From: a candidate division WOR-3 bacterium
GTDB lineage: Bacteria > Hydrothermota > UBA3072 > B12-G15
Assembly: GCA_965649055.1 (NCBI GenBank)
Contig: CBFGJG010000004.1
Location: forward strand, 18,343 to 82,342
Direction: 5' to 3'
DNA length: 64,000 bases
Both the position numbers and the translations under genes were made by a program. Below, piece by piece: positions 1 through 64,000 of the stretch (the first letter of the stretch is position 1; each line of letters opens with the position of its first letter). The notes beneath the pieces were generated by a model that did not search any database, had not been told where the DNA came from, and saw only the letters and a program-made list of their open reading frames with translations.

Positions 1-1300
1 TCACTATTGGTTTTTGTCTTCCATCTTTATCTGTGAAATTTGCACCTATTGCTTCGGAATACTTTCTTCCGAGTTTAAAAATATGTCCAAGCTCGATTGT
101 GTTTTTTAATATTATTTTTGAAGAACATTTCTTACATATATCACCTTCTTTTACATTTCTTATATCAACAAATTTTAATGGCTTAAAATCTCTTCCAATC
201 TCAATTCCCTGAAGGTGATAATCATCTTTATTTGCGCCGCTCACAAGGTTTCTTCCATCTCTTAAACTTATATCAACATACGAAGGGATATTTAATCCGA
301 CAGGACTTATATAACCTTTAGTGGCACCTGTAAATTTTTTAATCTCATCATCACTTGCCGGTCTTGAATTCTTAAATAATTGCAAGAATTTGTTTTCATT
401 TACTTCGTAATCACCCCTTATAAGGACAAAGAAAGGATTCCCGTTTTCATCAATATATAATAAACTTTTCATAAGCATATATTCAGGGACTGAAAGAAAC
501 TGAGATACTTCTTTTACAGAACCTGTGATGGGTGTATGAATTAATTTAAGGGAAGAACTTTCACCAAAATCCACAGGCAAAGGCTCTGTTTCAGCAACAT
601 CAATATTTGAAGAATATCCACATTTTTCACAAAAGACAATGCTGTCTTCGCCTGCTTTTGACGGAACCATAAATTCGTGAGATTGTGAACCACCCATAAT
701 TCCGCTTGATGCTGAAACAACTATAGTATTTAATTTAACCCGACTGAAAATTTTTTCATAGGCTTCATAATGAAGTTTATAACTTTTGTCAAGACCTTCT
801 TCATTAATATCAAAAGAATAGGAATCCATCATTATAAATGTTCTTGCCCTTAAAACTCCACCCCTTGGCCTTAACTCGTCCCTGTATTTTATCTGGATTT
901 GATACCACATTTGCGGAAGGTCATTATAGGATTTGATATCAATCCTTGCAAGCTCGGTCATTATTTCTTCGTGTGTTGGAGCAAGTGCATAATCCCTTTG
1001 TTTTCTGTCTTTTAAACGAAACATCTCGTCTCCGTATTCTTCCCATCTCCCTGTTTTTTCCCAGAGTTCTTTCGGGGTTAATGCAGGAAGCAATAGTTCC
1101 TGTGCCCCAATTCTATCCATTTCTTCCCTTATTATATTTATGATTTTCTTAAGAACCTTCCATCCTAAAGGAAGATAAACATATACACCACTTGATAATA
1201 ATTTTATAAAACCACCCCTTAAAAGTAAAATATGGCTTATATTTGTTGCTTCTTTCGGTGTTTCTTTAAGGGTTGGTATGTAGCTTTCAGTCCATTTCAT
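1..1300 (-). CDS. proS: Prolyl-tRNA synthetase (3' end runs off the window)
   Basis: Not in the ORF track because its stop is outside the window. ATG at 1300 reads MKWTESYIPTLKETPKEATNISHILLLRGGFIKLLSSGVY, then LAPTHEE, YQIQIKYRDELRPRGGVLRARTFIMMDSYSFD, GIMGGSQSHEF and IELGHIFKLGRKYS, all class II ProRS motifs. Confidence 0.96.
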   Translation of the reverse strand, partial: MKWTESYIPTLKETPKEATNISHILLLRGGFIKLLSSGVYVYLPLGWKVLKKIINIIREEMDRIGAQELLLPALTPKELWEKTGRWEEYGDEMFRLKDRKQRDYALAPTHEEIMTELARIDIKSYNDLPQMWYQIQIKYRDELRPRGGVLRARTFIMMDSYSFDINEEGLDKSYKLHYEAYEKIFSRVKLNTIVVSASSGIMGGSQSHEFMVPSKAGEDSIVFCEKCGYSSNIDVAETEPLPVDFGESSSLKLIHTPITGSVKEVSQFLSVPEYMLMKSLLYIDENGNPFFVLIRGDYEVNENKFLQLFKNSRPASDDEIKKFTGATKGYISPVGLNIPSYVDISLRDGRNLVSGANKDDYHLQGIEIGRDFKPLKFVDIRNVKEGDICKKCSSKIILKNTIELGHIFKLGRKYSEAIGANFTDKDGRQKPIV

Positions 1301-1306
1301 AAATAT

Positions 1307-1334
1307 AAAATAACAAAATGTTATAATATGTCAA
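1307..1334 (-). promoter_or_regulatory. sigma70-type promoter of proS, probably leaderless
   Basis: TTGACA (1334-1329), 16 bp, TATTTT (1312-1307), then 6 nt to ATG. No SD sequence. Confidence 0.55.
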
Positions 1335-1360
1335 TAAAAATTTAAACTTAAAAAAAATCC

Positions 1361-1389
1361 TTGACAAAATTTTAAAAATCATTTATAAT
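1361..1389 (+). promoter_or_regulatory. Consensus sigma70 promoter facing the CRISPR leader
   Basis: TTGACA (1361-1366), 17 bp, TATAAT (1384-1389). No intact ORF follows for over 1 kb. Confidence 0.8.
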
Positions 1390-1414
1390 AAAAATACAAA
1401 ATAAAAATTAAATT

Positions 1415-1426
1415 CGCTCTTTGAAA
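1415..1426 (+). promoter_or_regulatory. boxA-like Nus antitermination element
   Basis: CGCTCTTTGAAA, about 20 nt after the predicted TSS, resembles rrn boxA (TGCTCTTTAACA). Confidence 0.55.
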
Positions 1427-1439
1427 TTAGAATAGTTTT

Positions 1440-1717
1440 TTATACCGGATTAAGGGATAATTTATTACAAATTACTAACTTTGTAATAATTTTCCTGAAC
1501 GACGCCTGAAGTTTTCCACATTTTTTCCACAACGAGATAACAAGTTATTGATAATAATTGAGTTATAGCGAAAATTAAAAAAAATTTCAAACTCATCGTC
1601 GTTGTGGTTCAAAATGAATGAGTTATGAAAAATGTGGATAAAATGTGGATAATTTTTAGGTCTGTGTCGGAAATGCCCTTATAAGTTATTGGTGTTAAAT
1701 AACTTTCAAGGGGTGCT
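1440..1717 (+). promoter_or_regulatory. AT-rich CRISPR leader with DnaA-box-like and IHF-like motifs
   Basis: TTTTCCACA at 1512-1520 and 1523-1531; TGTGGATAA at 1633-1641 and 1644-1652. WATCAANNNNTTR match on the minus strand at 1541-1553, near-matches at 1613-1625 and 1682-1694. Confidence 0.6.
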
Positions 1718-1830
1718 GTAGCAATCGAACTCCCGTAAGATCGGGATTGCAACCGCATCGATGAAATCGCTCAACTTCATAGCGTTCCTCCTTTGTAGCA
1801 ATCGAACTCCCGTAAGATCGGGCTCGAAAT
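1718..1830 (+). CRISPR. Orphan mini CRISPR array: two 36-bp repeats and one 41-bp spacer
   Basis: R1 1718-1753 GTAGCAATCGAACTCCCGTAAGATCGGGATTGCAAC. R2 1795-1830 is identical for 28 nt, then degenerate (CTCGAAAT). Internal hairpin TCCCG-TAAGAT-CGGGA and ATTGCAAC 3' end. Spacer 1754-1794. Leader upstream; no cas genes in the window. Confidence 0.8.
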
Positions 1831-1832
1831 AA

Positions 1833-1979
1833 TGGGGACTAGGGATTAGGCATTAGGGACTGGTATATAATAAGTTTATATTTCGATAAAGAATAGATGT
1901 GAGAATATAAATAAAATGCTTACAAGACTTTATAAGTCTATTAAATAACTAATCCCCAGTCACGAGTCCCCAGTCCCTA
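1833..1979. repeat. Element bounded by inverted heptamer tandem repeats (MITE-like)
   Basis: Left 1833-1863 TGGGGAC-TAGGGAT-TAGGCAT-TAGGGAC-TGG. Right 1949-1979 reverse-complements to TAGGGAC-TGGGGAC-TCGTGAC-TGGGGAT-TAG. Confidence 0.7.
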
Positions 1980-1983
1980 AAAC

Positions 1984-2016
1984 ACTCCCGTAATATCGGG
2001 CTCGAAATAATGGGGA
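1984..2016 (+). repeat. 33-bp direct copy of 1806-1838 (3' part of the terminal CRISPR repeat plus flank)
   Basis: ACTCCCGTAATATCGGGCTCGAAATAATGGGGA versus ACTCCCGTAAGATCGGGCTCGAAATAATGGGGA, one mismatch. Confidence 0.9.
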
Positions 2017-2041
2017 TTAGAGACTTGTGGAATATGGAATA

Positions 2042-2206
2042 ATGTTAGTAGATGATTTGGATGTTTTTAAATTATCACATGGAATTTTATTAAAGGTTTA
2101 TGAGCTAACGAGAGAATTTCAAAAAGATAAGATATTTAATTTAACAATGCAATTAAGACGGATATAAAGTTCTATATCTATAAATTAAATTGAGGGTGGG
2201 CAAAAA
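2042..2206 (+). pseudogene. Decayed four-helix-bundle protein (23S rRNA intervening-sequence protein / Avd-like family)
   Basis: Reads MLVDDLDVFKLSHGILLKVYELTREFQKDKIFNLTMQLRRI*SSISIN*IEGGQK, matching the family pattern L.V...vY.lt..Fp..E.f.L..Q.RRa..Si..NiaEG. In-frame TAA at 2165 and 2186; heptamer repeats just upstream. Confidence 0.72.
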
Positions 2207-2516
2207 AAGATTGAAAGACAATTGTTAATAATTTTTTTGATAATTTGAATCCTTATATAAACATTTTATAAATTTCAATCAGGTATTATTAATAGTCTGG
2301 TTAAACTATTTTCCTTAGAGTGTTTTACAATTTATAAACTCATCTGGAATTTCATTATTCAAAATATCAAATAAGCCATTTATTAGAAGATTCACATTAG
2401 CAATATTAATTTGGTTTCTTTCTTATATACAGATTAACAAAAAGGTGAATGGGCAGATTTTTAATGGTTAAGATAGCAATATATTTTGGGAAAATTAAAA
2501 AATAACAAAGATTTAT

Positions 2517-2544
2517 TTGACAAAAATTTTTTTAACTTTACAAT
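2517..2544 (+). promoter_or_regulatory. sigma70-type promoter of the C25 operon
   Basis: TTGACA, 16 bp, TACAAT; SD CAGGAGG before ATG 2567. Confidence 0.6.
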
Positions 2545-2566
2545 AATAAATAAACAGGAGGTATTT

Positions 2567-3154
2567 ATGATTCTCTTATTCGTTTTAATAAATACAGATT
2601 TCACCTATATTTTAAAGTGTTCAGAACCTGAAATTATCTCTGAAAATGGATATGTGAAACTATCTTTGACTGATTATAATTATTTAAGAATTCCTGGTAA
2701 ACCTGAAATGCCGTTTAAACCAATTGTATTTCTTCTGCCACCTGATGCAATCTTTAAAACAATTTCTTTTGAATTACTTGATTCGACAATAATAGACCTT
2801 CATAACCTTATATTTCCTGCTCAAAGATATATACCATTTTTTAAAGATAGTAAGGTAGAAAGGGTTGAACCTGATAAAAATGTATACAGTTCGAATGAAC
2901 CTTATCCCGGGATATTAATAAAGAGTTTCGGAGAAAGCAGGAAAGGCGTCTTCAGACTTTTGACAATTAATATCTATCCAATCCAGTATATACCAGCGCT
3001 TAACAGGTTAATTATATACGATATCAAGTTAAGAATTGAATATGAAAACTCTGACAAATTCGTGAAGATAAACAGAAATCAATTTGAATTCCATAAGAAG
3101 GGTGTTGAGAAGTTAGTAATAAATCCAGAAATGATTGATTATTACAGGAGGTAA
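2567..3154 (+). CDS. Stand-alone gingipain (C25) propeptide-domain protein
   Basis: Start moved to ATG 2567 (SD AGGAGG). Hydrophobic N-terminus; motifs PGKPEMP, LLPPDA, IFPAQ, YSSNEPYP and IYPIQYIP fit Propeptide_C25. Confidence 0.75.
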   Translation: MILLFVLINTDFTYILKCSEPEIISENGYVKLSLTDYNYLRIPGKPEMPFKPIVFLLPPDAIFKTISFELLDSTIIDLHNLIFPAQRYIPFFKDSKVERVEPDKNVYSSNEPYPGILIKSFGESRKGVFRLLTINIYPIQYIPALNRLIIYDIKLRIEYENSDKFVKINRNQFEFHKKGVEKLVINPEMIDYYRR

Positions 3155-3156
3155 GG

Positions 3157-6030
3157 ATGAAAAGATTATTTCCGATATTTTTTATAAGCCTTTTCATATA
3201 TCCACAAAGTTTAAAGATACTATATGAACCATTAGAGGGTGTTCCACTTTACCCGGCAAAAACCACACCTTTAATGAAAGAGATTAATGTCTTAGAAACA
3301 AGGCAAAGCCCTGTTAATTTTTATAGAACATCTTCTCATCATCCTGATAAAATTGGACATACAGATTTTAAAGAAATATACGGAAGACCTGTTGTAAATT
3401 ACCCATTAGAGTTTTTAGATTCAAAGGTATCATACGATACACTCTCATACTGGAATACTGCTTCAACAAATTTCTTTTACTGGAATCAGCCGGATAACTA
3501 TGGTGATATAAATTATTCTGTCCGCTTCACACCCATTAACAATGGAACATTGAAAAGTGCGATATTCTGGTTCTATAATCTTGTAGGTTCTGGTAATATA
3601 AGGATTCATGTATGGAATGATAATTGGGGTTATCCTGGAACAGAACTCGGGTATGTTGATTTTCCAACATCAGGTATAGCCGGCTGGCCTTATGGAACTA
3701 TAATAGATCTTTCATCTTTAGGGATAAATGTTACAGCAGGGAACGATTTTTATGTTGGATATTCTTTATTATCAGGTGTCAGCACCTTAGGACTCGTTTA
3801 TGATACATTTGGTCTTGCACCTGAAAGATGCTATGATTATTGGCCTACCTTTAGTATGTGGGAAACATCCGACTGGATTCATGATAATATTACATGGCTT
3901 ATTGAGGCAGTTGTTGAGGTTGGTGCTGGTGGACAACCTAATCTCACATATTACACACCAACGGGATGGGATGGACCGATAGTTCCATCATCTGTATCAG
4001 GGACACACACAACAGGTCCAAATCTTCAGGGCGGTGCTACGACATATATAGACTGGGCTATTATAAATAATGGAAGTGATACTGCACTGGCAACATTCTA
4101 TATTTATCTTTATTCAGATGGAATACCAATAGGAGGATGGTATACTGATTCACTTCCACCTAACTATTATACTTATGTTGAAGATTGGACATATACATTC
4201 TCATCAGGGAATCATACACTTGGAATATTTGCAGATTCAACAAATACGATTTCTGAAAGCAATGAGACAGACAATAAATATTCGCAGGTCTTCTCATGGG
4301 GTGGAGGTGGTGGAGGAGGAATTTCAGGTGTGAAATATATTATTATCACAAGTCCGAGTTTTGTTTCATACTTTGAACCACTTGCATGGTGGAAGACCAA
4401 AAAAGGTGTCCCTGCAAAGATTGTAACTACTGATTACATATATGCAAATTATTCGGGAACTGATAACCAACAGAAGATAAGAAATTATATATCTGCACAG
4501 GCTGATTCAGGTGTATTGTATATACTCCTTGGTGGTCAGATGGACTGGGAACATGGTGAAGGTATAGTTCCAAGAAGGGATGTTTGGTGCATGCAAAGTG
4601 GAGGTGGAGGATATCCAGATGAAGATACTATCCCAACAGATATGTATTATTCAAATCTTGATGGGAACTGGAATGGTGACGGGGATAATGTTTATGGTGA
4701 GATGGGTGATAATGTAGACCTTTATTCAGATATTGCAATAGGAAGGGCACCTGTAAAAAATACATCACAGGTTACAAATTTTGTGAATAAGGTCTTAACT
4801 TATGAAAAGAATCCACCAACAAGTTATATTAAGAAAATACTTCTTCCATCTGTGAAGCTTTTTGATTATTATTATCATGGAGTAAATTATTACGGATATG
4901 TTGTGAATAATGCAATCTCAAATATAACACCAGCAGGCTGGCAGGATTCAAAACTTGAAGATAACAATAATTCGCAGTCATGGAATTTAAGACAGGCTAT
5001 AAAAGATTCACTTAATAATGGTTTCCATTTCTGCCATTTTGCAGCACACGGTGATGAATACGGACATTACTATCTCTTAGGAAACACTGTATACAATTAT
5101 TCAGATGCACAAACAATGAACAATGGAACAAAATATTCAATCATAAATGCAATTTCCTGTTTTACAGGTGCTGTTGATGAGGCAGGTTCATCTGCAAGTT
5201 ATGATTGTATCGCAGAACACTATGTGAACAGGGTTTCAAATGGGGCTGTTGCAACTATTATGAATACAAGATATGGACTTGCTTATCCACCGAGTATGGG
5301 ACCATCAGAGGTTCTTGATACAACATTCTATCGCTTGATATTTCTTGAAGGGTTTTATCACCTTGGTGAAGCACATATGGAGGCAAGGGATAGATGGGCA
5401 AGCTCTGCACAATCAGATCAGGGATTCAGATGGTGTGTTTATGAGTTAACACTTTTTGGTGACCCTGAAATGCCTATATGGACAGATACACCACAGAATA
5501 TGAATGTATCTATAAATCTTGATTCACTCATTGTTGGACAGAACAATAATCTTATAGTAACAGTCCAGACTGCGAAGGCACCTGTGCAGAATGCCCTTGT
5601 CTGTCTTGCAACAAAAAACTATGATGTATATGATACATTATTAACAAATTCAAGTGGCCAGGCAAATTTCACTGTGAATCCTTCAGCTGAAGAGACAATA
5701 TTTATAACTGTAACAAAACATAATTACATACCTTATGAGACATACAGACTTTCAAAAATCTCCACAGGTATCTCTGATGATACGGGAAAACTAAACTTCT
5801 ATCTTTCTTTAAATTCCGGAAAAGGAATAAATGTGAATTATGATATTCCAGAAAAAGGCGAAGTGAAAATATCTGTTTTAGATATTGTTGGAAGGAAGAA
5901 AGAGATTTACAGAAATATTGTAGAAAAAGGAAAACATAATATTGTATATAAACCAGAAAAATTCGGTGTTTATTTCATTATGCTTGAATATAAGGAAAAA
6001 TCTATTCTTAAGAAGATTGTTTATTTTTAA
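3157..6030 (+). CDS. Secreted C25 (gingipain-like) cysteine peptidase with CARDB/Ig domains and a C-terminal sorting-like domain
   Basis: Signal peptide; CARDB-like ADSTNTISESNETDN; C25 motifs YIIIT, YILLGG, TDMYY, IGRAP, catalytic AAHG and ISCFTG, LFGDP; CTD-like VKISVLDIVGR and GVYFI. Confidence 0.88.
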   Translation: MKRLFPIFFISLFIYPQSLKILYEPLEGVPLYPAKTTPLMKEINVLETRQSPVNFYRTSSHHPDKIGHTDFKEIYGRPVVNYPLEFLDSKVSYDTLSYWNTASTNFFYWNQPDNYGDINYSVRFTPINNGTLKSAIFWFYNLVGSGNIRIHVWNDNWGYPGTELGYVDFPTSGIAGWPYGTIIDLSSLGINVTAGNDFYVGYSLLSGVSTLGLVYDTFGLAPERCYDYWPTFSMWETSDWIHDNITWLIEAVVEVGAGGQPNLTYYTPTGWDGPIVPSSVSGTHTTGPNLQGGATTYIDWAIINNGSDTALATFYIYLYSDGIPIGGWYTDSLPPNYYTYVEDWTYTFSSGNHTLGIFADSTNTISESNETDNKYSQVFSWGGGGGGGISGVKYIIITSPSFVSYFEPLAWWKTKKGVPAKIVTTDYIYANYSGTDNQQKIRNYISAQADSGVLYILLGGQMDWEHGEGIVPRRDVWCMQSGGGGYPDEDTIPTDMYYSNLDGNWNGDGDNVYGEMGDNVDLYSDIAIGRAPVKNTSQVTNFVNKVLTYEKNPPTSYIKKILLPSVKLFDYYYHGVNYYGYVVNNAISNITPAGWQDSKLEDNNNSQSWNLRQAIKDSLNNGFHFCHFAAHGDEYGHYYLLGNTVYNYSDAQTMNNGTKYSIINAISCFTGAVDEAGSSASYDCIAEHYVNRVSNGAVATIMNTRYGLAYPPSMGPSEVLDTTFYRLIFLEGFYHLGEAHMEARDRWASSAQSDQGFRWCVYELTLFGDPEMPIWTDTPQNMNVSINLDSLIVGQNNNLIVTVQTAKAPVQNALVCLATKNYDVYDTLLTNSSGQANFTVNPSAEETIFITVTKHNYIPYETYRLSKISTGISDDTGKLNFYLSLNSGKGINVNYDIPEKGEVKISVLDIVGRKKEIYRNIVEKGKHNIVYKPEKFGVYFIMLEYKEKSILKKIVYF

Positions 6031-6159
6031 TGGTATTTTTTAAGTTTAAAAAGTAAAATTTTTAAAATGCTCAAAACATAGAATTTTACAGAATTTTAAA
6101 AAAAATACTTGACAAAATGCAAGATTTTATATATATTTCAATCAACCAAAAGGAGGTGA

Positions 6160-6438
6160 TTGGTGAACAAAAAACAGATAATTGAACAAGTTGCAAAAGA
6201 TGCAGGTATTTCCAAAAAACAGGCACAGAAGTCGCTTGACTCTGTTCTTGCAAACATTCAGAAGGCACTGAAGAAAGGTGACAAGGTTACATTTGTTGGA
6301 TTTGGAACATTTATGGTTAGGAAGAGGAAAGCAAGGATTGCAAGAAATCCAAGGAATCCAAACCAGACTATTAAAGTTCCTGCAAAGAAAGTTCCTGTTT
6401 TTAAAGCTGGTAACCTGCTTAAAAAATCAGTATCTTAA
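6160..6438 (+). CDS. hup: DNA-binding protein HU (start may be GTG 6163)
   Basis: NKKQII...VGFGTF...RIARNPRN...VPVFKAG; SD AGGAGGTG; promoter TTGACA-17-TATATT at 6109-6137. Confidence 0.95.
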   Translation: MVNKKQIIEQVAKDAGISKKQAQKSLDSVLANIQKALKKGDKVTFVGFGTFMVRKRKARIARNPRNPNQTIKVPAKKVPVFKAGNLLKKSVS

Positions 6439-6443
6439 TGATA

Positions 6444-6468
6444 GGGGGCTTTAAGCCCCCTTTTTTTT
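6444..6468 (+). terminator. Rho-independent terminator after hup
   Basis: GGGGGCT-TTA-AGCCCCC followed by T8. Confidence 0.9.
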
Positions 6469-6798
6469 ATGCAAAAAATTTTTTTAATATTCGCATTATC
6501 ACTTGTTATTGAAAGGGCACTTGAACAGATAAGTGAATTTATCCCAAGAAAGAGAAGAAAAAAAGTTATGTGGTTACTTTCAATGGTATTATCACTTATA
6601 ATTACTTTCATATGTAAGATAGGTGTGTTAAGAGAACTTGGGATAATTCAAGGTAATGGAATTGTCTATTTTCTTGATTATTTTCTTACAGGTTTGATAA
6701 TTAGCAGTGGTTCCGAACCTGTTCATTCACTTATAATCGCACTTGAAAGCAAAAAAGAGGAATTGAAACAAAAAGTAAAAAAAATTGAGAAGAACTGA
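6469..6798 (+). CDS. Small membrane protein, unknown function
   Basis: 109 aa, about three hydrophobic segments and a basic tail; overlaps the thiL start. Confidence 0.7.
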   Translation: MQKIFLIFALSLVIERALEQISEFIPRKRRKKVMWLLSMVLSLIITFICKIGVLRELGIIQGNGIVYFLDYFLTGLIISSGSEPVHSLIIALESKKEELKQKVKKIEKN

Positions 6799-7672
6799 AG
6801 AAGCAATCATAGATTTCATATATAAAAAATTCAAAAATTTTAGAAAGATTAAAAAAGGTATTGGAGATGATTGTGCAATTTTAGATGATTATGCAATAAC
6901 AAAAGATATATATATTGAAGGAACTCATTTTACAAAATTATTGGAACCAAAGGCTATAGGATGGAGGACATTTGCAGGTGCTTTGAGTGATATTGCAGCA
7001 GTAGGTGGGGAACCTTTTTATTTTTTATTCGGAATTGGACTACCACAGGATTACGATGAGAAATTTTTTAGAGCATTAATACAGGGGATTAAAGAATTGT
7101 CAGATATGTTTAAGGTTCAGGTAATAGGTGGGGATACTGTAAAAAGCGAAAAGATAGTTCTTTCTTATACTGTTATTGGAAGAATTAAAAAACCAATATA
7201 CAGGATTGGTGCAAAAGAAAACGATAATATATACATTACAGGAAATATTGGTGGATCAAGGCTTGGATATGAATTTAATCTGAAGAATGAAAAGTTTTTA
7301 TTCCCGATTCCAAGGATAAAAGAGATAAAAAATATTTTGAAAAAATATAAAATAAATTCAATGATAGATATATCAGATGGACTTGTACTAGATTCCATAA
7401 GGGTTTCAAATGAGAGTAATGTCAGATTCAATCTGTTTTCCAATTTGATTCCTTTGAATAAAGAAGCTATAGATTATTGTAAAAAAAATAATCTGAATCC
7501 AGTGGAGTTTTGTATAAACAGTGGTGAAGAGTATGAAATACTTTTTACTTCACCTGAAAAAATAAATATGGAAGGTATTAGAATGATAGGATTTGTTTCA
7601 AAAGGAAAAGGTGTTTACCTTGATAACAGGAAAATAAAACATAGAGGTTTCAAGCATTTCGATGAAGATTAA
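6785..7672 (+). CDS. thiL: Thiamine-monophosphate kinase
   Basis: GIGDDCA, EGTHF, LSDIAAVGG, IGGDT, MIDISDGL, GEEYE. Confidence 0.93.
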   Translation: MRRTEEAIIDFIYKKFKNFRKIKKGIGDDCAILDDYAITKDIYIEGTHFTKLLEPKAIGWRTFAGALSDIAAVGGEPFYFLFGIGLPQDYDEKFFRALIQGIKELSDMFKVQVIGGDTVKSEKIVLSYTVIGRIKKPIYRIGAKENDNIYITGNIGGSRLGYEFNLKNEKFLFPIPRIKEIKNILKKYKINSMIDISDGLVLDSIRVSNESNVRFNLFSNLIPLNKEAIDYCKKNNLNPVEFCINSGEEYEILFTSPEKINMEGIRMIGFVSKGKGVYLDNRKIKHRGFKHFDED

Positions 7673-8510
7673 AAATATCTGTATTCCCTGTGCATTGGAT
7701 TTTGCATACAGAACCCTTAAATTTACAGGATTTGAAGATAATGAGAAAATTATGAAGGAAATTCTAAGGGAGGTTGCTTCAATTGATTATTCTTTAACAC
7801 CTGCACACCTTGGAACTATTATATCAAGAAGGATAAAAAAACTAACAGGGATAGAAGACCCATATAAAGAAGAAAAGAAGAAACAGAATGAAATTGGGAA
7901 AAAGATATATAAGATTTTAAAAGAGATAATTTCAGGTTCAAAAAATTCAGTAGTTGATGCAATTAAAATATCATGTGTTGGAAATTCAATAGACCTTGGC
8001 GCAACTGGAATTATAAATATAGATTTTGATAAAATAAAAAAAGAATTAAATTTTGAGCTTGAAGAGAAAAAACTAAAAGATTTTATAGAGAAACTGAAAA
8101 AAGCAAAGAGTGTATTTTTTATAAGCGATAATGCTGGTGAGATTATGTTTGATAAAGTATTCCTTGAAGAGATAAAAGATAAAAAACTATATGTGAGTGT
8201 AAAAACCAAACCAATAATCAATGATATTACGATAGAAGAAATAGATGATACGGGAATAAAAGATTTTGCCGAGATTATAGAAACAGGAACTGATTCGATA
8301 GGTATAATGATGGATGAAGTAACTGATGAGTTTAAAAAAATATTTTTCACAGCTGATATGGTTATTGCAAAAGGACATGGAAATTTTGAGACACTTGTTG
8401 ATAGTAAAAGAGAAGTTTTTTTCATGCTTAAGGCGAAATGTGATTATGTTGCTCAAACACTCAAAATTTCTAAGTATTCATATTTTACAGGTAATAATTC
8501 TATTGATTAA
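7662..8510 (+). CDS. DUF89/ARMT1-like damage-control phosphatase
   Basis: N-terminal CIPC, DPY..K, GNSID, DNAGE, INDIT, KGHGNFETL, KAKC. Confidence 0.88.
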   Translation: MKIKNICIPCALDFAYRTLKFTGFEDNEKIMKEILREVASIDYSLTPAHLGTIISRRIKKLTGIEDPYKEEKKKQNEIGKKIYKILKEIISGSKNSVVDAIKISCVGNSIDLGATGIINIDFDKIKKELNFELEEKKLKDFIEKLKKAKSVFFISDNAGEIMFDKVFLEEIKDKKLYVSVKTKPIINDITIEEIDDTGIKDFAEIIETGTDSIGIMMDEVTDEFKKIFFTADMVIAKGHGNFETLVDSKREVFFMLKAKCDYVAQTLKISKYSYFTGNNSID

Positions 8511-8525
8511 TTTTTTAAAAAGATT

Positions 8526-10322
8526 TTATATAATATCCTGTTTGAAGAGTTCTTTATAAAGTTTACATTTTTTTATTAATTCTTTATGCCTTCCATCACA
8601 GACAATTTTCCCATCATTCATAACAATAACCCTTTCAGTAATGAGGATTGTCGAAGGTCTATGTGCTATAAGTATGAGCGTTTTTCCTTTAAAAAATTCC
8701 TTCAATATTTTAGTAAATTTTTTTTCCGATACGGAATCCATACTCGATGTTGGTTCATCCATAATTATTATATCAGGTTCTTTTAGCATTGTTCTTACTA
8801 TTGATATCATTTGTTTTTCACCACCTGATAACATAGAACCTTTTTCACCAGTTTTTGAGTAAACATTCTCTCTGAGTTTTGATATTATTCTATTAAATTC
8901 AAACTTTTTGAGTGCTTCTTTCAATTCTGTTTCATTCATTTCGTCAATACCATATATTAAATTATTAAATAGTGTATCGTTAAAAAGAAAACTTTCCTGA
9001 GGTATTATCCCAATCTTTTTTCTATAACTTTCTGTCTCTATATTTCTTAAAGATATTCCATCAATTAAAATTTCTCCTTTATCAGGAATATAAAATTTAG
9101 AAAGTATATCAACAAGTGTTGATTTTCCCGAACCTGATGGTCCTACGAGTGCTATCCATTCTCCTTTTTTTATCTCTAAGTTTATTCCTTTTAAAGCTTG
9201 ATTCTCTTTATAAGAAAAATGAACATTTTTAAATTCAATCTTATCGTTGAATCCTTTGAATTTTATTTTGCCATAATATTCTTTGTTCAGGTCAGATGAA
9301 AATAATTCGAGCATCCTTGTGGACGCTGTAATTGCCTGCTGGATATATGAATTTGCCCAGAAGATTCTTTTTAAAGGTCCCATAATTGAAGCTATTGAAG
9401 CTATAAAAACAAGAAACTGGTCAGCTGAAAGTGATTTTTCAATAAAAATAAGTCTTCCTCCGATTAAAAGGAATATAACACCAATAGCAGCTGTCAAGAT
9501 CTCAACCGATGGGGATGATAAACCGCTTACAAAAATATATCTTATAGTTGAATAAAAATATGTTTTAACATTTTCCTTGAATTTCTCAGTCTCTTTATCT
9601 TCTTTTGAAAATGCCTTCATAATCTTTATACCTGAGATTGCTTCTGAAAGATTTTGAGTAATAATTCCAAAGTTATCCTGGAGTTTTTTGGACCTTTTCC
9701 TTATCTTTTTGTTTATAAAATAAAAAAATATTGTTAAAACCGGAAAAAACAATAAAGCTAATATTGTTAGTTTCCATGAGATTATAATGGAGAGAAAAAG
9801 GTAAACGAATAAAAGAAAGATTTCCCTTGTGAATACTGCAATTCCATTCACATAACCTTCTCTCAGATAATTCGCATCATTAACAAATTTTGCAATTATA
9901 TCACCTGAACCTTTTTCCTTAAAGAAGCTTAAAGGCTTTCTGAGTAGATTCTGGAAAAGTTCTATCCTTATATCTTTCAATATTGATTCACCAAAATAGA
10001 AATTCATTATATTGTCAATATACATTATTAAAAATCTAAAAAGATAAATTATAACAACTATTATTGATATTTTCTTTAAGGCTTCAAAATTGGAATAAGA
10101 AAAAACAAATCTTTGGAGGAAATTCGCAATTGGATTTAAAAAGCCGTATCTTGAAAGAAAATCTGGAACGCCACCTATTCCAAATAAAACCCTGAGTAAC
10201 GGTGATAAAGTTCCAAGTGTTAATCCTTCAGAAAGAGACCTTATGAAAAGGATTAAAATTAAAATAAGGAATTTATATTTTTCCCTAAATAAAAATCTTA
10301 GAATAAATTTTCTTTCTTCCAT
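8526..10322 (-). CDS. ABC transporter permease/ATPase, MsbA-like
   Basis: TM domain plus GPSGSGKS, LSGGEKQ, MDEPTS and IAHR. Confidence 0.9.
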   Translation of the reverse strand: MEERKFILRFLFREKYKFLILILILFIRSLSEGLTLGTLSPLLRVLFGIGGVPDFLSRYGFLNPIANFLQRFVFSYSNFEALKKISIIVVIIYLFRFLIMYIDNIMNFYFGESILKDIRIELFQNLLRKPLSFFKEKGSGDIIAKFVNDANYLREGYVNGIAVFTREIFLLFVYLFLSIIISWKLTILALLFFPVLTIFFYFINKKIRKRSKKLQDNFGIITQNLSEAISGIKIMKAFSKEDKETEKFKENVKTYFYSTIRYIFVSGLSSPSVEILTAAIGVIFLLIGGRLIFIEKSLSADQFLVFIASIASIMGPLKRIFWANSYIQQAITASTRMLELFSSDLNKEYYGKIKFKGFNDKIEFKNVHFSYKENQALKGINLEIKKGEWIALVGPSGSGKSTLVDILSKFYIPDKGEILIDGISLRNIETESYRKKIGIIPQESFLFNDTLFNNLIYGIDEMNETELKEALKKFEFNRIISKLRENVYSKTGEKGSMLSGGEKQMISIVRTMLKEPDIIIMDEPTSSMDSVSEKKFTKILKEFFKGKTLILIAHRPSTILITERVIVMNDGKIVCDGRHKELIKKCKLYKELFKQDII

Positions 10323-11563
10323 TTCTCTATTTCAAGAATCTTACCAACAAGATAAAGAGAACCTGTTATAAGGTAAGGTGGTTTTAGTTTTTTTAAAAAT
10401 TTATAAGCATCTCCAACATCTTCAAAGTATGAAAATTTTTTCCTGTTTTTTTTTATTTCCAAGATTAAATCTTCTTCATTTATCGCCCTTTCACCACCAA
10501 TTTTTGCGAGTATAAAGTTTTCTGTTAATTCAGAGAGTATTTTAATCATTTCTTTATAAGGTTTTCTTTTAAGACAGTAAAAAAGAACAACGGGTTTTTC
10601 TTTTATAACATTTTTATAAGTCTTTGTTAAAATCTCTATAGACCTTTTGTTATGCGCTCCGTCGAGGATTGTAAGTGGATTTTTCTTTAAAATCTGGAAT
10701 CTTCCCGGGAATATTACTTCCTTCAATGCATCTTTTGTTTTCAGATAATCAAATTTAAAAGGTGATTGATTAACCGCTTCTATTGCAGTTGCTGCATTCC
10801 TTGCCTGATGTTCACCTGTCATTTTTATGAAATATTCATTTCCATTGTATGAAAATAGGGTTCCATCAAGCGAGATATTTTTTATTTTAACAGGTGTATC
10901 AATACCTACAAATGTTACTTTTGATTTTGCTAATCCGCTGATATAATCCCTGACTATCTTTTTCTGTGGTGATGAAACAATCGGAACATATTCCCTTGTA
11001 ATTCCCATCTTTTCTTTTGTTATATTTTTCAATGTTCTACCAAGTATATGTGTATGGTCATAGGATATTTCTGTTATAACTGAAACAACAGGCTCAACAA
11101 CGTTTGTTGCATCAAGTCTTCCACCAAGCCCCACTTCAAATACCGCAACATCTACTTTTTTTTCTTTAAAATATAAAAATGACATAAGGGTCAAAGTTTC
11201 AAAAACGCTTCTGTAACTTCCATTCCTTACCTTTTCCTTTATATAAGATATTAAATCAGCAAATTCCTGTTTCCCAATTAACTTTCCATCAATGCTTATC
11301 CTTTCCCTTATATCAACAAGATGAGGGGATAGAAAAAGGCCTGTTTTATAACCATTAGAATTCAAGATTTTTGCAATGAATAACGAAGTGCTTCCTTTTC
11401 CTTTTGTTCCTGCAACAATAAAAGAAGGAAAATATTTATGGGGATTACCAAAATCATTAAGTGTTTTCTTGAAATCATCAAGTGATTCAGGGTATTTTAC
11501 CTTCGCTGATTTTTCTCTGTCTATCAGGGAATTTAGAAATCTATTTGCTTCTTCGAAATTCAT
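10298..11563 (-). CDS. folC: Folylpolyglutamate/dihydrofolate synthase
   Basis: VAGTKGKGS, SPHL, EVGLGGRLDATN, PGRFQ, LDGAHN, TGSLYLVG. Confidence 0.95.
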   Translation of the reverse strand: MNFEEANRFLNSLIDREKSAKVKYPESLDDFKKTLNDFGNPHKYFPSFIVAGTKGKGSTSLFIAKILNSNGYKTGLFLSPHLVDIRERISIDGKLIGKQEFADLISYIKEKVRNGSYRSVFETLTLMSFLYFKEKKVDVAVFEVGLGGRLDATNVVEPVVSVITEISYDHTHILGRTLKNITKEKMGITREYVPIVSSPQKKIVRDYISGLAKSKVTFVGIDTPVKIKNISLDGTLFSYNGNEYFIKMTGEHQARNAATAIEAVNQSPFKFDYLKTKDALKEVIFPGRFQILKKNPLTILDGAHNKRSIEILTKTYKNVIKEKPVVLFYCLKRKPYKEMIKILSELTENFILAKIGGERAINEEDLILEIKKNRKKFSYFEDVGDAYKFLKKLKPPYLITGSLYLVGKILEIEKWKKENLF

Positions 11564-12290
11564 CTAAATTTTTCCATCCAAGAAAGATATCTCCAAGATG
11601 TTTTTTTATAACATTGATAAGTTTATCTTTAAATTCGCTGGCTTCTTTTATATCAAATCTTGGTGCTCCTTCGTTTTTCTTATAAATAATAATAGAACCA
11701 GGTATTGGGACAGCATAAATGCCATCATTATAAAGATAAATATCTTCTTTTTTATAAAGATTCTTATCTACAAGTTCAGGGAAAATTGAATATATCATAG
11801 CGTTTTCATCAACACCTGCATGTGAACCTGATTCACCAAAATATTCTTTTGTTAGTTCAGAACAAAGAATCCACCAGTGTATAGCTGCACAATAGACATT
11901 TCTTTCCCTGTATATTTTGTACACTATTTCTTTTAACACATTATTGTTCCCACCATGACCATTAAAGATTATTATTTTCCTGAAACCTATCGATGATAAT
12001 CCTTTTAGAACTTCTAAAACATATTCTTCAAAAACCCTGTCATCAATTGTAATTGAACCGGGATATGGAAGAAGTGAATGTGTTATCCCGTAACTTATAG
12101 TTGGGCTTACAATTGCATTGAATTCTTCGGCAAGGTTATTGGCAAGAAATTCGGGTATAATATTATCAGTCCCGAGTGGACCACACCCGTGTGCTTCGAT
12201 TGTTCCTACAGGAAGAAAACAGGTATCAATTTTTTCTGGAACTAACCTGCTTAATTCCTTCCAGTTAATCCTTTCTAATCTTCTTTCCAT
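11541..12290 (-). CDS. Creatininase-family amidohydrolase
   Basis: PVGTIEAHG, LGTD, NGHGGN, HAG..E. Confidence 0.9.
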   Translation of the reverse strand: MERRLERINWKELSRLVPEKIDTCFLPVGTIEAHGCGPLGTDNIIPEFLANNLAEEFNAIVSPTISYGITHSLLPYPGSITIDDRVFEEYVLEVLKGLSSIGFRKIIIFNGHGGNNNVLKEIVYKIYRERNVYCAAIHWWILCSELTKEYFGESGSHAGVDENAMIYSIFPELVDKNLYKKEDIYLYNDGIYAVPIPGSIIIYKKNEGAPRFDIKEASEFKDKLINVIKKHLGDIFLGWKNLDEFRRSK

Positions 12291-12997
12291 CTTCTGTAAT
12301 ACTCTATTTTTTCCTTCATCTCTCGAACTGCGTTCCCTAAACCTGTAATAACAGACCTTGCTACGATTGAATGCCCAATATTAAGTTCTATAATCTCCTG
12401 TATCTTTGCAATTTCCCCAACATTCTGTAGGTTCAAACCATGACCTGCGTGGACTTCAAGACCCAAGGATAATGCTTTTCTTGCTGTTGATTCTATATCT
12501 TTTAATGTTTTTTTATCAAGTGTTTCTGCATACTTTCCTGTATTAATCTCTATAGCATTTGCTCCAATATCCTTTGAAATAATAGCAGCTTCTATATCCG
12601 GCTCAACGAATAAAGTAACTTTTATGTTATTCTGTTTTAATCTTTCTATAACTTTTTCAACCGCTTTACTCATTTTTTTTAGGTCTAACCCACCTTCTGT
12701 TGTTATCTCTTCCATTCTTTCAGGAACAATACACACCCAGTGTGGTTTTACCTCGTTTATAAAATCCTGAATATTTTTATCGATAGAACATTCAACATTA
12801 AGATGGGTTTTTACAACCTGCTTCAACAATCTTATATCCCTTTCTTTTATATGCCTTCTGTCTATCCTTAAATGAACTGTTATACCATCTGCTCCATTTG
12901 ACTCTGCTATGATTGCGGCTTCAACAGGTTCAGGATAATTTACACCCCTTAATTCCCTTATTGTTGCTATATGGTCAATATTAACACCAAGCCTCAT
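12275..12997 (-). CDS. pdxJ: Pyridoxine 5'-phosphate synthase
   Basis: LGVNIDHIATIR, ITVHLR.DRRHI, TTEGGLD, AGHGL, ELNIGH. Confidence 0.97.
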   Translation of the reverse strand: MRLGVNIDHIATIRELRGVNYPEPVEAAIIAESNGADGITVHLRIDRRHIKERDIRLLKQVVKTHLNVECSIDKNIQDFINEVKPHWVCIVPERMEEITTEGGLDLKKMSKAVEKVIERLKQNNIKVTLFVEPDIEAAIISKDIGANAIEINTGKYAETLDKKTLKDIESTARKALSLGLEVHAGHGLNLQNVGEIAKIQEIIELNIGHSIVARSVITGLGNAVREMKEKIEYYRRWKED

Positions 12998-13329
12998 TGC
13001 TGTGAGATTCTCCTGTCTGTCTCCCTTAATCTCTTAACAAGTGTGAGAATAAGTGCACCTATAAGGGGTTCTTCTTCCATTTTTTTTCTTAATGTTTCTG
13101 CATCAAGGACCTGAACAATTGTTTCTTCAATTGCTTCTGCAGTTGCAGAACGTGGTCTTCTGTCAAGAACTCCCATTTCACCAACAAAATCTCCACTCCT
13201 TAATTCTGCGAGGACAACATTGTTTTTTATTATCTTGACCCTGCCGCGCAGAATGAGATACATCTCATAAGATGGGTCACCTTCCTTAAAAATAATTTCT
13301 CCTTTTTTAAAGGATTTTTCCTTTGTCAT
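12994..13329 (-). CDS. Stand-alone cyclic-nucleotide-binding domain protein
   Basis: IFKEGD, GDFVGEM, PRSATA; no HTH. Start set at ATG 13329 (SD AGGAG, ATGA overlap with the secDF stop). Confidence 0.85.
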   Translation of the reverse strand: MTKEKSFKKGEIIFKEGDPSYEMYLILRGRVKIIKNNVVLAELRSGDFVGEMGVLDRRPRSATAEAIEETIVQVLDAETLRKKMEEEPLIGALILTLVKRLRETDRRISQQ

Positions 13330-15743
13330 TTTAATCTCCTTGATGGGAATTTTCTTTCCCAATCAGAGACTAAAGTTGCAACAACGAATATACTTGAGTA
13401 AGTTCCTGATATAATTCCAACAAGAAGTGTAAAAGCAAAATCATGGATAACCCTACCACCAAAGAAGAAAAGTACAACAACTACAAACAAAGTGGTTAGA
13501 GCGGTTATAATTGTCCTTCCAAGGGTTTCATTTAGGCTTCTATTGATAATTGTATCGTAGTTATCTTTCCTTAAGAGTTTTACATTTTCCCTTATTCTAT
13601 CCGAAACGATGATTGAATCATTTATTGAATAACCAAGTATTGTTAATATAGCAGCAATAACTGATATTGTTATTTCTTTGTTCGTTATTGATAAAAATCC
13701 AAGGGTTATAATGAGGTCGTGAATGAGCGCAAGAACAGATGCGGTCCCTATTCTAAAAGTGAATCTTATAGAGACATATAATAGAATTCCAACCATACTT
13801 AAGATAACAACCCAAAGAGTTCTTAATCTCAAACCTGCACTTGTGGAAGGTCCAACAAGTTCTTCCCTTGGATATTCAATCTTGTTATCTTTAAAACTTT
13901 CGCTTATCACCTTTTTTATGTTTTCCATTACCTTTGGGTCTGTTTCTTTAGTCCTTACAAGGAAGATATTTGTCCCGGAATACTTCTGGATATTACTTTC
14001 TCCAAGTCCAAGTTTACCCAGTGTTGCTCTTAATTCACCTATACTTACCGGTTTTTCAAATGAAACTTCAAATATGTATCCACCTGTGAAATCAACACCA
14101 TATCTAAAACCTTTATGTGCGATAACAGAGCCTATTGAAATTAAAATCAGTGCTAATGAAAGATAGTAGGCTATTTTTCTTATCTTAATAAAATTTATAT
14201 TTGGGTTTCTGAAAACAATGAGCATTTTTATTGATTTTATTCTTCCAAGAGAGACAGTATCAAGGATCATTCTGGATACGAATAATGCAGTGAAGAAAGA
14301 TGCTACAAGACCTAAAGAGAGTGTTATAGCGAAACCCCTGATAGGTCCTGTACCAAACCAGTAAAGTATAAGTGCGGTGAATATAGTTGTAACATTTGCA
14401 TCAAATATCGTTATAAATACCCTTGAATATGCAGCTGCAATAGAAGTCCTTAGAGTCTTCCCAGCAGAAAGTTCTTCCCTTAATCTCTCATAGATTAAAA
14501 CATTTGCATCAACAGCCATACCAATTGTTAAAACAATACCTGCAATACCCGGTAGTGTTAATGTTGCCCTGAAAGCAGATAACATAGCAAGGAGGAATAA
14601 AACATTCAATATGAGCCCAAAATCTGCTATAATACCAGGTATAAAATAGTAAATTATCATAAATATGAAAACAATTAGTGCTGCAATAATGAATGAAAAG
14701 CTTCCCTGTCTTATTGAGTCTATACCGAGTGAAGGACCAACAACCCTTTCTTCGACTATATTAAGAGGAGCAGGTAATGCACCTGCTTTTAATATGATTG
14801 CGAGTGTTTTTGCATCTTCAAGTGTAGAACCACCCATTTCAATAAGTGATTGCCCTGATGGGATTCTTTCTTTTACAACAGGTGCAGACTGAACAACACC
14901 ATCAAGGACAATAGCGATTCTTTTTCCAATATTTGCACCTGTTATCATTGCCCATTTTCCTCTTGCTTCCCTTGTCATGGTGAGTTCAACCCTTGGTGCA
15001 TAAGGATTTCCTGGTGTTCCGAGACCCGGAATAGCATCAAGTATCGCATCACCGGTAAGAAGAGGTTCTGCCTTAACAAGGTATAAAGGGTAAAGGGAAT
15101 ATCCCTGCATCAAAATTTTTTCACCCCAGAGGAATTCATATCCATATGGTATAAGTTCTTTCACTTTTTGATCATTGAGTAATCTTTCAACATTAGTCCT
15201 ATAGTTTTCTTCTATACCCTGCATTTCTGATACAAAATATCCTGAAAGTGTCATTGTATCACCGTATGTTTTCTTTAAATATTCATCTATTACACTTAAA
15301 GTATTTTTTAAGATTTCGGGATCTGCAACAAGTTTGAATTCAAGGAGTGCTGTTTTCCCTATAATCTCTTCAGCCCTTTCCTTGTTTATCACACCGGGAA
15401 GTTGTATAAGTATTTTATCCGTTCCCTGTTTCTGTATAATAGGTTCTGATACGCCAAATTTGTCAATTCTGTTTCTAATAATCTCAAGTGCCCTATCAAT
15501 AGCACCTGTCTGTTCTTCGGGTTTCAACTTCGATTTGTCTATCTCAAGAACGATATGCATACCACCCCTTAAGTCAAGACCAAGATGTAGCGCCCTTGAG
15601 GATAACTTTTTTAGCTGTAAAGGATCAAAATAACTTTTGTCTTCTTCAGTGAGTCTAAAATACCTATAAGAATAAGACAATTGCCAAATAGAAAGACCTA
15701 TAAGGATTACTACTAAAAGATATTTCCATTGTAGATTTCGCAT
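13326..15743 (-). CDS. secDF: Fused protein translocase subunit SecDF
   Basis: LGLDLRGG, RIDKFGVSEP, GMAVDANVLIYER, GVDFTGG, GYSINDSIIVSDRIRE. Confidence 0.97.
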   Translation of the reverse strand: MRNLQWKYLLVVILIGLSIWQLSYSYRYFRLTEEDKSYFDPLQLKKLSSRALHLGLDLRGGMHIVLEIDKSKLKPEEQTGAIDRALEIIRNRIDKFGVSEPIIQKQGTDKILIQLPGVINKERAEEIIGKTALLEFKLVADPEILKNTLSVIDEYLKKTYGDTMTLSGYFVSEMQGIEENYRTNVERLLNDQKVKELIPYGYEFLWGEKILMQGYSLYPLYLVKAEPLLTGDAILDAIPGLGTPGNPYAPRVELTMTREARGKWAMITGANIGKRIAIVLDGVVQSAPVVKERIPSGQSLIEMGGSTLEDAKTLAIILKAGALPAPLNIVEERVVGPSLGIDSIRQGSFSFIIAALIVFIFMIIYYFIPGIIADFGLILNVLFLLAMLSAFRATLTLPGIAGIVLTIGMAVDANVLIYERLREELSAGKTLRTSIAAAYSRVFITIFDANVTTIFTALILYWFGTGPIRGFAITLSLGLVASFFTALFVSRMILDTVSLGRIKSIKMLIVFRNPNINFIKIRKIAYYLSLALILISIGSVIAHKGFRYGVDFTGGYIFEVSFEKPVSIGELRATLGKLGLGESNIQKYSGTNIFLVRTKETDPKVMENIKKVISESFKDNKIEYPREELVGPSTSAGLRLRTLWVVILSMVGILLYVSIRFTFRIGTASVLALIHDLIITLGFLSITNKEITISVIAAILTILGYSINDSIIVSDRIRENVKLLRKDNYDTIINRSLNETLGRTIITALTTLFVVVVLFFFGGRVIHDFAFTLLVGIISGTYSSIFVVATLVSDWERKFPSRRLK

Positions 15744-15751
15744 TTAACCTC

Positions 15752-16375
15752 CTAAATGAATATTTTTTTGCCTTTACCAATTATTTCGTTTAATGCGTCT
15801 TTGAAATAGTTTGTTGTTTTTAGAACTTCAGGGTCAACTGATTCAGAATAAAACTTGTAAGATGTTTTTATCTCTTCGCCAAGAAGTTCTTTTAAGTTCC
15901 CTTCTGCAAGACCCCTATCTATCTTTTCCTTATGATATAGAAGTAGGTCCCTTGCAAGTGAACGTGCAAGCCTTTTTGCATGTCTGTGTTTGTTTTTTTT
16001 CTCTTCAGGCCAGTCAGGTGGAAATTCTGCAGTATCTCCACCTATACCTAAAGAAGCCTTTAACCTTTCTGCTGCTGCGGCGAATTGTGAAGGTGTAGGT
16101 TGTGGCTTGGGAGGTGGTGTTGGTGTAGGTTTTGGTGTGGGTGTCGGAGTAGGAGTAGGTGTTGGTTGTGGTTTAACAAATGGAGGTGTTGGGGTAGGTT
16201 TTGGTGTCTCTATAGTAGGTGTTTCAACTATAGGTTCAAGATGGATATTTAAAGGTTCTCTATATATTGTAAAAACATTTCCACATTTTGGGCATTTTAC
16301 AGGTGCACCACCAACAGGAACATCTGAATCATTTACCCTGTATTTTGTCTTACATTTAGGGCATTCAGTAAACAT
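15752..16375 (-). CDS. MJ0042-type zinc ribbon, Pro/Thr linker and RomX-like C-terminal domain
   Basis: CPKCKTKY...KCPKCGNVF; PTPTP linker; C-terminal AKRLARSLARDLLLYH...NYFKDALNEI. Confidence 0.75.
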   Translation of the reverse strand: MFTECPKCKTKYRVNDSDVPVGGAPVKCPKCGNVFTIYREPLNIHLEPIVETPTIETPKPTPTPPFVKPQPTPTPTPTPTPKPTPTPPPKPQPTPSQFAAAAERLKASLGIGGDTAEFPPDWPEEKKNKHRHAKRLARSLARDLLLYHKEKIDRGLAEGNLKELLGEEIKTSYKFYSESVDPEVLKTTNYFKDALNEIIGKGKKIFI

Positions 16376-16424
16376 ATTTTTCCTCCAAGTTTATAATATA
16401 AAAATAAAAGAATTTGTAATTGTG

Positions 16425-17006
16425 TCAATAAAATTTTAAAAATAATTCCATTATAATAGCACCGCATATTCCTGTTGTGAAATTATCGTCTATTTTGTTT
16501 GGAAGCATCTCTATTATGCTTGAGGTTAATGCTCCTATAAAGATAACAATTAGAGGAAGATGAAAATAAAGATTAAGAATTAATCCAATAATAATGGATG
16601 AAGTGAAAAAGGCGAGACTACCTTCGATACTTTTACCCCATTTAAACCTGTGTTTACCATAAGGAATTCCTATGAGATTTGAAAATGTATCACCTATAAT
16701 AAGATATGATATTGATAATATTGCCACAGGTTTTGAAAAAATTCCAATGATAATCGAAAGGGCTATTAGGAAGAAAGTATCTCCAAGGAGGATACCGGGT
16801 TCTTTTTTTAAGACACCTTTTGAATGTTCATGCAGGACATTGTAAAAATTAGGTGTTATCTTCCGTATAACTTCTATTGGTGTAAGAATACCAAGAAGAT
16901 AAAAGATTAGCATCTGAACAGGTATCTTTGAGGGTGTAAAAAAATAAAGAACCGGGAAAACGCTTCCGGCAAGGATTCTATAAAGTTTTCTTGCTTTTAT
17001 CTTCAT
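16425..17006 (-). CDS. SEC59/DGK1/VTE5-like CTP-dependent lipid kinase
   Basis: Multi-TM; GD..S.LIG..YG, KSIEGS, EML...DDN. Confidence 0.8.
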   Translation of the reverse strand: MKIKARKLYRILAGSVFPVLYFFTPSKIPVQMLIFYLLGILTPIEVIRKITPNFYNVLHEHSKGVLKKEPGILLGDTFFLIALSIIIGIFSKPVAILSISYLIIGDTFSNLIGIPYGKHRFKWGKSIEGSLAFFTSSIIIGLILNLYFHLPLIVIFIGALTSSIIEMLPNKIDDNFTTGICGAIIMELFLKFY

Positions 17007-17577
17007 GTTTTTTCCTTATATTCATTTCTTTAATTGTATCTATATTTGCGATTGTTCCTAAGGATAAAAAGATAATAAAGAATGGAAGAACCCATTTTAT
17101 ATGTGACCAGTAGATAAGAAAAACTATAGAAAGACCAATACCAAAAATTGAGACTATAAGGAAGGGATTTCTTGGTGATTTTCTTGTTATGTAATAAAGA
17201 AGAAGTGCAATGGGGAAGAATTTGGGAAATAGAAAAAGGAGTATACCACCTGATGTTGATGCACCTTTTCCACCTTTAAATCTTAAAAAAATAGACCAGC
17301 AATGTCCGGAAAGTGCTGCAATACCTGATAGCCCTGTATAGAATGGATGAATTTTAAAAATATATTTTGAAATGAGCATAGGTATAACACCTTTTATTGT
17401 ATCAAGTATCCATACTATTATTCCATAAATCTTACCAACTTCCCTTGAGACATTTGCTGCACCCGGATTTTTAGTTCCAACCTGAAGGATATTTACCCCT
17501 TTCAAACGTGAGATAATAATTGCAAAAGGTATTGAACCAAAAATATATCCAATTAGAAGGGATAAAACTATCTTCAT
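16978..17577 (-). CDS. plsY: Glycerol-3-phosphate acyltransferase
   Basis: GYIFGSIP, GTKNPGAAN, D..KG, GH.WSIFLRFKGGKG. Confidence 0.88.
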   Translation of the reverse strand: MKIVLSLLIGYIFGSIPFAIIISRLKGVNILQVGTKNPGAANVSREVGKIYGIIVWILDTIKGVIPMLISKYIFKIHPFYTGLSGIAALSGHCWSIFLRFKGGKGASTSGGILLFLFPKFFPIALLLYYITRKSPRNPFLIVSIFGIGLSIVFLIYWSHIKWVLPFFIIFLSLGTIANIDTIKEMNIRKKHEDKSKKTL

Positions 17578-17660
17578 AATATAAAAATAAAAAATATTTA
17601 TGTTTAGTCAAGTTTAAAGGTTTTTATTGACATTTTTTATTCGTTTTATATATATAATTT

Positions 17661-18827
17661 ATGAAATCAAACCTTGAGAAAATAGGAGTTATATTCATAG
17701 GTCTTTCAGGTCTTTTTTCAATTCATTCTGTGACAATTATGTCATTTTTTTTGATACTTACATTGATTATTCTCTTTATTACTATTGATAAGCAAAAGTT
17801 AAAAAAGATTAAAAATAACAGATTCTTTATACCATTTTTATTACTTTTCATTTATCTTTTAATCCAGATTTTTTTATCAAAGAACAAGATGGTAGCAGTT
17901 AATTATACAAAAGGGTGGTGGACAATAATCTATCTTTTTATAATACCATTATTTGTTAATGATAGAAAAAAAAGAAATCTAATTTTATTTTTTTATATAA
18001 TAGGTGCAATACTTGGAATAGTCTGGGGATTTTACAAATATTTTACTTACTACATAAATTCAATATATAGATTAAGAGGATTTGGCGTTGGTATTCTACC
18101 ATTCGCATTATTTATGGGATTTGGGCTCCTGTGTTTTGTTTATTTTTTTATAAAGAAGAAAAAATATCTTTTTTTAATACCTATAACACTTTCATCCCTT
18201 GTAATTAATTTCTCAAGGTCCATAGGTCCATTTCTTTCACTATTCCCAGCTATTAGCGTTTTTATATTAGGAAAAGATAAGAAAGAAAGATTTTTTCAGA
18301 TTTTTTTATGCTTTATCATACTTATCCTGAGTTTCTTTTCTGTTGAAAAAACAATTGTTAAAGGTGTATCATATACAGAACCTGAAAAAATAACAAATGC
18401 AACTGCAAGAAAATTATACTGGAGATATTCATTGTATTGCTTTAAAAAATCACCAATTTTAGGTGTAAAAACAGGGGATTTCTGGACATATACTGATGAT
18501 TTTATTTCAAATAATATACTTACTGAATGGGAAATTAAACATATACAAAGAGCATTAAATACAAAGTTTCATGCTCATAATTTTTATATTGATACACTGG
18601 GTAGAACGGGTATAATAGGTTTTACATTGATATTAATTTTTATAGTTACATTTTTTTACGAAATTCTAAGGTATTATAAAAAAGATAATGAAAGGTCCAT
18701 TCTACTTTTATCTTCTTTAGTTTATATTTTATTTTATTCATTTACAGAAGACCCGTTTTTTAAATCTGATATGGCTTTTCCGCTATATTACATTTTTTGT
18801 TCAAACACAGGATATGATAATAATTAA
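17661..18827 (+). CDS. O-antigen ligase/Wzy_C family membrane protein
   Basis: Multi-TM; SRS, periplasmic R..YW, PILG, HAHNFY. Confidence 0.8.
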   Translation: MKSNLEKIGVIFIGLSGLFSIHSVTIMSFFLILTLIILFITIDKQKLKKIKNNRFFIPFLLLFIYLLIQIFLSKNKMVAVNYTKGWWTIIYLFIIPLFVNDRKKRNLILFFYIIGAILGIVWGFYKYFTYYINSIYRLRGFGVGILPFALFMGFGLLCFVYFFIKKKKYLFLIPITLSSLVINFSRSIGPFLSLFPAISVFILGKDKKERFFQIFLCFIILILSFFSVEKTIVKGVSYTEPEKITNATARKLYWRYSLYCFKKSPILGVKTGDFWTYTDDFISNNILTEWEIKHIQRALNTKFHAHNFYIDTLGRTGIIGFTLILIFIVTFFYEILRYYKKDNERSILLLSSLVYILFYSFTEDPFFKSDMAFPLYYIFCSNTGYDNN

Positions 18828-19560
18828 AACTGATGAAGAGATTAAAATAATAAGAAAGGCTTCAAGGATAACAGCAGAAACACTTGATTATTTAAAAGGA
18901 TTTTTAAAGGAAGGGATAACAACAAAAGAATTGGATAGAATAGCAGAAGATTTCATTCTGTCAAAAGGTGCAAAGCCTGCATTCAAAGGATACAGAGGTT
19001 ATCCTGCATCAATATGTGCATCGGTGAACAATGTTGTGATACACGGAATTCCAAATAATTATAGACTAAAAGATGGGGATATAATATCAATCGATATAGG
19101 TGTAAATTACAAAGGTTATTTTGGTGATGCTGCAAAGACGTTTCCCATCGGTAGGATTTCTGAGAATGCAAAGAAACTTTTAGATGTTACTGAAAATGCA
19201 CTTCTCATAGGAATAAAAAATGCATTACCAGGGAAAAGAACAGGGGATGTTGGAAGTGCGATTGAAGAATATGTGGAAAGTTTTGGTTTCAATGTTGTTA
19301 AGGATTTTTGCGGTCATGGGGTTGGAAAGATGTTACATGAAGAACCTGCAATACCGAATTTTGGGAAAAAAGGATTTGGTGTTGAGTTTCAGAAAAATAT
19401 GACTGTAGCAATAGAACCAATGGTTAATGAAGGTGTTTCTAATGTTATAATTTCTGAAGATGGTTGGACAGTCAGAACAATGGATGGACTTCTTTCAGCA
19501 CATTTTGAACATACGATATTGATAACTGAAGATGGTAATGAGATTCTAACAATTTTATAA
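18814..19560 (+). CDS. map: Methionine aminopeptidase type I
   Basis: SVNNVVIHGIP, GDIISID, GHGVG, HEEP, AIEPM, SAHFEHT. Confidence 0.97.
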   Translation: MIIIKTDEEIKIIRKASRITAETLDYLKGFLKEGITTKELDRIAEDFILSKGAKPAFKGYRGYPASICASVNNVVIHGIPNNYRLKDGDIISIDIGVNYKGYFGDAAKTFPIGRISENAKKLLDVTENALLIGIKNALPGKRTGDVGSAIEEYVESFGFNVVKDFCGHGVGKMLHEEPAIPNFGKKGFGVEFQKNMTVAIEPMVNEGVSNVIISEDGWTVRTMDGLLSAHFEHTILITEDGNEILTIL

Positions 19561-19568
19561 GAATTGTT

Positions 19569-20360
19569 CTAACATTCAGTCCAAAGTTTTTTCCTAAATC
19601 CTTCAAGAGGTTCTTCTGGAAGTTTTTTGAAGGTTGCGAATGTATTAAATTTTATCTCATCTAATGTATTTCTGAAATTTTCTTCCCTTGCTATATGATG
19701 GTCAATTATTATATTTGGACAATCTTCCAATATCTTAAAAATATTATCTAAAAAGGGTCTTTTTAATCTCCTATCAATATATAATGGAGGTCCGTCAAGT
19801 ATTAAAATATCAGGTTTTTTTGATATTATAAAGTCTGTCTGATTTTTGAATATTGGCCCGGATATATCCGATGAATAAAGCATCTTAAAACCATTCTCTT
19901 CTATTACCGTTGATATTACTGTTGCAGGTGTATTGCCGTGTGGCAATGGTTTTGAGAATGTAATTTTTGTATTCTTTATTTTGAAATCCTTACCATCACC
20001 TATTTCATATTCGTTTATAATGTTTGTTATTTCTTTTGAACGTTCTTTTTGCATATAATTTACATTTCTATAGTCCTTTAAAATCAACATCTTTCCCTTG
20101 AAAAGTGGTATAAAATCTTTTGTGAAATGGTCATGGTGAAAATGTGTTATAATTACAATATCAGAAATTTTCAAATAATTTTTTATATTTTCTTTAAGTT
20201 CAAAGAATCTGTCTATTTCCATTTTATGTGGTGGGAGGGAAAATCTGTCAGGTGAAAGGTCAATACCGGGGTCAATAATTATTTTCAGGTCTTCTGTCTT
20301 TATGAATACACAGAAACTTCTTACACCCATACTGTCTGATGCAAGAGGAACTATCTCCAT
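19569..20360 (-). CDS. Metallo-beta-lactamase fold hydrolase (UPF0282-like)
   Basis: LASDSMGVRS, IDPG, THFHHDH, PLPHG, SSDISG, DGPP, DHH. Start set at ATG 20360. Confidence 0.8.
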   Translation of the reverse strand: MEIVPLASDSMGVRSFCVFIKTEDLKIIIDPGIDLSPDRFSLPPHKMEIDRFFELKENIKNYLKISDIVIITHFHHDHFTKDFIPLFKGKMLILKDYRNVNYMQKERSKEITNIINEYEIGDGKDFKIKNTKITFSKPLPHGNTPATVISTVIEENGFKMLYSSDISGPIFKNQTDFIISKKPDILILDGPPLYIDRRLKRPFLDNIFKILEDCPNIIIDHHIAREENFRNTLDEIKFNTFATFKKLPEEPLEGFRKKLWTEC

Positions 20361-20522
20361 ATTAGTATAATAACAAGGAATTTTGATTTTCAAAGAATTT
20401 TATATTTAATTGTATAAAATATTTTAAGCTAAATTTTACATAGAATTTGTAAAATTTGTGTTAAATAATCTGGGAAAAATTTACATATTGAAAATTTAGA
20501 TTTTTTATTTATAATTAGTAAT

Positions 20523-21383
20523 ATGAAAAAAGCTTCGGTTGTTATACCAGTTTACAATTCTGAAAAATTTATTTATCATACATTATCTTCTGCACTATCA
20601 CAGAGTTATAAGAACCTTGAAATAGTTATAGTGGATGATACATCAAAAGATAATACCGAAAAAATTATAAAGGAAAATTTTAGTAATGAGTTAAATTCAA
20701 AAAAAATTATTTATATAAAAAATAAAGAAAACCTTGAAAGATGCGAAAGCAGAAATATAGGAGTAAAATATTCAGGTGGGGATTATATATTTTTTCTTGA
20801 CCACGATGATATGTATAAGGAAGATTATATTAAATCTGTTATACCATATTTCAATGAATATGATTTGATTTATTCAATCCCGAGAAGTTTCATAGATGAA
20901 GACAATAAGATAATAAGGGTCTCTAAAATGAAGTATAAGGAAATTGGTGAAGAAATATTCTCCGGGAATATAGGCTACTCAATTGGAATAGCAATCAGGA
21001 AAGAGTGTTTTACAGGATTCAATAAGGATTTTTTATACAGGGAAGACTGGGAGTTCATTATCAGAAATTATATGGAGGGGAAGAAGATAAAAATTCTTGA
21101 TAATGATAAAATCTTTATTAGAGAACATAATAAAAGGACTGGGAATGATTTTAGATATTGTGTTGCAACATTGAATATTCTGGAATCTTATTTTGAGAAA
21201 ATAGAGAATAAATACAGACCTTTTATGCTTTTCCATGCAGGAGAAACATGTTTAAGATTTGGTAGATTTCTTGAAGGTTGGAAGATGGTTATTTTGGCAT
21301 CAATGATTAACAGCGAAACATTGCTCAAAAAAAGACAATTAGGGAATTTGTTAAAATGGGGGTTGAGATTAAAGAGAATATAA
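20523..21383 (+). CDS. Glycosyltransferase family 2
   Basis: SVVIPVYN, IVDD.S.D, RN.G, FLDHDD, EDWEF. Confidence 0.92.
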   Translation: MKKASVVIPVYNSEKFIYHTLSSALSQSYKNLEIVIVDDTSKDNTEKIIKENFSNELNSKKIIYIKNKENLERCESRNIGVKYSGGDYIFFLDHDDMYKEDYIKSVIPYFNEYDLIYSIPRSFIDEDNKIIRVSKMKYKEIGEEIFSGNIGYSIGIAIRKECFTGFNKDFLYREDWEFIIRNYMEGKKIKILDNDKIFIREHNKRTGNDFRYCVATLNILESYFEKIENKYRPFMLFHAGETCLRFGRFLEGWKMVILASMINSETLLKKRQLGNLLKWGLRLKRI

Positions 21384-24142
21384 AGAAAGTCCTTGCTTCT
21401 GCAGGTGGAGGAAAGACAACAAGATTATCTACAGAATTTATTTCGATTTTGAAAAACAATCCTTATAGTTTAAGAAATATCCTTGCAATCACATTTACAA
21501 ATAAAGCAGCAAATGAGATGAAGAAAAGGATATTGGAAAATTTGAAAGAAGAAGCGATTCAAAAAAAAGATAAATTAGCAGAAATCCTTGTGGATAATAT
21601 AATTAATAATTTCAGTGATTTCTCAATTAAGACAATAGATAGTTTTATACATTCAATGATAAGAGCGTTTCAGTATGAACTGGGACTTAATCTCGAAACA
21701 GAGGTTAAACTTGATGTAGAGAGGTATTATGAAATTGCGTTTGAGAGGTTGATGGAACTTTCATTAGAAGACGAAAAAATAAAAGAGATATTTATCAAAT
21801 ATGCAGATTATTATTTTGAAGACGCAAAAGGATTGCGTTTCTGGGAAAATATGTATGAAAAACTGAAAAAAATGTTAAAGGATATTTTTGATAAGGAAAT
21901 TAAACTAAGAGGATTTGATAGAGCAGATGATTTAACATCTGTATCCAATTTTACATATTGTCTTCATAACCTGATAAATAAATACATTGGTTGCATAAAT
22001 GAAATAGAGAAAGAAGAAAACATAATACTTATCGAAAGATTCGGGGACTATATAAGAAGGTTATTCGATATTTATCAAGATATACCATTTATATATTACA
22101 AGATAGGAAGTAGATTCAGACATATTCTTATAGATGAATTTCAGGATACAAGCATAGTTCAATGGAATAATATTGAACCTATAGTCCATAATATTATTTC
22201 TGAAGGCGGGACATTTTTCTATGTCGGTGACCCAAAACAATCAATATACCAGTGGCGCGGAGGAACCCCTGCCCTTTTTGAAGAGGTGAAAGAGAAATTT
22301 AAAAATTACGGTGTTAAAGAAGAAAATCTTGATATAAACTATAGGTCAAGGGAAATTATAGTTAAATTCGTAATGGATATTTTTAATATTGAGAACATTA
22401 AAGATATAAAAAATAATATTAAAGATAAGGATATTTCTGAGAGTATTTTTGAAGAGTTTGAATTACATATACAACATTTCGAGAATGTTGAACAGAAAAT
22501 TAGAGATGATAAAAAAGATAGTGGATATGTTGTTATTAAGAAAAAAAATGAATCAGAGATAGAAAATTCGATTGTTGAAGAATTGAAAGAGATAAATAAG
22601 AGAAGGAATTATTCAGATATAGCAATACTGGTTCGAACAAATAAACAGGTAAGTGATATTGTAAAGATTCTGAGTATGAATGGAATACCATATTATACAA
22701 GGGAAAATCTTGATGTTTTTGAAAATGAAATTGTAAGGGAAATAATATCATTTTTGAAATTTATAAATACACCTAACGATAATCTCTCATTCTTTAATTT
22801 TATAACAGGGAAATGTTTTCTTAAGGTATCTGGTATTGAAAAGGATTTTATCATCGAAAAGTTTCTCGATTGTAAAGATAAATATTTCTATTCATACTTT
22901 CAGAAGATTTTTGAAAAAGAGTGGGAAAAATTTATAAAGCCATATTTTAATAGATTTGGATATATTCCTTTATATGAACTTATAATTGAATTTATTCGAG
23001 ATTACAAAATATATGAAAATTTTAAAAACGAGATAGGGTTTGTAGAGGCATTCCTTGAATATATTTATAAAATAAAAGATTATGGGAATGATATTTCTAC
23101 TATTATAGAAAAAATAAATGAAGAAAAGGTTAAGATTAATCAGGGAATATATGAAAATGCAGTTACTGTATCAACCGTTCATTCTGTAAAAGGTCTTGAA
23201 TTCCCTGTTGTTTTTTTACCTTATCTTGAATACACTTTGGATCAGAAGTATATTCCTAAAGAATTTTTTATTGGTGAAAATGATAAGATATTTGTAAGGT
23301 TTAAAGATGAAAATGAAAAAAACAAAGAAGAAACAGAATGTTTAAAAACTGAAGAAAACATTTATAAAGAAACCATAAAAAATGAATATTATAAAAATGC
23401 TGTCCGTATACTTTCAGAAGAAATTAATTTGCTTTATGTCGCATTAACAAGGGCAAAGGATGAATTATATATTTATTATACAACCGCAGAAAAAAATGAA
23501 ATAAAATTAACTTATAAAGGTCTCGGGAAGTTATGGAACTTAATTATTAATAAGTATATGTCTGAAAAAGGCGAAGAATTAAAAATTGGAGACCCAATAA
23601 CCAAGAAAAGTGAGGAAAAAGGAGTTGAATATTTTTACCCTGAAAGAAAATCAGGTTATGATGATATGATTAAGTCGATTGTAATAAAAAAGAAAGAAAC
23701 TTTTATTGAAGAAGAAAAAATTGGAGAGGCATTCCACAAGGTCTTGGGAAATGTTTACAATATAAACGAGGAAGATATATTTAACGAACTTGAATACGTT
23801 GTTAATTGTATGTTCCCAAAAAATAAAAGAGAATACTATAAAGAAAAAATAAAAGCGTTATTAAAAAGTTTAATTGAATGGCAAGAAATTAAAGAAATTT
23901 TAATGGGTGATGAGATTCTTTTAGAGAAATGGGGTTGCGACGAAGATGGTATGTTAAGGATTGACAGAATTATATTTGATGGTGATAATATAAGGATTAT
24001 AGATTTTAAGACAGGAAAGGAAAATACAGAAGATAAAAAGCAGATTGAAAGATACAAAAGATTCATAAAAAGTGTTCACAAAGATAAAAAGATAAAAGGT
24101 TTCTTGATTTATGTGTTAGATAGAAAAATCGAGGAGGTGTAA
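21356..24142 (+). CDS. addA: AddA/UvrD-type helicase-nuclease
   Basis: ASAGGGKT, TFTNKAA.EM, IDEFQDT, VGDPKQSIYQWRG, NYRS, TVHSVKGLEF, YVALTRA, C-terminal RIDR...IDFKTG. Confidence 0.88.
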   Translation: MGVEIKENIKKVLASAGGGKTTRLSTEFISILKNNPYSLRNILAITFTNKAANEMKKRILENLKEEAIQKKDKLAEILVDNIINNFSDFSIKTIDSFIHSMIRAFQYELGLNLETEVKLDVERYYEIAFERLMELSLEDEKIKEIFIKYADYYFEDAKGLRFWENMYEKLKKMLKDIFDKEIKLRGFDRADDLTSVSNFTYCLHNLINKYIGCINEIEKEENIILIERFGDYIRRLFDIYQDIPFIYYKIGSRFRHILIDEFQDTSIVQWNNIEPIVHNIISEGGTFFYVGDPKQSIYQWRGGTPALFEEVKEKFKNYGVKEENLDINYRSREIIVKFVMDIFNIENIKDIKNNIKDKDISESIFEEFELHIQHFENVEQKIRDDKKDSGYVVIKKKNESEIENSIVEELKEINKRRNYSDIAILVRTNKQVSDIVKILSMNGIPYYTRENLDVFENEIVREIISFLKFINTPNDNLSFFNFITGKCFLKVSGIEKDFIIEKFLDCKDKYFYSYFQKIFEKEWEKFIKPYFNRFGYIPLYELIIEFIRDYKIYENFKNEIGFVEAFLEYIYKIKDYGNDISTIIEKINEEKVKINQGIYENAVTVSTVHSVKGLEFPVVFLPYLEYTLDQKYIPKEFFIGENDKIFVRFKDENEKNKEETECLKTEENIYKETIKNEYYKNAVRILSEEINLLYVALTRAKDELYIYYTTAEKNEIKLTYKGLGKLWNLIINKYMSEKGEELKIGDPITKKSEEKGVEYFYPERKSGYDDMIKSIVIKKKETFIEEEKIGEAFHKVLGNVYNINEEDIFNELEYVVNCMFPKNKREYYKEKIKALLKSLIEWQEIKEILMGDEILLEKWGCDEDGMLRIDRIIFDGDNIRIIDFKTGKENTEDKKQIERYKRFIKSVHKDKKIKGFLIYVLDRKIEEV

Positions 24143-24143
24143 T

Positions 24144-26990
24144 ATAGAAGTATTTGTTATTCCTTTTAAATCAAATTTTTTAAAAAACACTGCTAAATTT
24201 TTAATAGAGAGATACGGAGATAAAATTTCAGATATAAAAATAATATTCCCCAATAAAAGACCAGGAATCTATATTCTTGAAGAAATAAAAAAAATATTAA
24301 AAAAGCCATTTTTTCCACCAGATGTATTATCAATAAATGAGTTTGTATTTAATCTTTATACCATAGATTTCAAGGATAAAAGACTTTGTGATAATGAAGA
24401 AGAACTGGTCTATCTTATTTATAAATCAGCAAAAGAAATAGATGATGAGAAATTTTTTAATAAAGAGATACTTGAATCTTTTGATGATTTCTACCTTTTT
24501 GGGAAAGCACTTCTTGGTGTAATAAACGATATGGAAATATTTCATGTTGACTATAATAAGATTGAAGAATATACAAAGTATGAGGATGATAACATTAATA
24601 AATACACAATTAAACTTTTAAATAATATTTCAAAGATTATGAATAATTTCTATGATTATCTTGATAAGGAAAAAATTTTCTTCAGAGGCCAGGCATATAA
24701 GTATGTATCAAAAAATTTAAAAAATCAAAACTATAGAATAGCATTCTGTGGATTCAATGCTCTGAATAAATCCGAAGAGATAATAATGAAACATTTTCTT
24801 GAACAGGATTCAATAATGATTCTACAGAGCAATGTAGATGAATGGGAAAAAGATGTTAACTCTCCATTCTATTTCCATAACCTTCTTAAAGAAAAATGGG
24901 GATTTAATCCAGAGATTATTTGTGAGGAAGAGATAAAAGAAACAGAAATAAATATTTTTGAAGCACCTTATATTCACTCAGAGGTTCTCGCATTAAAAGA
25001 TATTAATAAAGAAAACACTGCTATAGTTCTTCCTGATAATAATACATTATTACCTGTTATATATAGGGTAAAAGATTTATCAATAGATAAATTTAATGTA
25101 TCAATGGGATTTCCCTTTGCAATGACTCCTGTCTATTCTCTTTTTAAGGTATTTATAAAGATTTTCTTAAATATGGATGATCGCAAGATATATATAAGAG
25201 ATTATATTGATTTTATCAGGAATCCCTATATTAAAAGATTAAAAATAAAAAATATTGAAATATCAGAAATTATTTACATTGTAGAAAGAAAACTGATGGA
25301 TAACCATAAAAATTTTGGATTGTCCTTTGCAAGCATTGAGGATATTGAAGATATCGTGCGTAATAATTTAGAAGAAAATAAAAGATTTGAATATTTTAAA
25401 GAATTTAATAGTAAATTCATAAAAATCTTCAAAAATGTTAAAAGCGTAAGAGAAATTACCGAGAATTTACTAAATGTTTTTAAATTCATTTTTGATAATC
25501 AAGATTACAAAGATAATATTTTTTTAAATCAATTTCTTTCTGTATTTTTTGATAAACTTGAAAATATTTCGAATTCTTTGATAGGGGAATATGTTTCCAC
25601 GGATAAGAAGGGAATGTGGAATCTAATAGATATGATTGTAAAAGATATTACTATACCATTTTCAGGAGAACCACTTGTAGGGCTACAGATTCTTGGATTT
25701 CTTGAAACAAGGTGCCTTAACTTTGATAATGTTTATATGCTTGATGTTAATGAGGGTATAATACCTAAAAATAAAAAAATAGATCCTATTTTACCATTTG
25801 AATTAAGATGTGCTATTGGTCTTCCGGATTATAAACAGGATGAATCAATGTTTGCTTATAATTTTTACAGACTTATATACGGTGCAAAAAATGTCTGTCT
25901 TATTTATACAAATGCAGAAACAGGTGAAACGGATAATTACAGGAGCAGATTTATTGAGAAGATTATATGGGAAAATGAAAAAATGAATAAAAAAATTGAA
26001 GTAAGTAATATTGTATTACCAGCAAATTATATAAAGAAGGAAAAATATGAATATAAGAAAAACGAAAAATTGATGGAGATTCTTAAAAATGAAGTTTATT
26101 CAGGGACAAAACTTGATACTTATCTTAGATGCCCAATGAAATTCTTGTTGAGATATGTTTTGAAAATAGAATCTCCGGTAGAGATAGAAGATGATATTAA
26201 AGGAGATAAGATAGGTATTTTTGTTCATAAATTGTTTAAAGTTTATTTCGAGCCTTTCATCGGTAAGAAGGCAAATGAAAAAGATAAAAATGGATTCTTT
26301 TTAATTTTTGACAATGAATTTGATGAATTTTTCAAAGAATACGATAAAACAAAAAAGATATTTCTTAAAGAAGCACTCAAACGGAGATTAGAAAAAATGT
26401 ATCAGACTATTGATAATATTAATAGTGAAAAAATCTGTTATCTTGAGAAAGAAATAGAAAGCACAATTACCTTAAATGGTAAGGAAATAAAATTAAAAGG
26501 CATAATGGACAGAATAGATATGTCGGTTGATAATTGTTACATAATAATAGATTATAAGACAGGCTCTAATGTTGAAACGCCTAAAAAATTAGACAACATA
26601 AAAAAGGAAATCGAAAAAGCAAATAAGTTTTTATCGAGAGAGGAAGTTGAAAAAAATATTAAAACATTACAACCTTCATGTTACATATATCTTTTTTCAA
26701 GATATAAAAATATCAGTCCTGAAAAAATAAAATTTTATTTTGTAAGATTCAATGAAATAAAAAAAGTAAGTCCTTGTAATAGCAATAAAGGTGAAAACAA
26801 AAAAGACGAAAATGAATTTAAAGAATATTTAAATTATCCAGAATACCTTGGATATCTTGAAAATGGATTAAAATTTGTCCTTTCGGAAATATTAGACCCT
26901 GAAATACCATTTTATATGACGGATAATGAAAAAACCTGTTTAAATTGTGATTATGTGTATTTTTGCGGAAAGAAGAAAAAGGATTATTAG
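24144..26990 (+). CDS. addB: AddB-like inactive helicase / PD-(D/E)XK nuclease with Fe-S cysteines; ATA start
   Basis: Frame is open 129 codons upstream of ATG 24531 (IEVFVIPFKSNFLK...IIFPNKRPG). LQILGFLETR.LNF, NEG.IP, RCP, G.MDRID, IIDYKTG, C-terminal CLNCDYVYFC. Confidence 0.82.
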   Translation: MEVFVIPFKSNFLKNTAKFLIERYGDKISDIKIIFPNKRPGIYILEEIKKILKKPFFPPDVLSINEFVFNLYTIDFKDKRLCDNEEELVYLIYKSAKEIDDEKFFNKEILESFDDFYLFGKALLGVINDMEIFHVDYNKIEEYTKYEDDNINKYTIKLLNNISKIMNNFYDYLDKEKIFFRGQAYKYVSKNLKNQNYRIAFCGFNALNKSEEIIMKHFLEQDSIMILQSNVDEWEKDVNSPFYFHNLLKEKWGFNPEIICEEEIKETEINIFEAPYIHSEVLALKDINKENTAIVLPDNNTLLPVIYRVKDLSIDKFNVSMGFPFAMTPVYSLFKVFIKIFLNMDDRKIYIRDYIDFIRNPYIKRLKIKNIEISEIIYIVERKLMDNHKNFGLSFASIEDIEDIVRNNLEENKRFEYFKEFNSKFIKIFKNVKSVREITENLLNVFKFIFDNQDYKDNIFLNQFLSVFFDKLENISNSLIGEYVSTDKKGMWNLIDMIVKDITIPFSGEPLVGLQILGFLETRCLNFDNVYMLDVNEGIIPKNKKIDPILPFELRCAIGLPDYKQDESMFAYNFYRLIYGAKNVCLIYTNAETGETDNYRSRFIEKIIWENEKMNKKIEVSNIVLPANYIKKEKYEYKKNEKLMEILKNEVYSGTKLDTYLRCPMKFLLRYVLKIESPVEIEDDIKGDKIGIFVHKLFKVYFEPFIGKKANEKDKNGFFLIFDNEFDEFFKEYDKTKKIFLKEALKRRLEKMYQTIDNINSEKICYLEKEIESTITLNGKEIKLKGIMDRIDMSVDNCYIIIDYKTGSNVETPKKLDNIKKEIEKANKFLSREEVEKNIKTLQPSCYIYLFSRYKNISPEKIKFYFVRFNEIKKVSPCNSNKGENKKDENEFKEYLNYPEYLGYLENGLKFVLSEILDPEIPFYMTDNEKTCLNCDYVYFCGKKKKDY

Positions 26991-28264
26991 ATTTCTACAG
27001 GCATACCAAGTAGATATCCTTGACCATAAAGAATCCCGTGTTCCTTCAAAAATTCAAGGTCTCTTTCATTTTCTATTCCTTCTGCAATCATTATTGAACC
27101 AATTTTATTGGAGAACTCAAGCATTGATTTCAAAAGTTCCTGTCTAATAAGGTCTTCTGATATATTTTTTATGAGTGTTTTATCATATTTTAAATATTTA
27201 GGTTTTATCTCTGCTATCCTTTCAAGTGTTGAATAACCTGTTCCTACATCATCAAGTGCTATCTCAAAATTGAGATTCTTTAACTTGTCTATGAATTCAC
27301 CATAAATATTTTTTTCATATATCACAAATTTCTCAGTTATTTCAAATACAATCTTTTTATCATTGGTAATTTCTTTAGAGAAATTTCTTAAAAAGTCCCC
27401 CTTGAACATATTAGGTATAAAATTAGGTGTAACATTAAGAAATAATCTTTTATCTTTTTTTATGTTTTCCGTTTTCATTAAAGCCTTTGAAAGGCAGATT
27501 TTCTCAAGTTCGTTTATCAGCGTGGATTTTGCCGCAAGGCTGAATATAATATCAGGTTCAAAGAAATAAGAATTTTTAGGACCCCTTGATAGTGCTTCAA
27601 AGCCAAATATTTCATTATTAGAAAGTTCATAAATTGGCTGGAAGTAAGTAAAAATATTCTGTTTTTTAATAATATTTTTCAATTCGTTTAAAAGTTCTTC
27701 TTCACTTCTTTTTTCTTTAAAATATGCTGAGAATCTTGCATTTTCAGTTGCCTGATATATTATTCTCTCTATTCTCATCATAGGTTCAAAAGTAAATATC
27801 TTATAACCGAAATAGAAAACTATTTTACTCCAAAGGTTTGAAATTTCTTGATTCACCTTTATATTCAAAAGACATTTCTGTATTTCAGAAATTGTTTTTT
27901 CCGCGAATTCTGAACTGATTTCTTCATTTGTATTTTCTTCCGAGAAGAAGATAAATAACCCGTCACTTTTTATTGATGATATTGCAATTATCGGCGGAAC
28001 CTTAAATGATTTGGATAAGCATTCTTTTACATTTCTCGCAAATAACTTGATTGCATTGTCATAAGCTTCCCATCCATATATCTGCTCAAGCATATTCTCT
28101 CTTCCAATTGTCATATATATACAGCATATACTTCTATTTTTCGTAATCATTCTTCTCAGGTTTTCAAATTCTATGTTCAATGTTGGAAGAGATGTGTTTT
28201 CATCATAGAGGGCACTTTTAAATCGCAGAATATCCGCTTTTAATTTTAAAATTTCCTTATCCAT
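26987..28264 (-). CDS. EAL c-di-GMP phosphodiesterase with a degenerate GGDEF-like N-domain
   Basis: FQPI, GFEALSR, FEITE, LDDVGTGYS, K.DK, AEGIE, GQGY. Confidence 0.9.
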   Translation of the reverse strand: MDKEILKLKADILRFKSALYDENTSLPTLNIEFENLRRMITKNRSICCIYMTIGRENMLEQIYGWEAYDNAIKLFARNVKECLSKSFKVPPIIAISSIKSDGLFIFFSEENTNEEISSEFAEKTISEIQKCLLNIKVNQEISNLWSKIVFYFGYKIFTFEPMMRIERIIYQATENARFSAYFKEKRSEEELLNELKNIIKKQNIFTYFQPIYELSNNEIFGFEALSRGPKNSYFFEPDIIFSLAAKSTLINELEKICLSKALMKTENIKKDKRLFLNVTPNFIPNMFKGDFLRNFSKEITNDKKIVFEITEKFVIYEKNIYGEFIDKLKNLNFEIALDDVGTGYSTLERIAEIKPKYLKYDKTLIKNISEDLIRQELLKSMLEFSNKIGSIMIAEGIENERDLEFLKEHGILYGQGYLLGMPVEI

Positions 28265-28640
28265 TTTCTATCTTCCTGAAAATCTGTTCAATTCTTTTTA
28301 TCAATTCATCAGAGGTAAAAGGTTTACAGATATAATCAATTGCACCTTCCTTAAGACCAATTATCTTATCATGTGCGTCAAGCCTTGCAGTGATAAAAGC
28401 AACAGGTATATCTCTGAAATTTTCATCTGATTTTAACATATTTTTAAAACTGAAACCATCTATTTCAGGCAACATAATATCAAGTAATATCAAATCAACC
28501 CTGTTCTTTTGCAGTATCATCAAAGCATCATTCACATTTGTTGATGTGAATGTGGCATAATTTGCATCATTCAACACCATAGAAACAAAGTTTAAAATAT
28601 CTTCTTCATCATCAATTATTAGTATTTTTTTTCTTTTCAT
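28257..28640 (-). CDS. Single-domain response regulator receiver
   Basis: ILIIDD, LLDIMLP, FITA, KPF. Confidence 0.92.
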   Translation of the reverse strand: MKRKKILIIDDEEDILNFVSMVLNDANYATFTSTNVNDALMILQKNRVDLILLDIMLPEIDGFSFKNMLKSDENFRDIPVAFITARLDAHDKIIGLKEGAIDYICKPFTSDELIKRIEQIFRKIENG

Positions 28641-30108
28641 AAATTTCTCCCGGTATCTTAAAAATAATATGGAATCCTATTTTATCATTTTTAGCCCAGA
28701 TTTTACCATTATGTGCTTCTATAATACTCTTACATATTGAAAGTCCGAGACCCATTCCACCATATTTTCTGCTTGAATCAACATCAATCTGGTAAAATGG
28801 TTCAAATATCATACTGAGTTTTTTTTCTGGTATTTTTTCGCTATTGTTGTAAAAATCAAATAAAACAAATTCTCTGCCATTCTCATTCAATAATGAGTTA
28901 TTAATCTTAATAAACCCATTTTCAGGTGTGAATTTTGAAGCGTTAAGGAGTATATTTTCGAAGACATTCTTTATTTTTTCTTTATCAACTATACAATCTT
29001 TTACTTCAAGATTAATCTCTGTTTTTATATTTTTATTTTCAAGATATGGTGAAAAATCCTGCAATGTATCTTTAATTATCTTTTCAATATTTGTTTTTTC
29101 AGGTTCTATTTTTACACCTTCAAGAAGGTATTGGGAGATTTGTAATAAGGAATGTATGTCTTTATTCAGTCTTTCAAGGTTTCTTTTTATAATCTCAAGA
29201 CTTTTCCTCTGCTTTTCATTGGGTTCTCCAAGTTTACCCTTCAAAAGGTAATCAACATAACCTAAGGATGCAGTTAAAGGCGTTCTCAATTCGTGGGAAA
29301 TATTCGCAATCATCTGTGTCTTTTGCTTATCCCTTTCTTTCAGCTCGTTTACTAAGTTTTTTAAATCCATAATATTTATTCTTATCCTTTCAGACATAAA
29401 ATTAAAAGTATCGGCTAATTCCTGGAATTCATCATTTGTCTTTATCTTTATAACCCTGGAAAAATCACCTTTTGCTATTTCTTTAGCAGCGTTTTCAAGA
29501 ATTGAAATATTAGAGGTTATAAGACCTGAGAGGAATATAGAGATTATTGCGCTTAGTATTAATATAATGAATAGGATTGTGGAAGAAATTTTTATAATGT
29601 TACTGATTTCTTTCTTTAACCTGTCATATGAGAAATAATAAACAATAGAAAATCTATGAACACCAAATCCATCAATATAAGGGTATATTATTCTAATATC
29701 TGAACTTTTTAATGTTTTAGGTTCAAGCGATTTTAAGTTGTCTAAAACAAACTTATCGTCAGTATATCTTATTTTCTGGTTTGTTGGCATGCTTGACTCG
29801 GTAAAATCAGAATCAAAGAGTATTTCACCATATAAATCAATAATCTGCAATTTTTTTAAGTCATTTGAAAGGGTAATATGTGTTATTATGAATTCTCTGA
29901 ATTTGAAATATAAACTATGGTAATATCTGATATACATATCGGCAAATTTATCATAAGTTATCCTTGAGAAAGTCTCAGCATTTTTATAAAATTCTTCCTT
30001 TAATTGTCTATATGATGAAAGTAAAAAAGATATATAAAGTATAACATATATAATTATCACTCCCAGAGTTATTATTATACTCACTTTGTATCTAAAAGGT
30101 ATCTTCAT
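28612..30108 (-). CDS. HAMP sensor histidine kinase
   Basis: Two TM segments, HAMP, SHELRTPL, NASKF, FEPFYQ, GMGLGL. Confidence 0.93.
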   Translation of the reverse strand: MKIPFRYKVSIIITLGVIIIYVILYISFLLSSYRQLKEEFYKNAETFSRITYDKFADMYIRYYHSLYFKFREFIITHITLSNDLKKLQIIDLYGEILFDSDFTESSMPTNQKIRYTDDKFVLDNLKSLEPKTLKSSDIRIIYPYIDGFGVHRFSIVYYFSYDRLKKEISNIIKISSTILFIILILSAIISIFLSGLITSNISILENAAKEIAKGDFSRVIKIKTNDEFQELADTFNFMSERIRINIMDLKNLVNELKERDKQKTQMIANISHELRTPLTASLGYVDYLLKGKLGEPNEKQRKSLEIIKRNLERLNKDIHSLLQISQYLLEGVKIEPEKTNIEKIIKDTLQDFSPYLENKNIKTEINLEVKDCIVDKEKIKNVFENILLNASKFTPENGFIKINNSLLNENGREFVLFDFYNNSEKIPEKKLSMIFEPFYQIDVDSSRKYGGMGLGLSICKSIIEAHNGKIWAKNDKIGFHIIFKIPGEIYEKKKNTNN

Positions 30109-31565
30109 TTTATAACCTTTATTTCCTTTAACATTAATGTTTTATCCAGCCTTGGAGTCCATTTTATTCTTTTTGAAAGAACAAAAACATCCTTTTCCCA
30201 AACTATTGGTATCTTTGGTATATCTTCAAGTATTAATCTCTGAACATATTGTAATCGTTCCAGAATGAGGTTTTCATCTGTTGTTCTTGAAAGTTCTTCC
30301 ATAATACTATCAGCATATTTATTCGAATAACCAATATTATTCTGTGTCCCATATCCTTTTTCAGGTTCGTATGTGTGGAAAGAATTTGAAATAATGCTAA
30401 TACCATCATATGAAGTGGGAATCCTTGCAATAATATATAAATATGATTCTCTTTTTTCGACTTTTTCCCAGTACTTATCAGATGGGAGGGGATTCTTTTT
30501 TATTTTTAAACCTATATTTTCAAGGTCTTCTATTATACCTTCTGCTATTGGTGCCCTTGCATACGAATAGTCAAATGTAAGTTCAGGAATATTGTTAATC
30601 TTAGATATAATTTTTTTTGCTTCTTCAGGGTCGAATTTAATAGGTTCAATTGAAAAATCAAATCCGAAAACACCAGGAGTGAAAAATTGATTAGCAGGAG
30701 TTGCAAAACCATTATATACAGTGCTGCATAATCTTTCCCTGTTTATACCTATATTTAATGCGTATCTAAAATCTTTCTTACTGAAAGGGTATTTTTTAAG
30801 GTTAAATTCAAGGAATCTTATTCCTATTCCCGGGGTTGTAACAACCTTTCCGTATTTTGAAAACTCATCAACCTGAGAAAGTGGAACATAAGATACAATA
30901 TCAGCAATACCTTCTTTTAATAATCTTAACTTTTCATTGGAATCACGTATATAAAGATATTTTGCCCTTGAAACATCCGGTCTTTTATTCCAGTATTTAT
31001 TATTCCTTATAAGTATGAGTTCTTTATCATCCATTTTTTCAAATCTGTAAGGGCCTGTTCCACAAGGGGTATTTTCCATTGGGTCATATCCTTCTGGAAT
31101 TATAAATACGATGGAAATATCAAATAAAAGCGTTGAGTATGGATATTTCGTCTTTATAACAATCTTATTTTCATTTATTTTATAAATTGTATCAACCCTA
31201 TCTTTGTAAATATTAATCTCCGAGTTTGGAATTTTAAGAGGTCTTTTTAAAGAATAAATTACATCTTCAGGTTTCAATAATTTTCCATTATGAAAATATA
31301 CGTTTTTTCTCAATGTGAATACCCAGGTCAAACTATCTTTCTTCTCCCAGTATTCTGCAAGGACACCTGTTATTTTCATATTTGCGTCAAATCCAACAAT
31401 TGGTTCGTATATATTCGAAAGAATTGAAATAACAGGTAGTTCACGGACTGCATGCGGTTCAAGGGTTGATGGCGGTGAATCTATAATGATAGTAATTTCA
31501 TTTTTTTTATTGTTACATCCTGAAAAAATAAATATTATTAAAAGGATAAATAGATAATATCTCAC
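30105..31565 (-). CDS. Family-5 (DppA/OppA-like) solute-binding lipoprotein
   Basis: Start set at GTG 31565 (SD GGAGG; ATG 31577 is an alternative). Lipobox FSGC; LAE.W, F.LR..V.FHNG, GTGPY. Confidence 0.85.
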   Translation of the reverse strand: MRYYLFILLIIFIFSGCNNKKNEITIIIDSPPSTLEPHAVRELPVISILSNIYEPIVGFDANMKITGVLAEYWEKKDSLTWVFTLRKNVYFHNGKLLKPEDVIYSLKRPLKIPNSEINIYKDRVDTIYKINENKIVIKTKYPYSTLLFDISIVFIIPEGYDPMENTPCGTGPYRFEKMDDKELILIRNNKYWNKRPDVSRAKYLYIRDSNEKLRLLKEGIADIVSYVPLSQVDEFSKYGKVVTTPGIGIRFLEFNLKKYPFSKKDFRYALNIGINRERLCSTVYNGFATPANQFFTPGVFGFDFSIEPIKFDPEEAKKIISKINNIPELTFDYSYARAPIAEGIIEDLENIGLKIKKNPLPSDKYWEKVEKRESYLYIIARIPTSYDGISIISNSFHTYEPEKGYGTQNNIGYSNKYADSIMEELSRTTDENLILERLQYVQRLILEDIPKIPIVWEKDVFVLSKRIKWTPRLDKTLMLKEIKVIK

Positions 31566-31665
31566 AAATTCCTCCATTAATATTTTAATAATATTTTTTC
31601 TTATGTCAATAATTTCCTTGAAAAATAAAAAATTTATCATATTATTTATAAAAAACGGAGGTTTT

Positions 31666-31893
31666 ATGAAAATTGCAATAGAGGATATTATAAAAAGAAT
31701 AAACAGTAAATACAAGGCAACGGTTATTATAGCACTTGATGCAGAAAGATTGAACAAAATCAGGAAAGAAACAAATTTTATGAGCGAGGTTGAAACACCG
31801 GAAGAGAAAACGATAATTCAGGCTATGAGAAGATTCATAGAAGGTAAGATACAATACAAATTTATTGAAGATGAACAGGATACTAAAAAATAA
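31666..31893 (+). CDS. rpoZ: RNA polymerase omega subunit
   Basis: SD GGAGG; INSKY...A..A..LN...K....A.....GKI pattern; directly upstream of coaBC. Confidence 0.75.
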   Translation: MKIAIEDIIKRINSKYKATVIIALDAERLNKIRKETNFMSEVETPEEKTIIQAMRRFIEGKIQYKFIEDEQDTKK

Positions 31894-33037
31894 AAAAATA
31901 CTGATAGGAATTTCAGGCGGAATAGCTGCGTATAAAGTGCCTGAACTTGTAAGGAATCTTTTGTTAAACGGTGCAGAAGTAAAAGTAGTTCTTACTGAGA
32001 ATGGTGCAAGGTTTGTTTCAAAATACACACTTGAAATACTTACCGGTGGAAATGTGTACACTGATATGTTCTCCGGAGGGATTCCACACATCAAATTTGC
32101 AGAAGAATCGGACCTGATTGCGGTAATTCCAGCAACATACAATATAATAGGGAAAATAGCAGGTGGTATCGCTGACGACCTTCTTACAACGGTTATCTCA
32201 GCATCTAAAAAAAGTAAGATTTTATTCCCTTCAATGAATACAGCAATGCTTGAAAATCCAATATTTATAAAAAATATTGAATACCTTAAATCTCTGGGAT
32301 ACGAAATAGTCGAACCATCCGAAGGAATTCTTGCCTGTGGAGCTTCCGGGAAGGGCAGGTTACCGGATATGGAAATCATACTATTCCATATTTGCAGGGC
32401 ACTTTCAGATAACAGTTTTAAAGGTAAAAGGATAATGATAACAGCAGGGGCTACTTGTGAGAAGATAGACCCTGTAAGGATAATTACAAATTCATCATCC
32501 GGGAAAATGGGACTGGAGATTGCAAAGACATTCACACTCCTTGGTGGAGATGTCCTGCTTATTATGGGAGGTCATTCTGTTCATATCCCCCCTTATATAA
32601 ATGTCAAAAAATACGAAAATTCAGATGAATTATACTCACTGGTGATGAATAATATAGGAAATACGGATATACTTATAATGGCTGCAGCTGTATCTGATTT
32701 CAAACCGGAATTTCATCCACACAAGATAAAAAGGGATAAAGAGCTCATACTTAAACTTATACCAACCGTTGATATACTTAAGGAAGTTGCAAAAATAAGG
32801 GAGAAACAGATTATAGTCGGATTCTGTTTAGAGGAAGAGGCAAATGTGGTAGAGGAAGGTTTAAGGAAGATGAAAGAAAAAAATTGTGATATAATGATAG
32901 CGAATACTACAAGTTCAATAGGAAGTGATATTGCGAAGGGGTATATTCTTTACAATAAAAATGAAGAATACTTTGAAATGACCAAGGAGGAATTGTCTTG
33001 GCACCTGACAAATATAATCAGGCAATTTTATATTTGA
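31865..33037 (+). CDS. coaBC: Phosphopantothenoylcysteine decarboxylase/ligase
   Basis: GISGGIAAYK, PSMN..M, LACG..GKGR, TAG.T.E.IDPVR, SSGKMG, AAVSDF. Confidence 0.96.
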   Translation: MKMNRILKNKKILIGISGGIAAYKVPELVRNLLLNGAEVKVVLTENGARFVSKYTLEILTGGNVYTDMFSGGIPHIKFAEESDLIAVIPATYNIIGKIAGGIADDLLTTVISASKKSKILFPSMNTAMLENPIFIKNIEYLKSLGYEIVEPSEGILACGASGKGRLPDMEIILFHICRALSDNSFKGKRIMITAGATCEKIDPVRIITNSSSGKMGLEIAKTFTLLGGDVLLIMGGHSVHIPPYINVKKYENSDELYSLVMNNIGNTDILIMAAAVSDFKPEFHPHKIKRDKELILKLIPTVDILKEVAKIREKQIIVGFCLEEEANVVEEGLRKMKEKNCDIMIANTTSSIGSDIAKGYILYNKNEEYFEMTKEELSWHLTNIIRQFYI

Positions 33038-33639
33038 ACTATTTAAAGACAATTGGAATGGAAGAAATTATTTTGAGAACAGATAAGATATCATTATACA
33101 AGGATTTAATTAGAAAGATAAACGAATGCAAAGATTGCGAACTTTATAAAGGAAGACTTAACGCAGTCCCCGGTTCAGGTTCAATTTTTTCAAAACTTAT
33201 GGTAATTGGTGAGGCCCCAGGTGAAAAAGAAGATAATGTTGGTCTACCTTTTGTTGGTCCATCAGGACAGAAACTTACTTTATGGCTTAAAGAAATCGGG
33301 ATACAAAGAGAAGATATATATATTACAAATGTTGTTAAATGCAGACCACCGCATAACAGGGAACCAACAATAGAAGAAGTTTCTAAATGTAGAAAATTCC
33401 TTGATTTTCAGGTTGAATTTATAAAACCAACTATTATTTTATTACTCGGGAATATTGCTCTTGAATATTTTACCGGTGAAAGAAAAGGAATTATGAAAAG
33501 AAGAGGAATTGTTTTTAGTTATAAAAATATTTTAGTTCTTCCCACATATCATCCTTCCTTTATACTTTCAAATCCAGATAGAGAAGAAGAAGTTAAAACA
33601 GATTTTAAAAAATTAAAGGAATTATACTATGAACATTAA
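32998..33639 (+). CDS. Uracil-DNA glycosylase family 4 (Fe-S)
   Basis: CKDC.L, GEAPG, PFVG, KCRPP.NR.P, TYHPS. Confidence 0.92.
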   Translation: MAPDKYNQAILYLNYLKTIGMEEIILRTDKISLYKDLIRKINECKDCELYKGRLNAVPGSGSIFSKLMVIGEAPGEKEDNVGLPFVGPSGQKLTLWLKEIGIQREDIYITNVVKCRPPHNREPTIEEVSKCRKFLDFQVEFIKPTIILLLGNIALEYFTGERKGIMKRRGIVFSYKNILVLPTYHPSFILSNPDREEEVKTDFKKLKELYYEH

Positions 33640-34981
33640 ATCATTACCAAATGCTGTTGATATTGAAAAAATAGTTCTTGCATCTATGTTTATGGACATA
33701 GATGCAATTGGTAAAGTTGTTGAAATATTGCAACCCGAAGATTTTTATTCTGAACAGCATAAAAAGATTTGCAAAGCAATTTATAATCTTTACGAGAGGG
33801 GAAGACCTATAGATATGGTTCTTGTTATCGAAGAATTAAAAAGTGAGGGACAGTTTGAAGCAGCAGGCGGAAGCGCCTACTTTGCTGAAATTTCAGAGGC
33901 AGCAGTTTCAAGTGCAAATATTGAATCTTATGCTGAAATTATAAGGGAAAAGGCTATACTCAGAGAGATTATAAAATCAGGGAATCTGATGATAGAGGAT
34001 GCATACAAAGAAAATTACGAGATAGAAGAACTCCTTGATAAAGCGGAATCAAGAATATTTAACATAAGAACAAAAAGGAAAAGAGGCGAAATAAAGAAAG
34101 TGAATGAATCACTCAGTGAAATATTTAAAATAATTGAAAAAAGGAATAAGGAAAAATCTCATATAACAGGCATACCAACCGGATTTTCAAGACTTGACAA
34201 CTGCACATCTGGTTTACAGAACGGTGAAATGATTATTATAGCAGGTAGACCTTCAACAGGTAAAACTGCTATTGCTTTGAATATGGCTTCAAGAATGGCC
34301 CTTGAGTCCCGTATACCTGTCCTTTTTTTCTCACTTGAAATGCACTATGAACAGCTTTTGTATAGGCTCATATCTTCTGAATCAGGTGTTCCCAGCTTAA
34401 ATATAAGGACAGGATATTTTACAGAACAACAATTCAAAGATATATCTTTTGCTATTGCTAAACTAAATAAAGCACCAATATGGATTGATTCAACACCCGG
34501 GATTAATATTTTTGAGTTCAGGGCAAAGGCAAGAAGAATGAAAAAAAACGAGAATATAGGAATTATTTTTGTTGACTATCTACAATTAATATCAGGACCT
34601 AAGGCTGAAAATAGAACCCAGGAGGTTTCTGCGATATCAAGGGCTCTAAAAGGTATTGCAATGGAGCTTAATATTCCTGTTGTAGCAATATCACAACTTT
34701 CAAGAGCACCAAAGGAAAAAATTTCACGAAAAGGTGAAGAACCACCACCTGTTCTTTCAGACCTGAGAGAATCCGGTCAGATAGAACAGGACGCAGATGT
34801 TGTTGTTTTACTACACAGGGAAAGAATTGAAGGTGAAAATGTTGATCAAATTCCCGAGATGATCAAGATAAAAGTTAATATTGCAAAGAATAGAAATGGC
34901 CCTATTGATATGTTTGAACTTGGATTTATAAAGAATATAGTTCAATTTAGAGAAATTGCAGAATTAGCAGGAGAAGAATAG
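33629..34981 (+). CDS. dnaB: Replicative DNA helicase
   Basis: AGRPSTGKT, FSLEM, DYLQL, SQLSR, SDLRESG.IEQDAD, AKNRNGP; no intein. Confidence 0.97.
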   Translation: MNIKSLPNAVDIEKIVLASMFMDIDAIGKVVEILQPEDFYSEQHKKICKAIYNLYERGRPIDMVLVIEELKSEGQFEAAGGSAYFAEISEAAVSSANIESYAEIIREKAILREIIKSGNLMIEDAYKENYEIEELLDKAESRIFNIRTKRKRGEIKKVNESLSEIFKIIEKRNKEKSHITGIPTGFSRLDNCTSGLQNGEMIIIAGRPSTGKTAIALNMASRMALESRIPVLFFSLEMHYEQLLYRLISSESGVPSLNIRTGYFTEQQFKDISFAIAKLNKAPIWIDSTPGINIFEFRAKARRMKKNENIGIIFVDYLQLISGPKAENRTQEVSAISRALKGIAMELNIPVVAISQLSRAPKEKISRKGEEPPPVLSDLRESGQIEQDADVVVLLHRERIEGENVDQIPEMIKIKVNIAKNRNGPIDMFELGFIKNIVQFREIAELAGEE

Positions 34982-35710
34982 GTGATAAAGATAGAAAATG
35001 TTCATAAATCATTTAATGATAATTATGTTTTAAAAGGGGTAAACCTTGAGATAAAAAACGGCGAGACTATTGTTATTATTGGTAAAAGTGGATGCGGAAA
35101 GAGTGTTCTCTTAAAACATATCATGGGTCTTATAAAACCTGACAGGGGTAAAATTATTGTCGATGATATAGATATCACATCTGGCAAGAATAACCTTTTT
35201 GAGATTAGAAAAAAGTTTGGGCTTGTTTTTCAGAGTGCTGCATTGTTTGATTCATTGACAGTGGCAGAGAATGTTATTATAGGCCTTATTGAACAGAGAA
35301 AACTGAAAATGGAAGAAATGATGAAGATAGCAAGCGAAAAGTTAAGACTCGTTGGTTTAAATAATATTGAGTCTTTAAAGCCGGCTGAGCTATCTGGTGG
35401 TATGAAAAAAAGGGTAGGTATTGCAAGGGCACTTGCACTTGACCCTGAATATATTCTTTATGATGAACCGACAACAGGGCTTGATCCAATTATGGCTGAT
35501 AAGATAAATATGCTTATAATAGATTTGAAGAAAAGACTCAATAAAACAACCATTGTGGTTACACATGATATGCATAGCGCATTTAAAATCGGTGATAGAA
35601 TTGCAATGCTTAACGATGGAAAGATAATATTTGAGGGAAAACCGGAAGAACTTCTAAAGTCAAAGATTGAAGAAGTAAGAGAGTTTATACAGAGTTCATC
35701 AGTCGGTTAA
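34982..35710 (+). CDS. ABC ATPase, MlaF/Mkl family
   Basis: GKSGCGKS, FQSAALFDSL, LSGGMKKRV, YDEPTTGLDP, VTHD. Confidence 0.88.
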   Translation: MIKIENVHKSFNDNYVLKGVNLEIKNGETIVIIGKSGCGKSVLLKHIMGLIKPDRGKIIVDDIDITSGKNNLFEIRKKFGLVFQSAALFDSLTVAENVIIGLIEQRKLKMEEMMKIASEKLRLVGLNNIESLKPAELSGGMKKRVGIARALALDPEYILYDEPTTGLDPIMADKINMLIIDLKKRLNKTTIVVTHDMHSAFKIGDRIAMLNDGKIIFEGKPEELLKSKIEEVREFIQSSSVG

Positions 35711-37047
35711 TGAAAGAAAAAAAGACATTCATCTGTCAGAACTGTGGATATGAAAGCCCTAAATGGCTTGGAAGATGTCCTAATTGTAATGAGTGGAATA
35801 CATTTGTTGAGGAAATCCAAAGAAGGAAAGAAGTAAAAAATGTTAGAAATGTTTTTCCTTTAAATTTTAAAGAAGTAGAAAGTGTATCTGTAGAAAGGAT
35901 AAAAACAGGTATTGGGGAGTTCGACAGGGTTCTCGGCGGTGGAATAGTTAAAGGTTCCCTTGTTCTTATAGGTGGTGATCCTGGAATAGGAAAATCTACA
36001 CTTCTTACGAGTATCAGTGGTTCGTATTCTTCTATGAATAGAAAGGTTCTTTATGTATCAGGTGAAGAATCTATATATCAGGTTAAAATGAGGATAGAGA
36101 GGTTAAAAATTCATAATGAAAATGTTTTTTTCCTTTCGGAAACAGAGATTAACAGTATAATAGAAGCAGTGAATAGATTTGGCCCTGAACTTTTAATAAT
36201 AGATTCAATACAAACTATGTATTCGGAAGAGATTGACCTGCCGGCCGGAAGTGTTTCACAGGTCAGGGATGTGACTTTTAAATTGATGAATCTTTCAAAG
36301 AGTTCCGGAATAACAACAATGATAATTGGTCATATAACAAAAACAGGTGTTATTGCTGGACCGAAAACACTTGAACATATGGTTGATACTGTTTTATACC
36401 TTGAGGGTGATACAAACTATTTATTCAGAATATTAAGGACCGTGAAGAATAGATTTGGTTCTACAAACGAGATAGGTGTTTTTGAACTAACAGAAGAAGG
36501 TTTAAAAGAGGTTACAAATCCATCTTCTTATCTAATTGAAAATAGAGTGAAAGATGAACCGGGAAATACTATTGTTCCAACAGTTCAAGGGACAAGACCA
36601 ATATTGATAGAGATACAATCACTTGTGATACCGGCAAGATACGGAGTTCCAATGAGGGTAGCGACTGGGATTGATTACAAAAGATTGAATATGCTTATCG
36701 CAATAATTGAAAAAAGACTTGGTTATAATATAGGCACCAACGATATATTCTGTAATATTACCGGTGGTTTAAAGATTCTTGAACCTGCAATTGATACCGG
36801 GCTTATATTCTCTATTGTCTCAAGCTATCTTGGGAAAAAAATAGATGAAAATATATCAATGATAGGAGAAGTTGGTCTTTCAGGAGAAGTAAGGGCTGTT
36901 CCTTTTATTGAAAAAAGAATACAGGAATGTGAAAGAATGGGTGTTAAAAATTTTATTATGCCAAACCAGAATGTAAAGATAAGAGATGGAATAAATTTGA
37001 TAAAGGTAAAGAATATAAAAGAAATTAAGGAGGAACTTAAACTTTGA
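35710..37047 (+). CDS. radA: DNA repair protein RadA/Sms
   Basis: CQNCG...GRCPNC, GDPGIGKSTL, KNRFG, GEVGLSGE. Confidence 0.97.
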   Translation: MKEKKTFICQNCGYESPKWLGRCPNCNEWNTFVEEIQRRKEVKNVRNVFPLNFKEVESVSVERIKTGIGEFDRVLGGGIVKGSLVLIGGDPGIGKSTLLTSISGSYSSMNRKVLYVSGEESIYQVKMRIERLKIHNENVFFLSETEINSIIEAVNRFGPELLIIDSIQTMYSEEIDLPAGSVSQVRDVTFKLMNLSKSSGITTMIIGHITKTGVIAGPKTLEHMVDTVLYLEGDTNYLFRILRTVKNRFGSTNEIGVFELTEEGLKEVTNPSSYLIENRVKDEPGNTIVPTVQGTRPILIEIQSLVIPARYGVPMRVATGIDYKRLNMLIAIIEKRLGYNIGTNDIFCNITGGLKILEPAIDTGLIFSIVSSYLGKKIDENISMIGEVGLSGEVRAVPFIEKRIQECERMGVKNFIMPNQNVKIRDGINLIKVKNIKEIKEELKL

Positions 37048-37529
37048 GGAAAAAATATTACTTAATACATTTATCTGCAATTCTCGATGGAAGGATATTT
37101 ATACTTATAAAAAATGGAATAATAGATGGGATTCCTTTAATTTCAGAAGAAGATGCTAAAAATCTTCCTGATGATATGAAGAAAAAAATAGAGAAAATAA
37201 AGATAATAAAAGGTAATATATTTAATGTCTCAAGAAAAATAAAATGTAAGGTTTTTATATGCAATGACAAAGAAACAGAATTAAAATTGAAATCAATAAG
37301 GGTTGATGTTGTAGACCTGTCAATTTTATCTGTTCTTTGCAGAAAGCCTTTAAAGTTAGGTGATGTTATAGATGTTCAAATATATAATAATAAAAATAGA
37401 ATTTTTCTCGATGACGGCACAGAGGTCTTTATTGAAGAGGTTTTACCTGAAGGTAGATTTAAATGCAGGATAACAGGGATTCTTGAGACAAATGATTCAA
37501 GAAAGATTAATTGCGAGGTAATTAGATGA
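37044..37529 (+). CDS. Degenerate PIN/TRAM (YacL-like) protein
   Basis: LSAILDGRI resembles PIN DTS.IIDGRI; FLDDGTEVFIE resembles TRAM YLDDGT.IVVE; radA-yacL-isp gene order. Confidence 0.6.
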   Translation: MRKKYYLIHLSAILDGRIFILIKNGIIDGIPLISEEDAKNLPDDMKKKIEKIKIIKGNIFNVSRKIKCKVFICNDKETELKLKSIRVDVVDLSILSVLCRKPLKLGDVIDVQIYNNKNRIFLDDGTEVFIEEVLPEGRFKCRITGILETNDSRKINCEVIR

Positions 37530-37996
37530 GGATAGGAATAGGATACGATATTCACAGACTTGTCGAAGGAAGAGAATTTGTTCTTGGTGGAATTATTATA
37601 CCTTCAAGAAAAGGTATGCTTGGTCATTCTGATGGTGACCCGTTAATACATTCAATCATTGATGCAATACTTGGTGCAACTTCACTCGGTAATATTGGGA
37701 TTTATTTCCCTGATACTGACCCTAAATATAAGAATATTAAAAGCACGGAGTTACTAAAAGAAACTATGAAAATTATAAAAGGATATAAAATTATAAATAT
37801 TGATTCGGTTGTGATATGTGAAGAACCCAAACTAACAGATTTTGTGGAGAGGATGAAAGAGAATCTCGGAAAGATAATGGGTATTTCTAAAAATTTAATT
37901 TCTGTTAAACCTAAAAGAAAAGAAGGTCTTGATTCAACCGGAAGGAATGAATCAGTTGAAGTTATTTCTGTATGTCTTTTGGAGGAGGAAAAATGA
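37526..37996 (+). CDS. ispF: MEcPP synthase
   Basis: RIGIGYDIH, GHSDGD, IG..FPD, INID. Confidence 0.95.
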   Translation: MRIGIGYDIHRLVEGREFVLGGIIIPSRKGMLGHSDGDPLIHSIIDAILGATSLGNIGIYFPDTDPKYKNIKSTELLKETMKIIKGYKIINIDSVVICEEPKLTDFVERMKENLGKIMGISKNLISVKPKRKEGLDSTGRNESVEVISVCLLEEEK

Positions 37997-40695
37997 TACT
38001 GTTATTTCTTTTGATGAATCCTTTACAGGATTTTAAAGTTGCTAAGGGATTGTTCGATGATGGGATGTATGAACTTGCAGAAAAGGAATTAAAAAATTTT
38101 ATCGTTAACTATAAAGATAGCGAATATGCAAAAGAAGCAGCATTGCTTTACTTGAAAGCACTTTACGCCCAGGAAAAGTATGAAACTATAATAGGTGAGA
38201 GTAAAAAACTAATACTTGATTATCCGGAAAATAGGGAAGAAATCCTTATAATAAAGGGAAAAAGTGAGATTAAAATCAATAGATTTAGTGATGCAGAAAG
38301 GACATTCAACCAGTTACAGGACAGAAAGAAAAAATATTCAATGATCGGTGATATGTATTATGGAAAGGGTGATTATAAAAATGCAATCATATATTATCAG
38401 AAACTAAATGATGATTATGGTAATTTTTCTATCGGGTGGTGCTACTATAAATTAAAAAGATGGGATGATGCAATGAGATATTTCAAAATGGTGAAAGAAA
38501 AAAAATATATTGAAGAGTCCGAATATATGATTTCCAAGATTAATATTATTAAAACAGGAAAGACTGATGAGTTAATAAAATTTTTAAAGAACTATCCAAA
38601 AAGTAAATTCAGAGCTAACGCACTTCTAACACTCGGAGAATATTACGAAGATAAGAACATACAGGAATCACAAAACTATTATATCAAAGTTGTTAATGAA
38701 AAACTTGAATACTCAGATTATGCACTTTATAGAATAGCACTAAACTATTTTAAGAGTGAAAAATATGACTCTTCACTTTATTATTTTAATCTTGTAGAAC
38801 CAACATCAAAGTATTTTGGAGATTGCCTGTATTATATTGCAAGAATAAATTCTTTAAAAGGTGAATATGATATTGCAATAAATTTATTCAAGCAGGTGGC
38901 TAATGATTATAAGGAATTAAGGGAACAGAGTATATTCAGGATTGCTGAAATATATAAAAAGAAAGGAGAAATAGATAAAGCTGTTGAAAATTTCAAGATT
39001 GTAACAGGTGAATTAAAAACAGGTGCTAATATAGAAATAGGAAACATATTCCTGTCAAAAGGCCAGTTCGACAGTGCTTTATACTATTTTTCGTTAAGTG
39101 ATGATGATAAGATGGTTTTTTTAAAGAGTATAACATATTTTAAAATGGGAAATTACGATGAGGCTATTTCAAACTGCCAAAAAATAATAAAGAGATCAAA
39201 AGACACAGAATTAGTTTTAAAGTCAAAACTCCTTCTTGGAGATACCTATCTTGAAAAGAAAAGTTATGATGAGGCAATCAATTTTTATACAGAGGTTTTA
39301 AATAATAATATGAGAATCCTTTATCCTTCAGCACTTGAAGGATTGGGATGGGCTTATTACGGGAAGAAAGATTACAATGCTGCATTCAATTACCTTGACA
39401 GGTTATCAAAAGAATTCCCGGATTATCAGGGAAAAGGTAAAATATTTCTCACTATGGGCGATATTGCGTATTCAATGAAAGATTATGAAAGGGCTATTGA
39501 ATATTACAGCAAAGTTAAAGGAGAGGAAGAACCTGAATCTTTTTATAAAAAAGGGCTTGTTCTCTTTGATAAAGGTGATTACACAGGTTCAATAAAAATA
39601 TTGAATGAACTTAGGAAGAAGTTCCCATTATATGAAAAATCAGATGATGCATTATATCTTATTGCACTTGCTTCAAGGAAGGCAAACGATATTTACGCAT
39701 CTATAAACAATATACGTGAATTATTAAAGATGTCTGTATCTAAAGAATTAAAGGCTAAAGCAACCCTACTTCTGGCAGACAACTTTTTTGACCAGGGAAG
39801 ATTTGATTCTTCTCTATACTATTATGAAAGATATACTTATATTTTCACACAACCACAAAAAGAGATGGTTCCCGGAATAAGAGGTATAGTTTATTCTGTT
39901 TATAAATTGAGGGGAGAGAAAGAGTTTGAAAATATAATTAATGATTACATGAGAAGATATAAGGAAACAATAATATATCAGGATATCGCAGTTATGTTTG
40001 CAAGGCTCTATCAAAATATTGGTAATTCAAAGAAGGCAATTGAGTTACTTGAAGGCATAAATACAATAGATTCGAAAATAGCACTTTTAGATGTATACAA
40101 GAAAACAGGAAATCAAGAGAACCTGATAAAATTATTGAATGAACTTTTGACAGATGAAAGGACTAAGGAAAAGGCATCTTTTGAACTGGCAAGTTATTAT
40201 TTTAAAAGAAAAGAATTTTCAAAAGCAATTGAATATTCAAAAAATATAAATAAACCTGATATTAACTATATCTATATTATGTCACTTATTGAGAATAAAA
40301 AGATAGAAGAAGCACTTGATGAACTTGAAAAAAGAAATACAGAGGATTATAAAGAACTCCTGAAAGGTATTATATTAATCAGAAAGGGGGACGAAACCGG
40401 TGTTCAATACCTTGATAATGCTATGAAGAATGAAAATACAGCACCAATTTCCATTTATGAAAAAGCAGTATATCTTATTGGTAAAAATAAAGACAACGAT
40501 GCAAAAGAGATACTTTTGAAAATGAGATATCTATATCCTGAAAGTGAGTATTATTCACCATCTATGATTATACTGTCAAAGATATTGATAAAGGAAGGAA
40601 AAAAATCAGAAGCAAGGAAAATTCTTGAAGAAATTATAGCAAGAAAGGATGGATATGAAAAAGATGCAAAAGCTATTCTTGATAGTATTCGTTAG
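37993..40695 (+). CDS. Large exported TPR-repeat protein
   Basis: SD GGAGG before ATG 37993; short hydrophobic N-terminus; many TPR repeats. Confidence 0.82.
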   Translation: MILLFLLMNPLQDFKVAKGLFDDGMYELAEKELKNFIVNYKDSEYAKEAALLYLKALYAQEKYETIIGESKKLILDYPENREEILIIKGKSEIKINRFSDAERTFNQLQDRKKKYSMIGDMYYGKGDYKNAIIYYQKLNDDYGNFSIGWCYYKLKRWDDAMRYFKMVKEKKYIEESEYMISKINIIKTGKTDELIKFLKNYPKSKFRANALLTLGEYYEDKNIQESQNYYIKVVNEKLEYSDYALYRIALNYFKSEKYDSSLYYFNLVEPTSKYFGDCLYYIARINSLKGEYDIAINLFKQVANDYKELREQSIFRIAEIYKKKGEIDKAVENFKIVTGELKTGANIEIGNIFLSKGQFDSALYYFSLSDDDKMVFLKSITYFKMGNYDEAISNCQKIIKRSKDTELVLKSKLLLGDTYLEKKSYDEAINFYTEVLNNNMRILYPSALEGLGWAYYGKKDYNAAFNYLDRLSKEFPDYQGKGKIFLTMGDIAYSMKDYERAIEYYSKVKGEEEPESFYKKGLVLFDKGDYTGSIKILNELRKKFPLYEKSDDALYLIALASRKANDIYASINNIRELLKMSVSKELKAKATLLLADNFFDQGRFDSSLYYYERYTYIFTQPQKEMVPGIRGIVYSVYKLRGEKEFENIINDYMRRYKETIIYQDIAVMFARLYQNIGNSKKAIELLEGINTIDSKIALLDVYKKTGNQENLIKLLNELLTDERTKEKASFELASYYFKRKEFSKAIEYSKNINKPDINYIYIMSLIENKKIEEALDELEKRNTEDYKELLKGIILIRKGDETGVQYLDNAMKNENTAPISIYEKAVYLIGKNKDNDAKEILLKMRYLYPESEYYSPSMIILSKILIKEGKKSEARKILEEIIARKDGYEKDAKAILDSIR

Positions 40696-41827
40696 CATTG
40701 TTGTCTTTGGCCAGTATCTTGATATACCTGATGTTACTGTTTATGGTGAAAAAGAGATAAACATTATTCCACCAAAGAAAAGCACACTTTTTTTTGTTGT
40801 AAAACCAGATTCTTTCGTCCTGAAAGATAAAGAAATAGAAATATCGGAAGGAAAGGATATAGAAAAATACGAGATGAAAAATTTTGGTTTTTACACAAAA
40901 TTTTCCATTGGTTCTTTCTTTGATACTTCCCTTGTTTCTTTTGATGAAAGATTCAGTTTCTTTGCTCAAAAAGAGTATCTGCCTATACTTTTTGATGCCT
41001 TCATAAGAAGGGATTTTAAGTTTTATGATTATGATGTTTCAGGTAATCTTTCTTTCCATCCATACGATGGACATTCTTTTTTCGCGGAATACTCTAAGTT
41101 AAAATCAGATTCTATAGAAGAAATATTTGGTTTGAACTATCTTTTTTCAAATAGATTTGGAGATTTCAAGATAGGATTATTTACAGGAAATAGTGATATA
41201 TACATTCTCTCTAACCTTAATTTTAGATTTAGAAATTATAACATTTCATTCAATATTTTCGACCTTTTCTTTCCTGATTCAAATTTTTTTCTTTCATTAT
41301 CATACGATTTAAATGAATTTTCAAGAATAGGATTTTGTTTTAAAAAATATCCGTTACCGGTCTTTACATACATTATACCTGTAAATGATTTTTACCTAAA
41401 AGGAGAGTTTTCAAGTAGCAGGTATCCGTTTCTTCAAAATATTATTATATCGTATTTTGAACAATTTTTCATATGCGATAAATACAGAATTTCATTGGGG
41501 TATAAATTATTAAAATCTGGATATGCAGCCATTTTTATGAATGATAGTGTATTCCATGGATTTTCATTCTCAATATATAAGCCTTTTAACTTTAATATAT
41601 ATTATATATTTGATAATAAAATCTTCATAAATTCCGATATGGAATTAAATCTGATGGACAGATTCATTTTTACACTCCTTTTTTCATATCGAAATGGTGT
41701 AAATGTAAAGGCAGAGGCTGAATTCATTATAAATGAAATGCTCTCTCTTTTTATTGAATCCATATCATCATATGAAATTGACTCTTATAATATTAGAACA
41801 GGATTAAAAATAAGGAAGGTTTTCTAA
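40649..41827 (+). CDS. Putative outer-membrane beta-barrel protein
   Basis: Signal peptide, IPDVTVYG, aromatic-rich alternating pattern, C-terminal Phe. Confidence 0.55.
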   Translation: MDMKKMQKLFLIVFVSIVVFGQYLDIPDVTVYGEKEINIIPPKKSTLFFVVKPDSFVLKDKEIEISEGKDIEKYEMKNFGFYTKFSIGSFFDTSLVSFDERFSFFAQKEYLPILFDAFIRRDFKFYDYDVSGNLSFHPYDGHSFFAEYSKLKSDSIEEIFGLNYLFSNRFGDFKIGLFTGNSDIYILSNLNFRFRNYNISFNIFDLFFPDSNFFLSLSYDLNEFSRIGFCFKKYPLPVFTYIIPVNDFYLKGEFSSSRYPFLQNIIISYFEQFFICDKYRISLGYKLLKSGYAAIFMNDSVFHGFSFSIYKPFNFNIYYIFDNKIFINSDMELNLMDRFIFTLLFSYRNGVNVKAEAEFIINEMLSLFIESISSYEIDSYNIRTGLKIRKVF

Positions 41828-41828
41828 T

Positions 41829-42554
41829 ATGGAAAGAAGGATACTTTTATCAATTGCTGGTTTTGACCCGACAGGGCTTGCAGGTATATTAAGGGATATT
41901 CAGGTTTTTAATTCTCTTGGTTTTCATGGTTGCGGTATGGTAACATCTTTAACCATTCAAAGTTCAAAAAAAGTATTCAAAAAAAAGGATATTCCACAAA
42001 AATATATATTTGAATCACTTTCAAAAATAAACCTTGATATATCCGGGATAAAAATAGGTATGTTAAATAATGAGAAGAGTGCTATGGAGGTCTTAAAATA
42101 CATTGAACATTCAAGGATTAAAAATATAGTATTAGACCCTGTCCTTTTTTCAACTTCAGGTTACAGGCTGATAAACGAAAAGGGTATTAAATTTATGAAA
42201 GAAAGAATTTTTCCTTTTGTTTTATCTATTACCCCCAACCTTTTTGAGGCAAAAGCCCTTACCGGTGAGAAAAAAATAGAGAAGATTTTAGAAAAACTTA
42301 AAAGATTAATCAGTGGTTTTGTGATACTTAAAAATATCGATGGGGTCGATATATTTTTTGATGGTTCAAATCTTGTAGAGATAGAACCCTATCATAGGTT
42401 GAAAGATGCAAAGATGCATGGTTCTGGATGTGTTTTTTCTTCTGCATTGCTATCGTATCTTTCAAAAAATATGAATCATTTACAGGCTGCAAAAATGGCA
42501 AAGAAATATACTGAAGAAGAAATAATTAGTTTTTTAAAGAAACCTGTTGACTAA
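41829..42554 (+). CDS. thiD: Hydroxymethylpyrimidine/phosphomethylpyrimidine kinase
   Basis: SIAGFDPTG.AG, KIGML, VLDPV, ITPNLFEA, HGSGC. Confidence 0.88.
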   Translation: MERRILLSIAGFDPTGLAGILRDIQVFNSLGFHGCGMVTSLTIQSSKKVFKKKDIPQKYIFESLSKINLDISGIKIGMLNNEKSAMEVLKYIEHSRIKNIVLDPVLFSTSGYRLINEKGIKFMKERIFPFVLSITPNLFEAKALTGEKKIEKILEKLKRLISGFVILKNIDGVDIFFDGSNLVEIEPYHRLKDAKMHGSGCVFSSALLSYLSKNMNHLQAAKMAKKYTEEEIISFLKKPVD

Positions 42555-42593
42555 AATTTATGTTGTTTTAATATATAAAAAAGAGAGGTAAAT

Positions 42594-43064
42594 ATGAAAA
42601 TAGAGTTTATAAAAAAGCTTATTGAATTACTTGAAAATAGTAATATTAATGAGATAGAGATAAAGAGGTTCGGGACATCTCTAAGAATAGTAAAATTAAA
42701 AAATCAGATTATCACAAATTTTCAGGAAACACCAAATCCGGTGAAGGTTCAGACACATCAGGTGAAAGAAAAGGAAGAAAAGGTAGAAACGAAGAAAGAA
42801 GAAGTAAAAGAGAAGAAAGATTATCTTATGATTAAATCTCCGATGGTTGGAACATTTTACAGGGCACCGGCACCAGATGCCCCACCTTTTGTTGAACTCG
42901 GTGATATTGTAAAACCAGGCCAGACTGTTTGTATTATTGAAGCTATGAAGATAATGAATGAGATAAAATCAGAATTTAGCGGTAAAATTGTTGAAATACC
43001 TGTTAAAAATGAACAACCGGTTGAATTTGGGCAGGTTTTATTCCTTCTTGAACCATTAAAATAG
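42594..43064 (+). CDS. accB: Biotin carboxyl carrier protein
   Basis: [22 protein letters not shown]. Confidence 0.96.
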
Positions 43065-43072
43065 GAGGGAAA

Positions 43073-44167
43073 TTGGAGCTTAGACCCATTCTTGAAAAGA
43101 TGGTAAAGATGGATGCTTCAGACCTGCATTTAAAAGTAGGTCTTCCACCTATTTTAAGGGTGCATGGAAGACTTACCCCTTTAAATATGCAGCCGCTTAC
43201 CAATGATGACCTGAAGGAAGCTGCTGCTTCACTTATGACAAAACAACAACAGGAAGAATTTGTAAAGAGGAAGGAAGCTGATTTTGCTGTAGGATTGAAA
43301 GGTCTTGCAAGATTCCGTGTGAACTGTTATGTCCAGAGGGGAAGTATTGCAATCGCGATGAGGACAATACCACACGTGATAAGGTCAATTGATGAGTTAA
43401 ACCTTCCTCAAATCCTGAAAGATATTTCCCTTTATCCAAGAGGGCTTATACTCGCAACGGGAACAACCGGTTCAGGTAAGTCAACAACACTTGCTGCAAT
43501 GATTGAATACATAAATCAGAATGTCTCGAAACATATCATAACAGTTGAGGACCCTATAGAGTATCTTTTCAGGGATAAAAAATCAGTGATTTCTCAAAGA
43601 GAGGTAGGAACAGATACATATTCTTTTGCAGATTCACTGAGGTATATTTTAAGGCAGGACCCTGATGTTATAATGATAGGTGAGATAAGGGACGTTGATA
43701 CAATGGATACTGCTCTAAAAGCAGCTGATACAGGCCATCTTGTTCTTTCAACATTACACACCTTAAATGCTGCTGAAACAATAAACAGGATTATAAGTTT
43801 TTATCCACCACACCAGCAACAACACATAAGGGTTTTACTTTCTGCAACACTTGTAGCTGTTGTATCATTGAGACTGCTCCCGCTTAAAGATAAAACTGGA
43901 ATGATACCTGCAACAGAGATTCTTATCTCAACACCTACAATAAGGGAATATCTACTTGACCCTGTTAAAACATTGAAGATTCCACAGGCAATTACGGAAG
44001 GCAGTCAGTATGGAATGCATTCATTTGACCAGTGTATAATGGATTATTATAAAAGGGATTTGATTGATTATGAAACAGCTATAAACAATTCGACTAATCC
44101 TGATGAATTCAAGATGAAGTTGAAAGGAATAGAAACATCCACTGAAGCAGGTTGGGGCGGGGCTTGA
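43073..44167 (+). CDS. pilT: Type IV pilus retraction ATPase, PilT/PilU family
   Basis: [54 protein letters not shown]. Confidence 0.9.
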
Positions 44168-45507
44168 GTATAAAAAAATTACTTGTTGCAAACAGAGGTG
44201 AAATAGCGGTAAGAATTATAAGGGCTGCAAAAGAACTCGGAATAAAGACTGTTGCAGTATTTTCTGAAGGTGATGAGAATTCCCTCCATATATTCCTTGC
44301 AGATGAGTCCGTAAGAATAGGTCCAGCAAACCCAAAGAAAAGCTATCTTAATATACCAATGATAATAAGTGCAGCTGAGGTTTCAGGAGCTGATGCAATC
44401 CACCCGGGATATGGTTTTCTTGCTGAAAATCCCGTTTTTGCAGATACATGCATTGATAGTGGTTTTATATTCGTTGGTCCTTCCCCTGATGCAATAAGAA
44501 AAATGGGTGATAAATCAGAGGCAAAGAAGACAATGAAGCAAGCTGGTGTTCCTGTTGTCCCGGGGAGTGAAGAACCTTTAAAAAATGTTGAGGAGGCAAT
44601 AGAGATTTCAAAAGAGATTGGTTTCCCTGTAATTCTAAAGGCAGTGAGCGGTGGTGGCGGAAAGGGTATGAGGGTTGCTTACAATGAAAAAGAACTTTAT
44701 GCTAATTTTAGAATGGCTTCTTCAGAGGCAGAAGCAGCATTCGGTGACGGAAGAATATATATAGAGAAGTATATTGAGAACCCAAGACATATTGAGATTC
44801 AGGTCATGGGTGATATGATGGGTAATGTTGTTCATCTTGGAGAAAGAGAATGTTCAATCCAGAGAAAGCATCAAAAATTACTCGAAGAGGCACCTTCCAC
44901 CATTGTGGATGAGAAAATGAGGGAAGAAATGGGAAGGATAGCTGTGAAAGGTGCAAAGAAAATAGGATATTATTCAGCAGGAACAATGGAATTTATTGTG
45001 GATAAGAATAAAAATTTCTATTTTATGGAAATGAACACAAGAATACAGGTTGAACATCCTGTTACTGAAATGGTGACAGGTTTTGATCTTGTAAAAGAGC
45101 AGATACTGGTTGCAATGGGAGAGAAACTGAGTTTTACTCAGAAGGATATAAGATTTAAAGGACATGCTATTGAGGCAAGGATAAATTCTGAAAGTCCCGA
45201 GAATGGTTTCATACCCAGTGTCGGAAAGATAAATTCAATTCATATACCGGGTGGTAATGGTGTAAGGATTGACACACATCTTTATCATGGATACAATATT
45301 CCACCATATTACGATTCCCTTATAATGAAGATAATTACACACGGAAGGGATAGGAATGAGGCGATTCTGAGGATGAAAAGGGTTCTTGATGAAATAATTA
45401 TAGATGGTGTCCAGACAACGATAGGACTTCATAAAAAAATTCTTGAAAACGAAAACTTTCTAAAAGGTGAAATAAATACAAATTTTCTACAAACTATGGG
45501 TATATAA
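44164..45507 (+). CDS. accC: Biotin carboxylase
   Basis: [52 protein letters not shown] start overlaps the pilT stop. Confidence 0.96.
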
Positions 45508-46103
45508 TGTCTATAATAAGATTTGGTTCAAGGGAAATAACCTGTAAGATAGTTTACTATGGACCCGGAAGGGCAGGAAAGACCACCAATCTCCAGTATC
45601 TTTATTCGAGGATTCCAGCAACAAGAAGGAGCGAACTTGTATCCCTTGCAACGGAAACAGATAAAACGCTTTTTTTCGATTATATGCCAATAGATGTAGG
45701 CAATTACAGGGGTTTTACAACAAAATTTCAGCTTTATACAGTTCCGGGACAGGTTTTTTATGAGGATACGCGAAAACTTGTTCTAAAAGGAGCTGATGGT
45801 ATCGTTTTTGTAGCAGATTCTCAAAGAGAAAGATTAGAAGATAATATTTTCAGTCTTGAGAACATGTTTCAAAATATGGAAGAAAATGGAATAGATATAA
45901 ACGATACCCCTATCGTTCTACAATATAACAAGAGGGACATGAACGATATTTGCACTATAGATGAGTTACAGGAAATATTAAATAAGAATTTCCTGTATGA
46001 ATACTATGAGGCAATAGCAATAAAGGGAGTGGGTGTTCCTGAAACTTTTAAGGCAATAGGAACACTTGTTCTTAAAAATTTAAGGGAGAAATTAGGTCTA
46101 TGA
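45507..46103 (+). CDS. mglA: MglA-family small GTPase
   Basis: KIVYYGPGRAGKTTNL, TETDKTLFFD, LYTVPGQVFY, FVADSQ, QYNKRD. Confidence 0.93.
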   Translation: MSIIRFGSREITCKIVYYGPGRAGKTTNLQYLYSRIPATRRSELVSLATETDKTLFFDYMPIDVGNYRGFTTKFQLYTVPGQVFYEDTRKLVLKGADGIVFVADSQRERLEDNIFSLENMFQNMEENGIDINDTPIVLQYNKRDMNDICTIDELQEILNKNFLYEYYEAIAIKGVGVPETFKAIGTLVLKNLREKLGL

Positions 46104-47830
46104 TTGAGGATACAGGACAATTTGATGATTTAAGGGTAGTTTTATCAAAACCCGAAAATTATGGTGTTGTTTATATTTACGGGGTAAACCAGGAAATTCT
46201 TTCGAATATAGAATATTTTATAAATTCTTCAAAGATAGTATTTTTAAAAATAAATGCAGAAAAATTAAAAGAAATTGACTTTTCGGGTATTGAATTACCA
46301 AAAGTTGTTCTGCTCCAGGATATTGAATATTTTGTAAGGAATCCTGAGGAGGAAAAATATTTTATCACATTAATTGAGAAATGCCTCAGGGAGAAAAAAC
46401 AACTATTGATAACAGGTATGTTTTCACTATCGGAGATAAAATTATCTGATAACGCAATGTTATATCTAAAACATATCTTCACGATTAAATTTGAACATAA
46501 AGACAAAAAAGGTGATCAGTTCACTGAAATTATAAAGACAATAGAACCTGATATACCTGAAATAAAACCCGAAAACAATATTGTTGAGGAATTGAGAGAA
46601 GAATATAAGGCAAAAATGTATATTTGGAAGATGAAGGGGTTTAACACATCAAGGATTGAAAGTGTTATTGATGGTAATATAGAGGCGATAACGAGTGAAT
46701 TCATTTCTTTCACAGCAGATATACAGAGGCTTATTGAACTGCAGAAAAGGTATGGAATATTGGAACTTCACATGATACCCGAGAAGGAAAAAATAGATAT
46801 AGAGAAAAAATTGTTTGACCCTGATAGCATATCAGAATTAGAGTACAAGATTTCTTTCTATGAGAAGAGGGCAACATTAAGAAACCAATTTAAATTAATG
46901 CTCTCCTGGGATGAAAGAATGAATAGTGTTGAAGTTGATGAGAGCAATTCACAAATAGTTAGATTTATAACAAGCTTCTCACTTGAACCATATAAATATA
47001 AAGGTTTGAACCTTATAAGGGGCGATAGAGGATTTGGTAAATCCACATACCTTAATATTACAGGAATACAATTATTTGAAAATTTTAGAAATCTTGTTAT
47101 AGCATTTATAACACCACATTCAATATTAAATATTGATGATTTTCTAAATGACCTTTCATATTTTGATATCGCACTTTTCGATGATATTGATAAGGTAATT
47201 TTTAGATATCAAAAGATTTTTTCAGATGATATACTCAGAATAATTTTTGACATGCCTGTCCTTGCTACTTTTACAAGCAAAGGATTTATCGATACTGTAA
47301 AACATTTTGAAATAAAGAATAATTTTGAAATTAAAGAACCCGGGATTAAAATAAAAAGAAAGATGATAGAAAAAATAACAAACGATAGCAAGATTATTGA
47401 AATGGCAAACGAAGAAGTCCAGAAGATAAAAGGCGGTTTTTATGAAATAGAAAACCTGATATCAAATTTATATTACGAAAAGAAAGAAGAATTACCCTCA
47501 AAGGAAATAATTGAAGAAAAAAAGGAAGTCGTTGAGATTAAGACAGAAGGTGAAGAAACGATAACAGAAATTCCAGAAAAAATAGATTTTAAAGAAGAAA
47601 TCAAAGAAGAGATAAAAGAAGAAATAGAAGAAAAATCGGAAGTTTCTGAAAAAATTATTGAAGAGAAGAAAGAAATTCAGGTTCCAAAGATCGAAAAGAT
47701 AGAAGAAGAATTACTCGAAGAAAAAGTAGCACCTGAAGAAACTAAAGAAGTTAAGAAAATAGAGTTTGTTAGCGAAGGTATAGTAATGGATATAGAAAAT
47801 TATAGTTTAAGGATACAGAAGGAGCTGTAA
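46100..47830 (+). CDS. Protein with tandem DnaA/Hda-like AAA+ domains and a Glu/Lys-rich tail
   Basis: Second module GDRGFGKS and IALFDDID; first, degenerate module VVLLQDIE...KQLLITG. Confidence 0.6.
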   Translation: MIEDTGQFDDLRVVLSKPENYGVVYIYGVNQEILSNIEYFINSSKIVFLKINAEKLKEIDFSGIELPKVVLLQDIEYFVRNPEEEKYFITLIEKCLREKKQLLITGMFSLSEIKLSDNAMLYLKHIFTIKFEHKDKKGDQFTEIIKTIEPDIPEIKPENNIVEELREEYKAKMYIWKMKGFNTSRIESVIDGNIEAITSEFISFTADIQRLIELQKRYGILELHMIPEKEKIDIEKKLFDPDSISELEYKISFYEKRATLRNQFKLMLSWDERMNSVEVDESNSQIVRFITSFSLEPYKYKGLNLIRGDRGFGKSTYLNITGIQLFENFRNLVIAFITPHSILNIDDFLNDLSYFDIALFDDIDKVIFRYQKIFSDDILRIIFDMPVLATFTSKGFIDTVKHFEIKNNFEIKEPGIKIKRKMIEKITNDSKIIEMANEEVQKIKGGFYEIENLISNLYYEKKEELPSKEIIEEKKEVVEIKTEGEETITEIPEKIDFKEEIKEEIKEEIEEKSEVSEKIIEEKKEIQVPKIEKIEEELLEEKVAPEETKEVKKIEFVSEGIVMDIENYSLRIQKEL

Positions 47831-49428
47831 TGGCTATAAAGGGTTCATTAAAGGCAGCTTCTCTACCAGATGTGATACAGATGCTTTCTGTTGGAAGAAA
47901 ATCAGGTGTTCTTAGTGTAACAAATGGAGAAATATTCATATTCATATATTTTGAAAAAGGTAAAATTACAGGTCTCGATTCAGTTAACAGACAATACAGG
48001 ATAGGGGAATTGCTCATAAAGAATGGTAAGATAACAGAGGAACAGCTTGAAAGTGCACTATTAGTTCAGAAAGAAAACAAAGATAAATTACTTGGCGAGA
48101 TATTACTTGAGATGAAATTTATCGATGAGGATATATTAAAAAATGCAATAACAGAACAGGTTAAAGAAGGGCTTTACAGTGCATTTTCATGGGAAGATGG
48201 ATATTTCAGCTTTGAACCAGGGGAAAGCAAGGTAAAAAAAGTAGGTAAAATCTCAATTGATGCACAGGACCTTTTACTTGAAGCAGCAAGGATAGTTGAC
48301 GAGTTAAGTATAATAGAATTACCTGGATATTCTGATATCCTTTTAAAGACAAAAACAGATACTGATGGTCTTAACGAAAAAGAGAAAGAGATTATAAATC
48401 TTATAGATGGGAAAAAGACTATGGAAAATATCCTTGATGAGACAAGAATTGATGAATTTGAAGCGATGAAGATTATTGGCAAATTATTACAAAAGGGATA
48501 TATAAAAGGCTTGAAACAAACTTCTATACCGATAGAAAAGGCAATGGCGAAGATATCAGAGCATGAAAACCTTGGTATAGCATTTTTATATATGGAGATG
48601 TTCACCGAGGCGGAAAGAGAGTTTAGAAGAATACTTGAGATTGATCCTTTAAATGTTAAGGCAAAATTCTTCATAAGTATAATAAAATTTTTCAAAAATG
48701 ATATTGATTCTGCTATTAGTCTTACTAAAGAGATAATAAATATGAACAATTTTTATCCATCTGTTTATGCAAATCTTTCTGTTTTTTATGAAAAGAAAGG
48801 CGAACTTGATGAAGCATTAAATATTATTGATGAAGGGCTTAAAAATTGGCCAGAAAATTCTAAGTTATTATTAAATAAGTTAATTATAAAAATAAAGAAA
48901 AACGAGATTGAGAATTTAAAAGAGATATTTGAGAAAATAAAAGAAACGGAGATAAACAATCCTGTTTTCTATTTTTATTACGGAATATATGAATGGAAGA
49001 ATAAAAATTTGAATAATGCAATAAATATAATGCTTGAAGGTCTCAAGATTAATCCACAATTTCCCGAATATTACAATAATCTCGGCAGGTTCTACGAAGA
49101 AAGTGAAGAATACGAAAAGGCTGAAGCAATGTTTAAAAAGGCAATAGAAATAAAAAGTGATTACATCCCCGCAATTAAGAATATAGGTGATTTTTACTAT
49201 AAAAATGGATACTATTCACTTGCAAATGAGCAGTATGAGAAATTGACCAGTCTAAACTACAGTGATGCAGAGGTTTACTTTAAGATGGGAAACATTGCTC
49301 TTAAGAAGGGCGATTTCCACGATGCATATAAATTATGGAGTGAAGGATTAAATGTTGAACCTGATAATGAACTTTTGAAAAGGAATATAGAAATTCTTAA
49401 GAAAGATTATGGATTTGGAACTATATAG
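47830..49428 (+). CDS. DUF4388 (PATAN-like) plus TPR protein
   Basis: MAIKGSLK..SLPDVIQML...KSGVL, IYFEKG, RIGELL, W..GYFSF, LLLEAAR..DE; C-terminal TPRs. Confidence 0.85.
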   Translation: MAIKGSLKAASLPDVIQMLSVGRKSGVLSVTNGEIFIFIYFEKGKITGLDSVNRQYRIGELLIKNGKITEEQLESALLVQKENKDKLLGEILLEMKFIDEDILKNAITEQVKEGLYSAFSWEDGYFSFEPGESKVKKVGKISIDAQDLLLEAARIVDELSIIELPGYSDILLKTKTDTDGLNEKEKEIINLIDGKKTMENILDETRIDEFEAMKIIGKLLQKGYIKGLKQTSIPIEKAMAKISEHENLGIAFLYMEMFTEAEREFRRILEIDPLNVKAKFFISIIKFFKNDIDSAISLTKEIINMNNFYPSVYANLSVFYEKKGELDEALNIIDEGLKNWPENSKLLLNKLIIKIKKNEIENLKEIFEKIKETEINNPVFYFYYGIYEWKNKNLNNAINIMLEGLKINPQFPEYYNNLGRFYEESEEYEKAEAMFKKAIEIKSDYIPAIKNIGDFYYKNGYYSLANEQYEKLTSLNYSDAEVYFKMGNIALKKGDFHDAYKLWSEGLNVEPDNELLKRNIEILKKDYGFGTI

Positions 49429-50179
49429 TCTTATGAAAACTATAAAAAATTTACTGGATTTCGATCCTATGAATTATAAGGAAAAACCTTTTAAAAGAAG
49501 AATAAGGGTAAGAATGAGGGCACTTGGGTTTGAAACATACAAAGAGTACGAGGAATATCTTAAAAATAATATAGAAGAACAGATTAAACTTAAAGATACC
49601 CTTACCATTAATGTTAGTAAATTTTTCAGAAACTTAGAGGTATTTGAGATTATAAAAGATGAAATTATACCTAAGATTAAAGAACCTGTAAGATGCTGGA
49701 GTGCTGGATGTTCTACAGGTGAAGAACCTTATACAATTGCTATAATACTTAAAGAACTTGGTAAAGAGGGAAGAATAATAGGAACAGATATAGATACAGA
49801 CGCACTTAAAAAAGCGAGGGAAGGCGTATACACTATTTTTTCTATGGACGAGATACCATACCAGTATATTAAAAAATACTTCGATGAGAAAGATGGAAAA
49901 TATATAATAAAAGATTTTATAAAAAATTATGTTACATTCCTTGAACTCGATTTTAAAGATATTGAAAAATTTACAATGAAATTTGATATTATTCTTTGCA
50001 GAAATGTTCTTATATATCTTACAAAAGAATTTCAGGAAAAATTAATAACAAGATTCTATGAATTGCTTGATGAAGGTGGTTTTTTAATACTTGGTATGGC
50101 TGAGACACTTGGTATTGGTAAATATGAATATTTTTTACCTTATAAATTAAAAGAAAGGATTTACAGAAAAAATGGATAA
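49409..50179 (+). CDS. cheR: Protein-glutamate methyltransferase
   Basis: TINVSKFFR, WSAGCSTGEEPY, GTDID, CRNVLIY. Confidence 0.93.
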   Translation: MDLELYSLMKTIKNLLDFDPMNYKEKPFKRRIRVRMRALGFETYKEYEEYLKNNIEEQIKLKDTLTINVSKFFRNLEVFEIIKDEIIPKIKEPVRCWSAGCSTGEEPYTIAIILKELGKEGRIIGTDIDTDALKKAREGVYTIFSMDEIPYQYIKKYFDEKDGKYIIKDFIKNYVTFLELDFKDIEKFTMKFDIILCRNVLIYLTKEFQEKLITRFYELLDEGGFLILGMAETLGIGKYEYFLPYKLKERIYRKNG

Positions 50180-50648
50180 GATATTTGTCAAGATAGCAGA
50201 GATGAAAGCAGGTAAAGCCCCGAGTGTAATTATAACAATGGGGCTTGGTTCATGTGTAGCAGTTTCTTTATATGACAGAGCAAATAAATTTGGAGGGTTG
50301 CTTCACTTTTTACTACCGGAAAATCCTTCTAATGATTCAAATTATTTTAAATACGGGGATAGTGGCATAAAAGAGATGATAAAATATTTTAGAAATAATG
50401 GCTCAAAATTAGAAAATATAGAGGCAAAAATAGTGGGTGGTTCAATTATGTTCACTCAACTTCTAAAAAGCACAGAGAATGCAGTTGGACCAAGAAATGT
50501 TAAGATAGCAAAAGAAATTCTTGAAAAACATAATATAAGGATTGTGAGTGAAGATACTGGCGGTGATTACGGTAGAAGTGTGGAATTTTATCTTGAAACA
50601 GGAGAATTAAAAGTTAGCTCTTATAAAACAGGTATAAAGATTATATGA
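50172..50648 (+). CDS. cheD: Glutamine deamidase
   Basis: GLGSCVAV, HFLLP, AKIVGG, G.RN, DTGG..GR. Confidence 0.92.
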   Translation: MDKIFVKIAEMKAGKAPSVIITMGLGSCVAVSLYDRANKFGGLLHFLLPENPSNDSNYFKYGDSGIKEMIKYFRNNGSKLENIEAKIVGGSIMFTQLLKSTENAVGPRNVKIAKEILEKHNIRIVSEDTGGDYGRSVEFYLETGELKVSSYKTGIKII

Positions 50649-51673
50649 AAACAATAAAGGTCCTTATCGTTGACGATTCTTCTTTTATGAGAAAACTTTT
50701 AAGAGATATACTTGAGGCACATCCTGAAATAAAGGTTGTAGGGATGGCTAAGAATGGGGAAGAGGCAATACAGTTAAACGAAACACTCGAACCCGATGTT
50801 ATTACAATGGATGTAGAAATGCCTGTTATGAACGGAATAGAGGCAGTCCAGAAGATTATGGAATCAAATCCAAAACCAATAATAATGTTAAGTGCACATA
50901 CAAGAGAAAATGCAAAGATAACAATTGAGGCACTTGAGAAAGGTGCGTTTGATTTTGTCCCCAAGCCTGGAGGTGAGGTTTCTACAAACCTTATAAACAT
51001 AAGTGAAGAGATTACCGAAAAGATAAAGGCAGCATACTATGCTAATCTTCCAGCTTTGAGGGAGTCAGTATATTTGTCAAAGATTGAAAAACCAAGGGTA
51101 TCTTCATCCCAAAAAGTTGTTGTTATTGCAAGTTCAACAGGAGGACCAAAAGCTTTATCATACATAATACCTAAAATACCAAAGGATTTTAATTCACCTA
51201 TTATAGTTGTTCAGCATATGCCAGAAGGATTCACATCTGCATTTGCAGAAAGGCTTAAAAGTATAAGTAAATTGAATGTGAAAGAAGCAGAAGATGGTGA
51301 TACAATAAAAAGAGGGAACATATACATTGCACCTTCCGGTTTCCATACAATAATAAACGAAGAAGAAAAGATAGTTCTTACGAGGGATAAACCTATACAT
51401 GGTGTGAGACCTGCAGCTGATAAAACCATGGTATCCGCTGCTAATGTTTTCTTAAATAATACAATCGGAGTTGTTCTCACCGGAATGGGTAAAGATGGCG
51501 CTGTTGGTGTAAAAAGGATTAAAGCAGTAGGTGGTAAAAATATAGCACAGGATGAAAAAACATCAATAATATATGGTATGCCAAAAGCAGCATATGAAAC
51601 AGGATGCGTTGATGAAGTGCTACCACTTGAGAAGATACCGGAGGGCTTGCTCAGGATGGTTTCAGATGATTAA
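50645..51673 (+). CDS. cheB: Receiver plus methylesterase
   Basis: VDDS, MDVEMP; SSTGGP, QHMP, LTGMGKDG, IYGMP. Confidence 0.95.
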   Translation: MKTIKVLIVDDSSFMRKLLRDILEAHPEIKVVGMAKNGEEAIQLNETLEPDVITMDVEMPVMNGIEAVQKIMESNPKPIIMLSAHTRENAKITIEALEKGAFDFVPKPGGEVSTNLINISEEITEKIKAAYYANLPALRESVYLSKIEKPRVSSSQKVVVIASSTGGPKALSYIIPKIPKDFNSPIIVVQHMPEGFTSAFAERLKSISKLNVKEAEDGDTIKRGNIYIAPSGFHTIINEEEKIVLTRDKPIHGVRPAADKTMVSAANVFLNNTIGVVLTGMGKDGAVGVKRIKAVGGKNIAQDEKTSIIYGMPKAAYETGCVDEVLPLEKIPEGLLRMVSDD

Positions 51674-52427
51674 AGAGATAGAAGATATTGTAAGGAAAAT
51701 AAAGAATTCAAAGGATAAAATGGAAATATCAGAAAATATAAAAAGATTTAAAAATCTTTATAACAAATATTTACAGTATCTTGAAGATATGAAAAAAGAT
51801 GTAAACAAGATAGAAGCAACTTTGTCAAGTTCAACTTTCGCTGAAAAACTTGTATTCTCACCTGTTGACGTTCAGACATTGATAGAAAAGGCAAAGAACG
51901 ATATTGTGAAGGGAAATTACAACGATGCAATGAAGAATCTCCATCTCGCTAAAAAAATAGAACCGGAAAATATAAAAGTCTACTCATTACTCGGATGGGT
52001 TCTTCTTGAACTTGAAAAATACGATGAAGCACTTGCAGTATACCAGAAGGTTTTGAAGTTAGATCCATCAAACGAAATAGCAATGGTTCATATTGGTTTT
52101 GTTAATTATAAACTTGGAATTTTTGGTGAAGCAATTGAGAAACTCTCAAGGATAAATAAAGAGGGAAGAAATAAGGAAGCAGTCCTTTATTCCCTACTTT
52201 ATCTTGGCAGGATCTATTTTGAAAGGGAGATGTTCAACGATGCAATAGAGATACTTGAGGAGGCAATATCTTTAGGGCCAAATCTTTTTGAGGCTTACTA
52301 TCTCTTGGGAAAGGCATACCTGGAAAAGGGGGATAGGAAAAAATGTGATGAGATTTGGGAGAAAGCCATTAGTAAAGGTATACAAGATAAATGGGTGGAT
52401 AAGATAAAGGAGGAAAAAAATGGTTGA
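51666..52427 (+). CDS. Coiled-coil plus TPR protein
   Basis: TPR repeats; ATG 51666 overlaps the cheB end. Confidence 0.8.
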   Translation: MIKEIEDIVRKIKNSKDKMEISENIKRFKNLYNKYLQYLEDMKKDVNKIEATLSSSTFAEKLVFSPVDVQTLIEKAKNDIVKGNYNDAMKNLHLAKKIEPENIKVYSLLGWVLLELEKYDEALAVYQKVLKLDPSNEIAMVHIGFVNYKLGIFGEAIEKLSRINKEGRNKEAVLYSLLYLGRIYFEREMFNDAIEILEEAISLGPNLFEAYYLLGKAYLEKGDRKKCDEIWEKAISKGIQDKWVDKIKEEKNG

Positions 52428-53226
52428 AGAATACTGGGGTTTAAGGAGCAAACCATTTTTAAATACGCCTGATTTAAAATTCCTTTTTAGAAGTGAAGAT
52501 TTTAAAGAGGGATATGCAAGGATTATTTATAACATAAACGAGATTAGTGGTGGACTCACCCTTATTACAGGTGAAATTGGTTGCGGGAAAACATATCTTG
52601 CAAATGCGTTGAAAAAAGACCTTACTGAATTCGGTCATAAGGTGATATTTGTAACTAATCCTATATTTACACAGACTGGTTTTGTGAGATGGATTGCTGA
52701 AAATTTTCTCGAACAGGAAAAAGTTCCTTATCAGAAAGTTAAAATTTTTACAGCACTTGAGAATATGCTTAAAGAAAATGCAAATAAGGATAAAAAATAT
52801 ATAGCGATAATAGACGAGGCTCAGATATTAAAGGCTAAGGTCCTTGAAGAAATAAGATTACTGTTGAATATTGAATCAGATGAAAAGAAATTAATTCAGA
52901 TAATATTGCTCGGTCAACCTGAAATAGAAAAAAAGATTGAGAAGATGCCACAGATAAGACAGAGGATTAATATAAGATACCATATAGAACCAATGGATGA
53001 AGAAGAGGCTATATTGTATATTGAACACAGATTAAAGGTTGCAGGTGCAAAAAAGGAAATATTCAATGATGAGGCTAAAAAAACATTGTATAAATTAAGT
53101 GGTGGTATACCCAGGAATATAAATACTCTTGCGCAAAACTCTTTATTTGTAGGCTATAGCCTGAAAAAAGATGTTATAGACAAAGAAATAATAGAAGCAG
53201 TTGCTGAAGATTTAAGGATGGTGTGA
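52420..53226 (+). CDS. ExeA/GspA-family AAA ATPase
   Basis: YWGL..KPF..TPD, GEIGCGKT, IIDEAQ, GQPE, G.PR.IN. Confidence 0.88.
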   Translation: MVEEYWGLRSKPFLNTPDLKFLFRSEDFKEGYARIIYNINEISGGLTLITGEIGCGKTYLANALKKDLTEFGHKVIFVTNPIFTQTGFVRWIAENFLEQEKVPYQKVKIFTALENMLKENANKDKKYIAIIDEAQILKAKVLEEIRLLLNIESDEKKLIQIILLGQPEIEKKIEKMPQIRQRINIRYHIEPMDEEEAILYIEHRLKVAGAKKEIFNDEAKKTLYKLSGGIPRNINTLAQNSLFVGYSLKKDVIDKEIIEAVAEDLRMV

Positions 53227-53227
53227 T

Positions 53228-53875
53228 ATGAAAAAGAAAAAAATAAGTTTCCAGAAAGCAGTTGAAGAAACAAAAAAGGAAGAAGTAGTAGAAAAAGAAG
53301 AGTTAAAAGTTCCTGATAAAGAAAAAATTGAAATGAAATCCGAAAAAGAGGTTAAAGAGATTGAAATCAAAGAAGAAAAAGAAACAAAAAAAGAAGAAAA
53401 GACTGATTTTGTCAAAGAAGGAGAAGAATTAAAGAAAAAAAGAAAAGGTGAAGCGGTGATGGGAATAGCAATCATGAATGAATATTACGCAATACCTATT
53501 GAGGATGTTGTAGAGATAACAGAGGTTAAAATTGTTCCAGCACCTGAAATGCCTGAATTCCTTGATGGAATAACGGAGATAAGAGGGAAGATTATACCTG
53601 TTCTTGATCCAGCAATTTTATTGGGTATAGGGAAACAGGTAAAAGGAAAGGTTATACTTGTTGACATAAGAGGTGAACTGGTTGGACTTAAAGTTACAGA
53701 GATAATTGGTATGATAAAAATAAAAGGAAGAAAGGTTTATTCTTTACCTGAACCACTTTCAAAAATATTTCTTTCAACTGCTTTTGAATTCAACGGGAAA
53801 ATTTTTGGGATTATAGAGCTTTCAAATCTATTAAGGGATGAGTATCTTCAGGAATTGAAAAAGAAGGAAAAATGA
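53228..53875 (+). CDS. cheW: CheW domain protein with a Lys/Glu-rich N-terminal extension
   Basis: YAIPIEDV.EI, P....GI..IRG.IIPV.D, VGL.V. Confidence 0.85.
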   Translation: MKKKKISFQKAVEETKKEEVVEKEELKVPDKEKIEMKSEKEVKEIEIKEEKETKKEEKTDFVKEGEELKKKRKGEAVMGIAIMNEYYAIPIEDVVEITEVKIVPAPEMPEFLDGITEIRGKIIPVLDPAILLGIGKQVKGKVILVDIRGELVGLKVTEIIGMIKIKGRKVYSLPEPLSKIFLSTAFEFNGKIFGIIELSNLLRDEYLQELKKKEK

Positions 53876-54279
53876 AATGCCTCATTTTTTCAATAGGAGG
53901 CTACAATTTCGGTATTAGCATCGATGAGGTGAAAGAGGTAGGAAAACAAAAAAATGCAAAAATTATTTCAAAAGAAAAAGATTTTTCAATCATAAAATAT
54001 AGAGATAAAAATTTCTTCCTATTTGATATCTCAAAGATTTTTTTTCTTTCGGATTCACTTGATAATATAGTTTTTCTTACTAAATTTGAAGACATAGCAT
54101 TCTTGATCGGAAAGATAAAGGGAATACATGATATAAATTTTAAAAATATCTCAAATACAATCTTTGATGTAGAATACATAAAGACTTTCGGTGAAATGGA
54201 AAATGAAACTATTTTTATACTTGATACTGAAAAAATTGTTAAAAGCAACAAGATAAAGAAAATAAAGACTTCAAAATGA
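53872..54279 (+). CDS. Divergent CheW-like protein
   Basis: LIFSIGG..FGI.I..VKEV...YR...FDI...FILD. Confidence 0.65.
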   Translation: MKCLIFSIGGYNFGISIDEVKEVGKQKNAKIISKEKDFSIIKYRDKNFFLFDISKIFFLSDSLDNIVFLTKFEDIAFLIGKIKGIHDINFKNISNTIFDVEYIKTFGEMENETIFILDTEKIVKSNKIKKIKTSK

Positions 54280-55475
54280 AATTTTCTGTTATATCAGTGG
54301 GGAATGAATTAATACAGGGAAGAATAAATGATACAAATGGGACTTACATATCAAAAAAGTTATTTGAAAAAGGATTTGACCTTGTATTGAGAATACAGGT
54401 TCCTGATAAAGAAGAGAAGATTAAAGATGCCATTAATTGTGCAATTAAAAGATCGGATGTTATTTTAATTACAGGCGGACTTGGAGGAACATCCGATGAT
54501 ATAACAAAAGAAGTTGTAGCAAGTTATCTTAAAAGGAAATTAATAGTTAACAATAAAATTTTGATGGAAATTGAAGAATTTTTTAGGAAGATAAATAAAC
54601 CTATGCCGGATTTAAATAAGAAAGTTGCATATGTAATTGAAGGTTCTAAAATTCATAAAAACAAAGTAGGCTTTGCCCCTTGCCTTGAAATAGATAAAGA
54701 TGGTAAAAAGATATTTCTTCTTCCAGGGATGAAAGAAGAACTTGAGGACTTTGTTGATAGAATCATAGATTTTTGGAAATCAAATAAGAATTATTCAAGG
54801 ACGTTTAAATTGTTTGGTATTACTGAGTGTGATGTTGAAAAAAAATTGGAGGATATTTTTGGAAAAGATGTTAGAGATTATGTTTTTTATTATCCTTCTT
54901 TTAAGGGACTTTCTGTTAAAATAATTTCAAAAAATGATGATAAATTTAGGGAAATTACCCGAAGATTCAAACATGAATTCAAGGATTTCATCTATTCTGA
55001 TAATGATAAAGAGATTGAAGTTGTGCTTGGAGATATTTTAAGAAGAAAAGGTTTAACAATTTCCGTAGCCGAGTCCTGCACAGGAGGTTTGATATCAAAT
55101 CTTATAACAGATATCCCCGGGAGTTCTGATTATTTTACAGGTGGTGTTGTCGTTTATTCAAATGATTCTAAGATAAAAATACTCGGTGTTGAGGAAGAGA
55201 TATTGAAGAAAAATGGTGCTGTGAGTGAGGAAGTTGCTTTACAAATGGCTGTAGGTTGTAGAAAATTATTTGGAACAGATATAGGTTTATCAACAACAGG
55301 GATTGCCGGACCTTCCGGTGGGAGTAAAGAAAAACCTGTTGGTCTTGTTTATACAGGAATAGCGATAAAAGATAAATCATTTGTTAAAAGGTATATATTT
55401 AAAGAACCAAGGTTAAGAATAAAGATGAACGCATCCGTAGCAGCAATTTTTAATGTTATTAAGGAGTTAAAATGA
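54276..55475 (+). CDS. cinA: CinA (MoCF-like domain plus NMN deamidase PncC)
   Basis: VGNEL..G...DTN, TGGLG...DD, AESCTGG, GAVS, TGIAGP.GG. Confidence 0.93.
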   Translation: MKFSVISVGNELIQGRINDTNGTYISKKLFEKGFDLVLRIQVPDKEEKIKDAINCAIKRSDVILITGGLGGTSDDITKEVVASYLKRKLIVNNKILMEIEEFFRKINKPMPDLNKKVAYVIEGSKIHKNKVGFAPCLEIDKDGKKIFLLPGMKEELEDFVDRIIDFWKSNKNYSRTFKLFGITECDVEKKLEDIFGKDVRDYVFYYPSFKGLSVKIISKNDDKFREITRRFKHEFKDFIYSDNDKEIEVVLGDILRRKGLTISVAESCTGGLISNLITDIPGSSDYFTGGVVVYSNDSKIKILGVEEEILKKNGAVSEEVALQMAVGCRKLFGTDIGLSTTGIAGPSGGSKEKPVGLVYTGIAIKDKSFVKRYIFKEPRLRIKMNASVAAIFNVIKELK

Positions 55476-55990
55476 GATTATTCTTTGGCATAGAGATACC
55501 CGATGCAGAAAGGGAAAAGATAGAGAAGATTAAATATAATATAAAGATAGATGGAAAAATAAAATGGGTTGAGAAGGAAAATCTACATTTAACATTACTT
55601 TTCCTTGGAGAAAAAAATCTCATTGAAGTTATAGGATTACTTGAAAAATTCAGATTTGAACCTTTTGATGTTTCTTTAAAAGGTTTCGGGGTATTCCCTG
55701 ATTTAAAAAGACCAAGGGTTTTATGGATTGGTGTTGAAAAAGGTAAAGAAAAAATGAAGGAACTCTACGAGAAGTTAACCATGAGGCTTGAACCTTTAAA
55801 TTTAGAGATAGAAAAAAGATTTTTTCCACATCTGACAATAGGCAGAATAAAATTTGGAAATGTGAACTATGAAAAATTGGAATACAATAGTGAGATTTTT
55901 CATGTTGATAAATTTGTCCTATTTTCAAGCACATTAACAAAAAGCGGTCCAATATATAAAAAAGAGAAAATTTTTAGTTCAGGAGGGTAA
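55472..55990 (+). CDS. thpR: RNA 2',3'-cyclic phosphodiesterase
   Basis: RLFFGI, HLTL.FLG, PRVLW, PHLT; two HxT motifs. Confidence 0.92.
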   Translation: MRLFFGIEIPDAEREKIEKIKYNIKIDGKIKWVEKENLHLTLLFLGEKNLIEVIGLLEKFRFEPFDVSLKGFGVFPDLKRPRVLWIGVEKGKEKMKELYEKLTMRLEPLNLEIEKRFFPHLTIGRIKFGNVNYEKLEYNSEIFHVDKFVLFSSTLTKSGPIYKKEKIFSSGG

Positions 55991-55992
55991 TT

Positions 55993-56940
55993 ATGGAAAA
56001 TTTAACGATAGGTATAAAGTTTCTGGTGTTAAATGTAATATTCCTGATACTTGCAGCGCATATGGAAAGATCTGGATTATTTGATATTATTTTCTCACGA
56101 ATTTCTGGGAAGAAATATTCAATGAATCTTATTGTTTCTATTGTCTTCTTATTTTCAACATTACACCTGTATCCATTGTTCATTGGGATTGGAAAAAGAT
56201 TCTCAAAGAAAGCAGATAAGATTGAGGCAGTTTTTTCACTAATTATTGTTTCAATAATTTCAGGTAGTATCATATCACCGATTGGTAATCAACGAAATTT
56301 ATTTTTATTATCTTATCTTTCTTCTTATTATCCTGAAAATATTAGATTTTTCAATCTATTTTTTAAAGATACATTTTTAATCTGGATTACATCTCTGATA
56401 ATGTTGAATATAATAACTATTTTTTTAAAGCCACATTTTACAGAAAAGATAGAAGCACCAAAGTTCAGATATAAAGAATTATTATTTTTTGCTATATGTC
56501 TTTTTTTTGTTATTCCTTTTGGTATGGGTAAATTAAATTTTCTTGGTTTTTCCTTCATAGTTTTATTTTTAATGGTTGCATTCACAAGTTTGGAAACATT
56601 GAAACAGACAAAATGGATTTATCTTATCCCTGTTGTTGTTTCTATTCCCCTGAGCATTATACCATTTAAATCACCATTAAATCTTAGTGGCTATTTGATG
56701 CACTTTATAACATTTCTTTCATCAGGTGTTATTACATCAAACCTTTCATCGGTTATCTTTTCAACACCTGATTTGAATAGCATAGGTTTCTTAATAAAAG
56801 GAATATCCTGTGGTTCACTTATTCCTGTTCTTGGTTCTTTCGAATTTATAAATATAAAATTTATTATGAAGGAAAAAACAAATATATTTATTTTTATATT
56901 GTTTTCTTTAGCAGGTTTGTTAATATCACTGATAAAATAA
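55993..56940 (+). CDS. Membrane transporter-like protein (ArsB/NhaD/CitMHS-like)
   Basis: Multi-TM; GS..SPIGN..N motif. Confidence 0.55.
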   Translation: MENLTIGIKFLVLNVIFLILAAHMERSGLFDIIFSRISGKKYSMNLIVSIVFLFSTLHLYPLFIGIGKRFSKKADKIEAVFSLIIVSIISGSIISPIGNQRNLFLLSYLSSYYPENIRFFNLFFKDTFLIWITSLIMLNIITIFLKPHFTEKIEAPKFRYKELLFFAICLFFVIPFGMGKLNFLGFSFIVLFLMVAFTSLETLKQTKWIYLIPVVVSIPLSIIPFKSPLNLSGYLMHFITFLSSGVITSNLSSVIFSTPDLNSIGFLIKGISCGSLIPVLGSFEFINIKFIMKEKTNIFIFILFSLAGLLISLIK

Positions 56941-56952
56941 AAGGAGGAAGGT

Positions 56953-57990
56953 ATGGATGAAAAAAAGAAAAAAGCAATTGAGGAGGCGTTGAAACAGATA
57001 GAGAAACAATTCGGGAAAGGCACAGTTATGCAACTTGGTGATAAAACGATTGTAAAGGTTGATGTTATTCCGACAGGTTCGATAGGGCTTGATTATGCAC
57101 TCGGTGTTGGTGGTGTCCCGAGAGGAAGAATAGTTGAGATTTTTGGGCAGGAAGCTTCAGGTAAAACAACGCTCGCTCTTCATATCATTGCTGAGGCACA
57201 AAAAAGAGGTGGAATAGCTGCTTTTATTGACGCAGAACATGCACTTGATCCTAAATATGCATCCAATATAGGTGTTAATGTTGAAAATCTTTTAATCTCC
57301 CAGCCAGATACAGGTGAACAGGCACTCGAGATAGCAGAGACTCTTATTCGCAGTGGTGGTATAGACCTTATAGTTGTTGATTCTGTAGCAGCACTTGTTC
57401 CAAAGGCAGAGATAGATGGTGAGATGGGTGATGCACATGTTGGTCTTCAGGCAAGATTGATGTCTCAGGCATTAAGAAAATTAACAGGTGTTTTGAATAA
57501 GTCATATACGAGTGCAGTGTTCATAAATCAGGTTAGATACAAAATAGGTATGATGTTTGGTCCACAGTATACAACACCGGGAGGACTTGCATTAAAATTC
57601 CATTCTTCTGTGAGGATAGATATAAGAAATCTCGGCGCTATAAAAGAAGGTGATGAGAATATAGGTATGAGGGTATCCTGTAAGGTTGTAAAGAATAAAC
57701 TTGCACCACCTTTTAAATCAGCTGAATTTGATATTATTTACGGACAGGGTATATCAAAAGAAGGGGAATTAATTGATATAGGTATTAATCTCGGTATAAT
57801 TGAGAAAACAGGTGCATGGTATAGTTATAAAGATGAGAAGATAGGTCAGGGAAGGGAAAAAGTAAGGGCTTTCCTTATAGAAAATCCAGATATAAAGGAA
57901 AAAATTGAAAACGAGATAAGGAGGAAACTGAATATATTAGATGAAAATCAACCTGAAGGAAAGGGGAAGGAAAATACTTCTTCTGATTGA
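56953..57990 (+). CDS. recA: Recombinase A
   Basis: [50 protein letters not shown]. Confidence 0.98.
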
Positions 57991-58510
57991 TGGGAAAAAA
58001 GAAGGTCTTTTCCCTAAAAGTTTAATAAAAGATATCAAAGAATCAGATGTAGATGAAGAGGAGATAAAAAGTTTATTTGAAAATATTATTATACCTTATG
58101 CCAAAGAGATAATTTTAAGAAATCTGAGTGTAAGGGATAGGACAGAAAAAGAGATAAAACAAATATTGCTGAAGAGGGAATTTTCTGAAGAAACTATAAA
58201 AAGGGTGATTGAAGATTTTAAGAATGCCAATCTTATCAATGATATGAAAACCGGAATATTTATCGTTCAAAATTCAAGGGGTAAAAGCAAGAATGAATTA
58301 AGGTTTAAACTTAAAAATATAGGTCTAAAAGAAGATGAGATAGAAGAGATTTTAAGGGATTATGACGAGAAAGAAGAACTGAAGGATTTAATCCCCAGGT
58401 TGATTAAAAAATACAAAGATATTGATAGATTGAAAAGATATCTTATGAATAAAGGATTTGAATATGAAAATATACAGGATTTATTAAGGGAATATAAAGA
58501 AGAATATTGA
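57941..58510 (+). CDS. recX: RecA regulator
   Basis: Directly after recA; LS.RDRT.KE...L, IND, YL..KGF. Confidence 0.8.
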
Positions 58511-58512
58511 TT

Positions 58513-60546
58513 TTATTCGACTTTAATACCTGTATTATCCATCATAAATAACATATTCTGAACAATATGTTCAACAGACATTTTTAATGGCCTTCCGGCA
58601 CCATGCCCTGTTTTACGTTCTACATAAAGATATACCGGGTTTCTATTTATATTCATTAATCTTGCAGCCATCTTTAATGCATGCGCAGGATGAACCCTTG
58701 TATCATTCTCGCTTGTCCTGAAAAGTATAACAGGATATTCAGTATCATCTCTGATATTATGGTATGGAGAATATGAAATAAGGAATCTAAAATCTTCTTC
58801 TTTCTCAGGGTCTCCATATTCTGTCTTCCAGATATATCCTACTGAAAATTTATGGTAATTTATCATATCAAGAAGAGGGTTAGAACATATAACACATTTA
58901 TATATTTCAGGCTTTAGTGTTATTACACCACCCATTAAAAGTCCACCATTACTACCACCTGAAATACAAAGAAATTCCGGTGATGAATAAGTTTCATTAA
59001 GATATTCTGATACTGCTATAAAATCATTGAATACATTTATTTTTTTATCCCTCATCCCATCCCTGTGCCATTCTTCACCATATTCATTACCACCCCTTAT
59101 TCCTGCAACTGCGTAAACTCCACCCCTATTTAACCATGGAATAATTGTCGGTGAAAAATACGGTGAAATACCTGCTGAAAACCCACCATAGCCGGTGAGC
59201 CATGTAGGGTTTTTTCTGTCTTTCTTGATACCTTTTTTGTGAATAATATATACAGGGATATTCTTTCCATCCTTTGCTTTCACAAATAAGAATTCTTGTT
59301 CAATGTTAAGATCTCCATAATCTTCTCCCCATATCTTTTCCATATGTTTGGTCTTAAGATTATAAATAAAGATAGACCTTGGATGAACGAATGACTCGAA
59401 TGATAAAAACAGAGTATCGCTATCGAAACTACCAGAGAAACGGGAACTCCCTTTATCAGGTAATTCTATTTCATTTTCAAATTCACCATCAATATTAAAA
59501 ATCCTTATCCTTGAATATGTATCTTCTTTTGTGAGTAAAACTATCTTTCCACCACATATCTCAAAATGAACAATTATTTCATTTTTACTGTTAAATACAA
59601 GCTTCCATTTTTCTTCTGAAGTATTATCAATAGGTGTTATATAAATGCTTCCTTCAGGTGTTTTGTATGTGGTTAGGAATATAACCTTATCTTTTATGAT
59701 ATCAACCTGAAAGTTTCCTTCCTTACCAACAAATAATGGTTTGAATTCCTTATCACCTTCTTTCTTATAATATACATCATCCTTTATCCATTCATTTATG
59801 CTTAAAATTAAATAATTTCTGTCAGATGATGAACCAATACCTATGAATTTACCATCCGGTAAATCCTTACCTAAAATGTATTCATCCTTCTCCTGTTCAT
59901 CTCCAAGTCTATGATAGTATAAAACAGGCTTAAAACCATCTTTCTTTTCATTCCTTGTATAGTAAAATCCTTTATCATCATTTGACCATTCAAGTGATAC
60001 CCATTTCACATCTTCAAGTTTGTCTTTTAATAATTTTTTCTTTTTTAGATCTAATACGAAAAGAGAACTGTTTTCATCTCCACCTTTTGATTTTCCGAAG
60101 GCAATTAGATTTCCATTATTTGAAACATATGCAAAATCAAGAGATACTGTGCCATCCTTACTGAATTTATTGGGATTTATAGCGACAGATCTATTCTCAA
60201 GGTCAAATTTTTCTTTTGAATAATATAGAACATAATGATTCTCTTTATATCTTCTGTAAAAAAAGTAATTGTTACCTTTTTTAAATGGTAAAGATATATA
60301 TTCCTTTAATATCAGAGATTCTATCTCTTTTCTTAACTTTTCTTTACCTTTTATACTGTTTATATAATTCGAAAATCTTTTATTCTGTTCAACTATGAAA
60401 TTCTTTGTATCAGGATTTTCAAGGTCTTCAAGGTATTTGAATTTATCGATAATTTCATGACCGAATATTGTGTCAACCACAGGTATTTCTTTAATTTTTG
60501 GATTCATAAAACCCGTAATTAAAAAAAAATTAGAAAGGAAGCTCAT
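58513..60546 (-). CDS. Prolyl oligopeptidase (S9A)
   Basis: D...YLE, GYGGF, RGG.EYGE.WH, GGSNGGL, DTRV.P.H, GHG. Confidence 0.93.
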   Translation of the reverse strand: MSFLSNFFLITGFMNPKIKEIPVVDTIFGHEIIDKFKYLEDLENPDTKNFIVEQNKRFSNYINSIKGKEKLRKEIESLILKEYISLPFKKGNNYFFYRRYKENHYVLYYSKEKFDLENRSVAINPNKFSKDGTVSLDFAYVSNNGNLIAFGKSKGGDENSSLFVLDLKKKKLLKDKLEDVKWVSLEWSNDDKGFYYTRNEKKDGFKPVLYYHRLGDEQEKDEYILGKDLPDGKFIGIGSSSDRNYLILSINEWIKDDVYYKKEGDKEFKPLFVGKEGNFQVDIIKDKVIFLTTYKTPEGSIYITPIDNTSEEKWKLVFNSKNEIIVHFEICGGKIVLLTKEDTYSRIRIFNIDGEFENEIELPDKGSSRFSGSFDSDTLFLSFESFVHPRSIFIYNLKTKHMEKIWGEDYGDLNIEQEFLFVKAKDGKNIPVYIIHKKGIKKDRKNPTWLTGYGGFSAGISPYFSPTIIPWLNRGGVYAVAGIRGGNEYGEEWHRDGMRDKKINVFNDFIAVSEYLNETYSSPEFLCISGGSNGGLLMGGVITLKPEIYKCVICSNPLLDMINYHKFSVGYIWKTEYGDPEKEEDFRFLISYSPYHNIRDDTEYPVILFRTSENDTRVHPAHALKMAARLMNINRNPVYLYVERKTGHGAGRPLKMSVEHIVQNMLFMMDNTGIKVE

Positions 60547-62062
60547 TTCTGTAATAAGAACTTAAAAATAATCTATAATTAATGGAAGAATATTGTAAAT
60601 TTAAATTAAGGGAGAGTTTCCTGTAATATGCATTGAATCCAAGAATTCCTGCAACACTTCCATTGTAATATGATATCTTAGGATTTATATAAAAGAACTT
60701 CATCCTGTATCCCAAACCCATTTCATAATATGGCTTATAACCTTTTGAAAATTCAAATTTTAAAGAGGGTTCAACTACAAATGGATAAGAAAAATTTAAA
60801 GTTAACCTTTTTGTATTACCAAGGTATAAATAAGTGTTTGTATTGATGAATCTGTTAAAAGACCAAGATATAGCGTGTGAAAAACCATTGCTAAGGTTCA
60901 TAATGTATATTATTGAATTGTATGGAAAAGAAAAAGATGTGTTTAATCTGAAAGAATAATCGTAAATCTTTGACAGGAAAATATTAAATGATAATATGTA
61001 ATCACCGAAACTGTAAAGATCATAGTATTCAAATTTCAACAGACCCTGAACAACACCATAATTCATTTTGTTATAGAAACTTCTTCCAAAACGTGTGAAG
61101 GAAAACCTCCTTGATTTACTATAAATATCGAAATAATAAGATAGAATATCAGTGGTTGGAATTAGTGGTATGGTTGAACCGTTAATTGTGAAGATAGTAT
61201 TAGGGAAATTTAAAATTGAATCATTAAGGCTTCTATCCATTGTATAAATACTTCCAAATATACCGCCTTCAGCTGTGTATGAAAGGATTTTAAATCCCAT
61301 ACTGAGACCGAGAACTGCGTTATCATAAGGGGTTGAAGAAGGCAGTAATTCCCGTCCTCTTAAGAAGGTTAACCTGAAGAAATTATTTTTATTCTGCGGT
61401 CCTAAAATTACTCCAATTATTGATGATTGTGGAGTGTTTCCCCTTCTTATTGTCATATCACCATATAAAAACGCAATTTCCTTAAAGAGATCAAGGTAAA
61501 TTCCCGTTATCCTTCTTGAGCTAAGTGCAATCCTTGAAAGATTGGGATACTGATCTCCGATAGTAAGGGAAATAAAAGGAAGGTTAAAAGCAAATTTAAA
61601 CTGACTCTTTAACTGGCTTTCTGAATAAAGGTCATATGTGTTAAGATAGATTTTATAATTGAATCTGGGATAGATACCTTCTATTCCGCCAAATCCTTCT
61701 ATTATAGGGTTATCGGGATTTGTTGATATATGATTGATAAAGAATCCTAATTCATAATCTGTGTTGCTTTTCCTGCTGATTTTTTCTTTTTTTCTATCTT
61801 CTTTTGAAACATATGTGAAAGTGTGTGTGATTGTATCAGATGGTGTGAACAATGTAATAGTATGAATACCATAATCTAAGTTTTCAGGTCTTATTATGAG
61901 CGTGTTTTCGCTTATTTCATAATCACCTTTTATATCGAGACCATCAATTTTTACATTAAAATCAAGTGTTTCTCCTATCTCACTTATAACTATGAAAATA
62001 TCATCTATTATCTCGTTGTTATCAGGATAAACAAGTAAAATTGATAAAAATAGGAATATCAT
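60530..62062 (-). CDS. Hypothetical exported protein (Ig-like N-terminus, probable beta-barrel)
   Basis: Short hydrophobic start, GIHTITL, aromatic/Gly-rich strands, C-terminal Phe. Confidence 0.55.
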   Translation of the reverse strand: MIFLFLSILLVYPDNNEIIDDIFIVISEIGETLDFNVKIDGLDIKGDYEISENTLIIRPENLDYGIHTITLFTPSDTITHTFTYVSKEDRKKEKISRKSNTDYELGFFINHISTNPDNPIIEGFGGIEGIYPRFNYKIYLNTYDLYSESQLKSQFKFAFNLPFISLTIGDQYPNLSRIALSSRRITGIYLDLFKEIAFLYGDMTIRRGNTPQSSIIGVILGPQNKNNFFRLTFLRGRELLPSSTPYDNAVLGLSMGFKILSYTAEGGIFGSIYTMDRSLNDSILNFPNTIFTINGSTIPLIPTTDILSYYFDIYSKSRRFSFTRFGRSFYNKMNYGVVQGLLKFEYYDLYSFGDYILSFNIFLSKIYDYSFRLNTSFSFPYNSIIYIMNLSNGFSHAISWSFNRFINTNTYLYLGNTKRLTLNFSYPFVVEPSLKFEFSKGYKPYYEMGLGYRMKFFYINPKISYYNGSVAGILGFNAYYRKLSLNLNLQYSSINYRLFLSSYYRNELPF

Positions 62063-62643
62063 TCTATCTCCAGCTCAAGATACCTTGTTTTTCTGTTCTC
62101 ATCTTCAAACTCAATAATAAGTTTTTTTGGCTTGGTAATCTTTTCTGGTGAAGAACTACCTATGCATCTACCCGATTCACCCTCTGTGATATCAATGGAA
62201 CCATTTTCATTGTAAAGATTCACAACACCTGATATAACATCAACATAAGTGGTATCTAAATTCTGCATGATTCTGAAATGTGTTCCTTTTACCGCTGCAA
62301 CAGAATTAGGTGTCTCAACTTCGAAGCTTTTTCCTTTTATTATAGAAATTATCTCACCGAAGAACAACTTTACCCTGCTTACTTTCTTTGAATCTTTTGT
62401 TGTCTTTTCAGGGAAAGAAACAGAGCTAAGAGGCATAATCTCAATAATAGTTCCCTTATCAAGGTATCTTATCACCGCGAAACCATCTTTCCCTGTTTTA
62501 ATTTCATCACCTATCCTCAGTATAGTTCCGCTTTTTCCGTCCCTTGTTTCTCTTGTTGAAAAAATCTTCACATCTCCTTTTGATTTTATTATGACAGCAA
62601 CATCTTGCTGTATTGATAAAGTCAGCAATAATACAATACTCAT
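62059..62643 (-). CDS. Exported FecR-domain protein
   Basis: GD.IKTG..G, L..GEI, ETPNSVAAVKGT.F, V.SGVV. Confidence 0.8.
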   Translation of the reverse strand: MSIVLLLTLSIQQDVAVIIKSKGDVKIFSTRETRDGKSGTILRIGDEIKTGKDGFAVIRYLDKGTIIEIMPLSSVSFPEKTTKDSKKVSRVKLFFGEIISIIKGKSFEVETPNSVAAVKGTHFRIMQNLDTTYVDVISGVVNLYNENGSIDITEGESGRCIGSSSPEKITKPKKLIIEFEDENRKTRYLELEIE

Positions 62644-63608
62644 CTTAACCTCACTTCTTTCACCTTTACATCTGGTTTTAAAAGGATTTTCTTAAGTTCT
62701 TCTATAGTTATGGGTTTTGTGTCAAGTGTAATGTTCCCTGTAGCAATAAATTTTTTATCTTTTATTTCTTTGAATACCTCATTCTTTCCAATCTTTTTTG
62801 ACAGGATTCTTATTATCTCATCACTTCCTAAATCCTCTATCTTGAAACATAAAGGCATTGATTGAATGGTCATAATACCGGTGCTTGTTCTTAAAAATCC
62901 GGTTATCCTCCAGATATAGTTTCCTGATGTCAATGGTGGGAATTCTCTTGGATAGGAATACATATGAACTTCTTTTTTGAAGTCTTTCTCAAATATTTTA
63001 TATTTATCAAGAAGTTCATCCGGGGAAAGTGAAAAATTAACGATCATTCCCAGGGTTAATCTGAAAGAATCACACTTTCCTGTCCATACAAAAACTGGTG
63101 TTTCATCTGTTGTAACAAGTGGGGCACCAAATGGAACACCCGGGGATAATGCTTCTATACCATATTCATCAACTATCTCAAAAGGGCATTCCCAGAAGGC
63201 CTCAGGGGATGTAGAGCCTGCCCTGATAATTTCAAATTTTAGTAAGTAATTTCCTGACGGAAGTTTTCCGGTTGAAAGAATAATCCTCTTTAATGTATCC
63301 GCAGATTCATAGATTTCAATTTTGTTTATTTTAAATCTGTCCGTATTGAATGATGAAGGTGTTATTGTTAGATTCTCGTTCGGATACAATGTGAATATTT
63401 CTGATTCACCCGATATAAAAATTATATTCTCTTTGATTATCTTAAAACTCAGATAATATTGAATACTCTGTGGTTCCTGATGGTTTATTGTCAATGTAAA
63501 GAAATCAACATTCCTGTATCCAAGGTTGAATATATCGTTAACCCAGAATACAGATGGAACATTACAAGTTCCATTCATATTTACTAAGCTTAAAATCAAA
63601 AAAAGCAT
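62640..63608 (-). CDS. Hypothetical exported Ig-like protein
   Basis: SD GGGAGG; promoter TTGACA-16-TATAAT at 63654-63627; LPSGNY, P.F.W, YP...PPL..G.Y.W. Confidence 0.65.
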   Translation of the reverse strand: MLFLILSLVNMNGTCNVPSVFWVNDIFNLGYRNVDFFTLTINHQEPQSIQYYLSFKIIKENIIFISGESEIFTLYPNENLTITPSSFNTDRFKINKIEIYESADTLKRIILSTGKLPSGNYLLKFEIIRAGSTSPEAFWECPFEIVDEYGIEALSPGVPFGAPLVTTDETPVFVWTGKCDSFRLTLGMIVNFSLSPDELLDKYKIFEKDFKKEVHMYSYPREFPPLTSGNYIWRITGFLRTSTGIMTIQSMPLCFKIEDLGSDEIIRILSKKIGKNEVFKEIKDKKFIATGNITLDTKPITIEELKKILLKPDVKVKEVRLR

Positions 63609-63904
63609 AAAACCTCCCTTTTATAAATTATAAGAATAAAAATTGAAATGTCAAGTTTAATCTAATATATTGGTGTCAGTCATAAACTTTCAGCTTTTGT
63701 ATTTTATTCGACCATTAAAAAAGGATTGGTGAATGGTATGGATAACGATAATTTTTACAATATTGAAATTGAAAAACGAGAAAGAAAATCGGTGGTTGGA
63801 TTTAGATTGACTACACTAATTATAACAATAGTTTTTGTGTTGATATGAGGAGCAAAGCAGAAGTCATCTTTTTGCTGTTAGCTAAATTTTAAAAGTAGAC
63901 TTCG

Positions 63905-63946
63905 TAAACTTGAAAAGTAGACTAAATAGTCTACTTTTCAAGTTTA
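63905..63946. repeat. Perfect 20-bp inverted repeat
   Basis: TAAACTTGAAAAGTAGACTA-AA-TAGTCTACTTTTCAAGTTTA; a further AAAAGTAGACT copy at 63891-63901. Confidence 0.92.
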
Positions 63947-64000
63947 TTTAACATAGCCCCAAAAAACGGGAAGATCAGGGACATGGTGGTACAATTTATT

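Follow-up and report, generated by a model that had tools for sequence, protein, structure and literature searches.

A chemosensory gene array with an MglA-type GTPase in a WOR-3 bacterium, probably one half of a split system

A run of ten genes in a candidate division WOR-3 genome combines the enzymes CheR, CheD and CheB and two CheW adaptors with an MglA-like GTPase, and the 64-kb stretch of DNA analysed here (hereafter, the window) offers them no receptor: matches to MCPsignal, CheA, a stand-alone CheY and Roadblock were all missing from its other ORFs scanned with Pfam. Is the array a receptor-less pathway of its own, as originally predicted, or part of a larger chemosensory system?

The gene array and its products

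The ORF listing placed ten genes on the + strand from 45507 to 54279, successive genes overlapping by 1-20 nt or being separated by 1-nt gaps. Both ends are coupled to neighbours; accC ends at 45507 upstream, and cinA starts at 54276 downstream. The genes around the cluster (accBC, cinA and recA) are housekeeping genes, and pilT (43073..44167, + strand), encoding a type IVa pilus retraction ATPase, lies upstream in the same gene array between accB and accC (Pfam T2SSE, 161 bits; TIGR01420 pilT_fam, 456.9 bits against a cut-off of 319). The ten genes and their domains, as named in the original prediction, were borne out by the ORF listing and Pfam, with one qualification for the protein p576 given below.

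The first gene (45507..46103) encodes an MglA-like small GTPase paralogue, MglA2 (Pfam Arf, 31.9 bits; Ras, 26.4 bits), whose residues 1-194 matched the solved M. xanthus MglA with an E value of 2e-71. MglA2 has the P-loop GPGRAGKT and Thr78/Gln82 (YTVPGQ), and Lys replaces the Arg53 finger, so that its GTPase cycle may depart from the model.

The second gene (46100..47830) encodes p576, a 576-aa tandem AAA+ protein derived from DnaA domain III, as examined by its family profile and an AlphaFold model. Since p576 itself gave zero Pfam or NCBIfam matches, the label "DnaA-like" holds only through its homologues, which matched Bac_DnaA with 50.7-122 bits, and its family, whose profile matched DnaA domain III (E 6.6e-52) and Hda (E 1e-15); hhalign of the family against the genome's own DnaA gave a probability of 99.9%. 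In the window's copy, the N-terminal module (residues 1-133) is without its Walker A and lid, and is followed by a conserved helical "WKMKGF" domain of ~110 aa (157-265), a second AAA+ module with GDRGFGKST and FDDID (284-464), and a disordered Glu/Lys-rich linker (466-557) leading to a conserved C-terminal helix. The pLDDT of the model exceeded 90 across all three folded parts, and the Foldseek matches to this model included tandem AAA+ proteins, Rix7 and p97 among them. The middle domain weakly resembles the rod-forming helical repeats of EbhA and EzrA (Z 7.2 and 5.9, respectively), and this helical repeat domain is novel. Despite the homology of its N-terminal module with DnaA domain III, the p576 family differs from DnaA in lacking domains I, II and IV, to the last of which the middle domain fails to align, in having its own ~110-aa helical domain, to which long forms add the second AAA+ module, and in a genomic context of signalling, not replication. 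A true DnaA gene is present on another contig, C16.

The third gene (47830..49428) encodes a PATAN (DUF4388) protein (Pfam, 113 bits) with an MshEN-type insertion for c-di-GMP binding at about residues 55-112 and C-terminal TPRs; the c-di-GMP motif NF053729 scored 54.5 bits (cut-off, 38), and residues 55-112 aligned to residues 302-360 of T. thermophilus PilF (6f8l_G; E 8.5e-8). Next come the CheR methyltransferase (49409..50179; Pfam CheR, 177.7 bits, and CheR_N), the CheD deamidase (50172..50648; Pfam CheD, 100.9 bits) and the CheB methylesterase with its N-terminal receiver domain (50645..51673; Pfam CheB_methylest, 220.6 bits, and REC). All three are sole copies in the genome; CheR (in tblastn) and CheD each gave one genomic match, and for CheB only REC-domain paralogues were matched elsewhere. 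CheD aligned to T. maritima CheD (2f9z_C, E 5.8e-30) with GLGSC and the His kept, and CheB aligned over its full length to solved CheB (6ymz, E 7.5e-73; 1a2o, E 6.2e-70) with SSTGGP, QHMP and TGMGKDG kept, all of which we take to be the catalytic motifs.

A TPR protein (Pfam TPR families), whose gene is also kept after cheB in related loci, is encoded at 51666..52427; the longest ORF runs from 51573, and the ATG at 51666 is the more likely start by its context, with AGGA upstream and an 8-nt overlap with cheB. The AAA_22 (ExeA/GspA-type) ATPase (52420..53226; Pfam, 81.6 bits) has no peptidoglycan-binding domain, scored 213 bits with TIGR03015, under the cut-off of 324, and had no solved relative in a sequence search; a paralogue flanked by two TPR genes is found on contig C59. 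The last two genes encode CheW1 (53228..53875; Pfam CheW, 67.4 bits), whose ~75-aa N-terminal extension was seen in the alignment to consist of a conserved basic start, MKKKKISFQK, and a variable charged linker, and a second, divergent CheW2 (53872..54279; 43.4 bits). The two CheW genes overlap by 4 nt, with no MCP between them.

Missing components in the genome and in relatives

The components absent from the window were located by contig in the MAG-like assembly (85 contigs, 93.8% complete). With Pfam, contig C14 was found to encode a soluble MCP-like protein that has an SBP domain, CheW, CheY, CheA and CheC, one TPR and one PATAN protein, and three Roadblock proteins, one TPR-Roadblock and two others. 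CheA is a single copy in the genome, with the order Hpt-P2-dimerisation-HATPase-CheW, that is, one Hpt and no receiver domain; just one of the four CheW domains in the genome lies inside a CheA. No receiver domain was found with Pfam in the Roadblock, PATAN or TPR proteins of the window and C14. The genome encodes three clear MCPs and one MCP-like protein, and contig C23 holds a canonical mglB-mglA pair, whose MglB matched solved MglB (E 4e-31) and whose MglA is 56% identical to MglA2. The predicted lack of a receptor, CheA, CheY and MglB thus did not hold once the C14 array, the MCPs and the C23 pair were found by the genome search.

We compared 33 loci around p576, counting each neighbour only where the flank sufficed. 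MglA is upstream of p576 in 27/30 loci, and the neighbourhood includes PATAN-TPR (31/31), CheR (28/28), CheD (26/27) and CheB (23/24). In four related MAGs (L038, L040, L041 and L043) both halves are contiguous, in the order CheA-CheC-TPR-PATAN-Roadblocks-MglA-p576-PATAN/TPR-CheR-CheD-CheB-TPR, and in L047 and L048 the same array reaches further upstream to CheW-CheY. In these fused clusters, an MglB-like Roadblock protein precedes mglA2. The fused form accounts for 5/27 loci; commoner is the split form, in which mglA is preceded by pilT-accC and not by Roadblock genes. The uncultured lineages with this supercluster of ~20 genes have been deposited under the names Stahlbacteria, TA06, Cloacimonadota, Edwardsbacteria and UBP2; we found no paper describing this gene combination, in keeping with the prediction that the arrangement was apparently undescribed.

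CheW1 is present in 22/24 genomes of the order, and an MCP directly follows it in 20 of 21 same-order loci, among them those of all three same-family genomes; in 11 loci, an MCP (~560 aa in relatives) was seen to lie between CheW1 and CheW2. A membrane MCP on C16 aligned to the in-cluster MCP of one such locus (L014) with 37% identity, gap-free over 557 residues (E 3e-120), and on this alignment is the orthologue of the relatives' in-cluster receptor, relocated. It has four consensus methylation sites, and its residues 255-559 match residues 4-308 of T. maritima TM1143 (2ch7) with no difference in length. Because the halves are contiguous in relatives and an MCP normally lies between the CheW genes, the window holds half of a split system, and the term "receptor-less" no longer fits.

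Proposed pathway and alternative explanations

A search of the genome for FlhA, flagellar export genes and flagellin came back empty, and none of the 24 genomes of the order yielded FlhA. In contrast to flagella, type IV pili are represented by a full gene set, including three PilB-type ATPases and a pilT-pilC / pilQ-pilO-pilN locus, with 5 pilT-like loci and 3 secretins. According to published reports, a PATAN domain of Synechocystis interacts with PilB1 and PilC and determines pilus polarity (bioRxiv 10.1101/2021.06.11.447907), MglA and the TPR protein SgmX stimulate type IV pili (PMC7519303, PMC7668184), and Frz acts on MglA/MglB (PMC3441718).

We consider it probable that the ten genes provide adaptation, adaptors and GTPase output as one half of the only chemosensory system in the genome, a split supercluster steering type IV pili, and the most likely function would be chemosensory control of pilus polarity, not of flagella. 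The proposed joining of methylation signalling to a small GTPase stands, the Che module being hard-wired to an MglA-type GTPase, and so does, by context with the type IV pilus genes, the link to pilus machinery. CheR, CheD and CheB would serve adaptation, the two CheW would be adaptors, and MglA2, p576, PATAN-MshEN-TPR, the TPR protein and AAA_22 would form the output part, C14 supplying the kinase half and C16 the membrane receptor. MCPs of 44H length with EE/QQ methylation sites would signal through CheW and CheA to CheY, and would be adapted by CheR, CheB, CheD and CheC as usual. The phosphorylation output would act on the Roadblock (MglB-like)/MglA2 switch, the GTP state of which would be sensed by p576 and by the TPR and PATAN proteins, so that PilB/PilT/PilC would be placed or activated at one pole and the cell would steer its twitching motility; the PATAN-TPR protein, with its MshEN motif, would bring in c-di-GMP as a further input. 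The pilus output is drawn from context and analogy. On the other side, the Roadblock, PATAN and TPR proteins lack receiver domains for a link from CheY~P to the GTPase module, pilT is adjacent upstream in just 18 of the 27 related loci with enough flank, and AAA_22 is absent from some, e.g., L018, L023 and L024.

The same split supercluster might have a polar or cell-cycle output other than pilus steering, which we regard as unlikely, though the best of the alternatives: division-site or chromosome-related polarity via p576, envelope or secretin assembly via AAA_22, or surface adhesion and biofilm formation via c-di-GMP. The descent of p576 from DnaA domain III, the weak EbhA/EzrA resemblance of its middle domain, the position among accBC, cinA and recA, and the limited adjacency of pilT would suit such an output, as would the AAA_22/ExeA-type ATPase, since these enzymes are associated with secretin assembly. 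However, p576 lacks the other DnaA domains, the genome has its true DnaA on C16, pilus ATPases are plentiful, and the partners of PATAN and MglA known experimentally, as far as the reports cited above describe them, are pilus motor proteins.

Considerably less likely is a functional split, in which the window half would be an independent MCP-methylation-dependent regulator of MglA2, with CheW scaffolds holding receptors without kinase signalling, and C14 a separate CheA-CheY pathway. The split arrangement is indeed the commoner one, the window half has two CheW genes of its own, and a promoter-like site at 45269-45297 matched at 11 of 12 positions; yet such sites are not enriched (80 versus a shuffle mean of 81.9), all receptors have to share one CheA, one CheR, one CheB and one CheD, and CheB retains a receiver domain that needs CheA for its phosphorylation.

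The original prediction also held that the Glu-rich tails of p576 and CheW might be the methylation substrates. p576 and CheW1 do have Glu/Lys-rich low-complexity stretches, but the p576 and CheW tails gave 0 methylation consensus matches compared with the 4 in the relocated MCP, and their sequence and Glu content are not conserved among orthologues; the p576 tail is variable and predicted to be disordered, and in L014 and L019 the CheW1 linker is rich in Lys, Gln and Pro. A self-contained pathway in which CheR, CheB and CheD methylate, demethylate and deamidate these tails instead of MCPs, prompted by a 64-kb window without MCP, CheA and CheY, is therefore very improbable, and the genomic evidence already contradicts it: MCPs, CheA, CheY and CheC lie elsewhere in the genome and are contiguous with the cluster in relatives, in which an MCP adjoins the CheW genes.

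Relation to known systems

One of the known systems closest to this one is M. xanthus Frz-MglA/MglB(/RomR), in which a Che-type pathway acts through a Ras-like GTPase and a Roadblock regulator on the type IV pilus pole; the MglA of M. xanthus and MglA2 are about 60% like. PMC4316618 describes the frz genes as unlinked to mglBA in Myxococcus, whereas Che and mglA genes share one array in the relatives studied here. Further differences from Frz are a CheA without a fused receiver domain, the presence of CheC and CheD, and the additional three Roadblock proteins, two PATAN proteins, DnaA-derived AAA+ protein and AAA_22 ATPase.

The cyanobacterial Tax/Pix systems (PatA-type PATAN-REC) are likewise Che-like with a PATAN output protein, whose PATAN domain, according to bioRxiv 10.1101/2021.06.11.447907, binds PilB1 and PilC and determines in which direction the pili move the cell. 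Here, however, the fusion partners of PATAN are an MshEN c-di-GMP motif and TPRs in place of a receiver domain, and the Che genes have an MglA/Roadblock switch and p576 between them.

P. aeruginosa Pil-Chp is also a chemosensory system polarising type IV pili. Its CheA, ChpA, combines several Hpt domains with a receiver, and its output runs via PilG/PilH, whereas the present CheA has one Hpt and no receiver, and the output module is GTPase-based.

By its composition (CheC and CheD) and the 44H length of its MCPs, the Che core looks F1-like; CheA, CheW, CheY, CheB, CheR, CheC and CheD are shared with this class (B. subtilis / T. maritima type), to which these features reportedly belong. In contrast to that class, no flagellar export gene or flagellin was found here, and the system includes about nine additional genes. 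As for a fragmented but conventional system, cheA, MCPs and mglB are indeed present elsewhere in the genome, but the fit to a known class goes only as far as an F1-like, non-flagellar core with a large extra module. In the relatives, chemical sensing and a Ras-like polarity switch are tied together in a single large cluster, one half of which corresponds to the WOR-3 array described here.

Composition of the array and components encoded elsewhere

Ten plus-strand ORFs lie at 45507-54279, and adjacent ORFs overlap by 1-20 nt or are separated by 1-nt gaps. According to Pfam and NCBIfam scans, they encode a small GTPase (MglA2, 45507-46103), a 576-aa protein without a family match (p576, 46100-47830), a DUF4388/PATAN protein with TPRs, CheR, CheD, CheB with a receiver domain, a TPR protein whose gene probably starts at 51666 rather than 51573, an AAA_22 ATPase and two CheW proteins. 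Coupling extends to both flanking genes, accC upstream and cinA downstream, with mglA2 starting on the final base of the stop codon of accC. The scan of 44 further ORFs of the window found no MCPsignal, CheA, stand-alone receiver or Roadblock domain. These scans bear out the original prediction as to the ten genes, their domains and the absence of MCP, CheA, CheY and MglB from the window.

A pilT gene (43073-44167) is located between accB and accC (region 42594-45507). The accB-pilT-accC order was also found in three genomes of the same family, in which a further ORF (235 aa) separates accC from mglA. This ORF was considered as a hidden mglB and rejected; by eye, its product resembles proteins of the thiamine-phosphate-synthase type. 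A promoter-like site (TTGACA, 17-nt spacer, TACAAT; 11/12 positions) is present at 45269-45297, inside the 3' end of accC and ~210 nt before mglA, and a promoter/terminator scan of the region gave no enrichment over shuffled sequences. Elsewhere in the window, a minus-strand operon at 26987-31757 encodes an SBP_bac_5 protein, a HAMP histidine kinase, a short ORF and an EAL phosphodiesterase; it may be a source of c-di-GMP input, the genome also encoding PATAN-TPR and PilB proteins with MshEN motifs. In addition, a 957-aa protein with Peptidase_C25 (gingipain-type) and CARDB domains is encoded at 3157-6030.

We searched the whole genome (85 contigs, 2.08 Mb, 93.8% complete; the window is part of contig C4) for the components missing from the window. 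Four CheW domains were found genome-wide, two of them in the window and two on contig C14, namely a free CheW and the P5 domain of the sole CheA. The minus-strand array on C14 encodes, in order, an MCP-like protein, CheW, CheY, CheA, CheC, a TPR protein of 874 aa, a PATAN protein of 324 aa, a TPR-Roadblock protein and two further Roadblock proteins, as assigned by Pfam. The CheA is 577 aa long with the domain order Hpt-P2-H-kinase_dim-HATPase_c-CheW and no Response_reg. The MCP-like protein (1053 aa; 12276-15437 of the C14 locus L010, minus strand), encoded by the first gene of this kinase half, has a weak N-terminal MCPsignal match (36.6 bits), a C-terminal SBP_bac_5 domain (299.5 bits) and no hydrophobic segment, features that suggest a soluble receptor sensing through its solute-binding domain. 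In four loci, three of them Cloacimonadota (L022, L032 and L037) and the fourth L034, the gene of its homologue adjoins pilT in divergent orientation. Three clear MCPs are encoded on contigs C6, C16 and C39. Furthermore, a second MglA, 56% identical to the window copy, is encoded on C23, where its gene directly adjoins that of a Roadblock protein matching solved MglB (E 4e-31). The proposal of a receptor-less pathway lacking CheA, MCP and MglB was therefore wrong, since cheA, MCP genes and mglB are all present on other contigs.

Two halves of one array and the relocated receptor

To compare the array among relatives, p576 was chosen as the most specific marker; its few homologues were aligned, and 33 related loci were fetched from species-representative genomes, including those deposited as Candidatus Stahlbacteria, candidate division TA06, Candidatus Cloacimonadota, Candidatus Edwardsbacteria and UBP2. 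Judged by the identity of the loci, the order of the window genome itself takes in MAGs deposited as TA06 and Stahlbacteria. Gene order in the related loci was nearly constant: pilT-(accC)-mglA-p576-PATAN/TPR-cheR-cheD-cheB-TPR-AAA_22-cheW-[MCP]-cheW-cinA. Counting only loci with sufficient flank, MglA was encoded upstream of p576 in 27 of 30 loci and PATAN-TPR downstream in all 31, while CheR (28/28), CheD (26/27) and CheB (23/24) were encoded nearby; pilT was found upstream of p576 and mglA in 18 of 27.

In four loci (L038, L040, L041 and L043), genes for CheA, CheC, TPR, PATAN and Roadblock proteins lie upstream of mglA in place of pilT-accC, and extension of two of these fused loci showed CheW and CheY encoded in front of CheA. 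The C14-type and window-type halves are thus a single array in the fused genomes, and in the present genome the split is located precisely at the junction of mglA with the MglB-like Roadblock gene.

The receptor gene usually found within the window-type half is also displaced here. In L019, the two cheW genes are 1.7 kb apart, and between them lies a gene for a 559-aa MCP (MCPsignal 91 bits), relatives of which occupy the same place in 11 loci. Of the 24 genomes of the order, 22 had a match to CheW1, the CheW protein with an N-terminal extension (53228-53875). An MCP gene directly follows that of CheW1 in 20 of 21 loci of the order from other genomes, including all three same-family genomes, the exception being L057. 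Note that L073, a weaker second CheW match in one genome, was left out of this count. The window has no MCP gene at this position, and its cheW genes overlap each other by 4 nt. The 560-aa MCP on C16, whose gene adjoins lon, aligned without gaps over 557 residues to the MCP encoded within the L014 cluster (37% identity, E 3e-120), indicating that the cluster receptor is relocated to C16 and not absent.

The C16 MCP has about six N-terminal hydrophobic segments and four matches to the methylation consensus, two of which are QQ pairs that, from the sequence, would need deamidation. The original prediction had suggested that the Glu-rich tails of p576 and CheW might be methylation substrates. The charged tails of p576 and CheW1 had no match to the same consensus, compared with four in the C16 MCP; the tails also differ between orthologues in both sequence and composition and are predicted to be disordered, and the idea was therefore rejected.

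Properties of MglA2, p576 and the accompanying proteins

MglA2 aligned with solved MglA of M. xanthus (5ymx_A; E 1.9e-71, residues 1-194) and of T. thermophilus (3t12_A; E 3.3e-64). The TxxGQ motif (YTVPGQ, with Thr for Asp in G3 and the catalytic Gln82) is present in MglA2 and all 27 orthologues, and Thr78 is given as an MglA feature in PMC3000849. Miertzschke et al. (PMC3199381) describe Arg53, the intrinsic finger, as "absolutely conserved in MglA proteins", and report that the R53A mutant lost most of its intrinsic and GAP-stimulated hydrolysis. Residue 53 of MglA2 is Lys (TETDKTLFF), and MglA2 was accordingly filed as an MglA-like paralogue, not a canonical MglA. Among the 27 cluster-linked orthologues, this residue is Arg in 23 and Gln in 4; since most orthologues as well as the same-family genomes have Arg, the R53K change is recent. 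The P-loop of cluster-linked copies is mostly GPGRxGKT (Arg22), and that of the canonical C23 copy is GPGLGGKT (Leu). No Roadblock gene adjoins mglA2 in the window; the MglB-like Roadblock protein Robl150 is encoded on C14, and its gene adjoins mglA2 only in the fused relatives.

p576 matched no Pfam family and did not reach the cut-off of Bac_DnaA (PF00308), a model matched by homologues from L040 (122 bits), L014 (78 bits) and L019 (50.7 bits). A profile of the p576 family (A2) matched DnaA in PDB (8btg; E 6.6e-52) over profile positions 1-227, corresponding to domain III, and Hda was also matched. In hhalign, the family aligned to residues 105-339 of the genome's own DnaA with 99.9% probability. 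The N module of p576 has YIYGV----NQEIL where relatives have GxxGxGKT, and its Walker A and lid are lost, while Walker A and B are kept in module 2. Short members of the family (~390 aa) consist of the AAA+ and middle domains, and long members add a second AAA+ module. The AlphaFold model of p576 was confident for all three folded parts, and Foldseek with the whole model retrieved generic tandem AAA+ proteins (TM about 0.25). The A2 profile matched 200 of 201 genomes of the phylum, but it also hit true DnaA, so that this count is non-specific; ~62 of the 201 had matches at E <= 1e-80 across the family-specific region, as read by eye from the table.

The helical middle domain of ~110 aa, named WKMKGF (residues 163-262, window 46586-46885), is predicted to fold as a five-helix unit (pLDDT 94), and its W, M, K, G, F and LxxLQ residues are invariant. 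It did not align to DnaA domain IV (residues 340-441). An ESM Atlas search gave no usable match, and Foldseek against PDB gave none at E <= 0.001 (best E 6.1). VIA-align returned weak similarities to helical-bundle, rod-forming repeats, namely EbhA (Z 7.2, rmsd 2.9, 97 aligned), Embp (Z 6.9) and EzrA (Z 5.9); because such values may reflect only a common arrangement, no function was drawn from them. With a middle-domain profile, 289 representatives were found at E <= 1e-3 among 1.84 billion proteins. Many of them are giant proteins with 5-28 tandem copies (598-3143 aa in the set P0024-P0041), the repeats of which have no Pfam domain. DUF835 forms the start of one of the repeat proteins, and zinc ribbons form the end of another.

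PF14332 matched residues 4-159 of the PATAN-TPR protein with 113.2 bits (cut-off 25). An alpha-helical insertion in this protein matched NF053729, an MshEN-related c-di-GMP motif, with 54.5 bits (cut-off 38), and also PilF (6f8l_G). CheR (by Pfam), CheD and CheB scored above the cut-offs of their family models; the expected active-site stretches were kept in CheD compared with solved 2f9z and in CheB compared with 6ymz and 1a2o, and CheR, CheD and the CheB methylesterase domain each occur as a single genomic copy. The CheW pair scored 67.4 and 43.4 bits in Pfam (cut-off 23.5), the second CheW being divergent and matching no NCBIfam model. The CheW1 extension (53228-53460) has a basic start, MKKKKISFQK, conserved among orthologues (MKKRKKISF in L014 and L019) and followed by a variable charged linker.

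The 268-aa AAA_22 ATPase matched PF13401 with 81.6 bits and P-loop families only; its score against TIGR03015 (213 bits) was below the cut-off of 324, and no match was found among PDB sequences. ATPases of the ExeA/GspA type have a C-terminal peptidoglycan-binding domain and an ExeB/GspB partner. In the window ATPase, Pfam detected no peptidoglycan-binding domain, and its neighbors are the TPR protein and CheW, with no ExeB/GspB partner. A second TPR/AAA_22/TPR trio is encoded on contig C59 (L080, 113-3727, minus strand), with an ATPase 31% identical to that of the window; TPR and AAA_22 thus look like a recurring pair.

Class of the Che system and the proposed pathway

The core set CheA/W/Y/B/R/C/D is present when the window and C14 are taken together. 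Residues 255-559 of the C16 MCP aligned with residues 4-308 of T. maritima TM1143 (2ch7), 305 residues against 305. TM1143 is the archetype of the 44-heptad (44H) MCP class that goes with F1 systems. The system shares with class F1 the component set and the 44H-length MCP, whereas the flagellar or archaellar gene association of F1 was not found here: FlhA (FHIPEP) and flagellin (Flagellin_N) had no match in this 93.8% complete genome, and none of the 24 genomes of the order had an FHIPEP match. In Frz (ACF-type) and Pil-Chp (Tfp-type) systems, CheA is fused to one or more receiver domains, and ChpA has multiple Hpt domains; in contrast, the C14 CheA has no receiver. Type IV pilus genes are plentiful, with three PilB-type ATPases with MshEN, a pilT-pilC locus, a pilQ-pilO-pilN locus, five pilT-like loci (one pilT being inside the cluster's own array) and three secretins. 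A third PATAN protein (295 aa) is encoded on contig C35 (L078, 6863-7750, minus strand), where grpE-dnaK-dnaJ separates its gene from that of a PilB-type ATPase ~4 kb away.

Beyond the composition, split, conservation in relatives and non-flagellar, pilus-rich setting observed here, a mechanism can be proposed in which receptors would signal through CheW and CheA to CheY, with receptor adaptation by CheR, CheB, CheD and CheC. The output would set the nucleotide state or location of MglA2 via MglB-like Roadblock proteins, and MglA2-GTP, together with TPR/PATAN adaptors and p576, would place or activate PilB/PilC/PilT at one pole, c-di-GMP possibly serving as a second input. This proposal draws on earlier reports that PATAN binds PilB1 and PilC (bioRxiv 10.1101/2021.06.11.447907), that MglA and the TPR protein SgmX stimulate pili (PMC7519303, PMC7668184) and that Frz acts on MglA/MglB (PMC3441718). 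The gene for p576 directly follows mglA, and in this genome the two are coupled in translation; for MglA, the protein would serve as a regulator, effector or polar hub that depends on nucleotide. Given the R53K loss of the Arg finger, hydrolysis may be supplied or gated by a partner.

Taken jointly, these points suggest, at a confidence that we place a little short of even, an undescribed Che-to-GTPase pathway widely conserved across uncultured FCB-type lineages, in which an F1-like Che core would have changed its target from flagella to a second, dedicated MglA switch. The partners of this switch would be MglB-like Roadblock proteins, c-di-GMP-sensing PATAN-TPR adaptors and p576 as a new DnaA-derived AAA+ protein, whose middle domain would be a new repeat module that also builds giant proteins. 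No description of a Che-MglA-PATAN-DnaA-like cluster was found in the literature searched, which covered few subscription journals. PMC4316618 places MglA only occasionally adjacent to PATAN genes and contains neither "chemotaxis" nor "CheW", and PMC10782961 contains no PATAN, DUF4388 or MglA.

Although the system is not receptor-less, a conserved Che-MglA-PATAN-DnaA-like pathway is of real interest. For annotation, "orphan" cheR-cheD-cheB-cheW clusters in these candidate phyla are to be read as halves of split systems and not as receptor-free pathways. To our knowledge, chemosensory routes to non-flagellar outputs are known in a few models only, namely Frz, Pil-Chp and cyanobacterial Tax. These models connect to the polarity GTPase MglA through a genetic, indirect link encoded at unlinked loci. 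In the relatives examined here, the whole chain of receptor, kinase, adaptation enzymes, Roadblock, MglA, PATAN/TPR and pilus ATPase is encoded in one operon-like array, which provides a parts list for the missing Che-to-MglA connection and points to a candidate new MglA partner, a DnaA-derived ATPase with a previously unannotated repeat domain.
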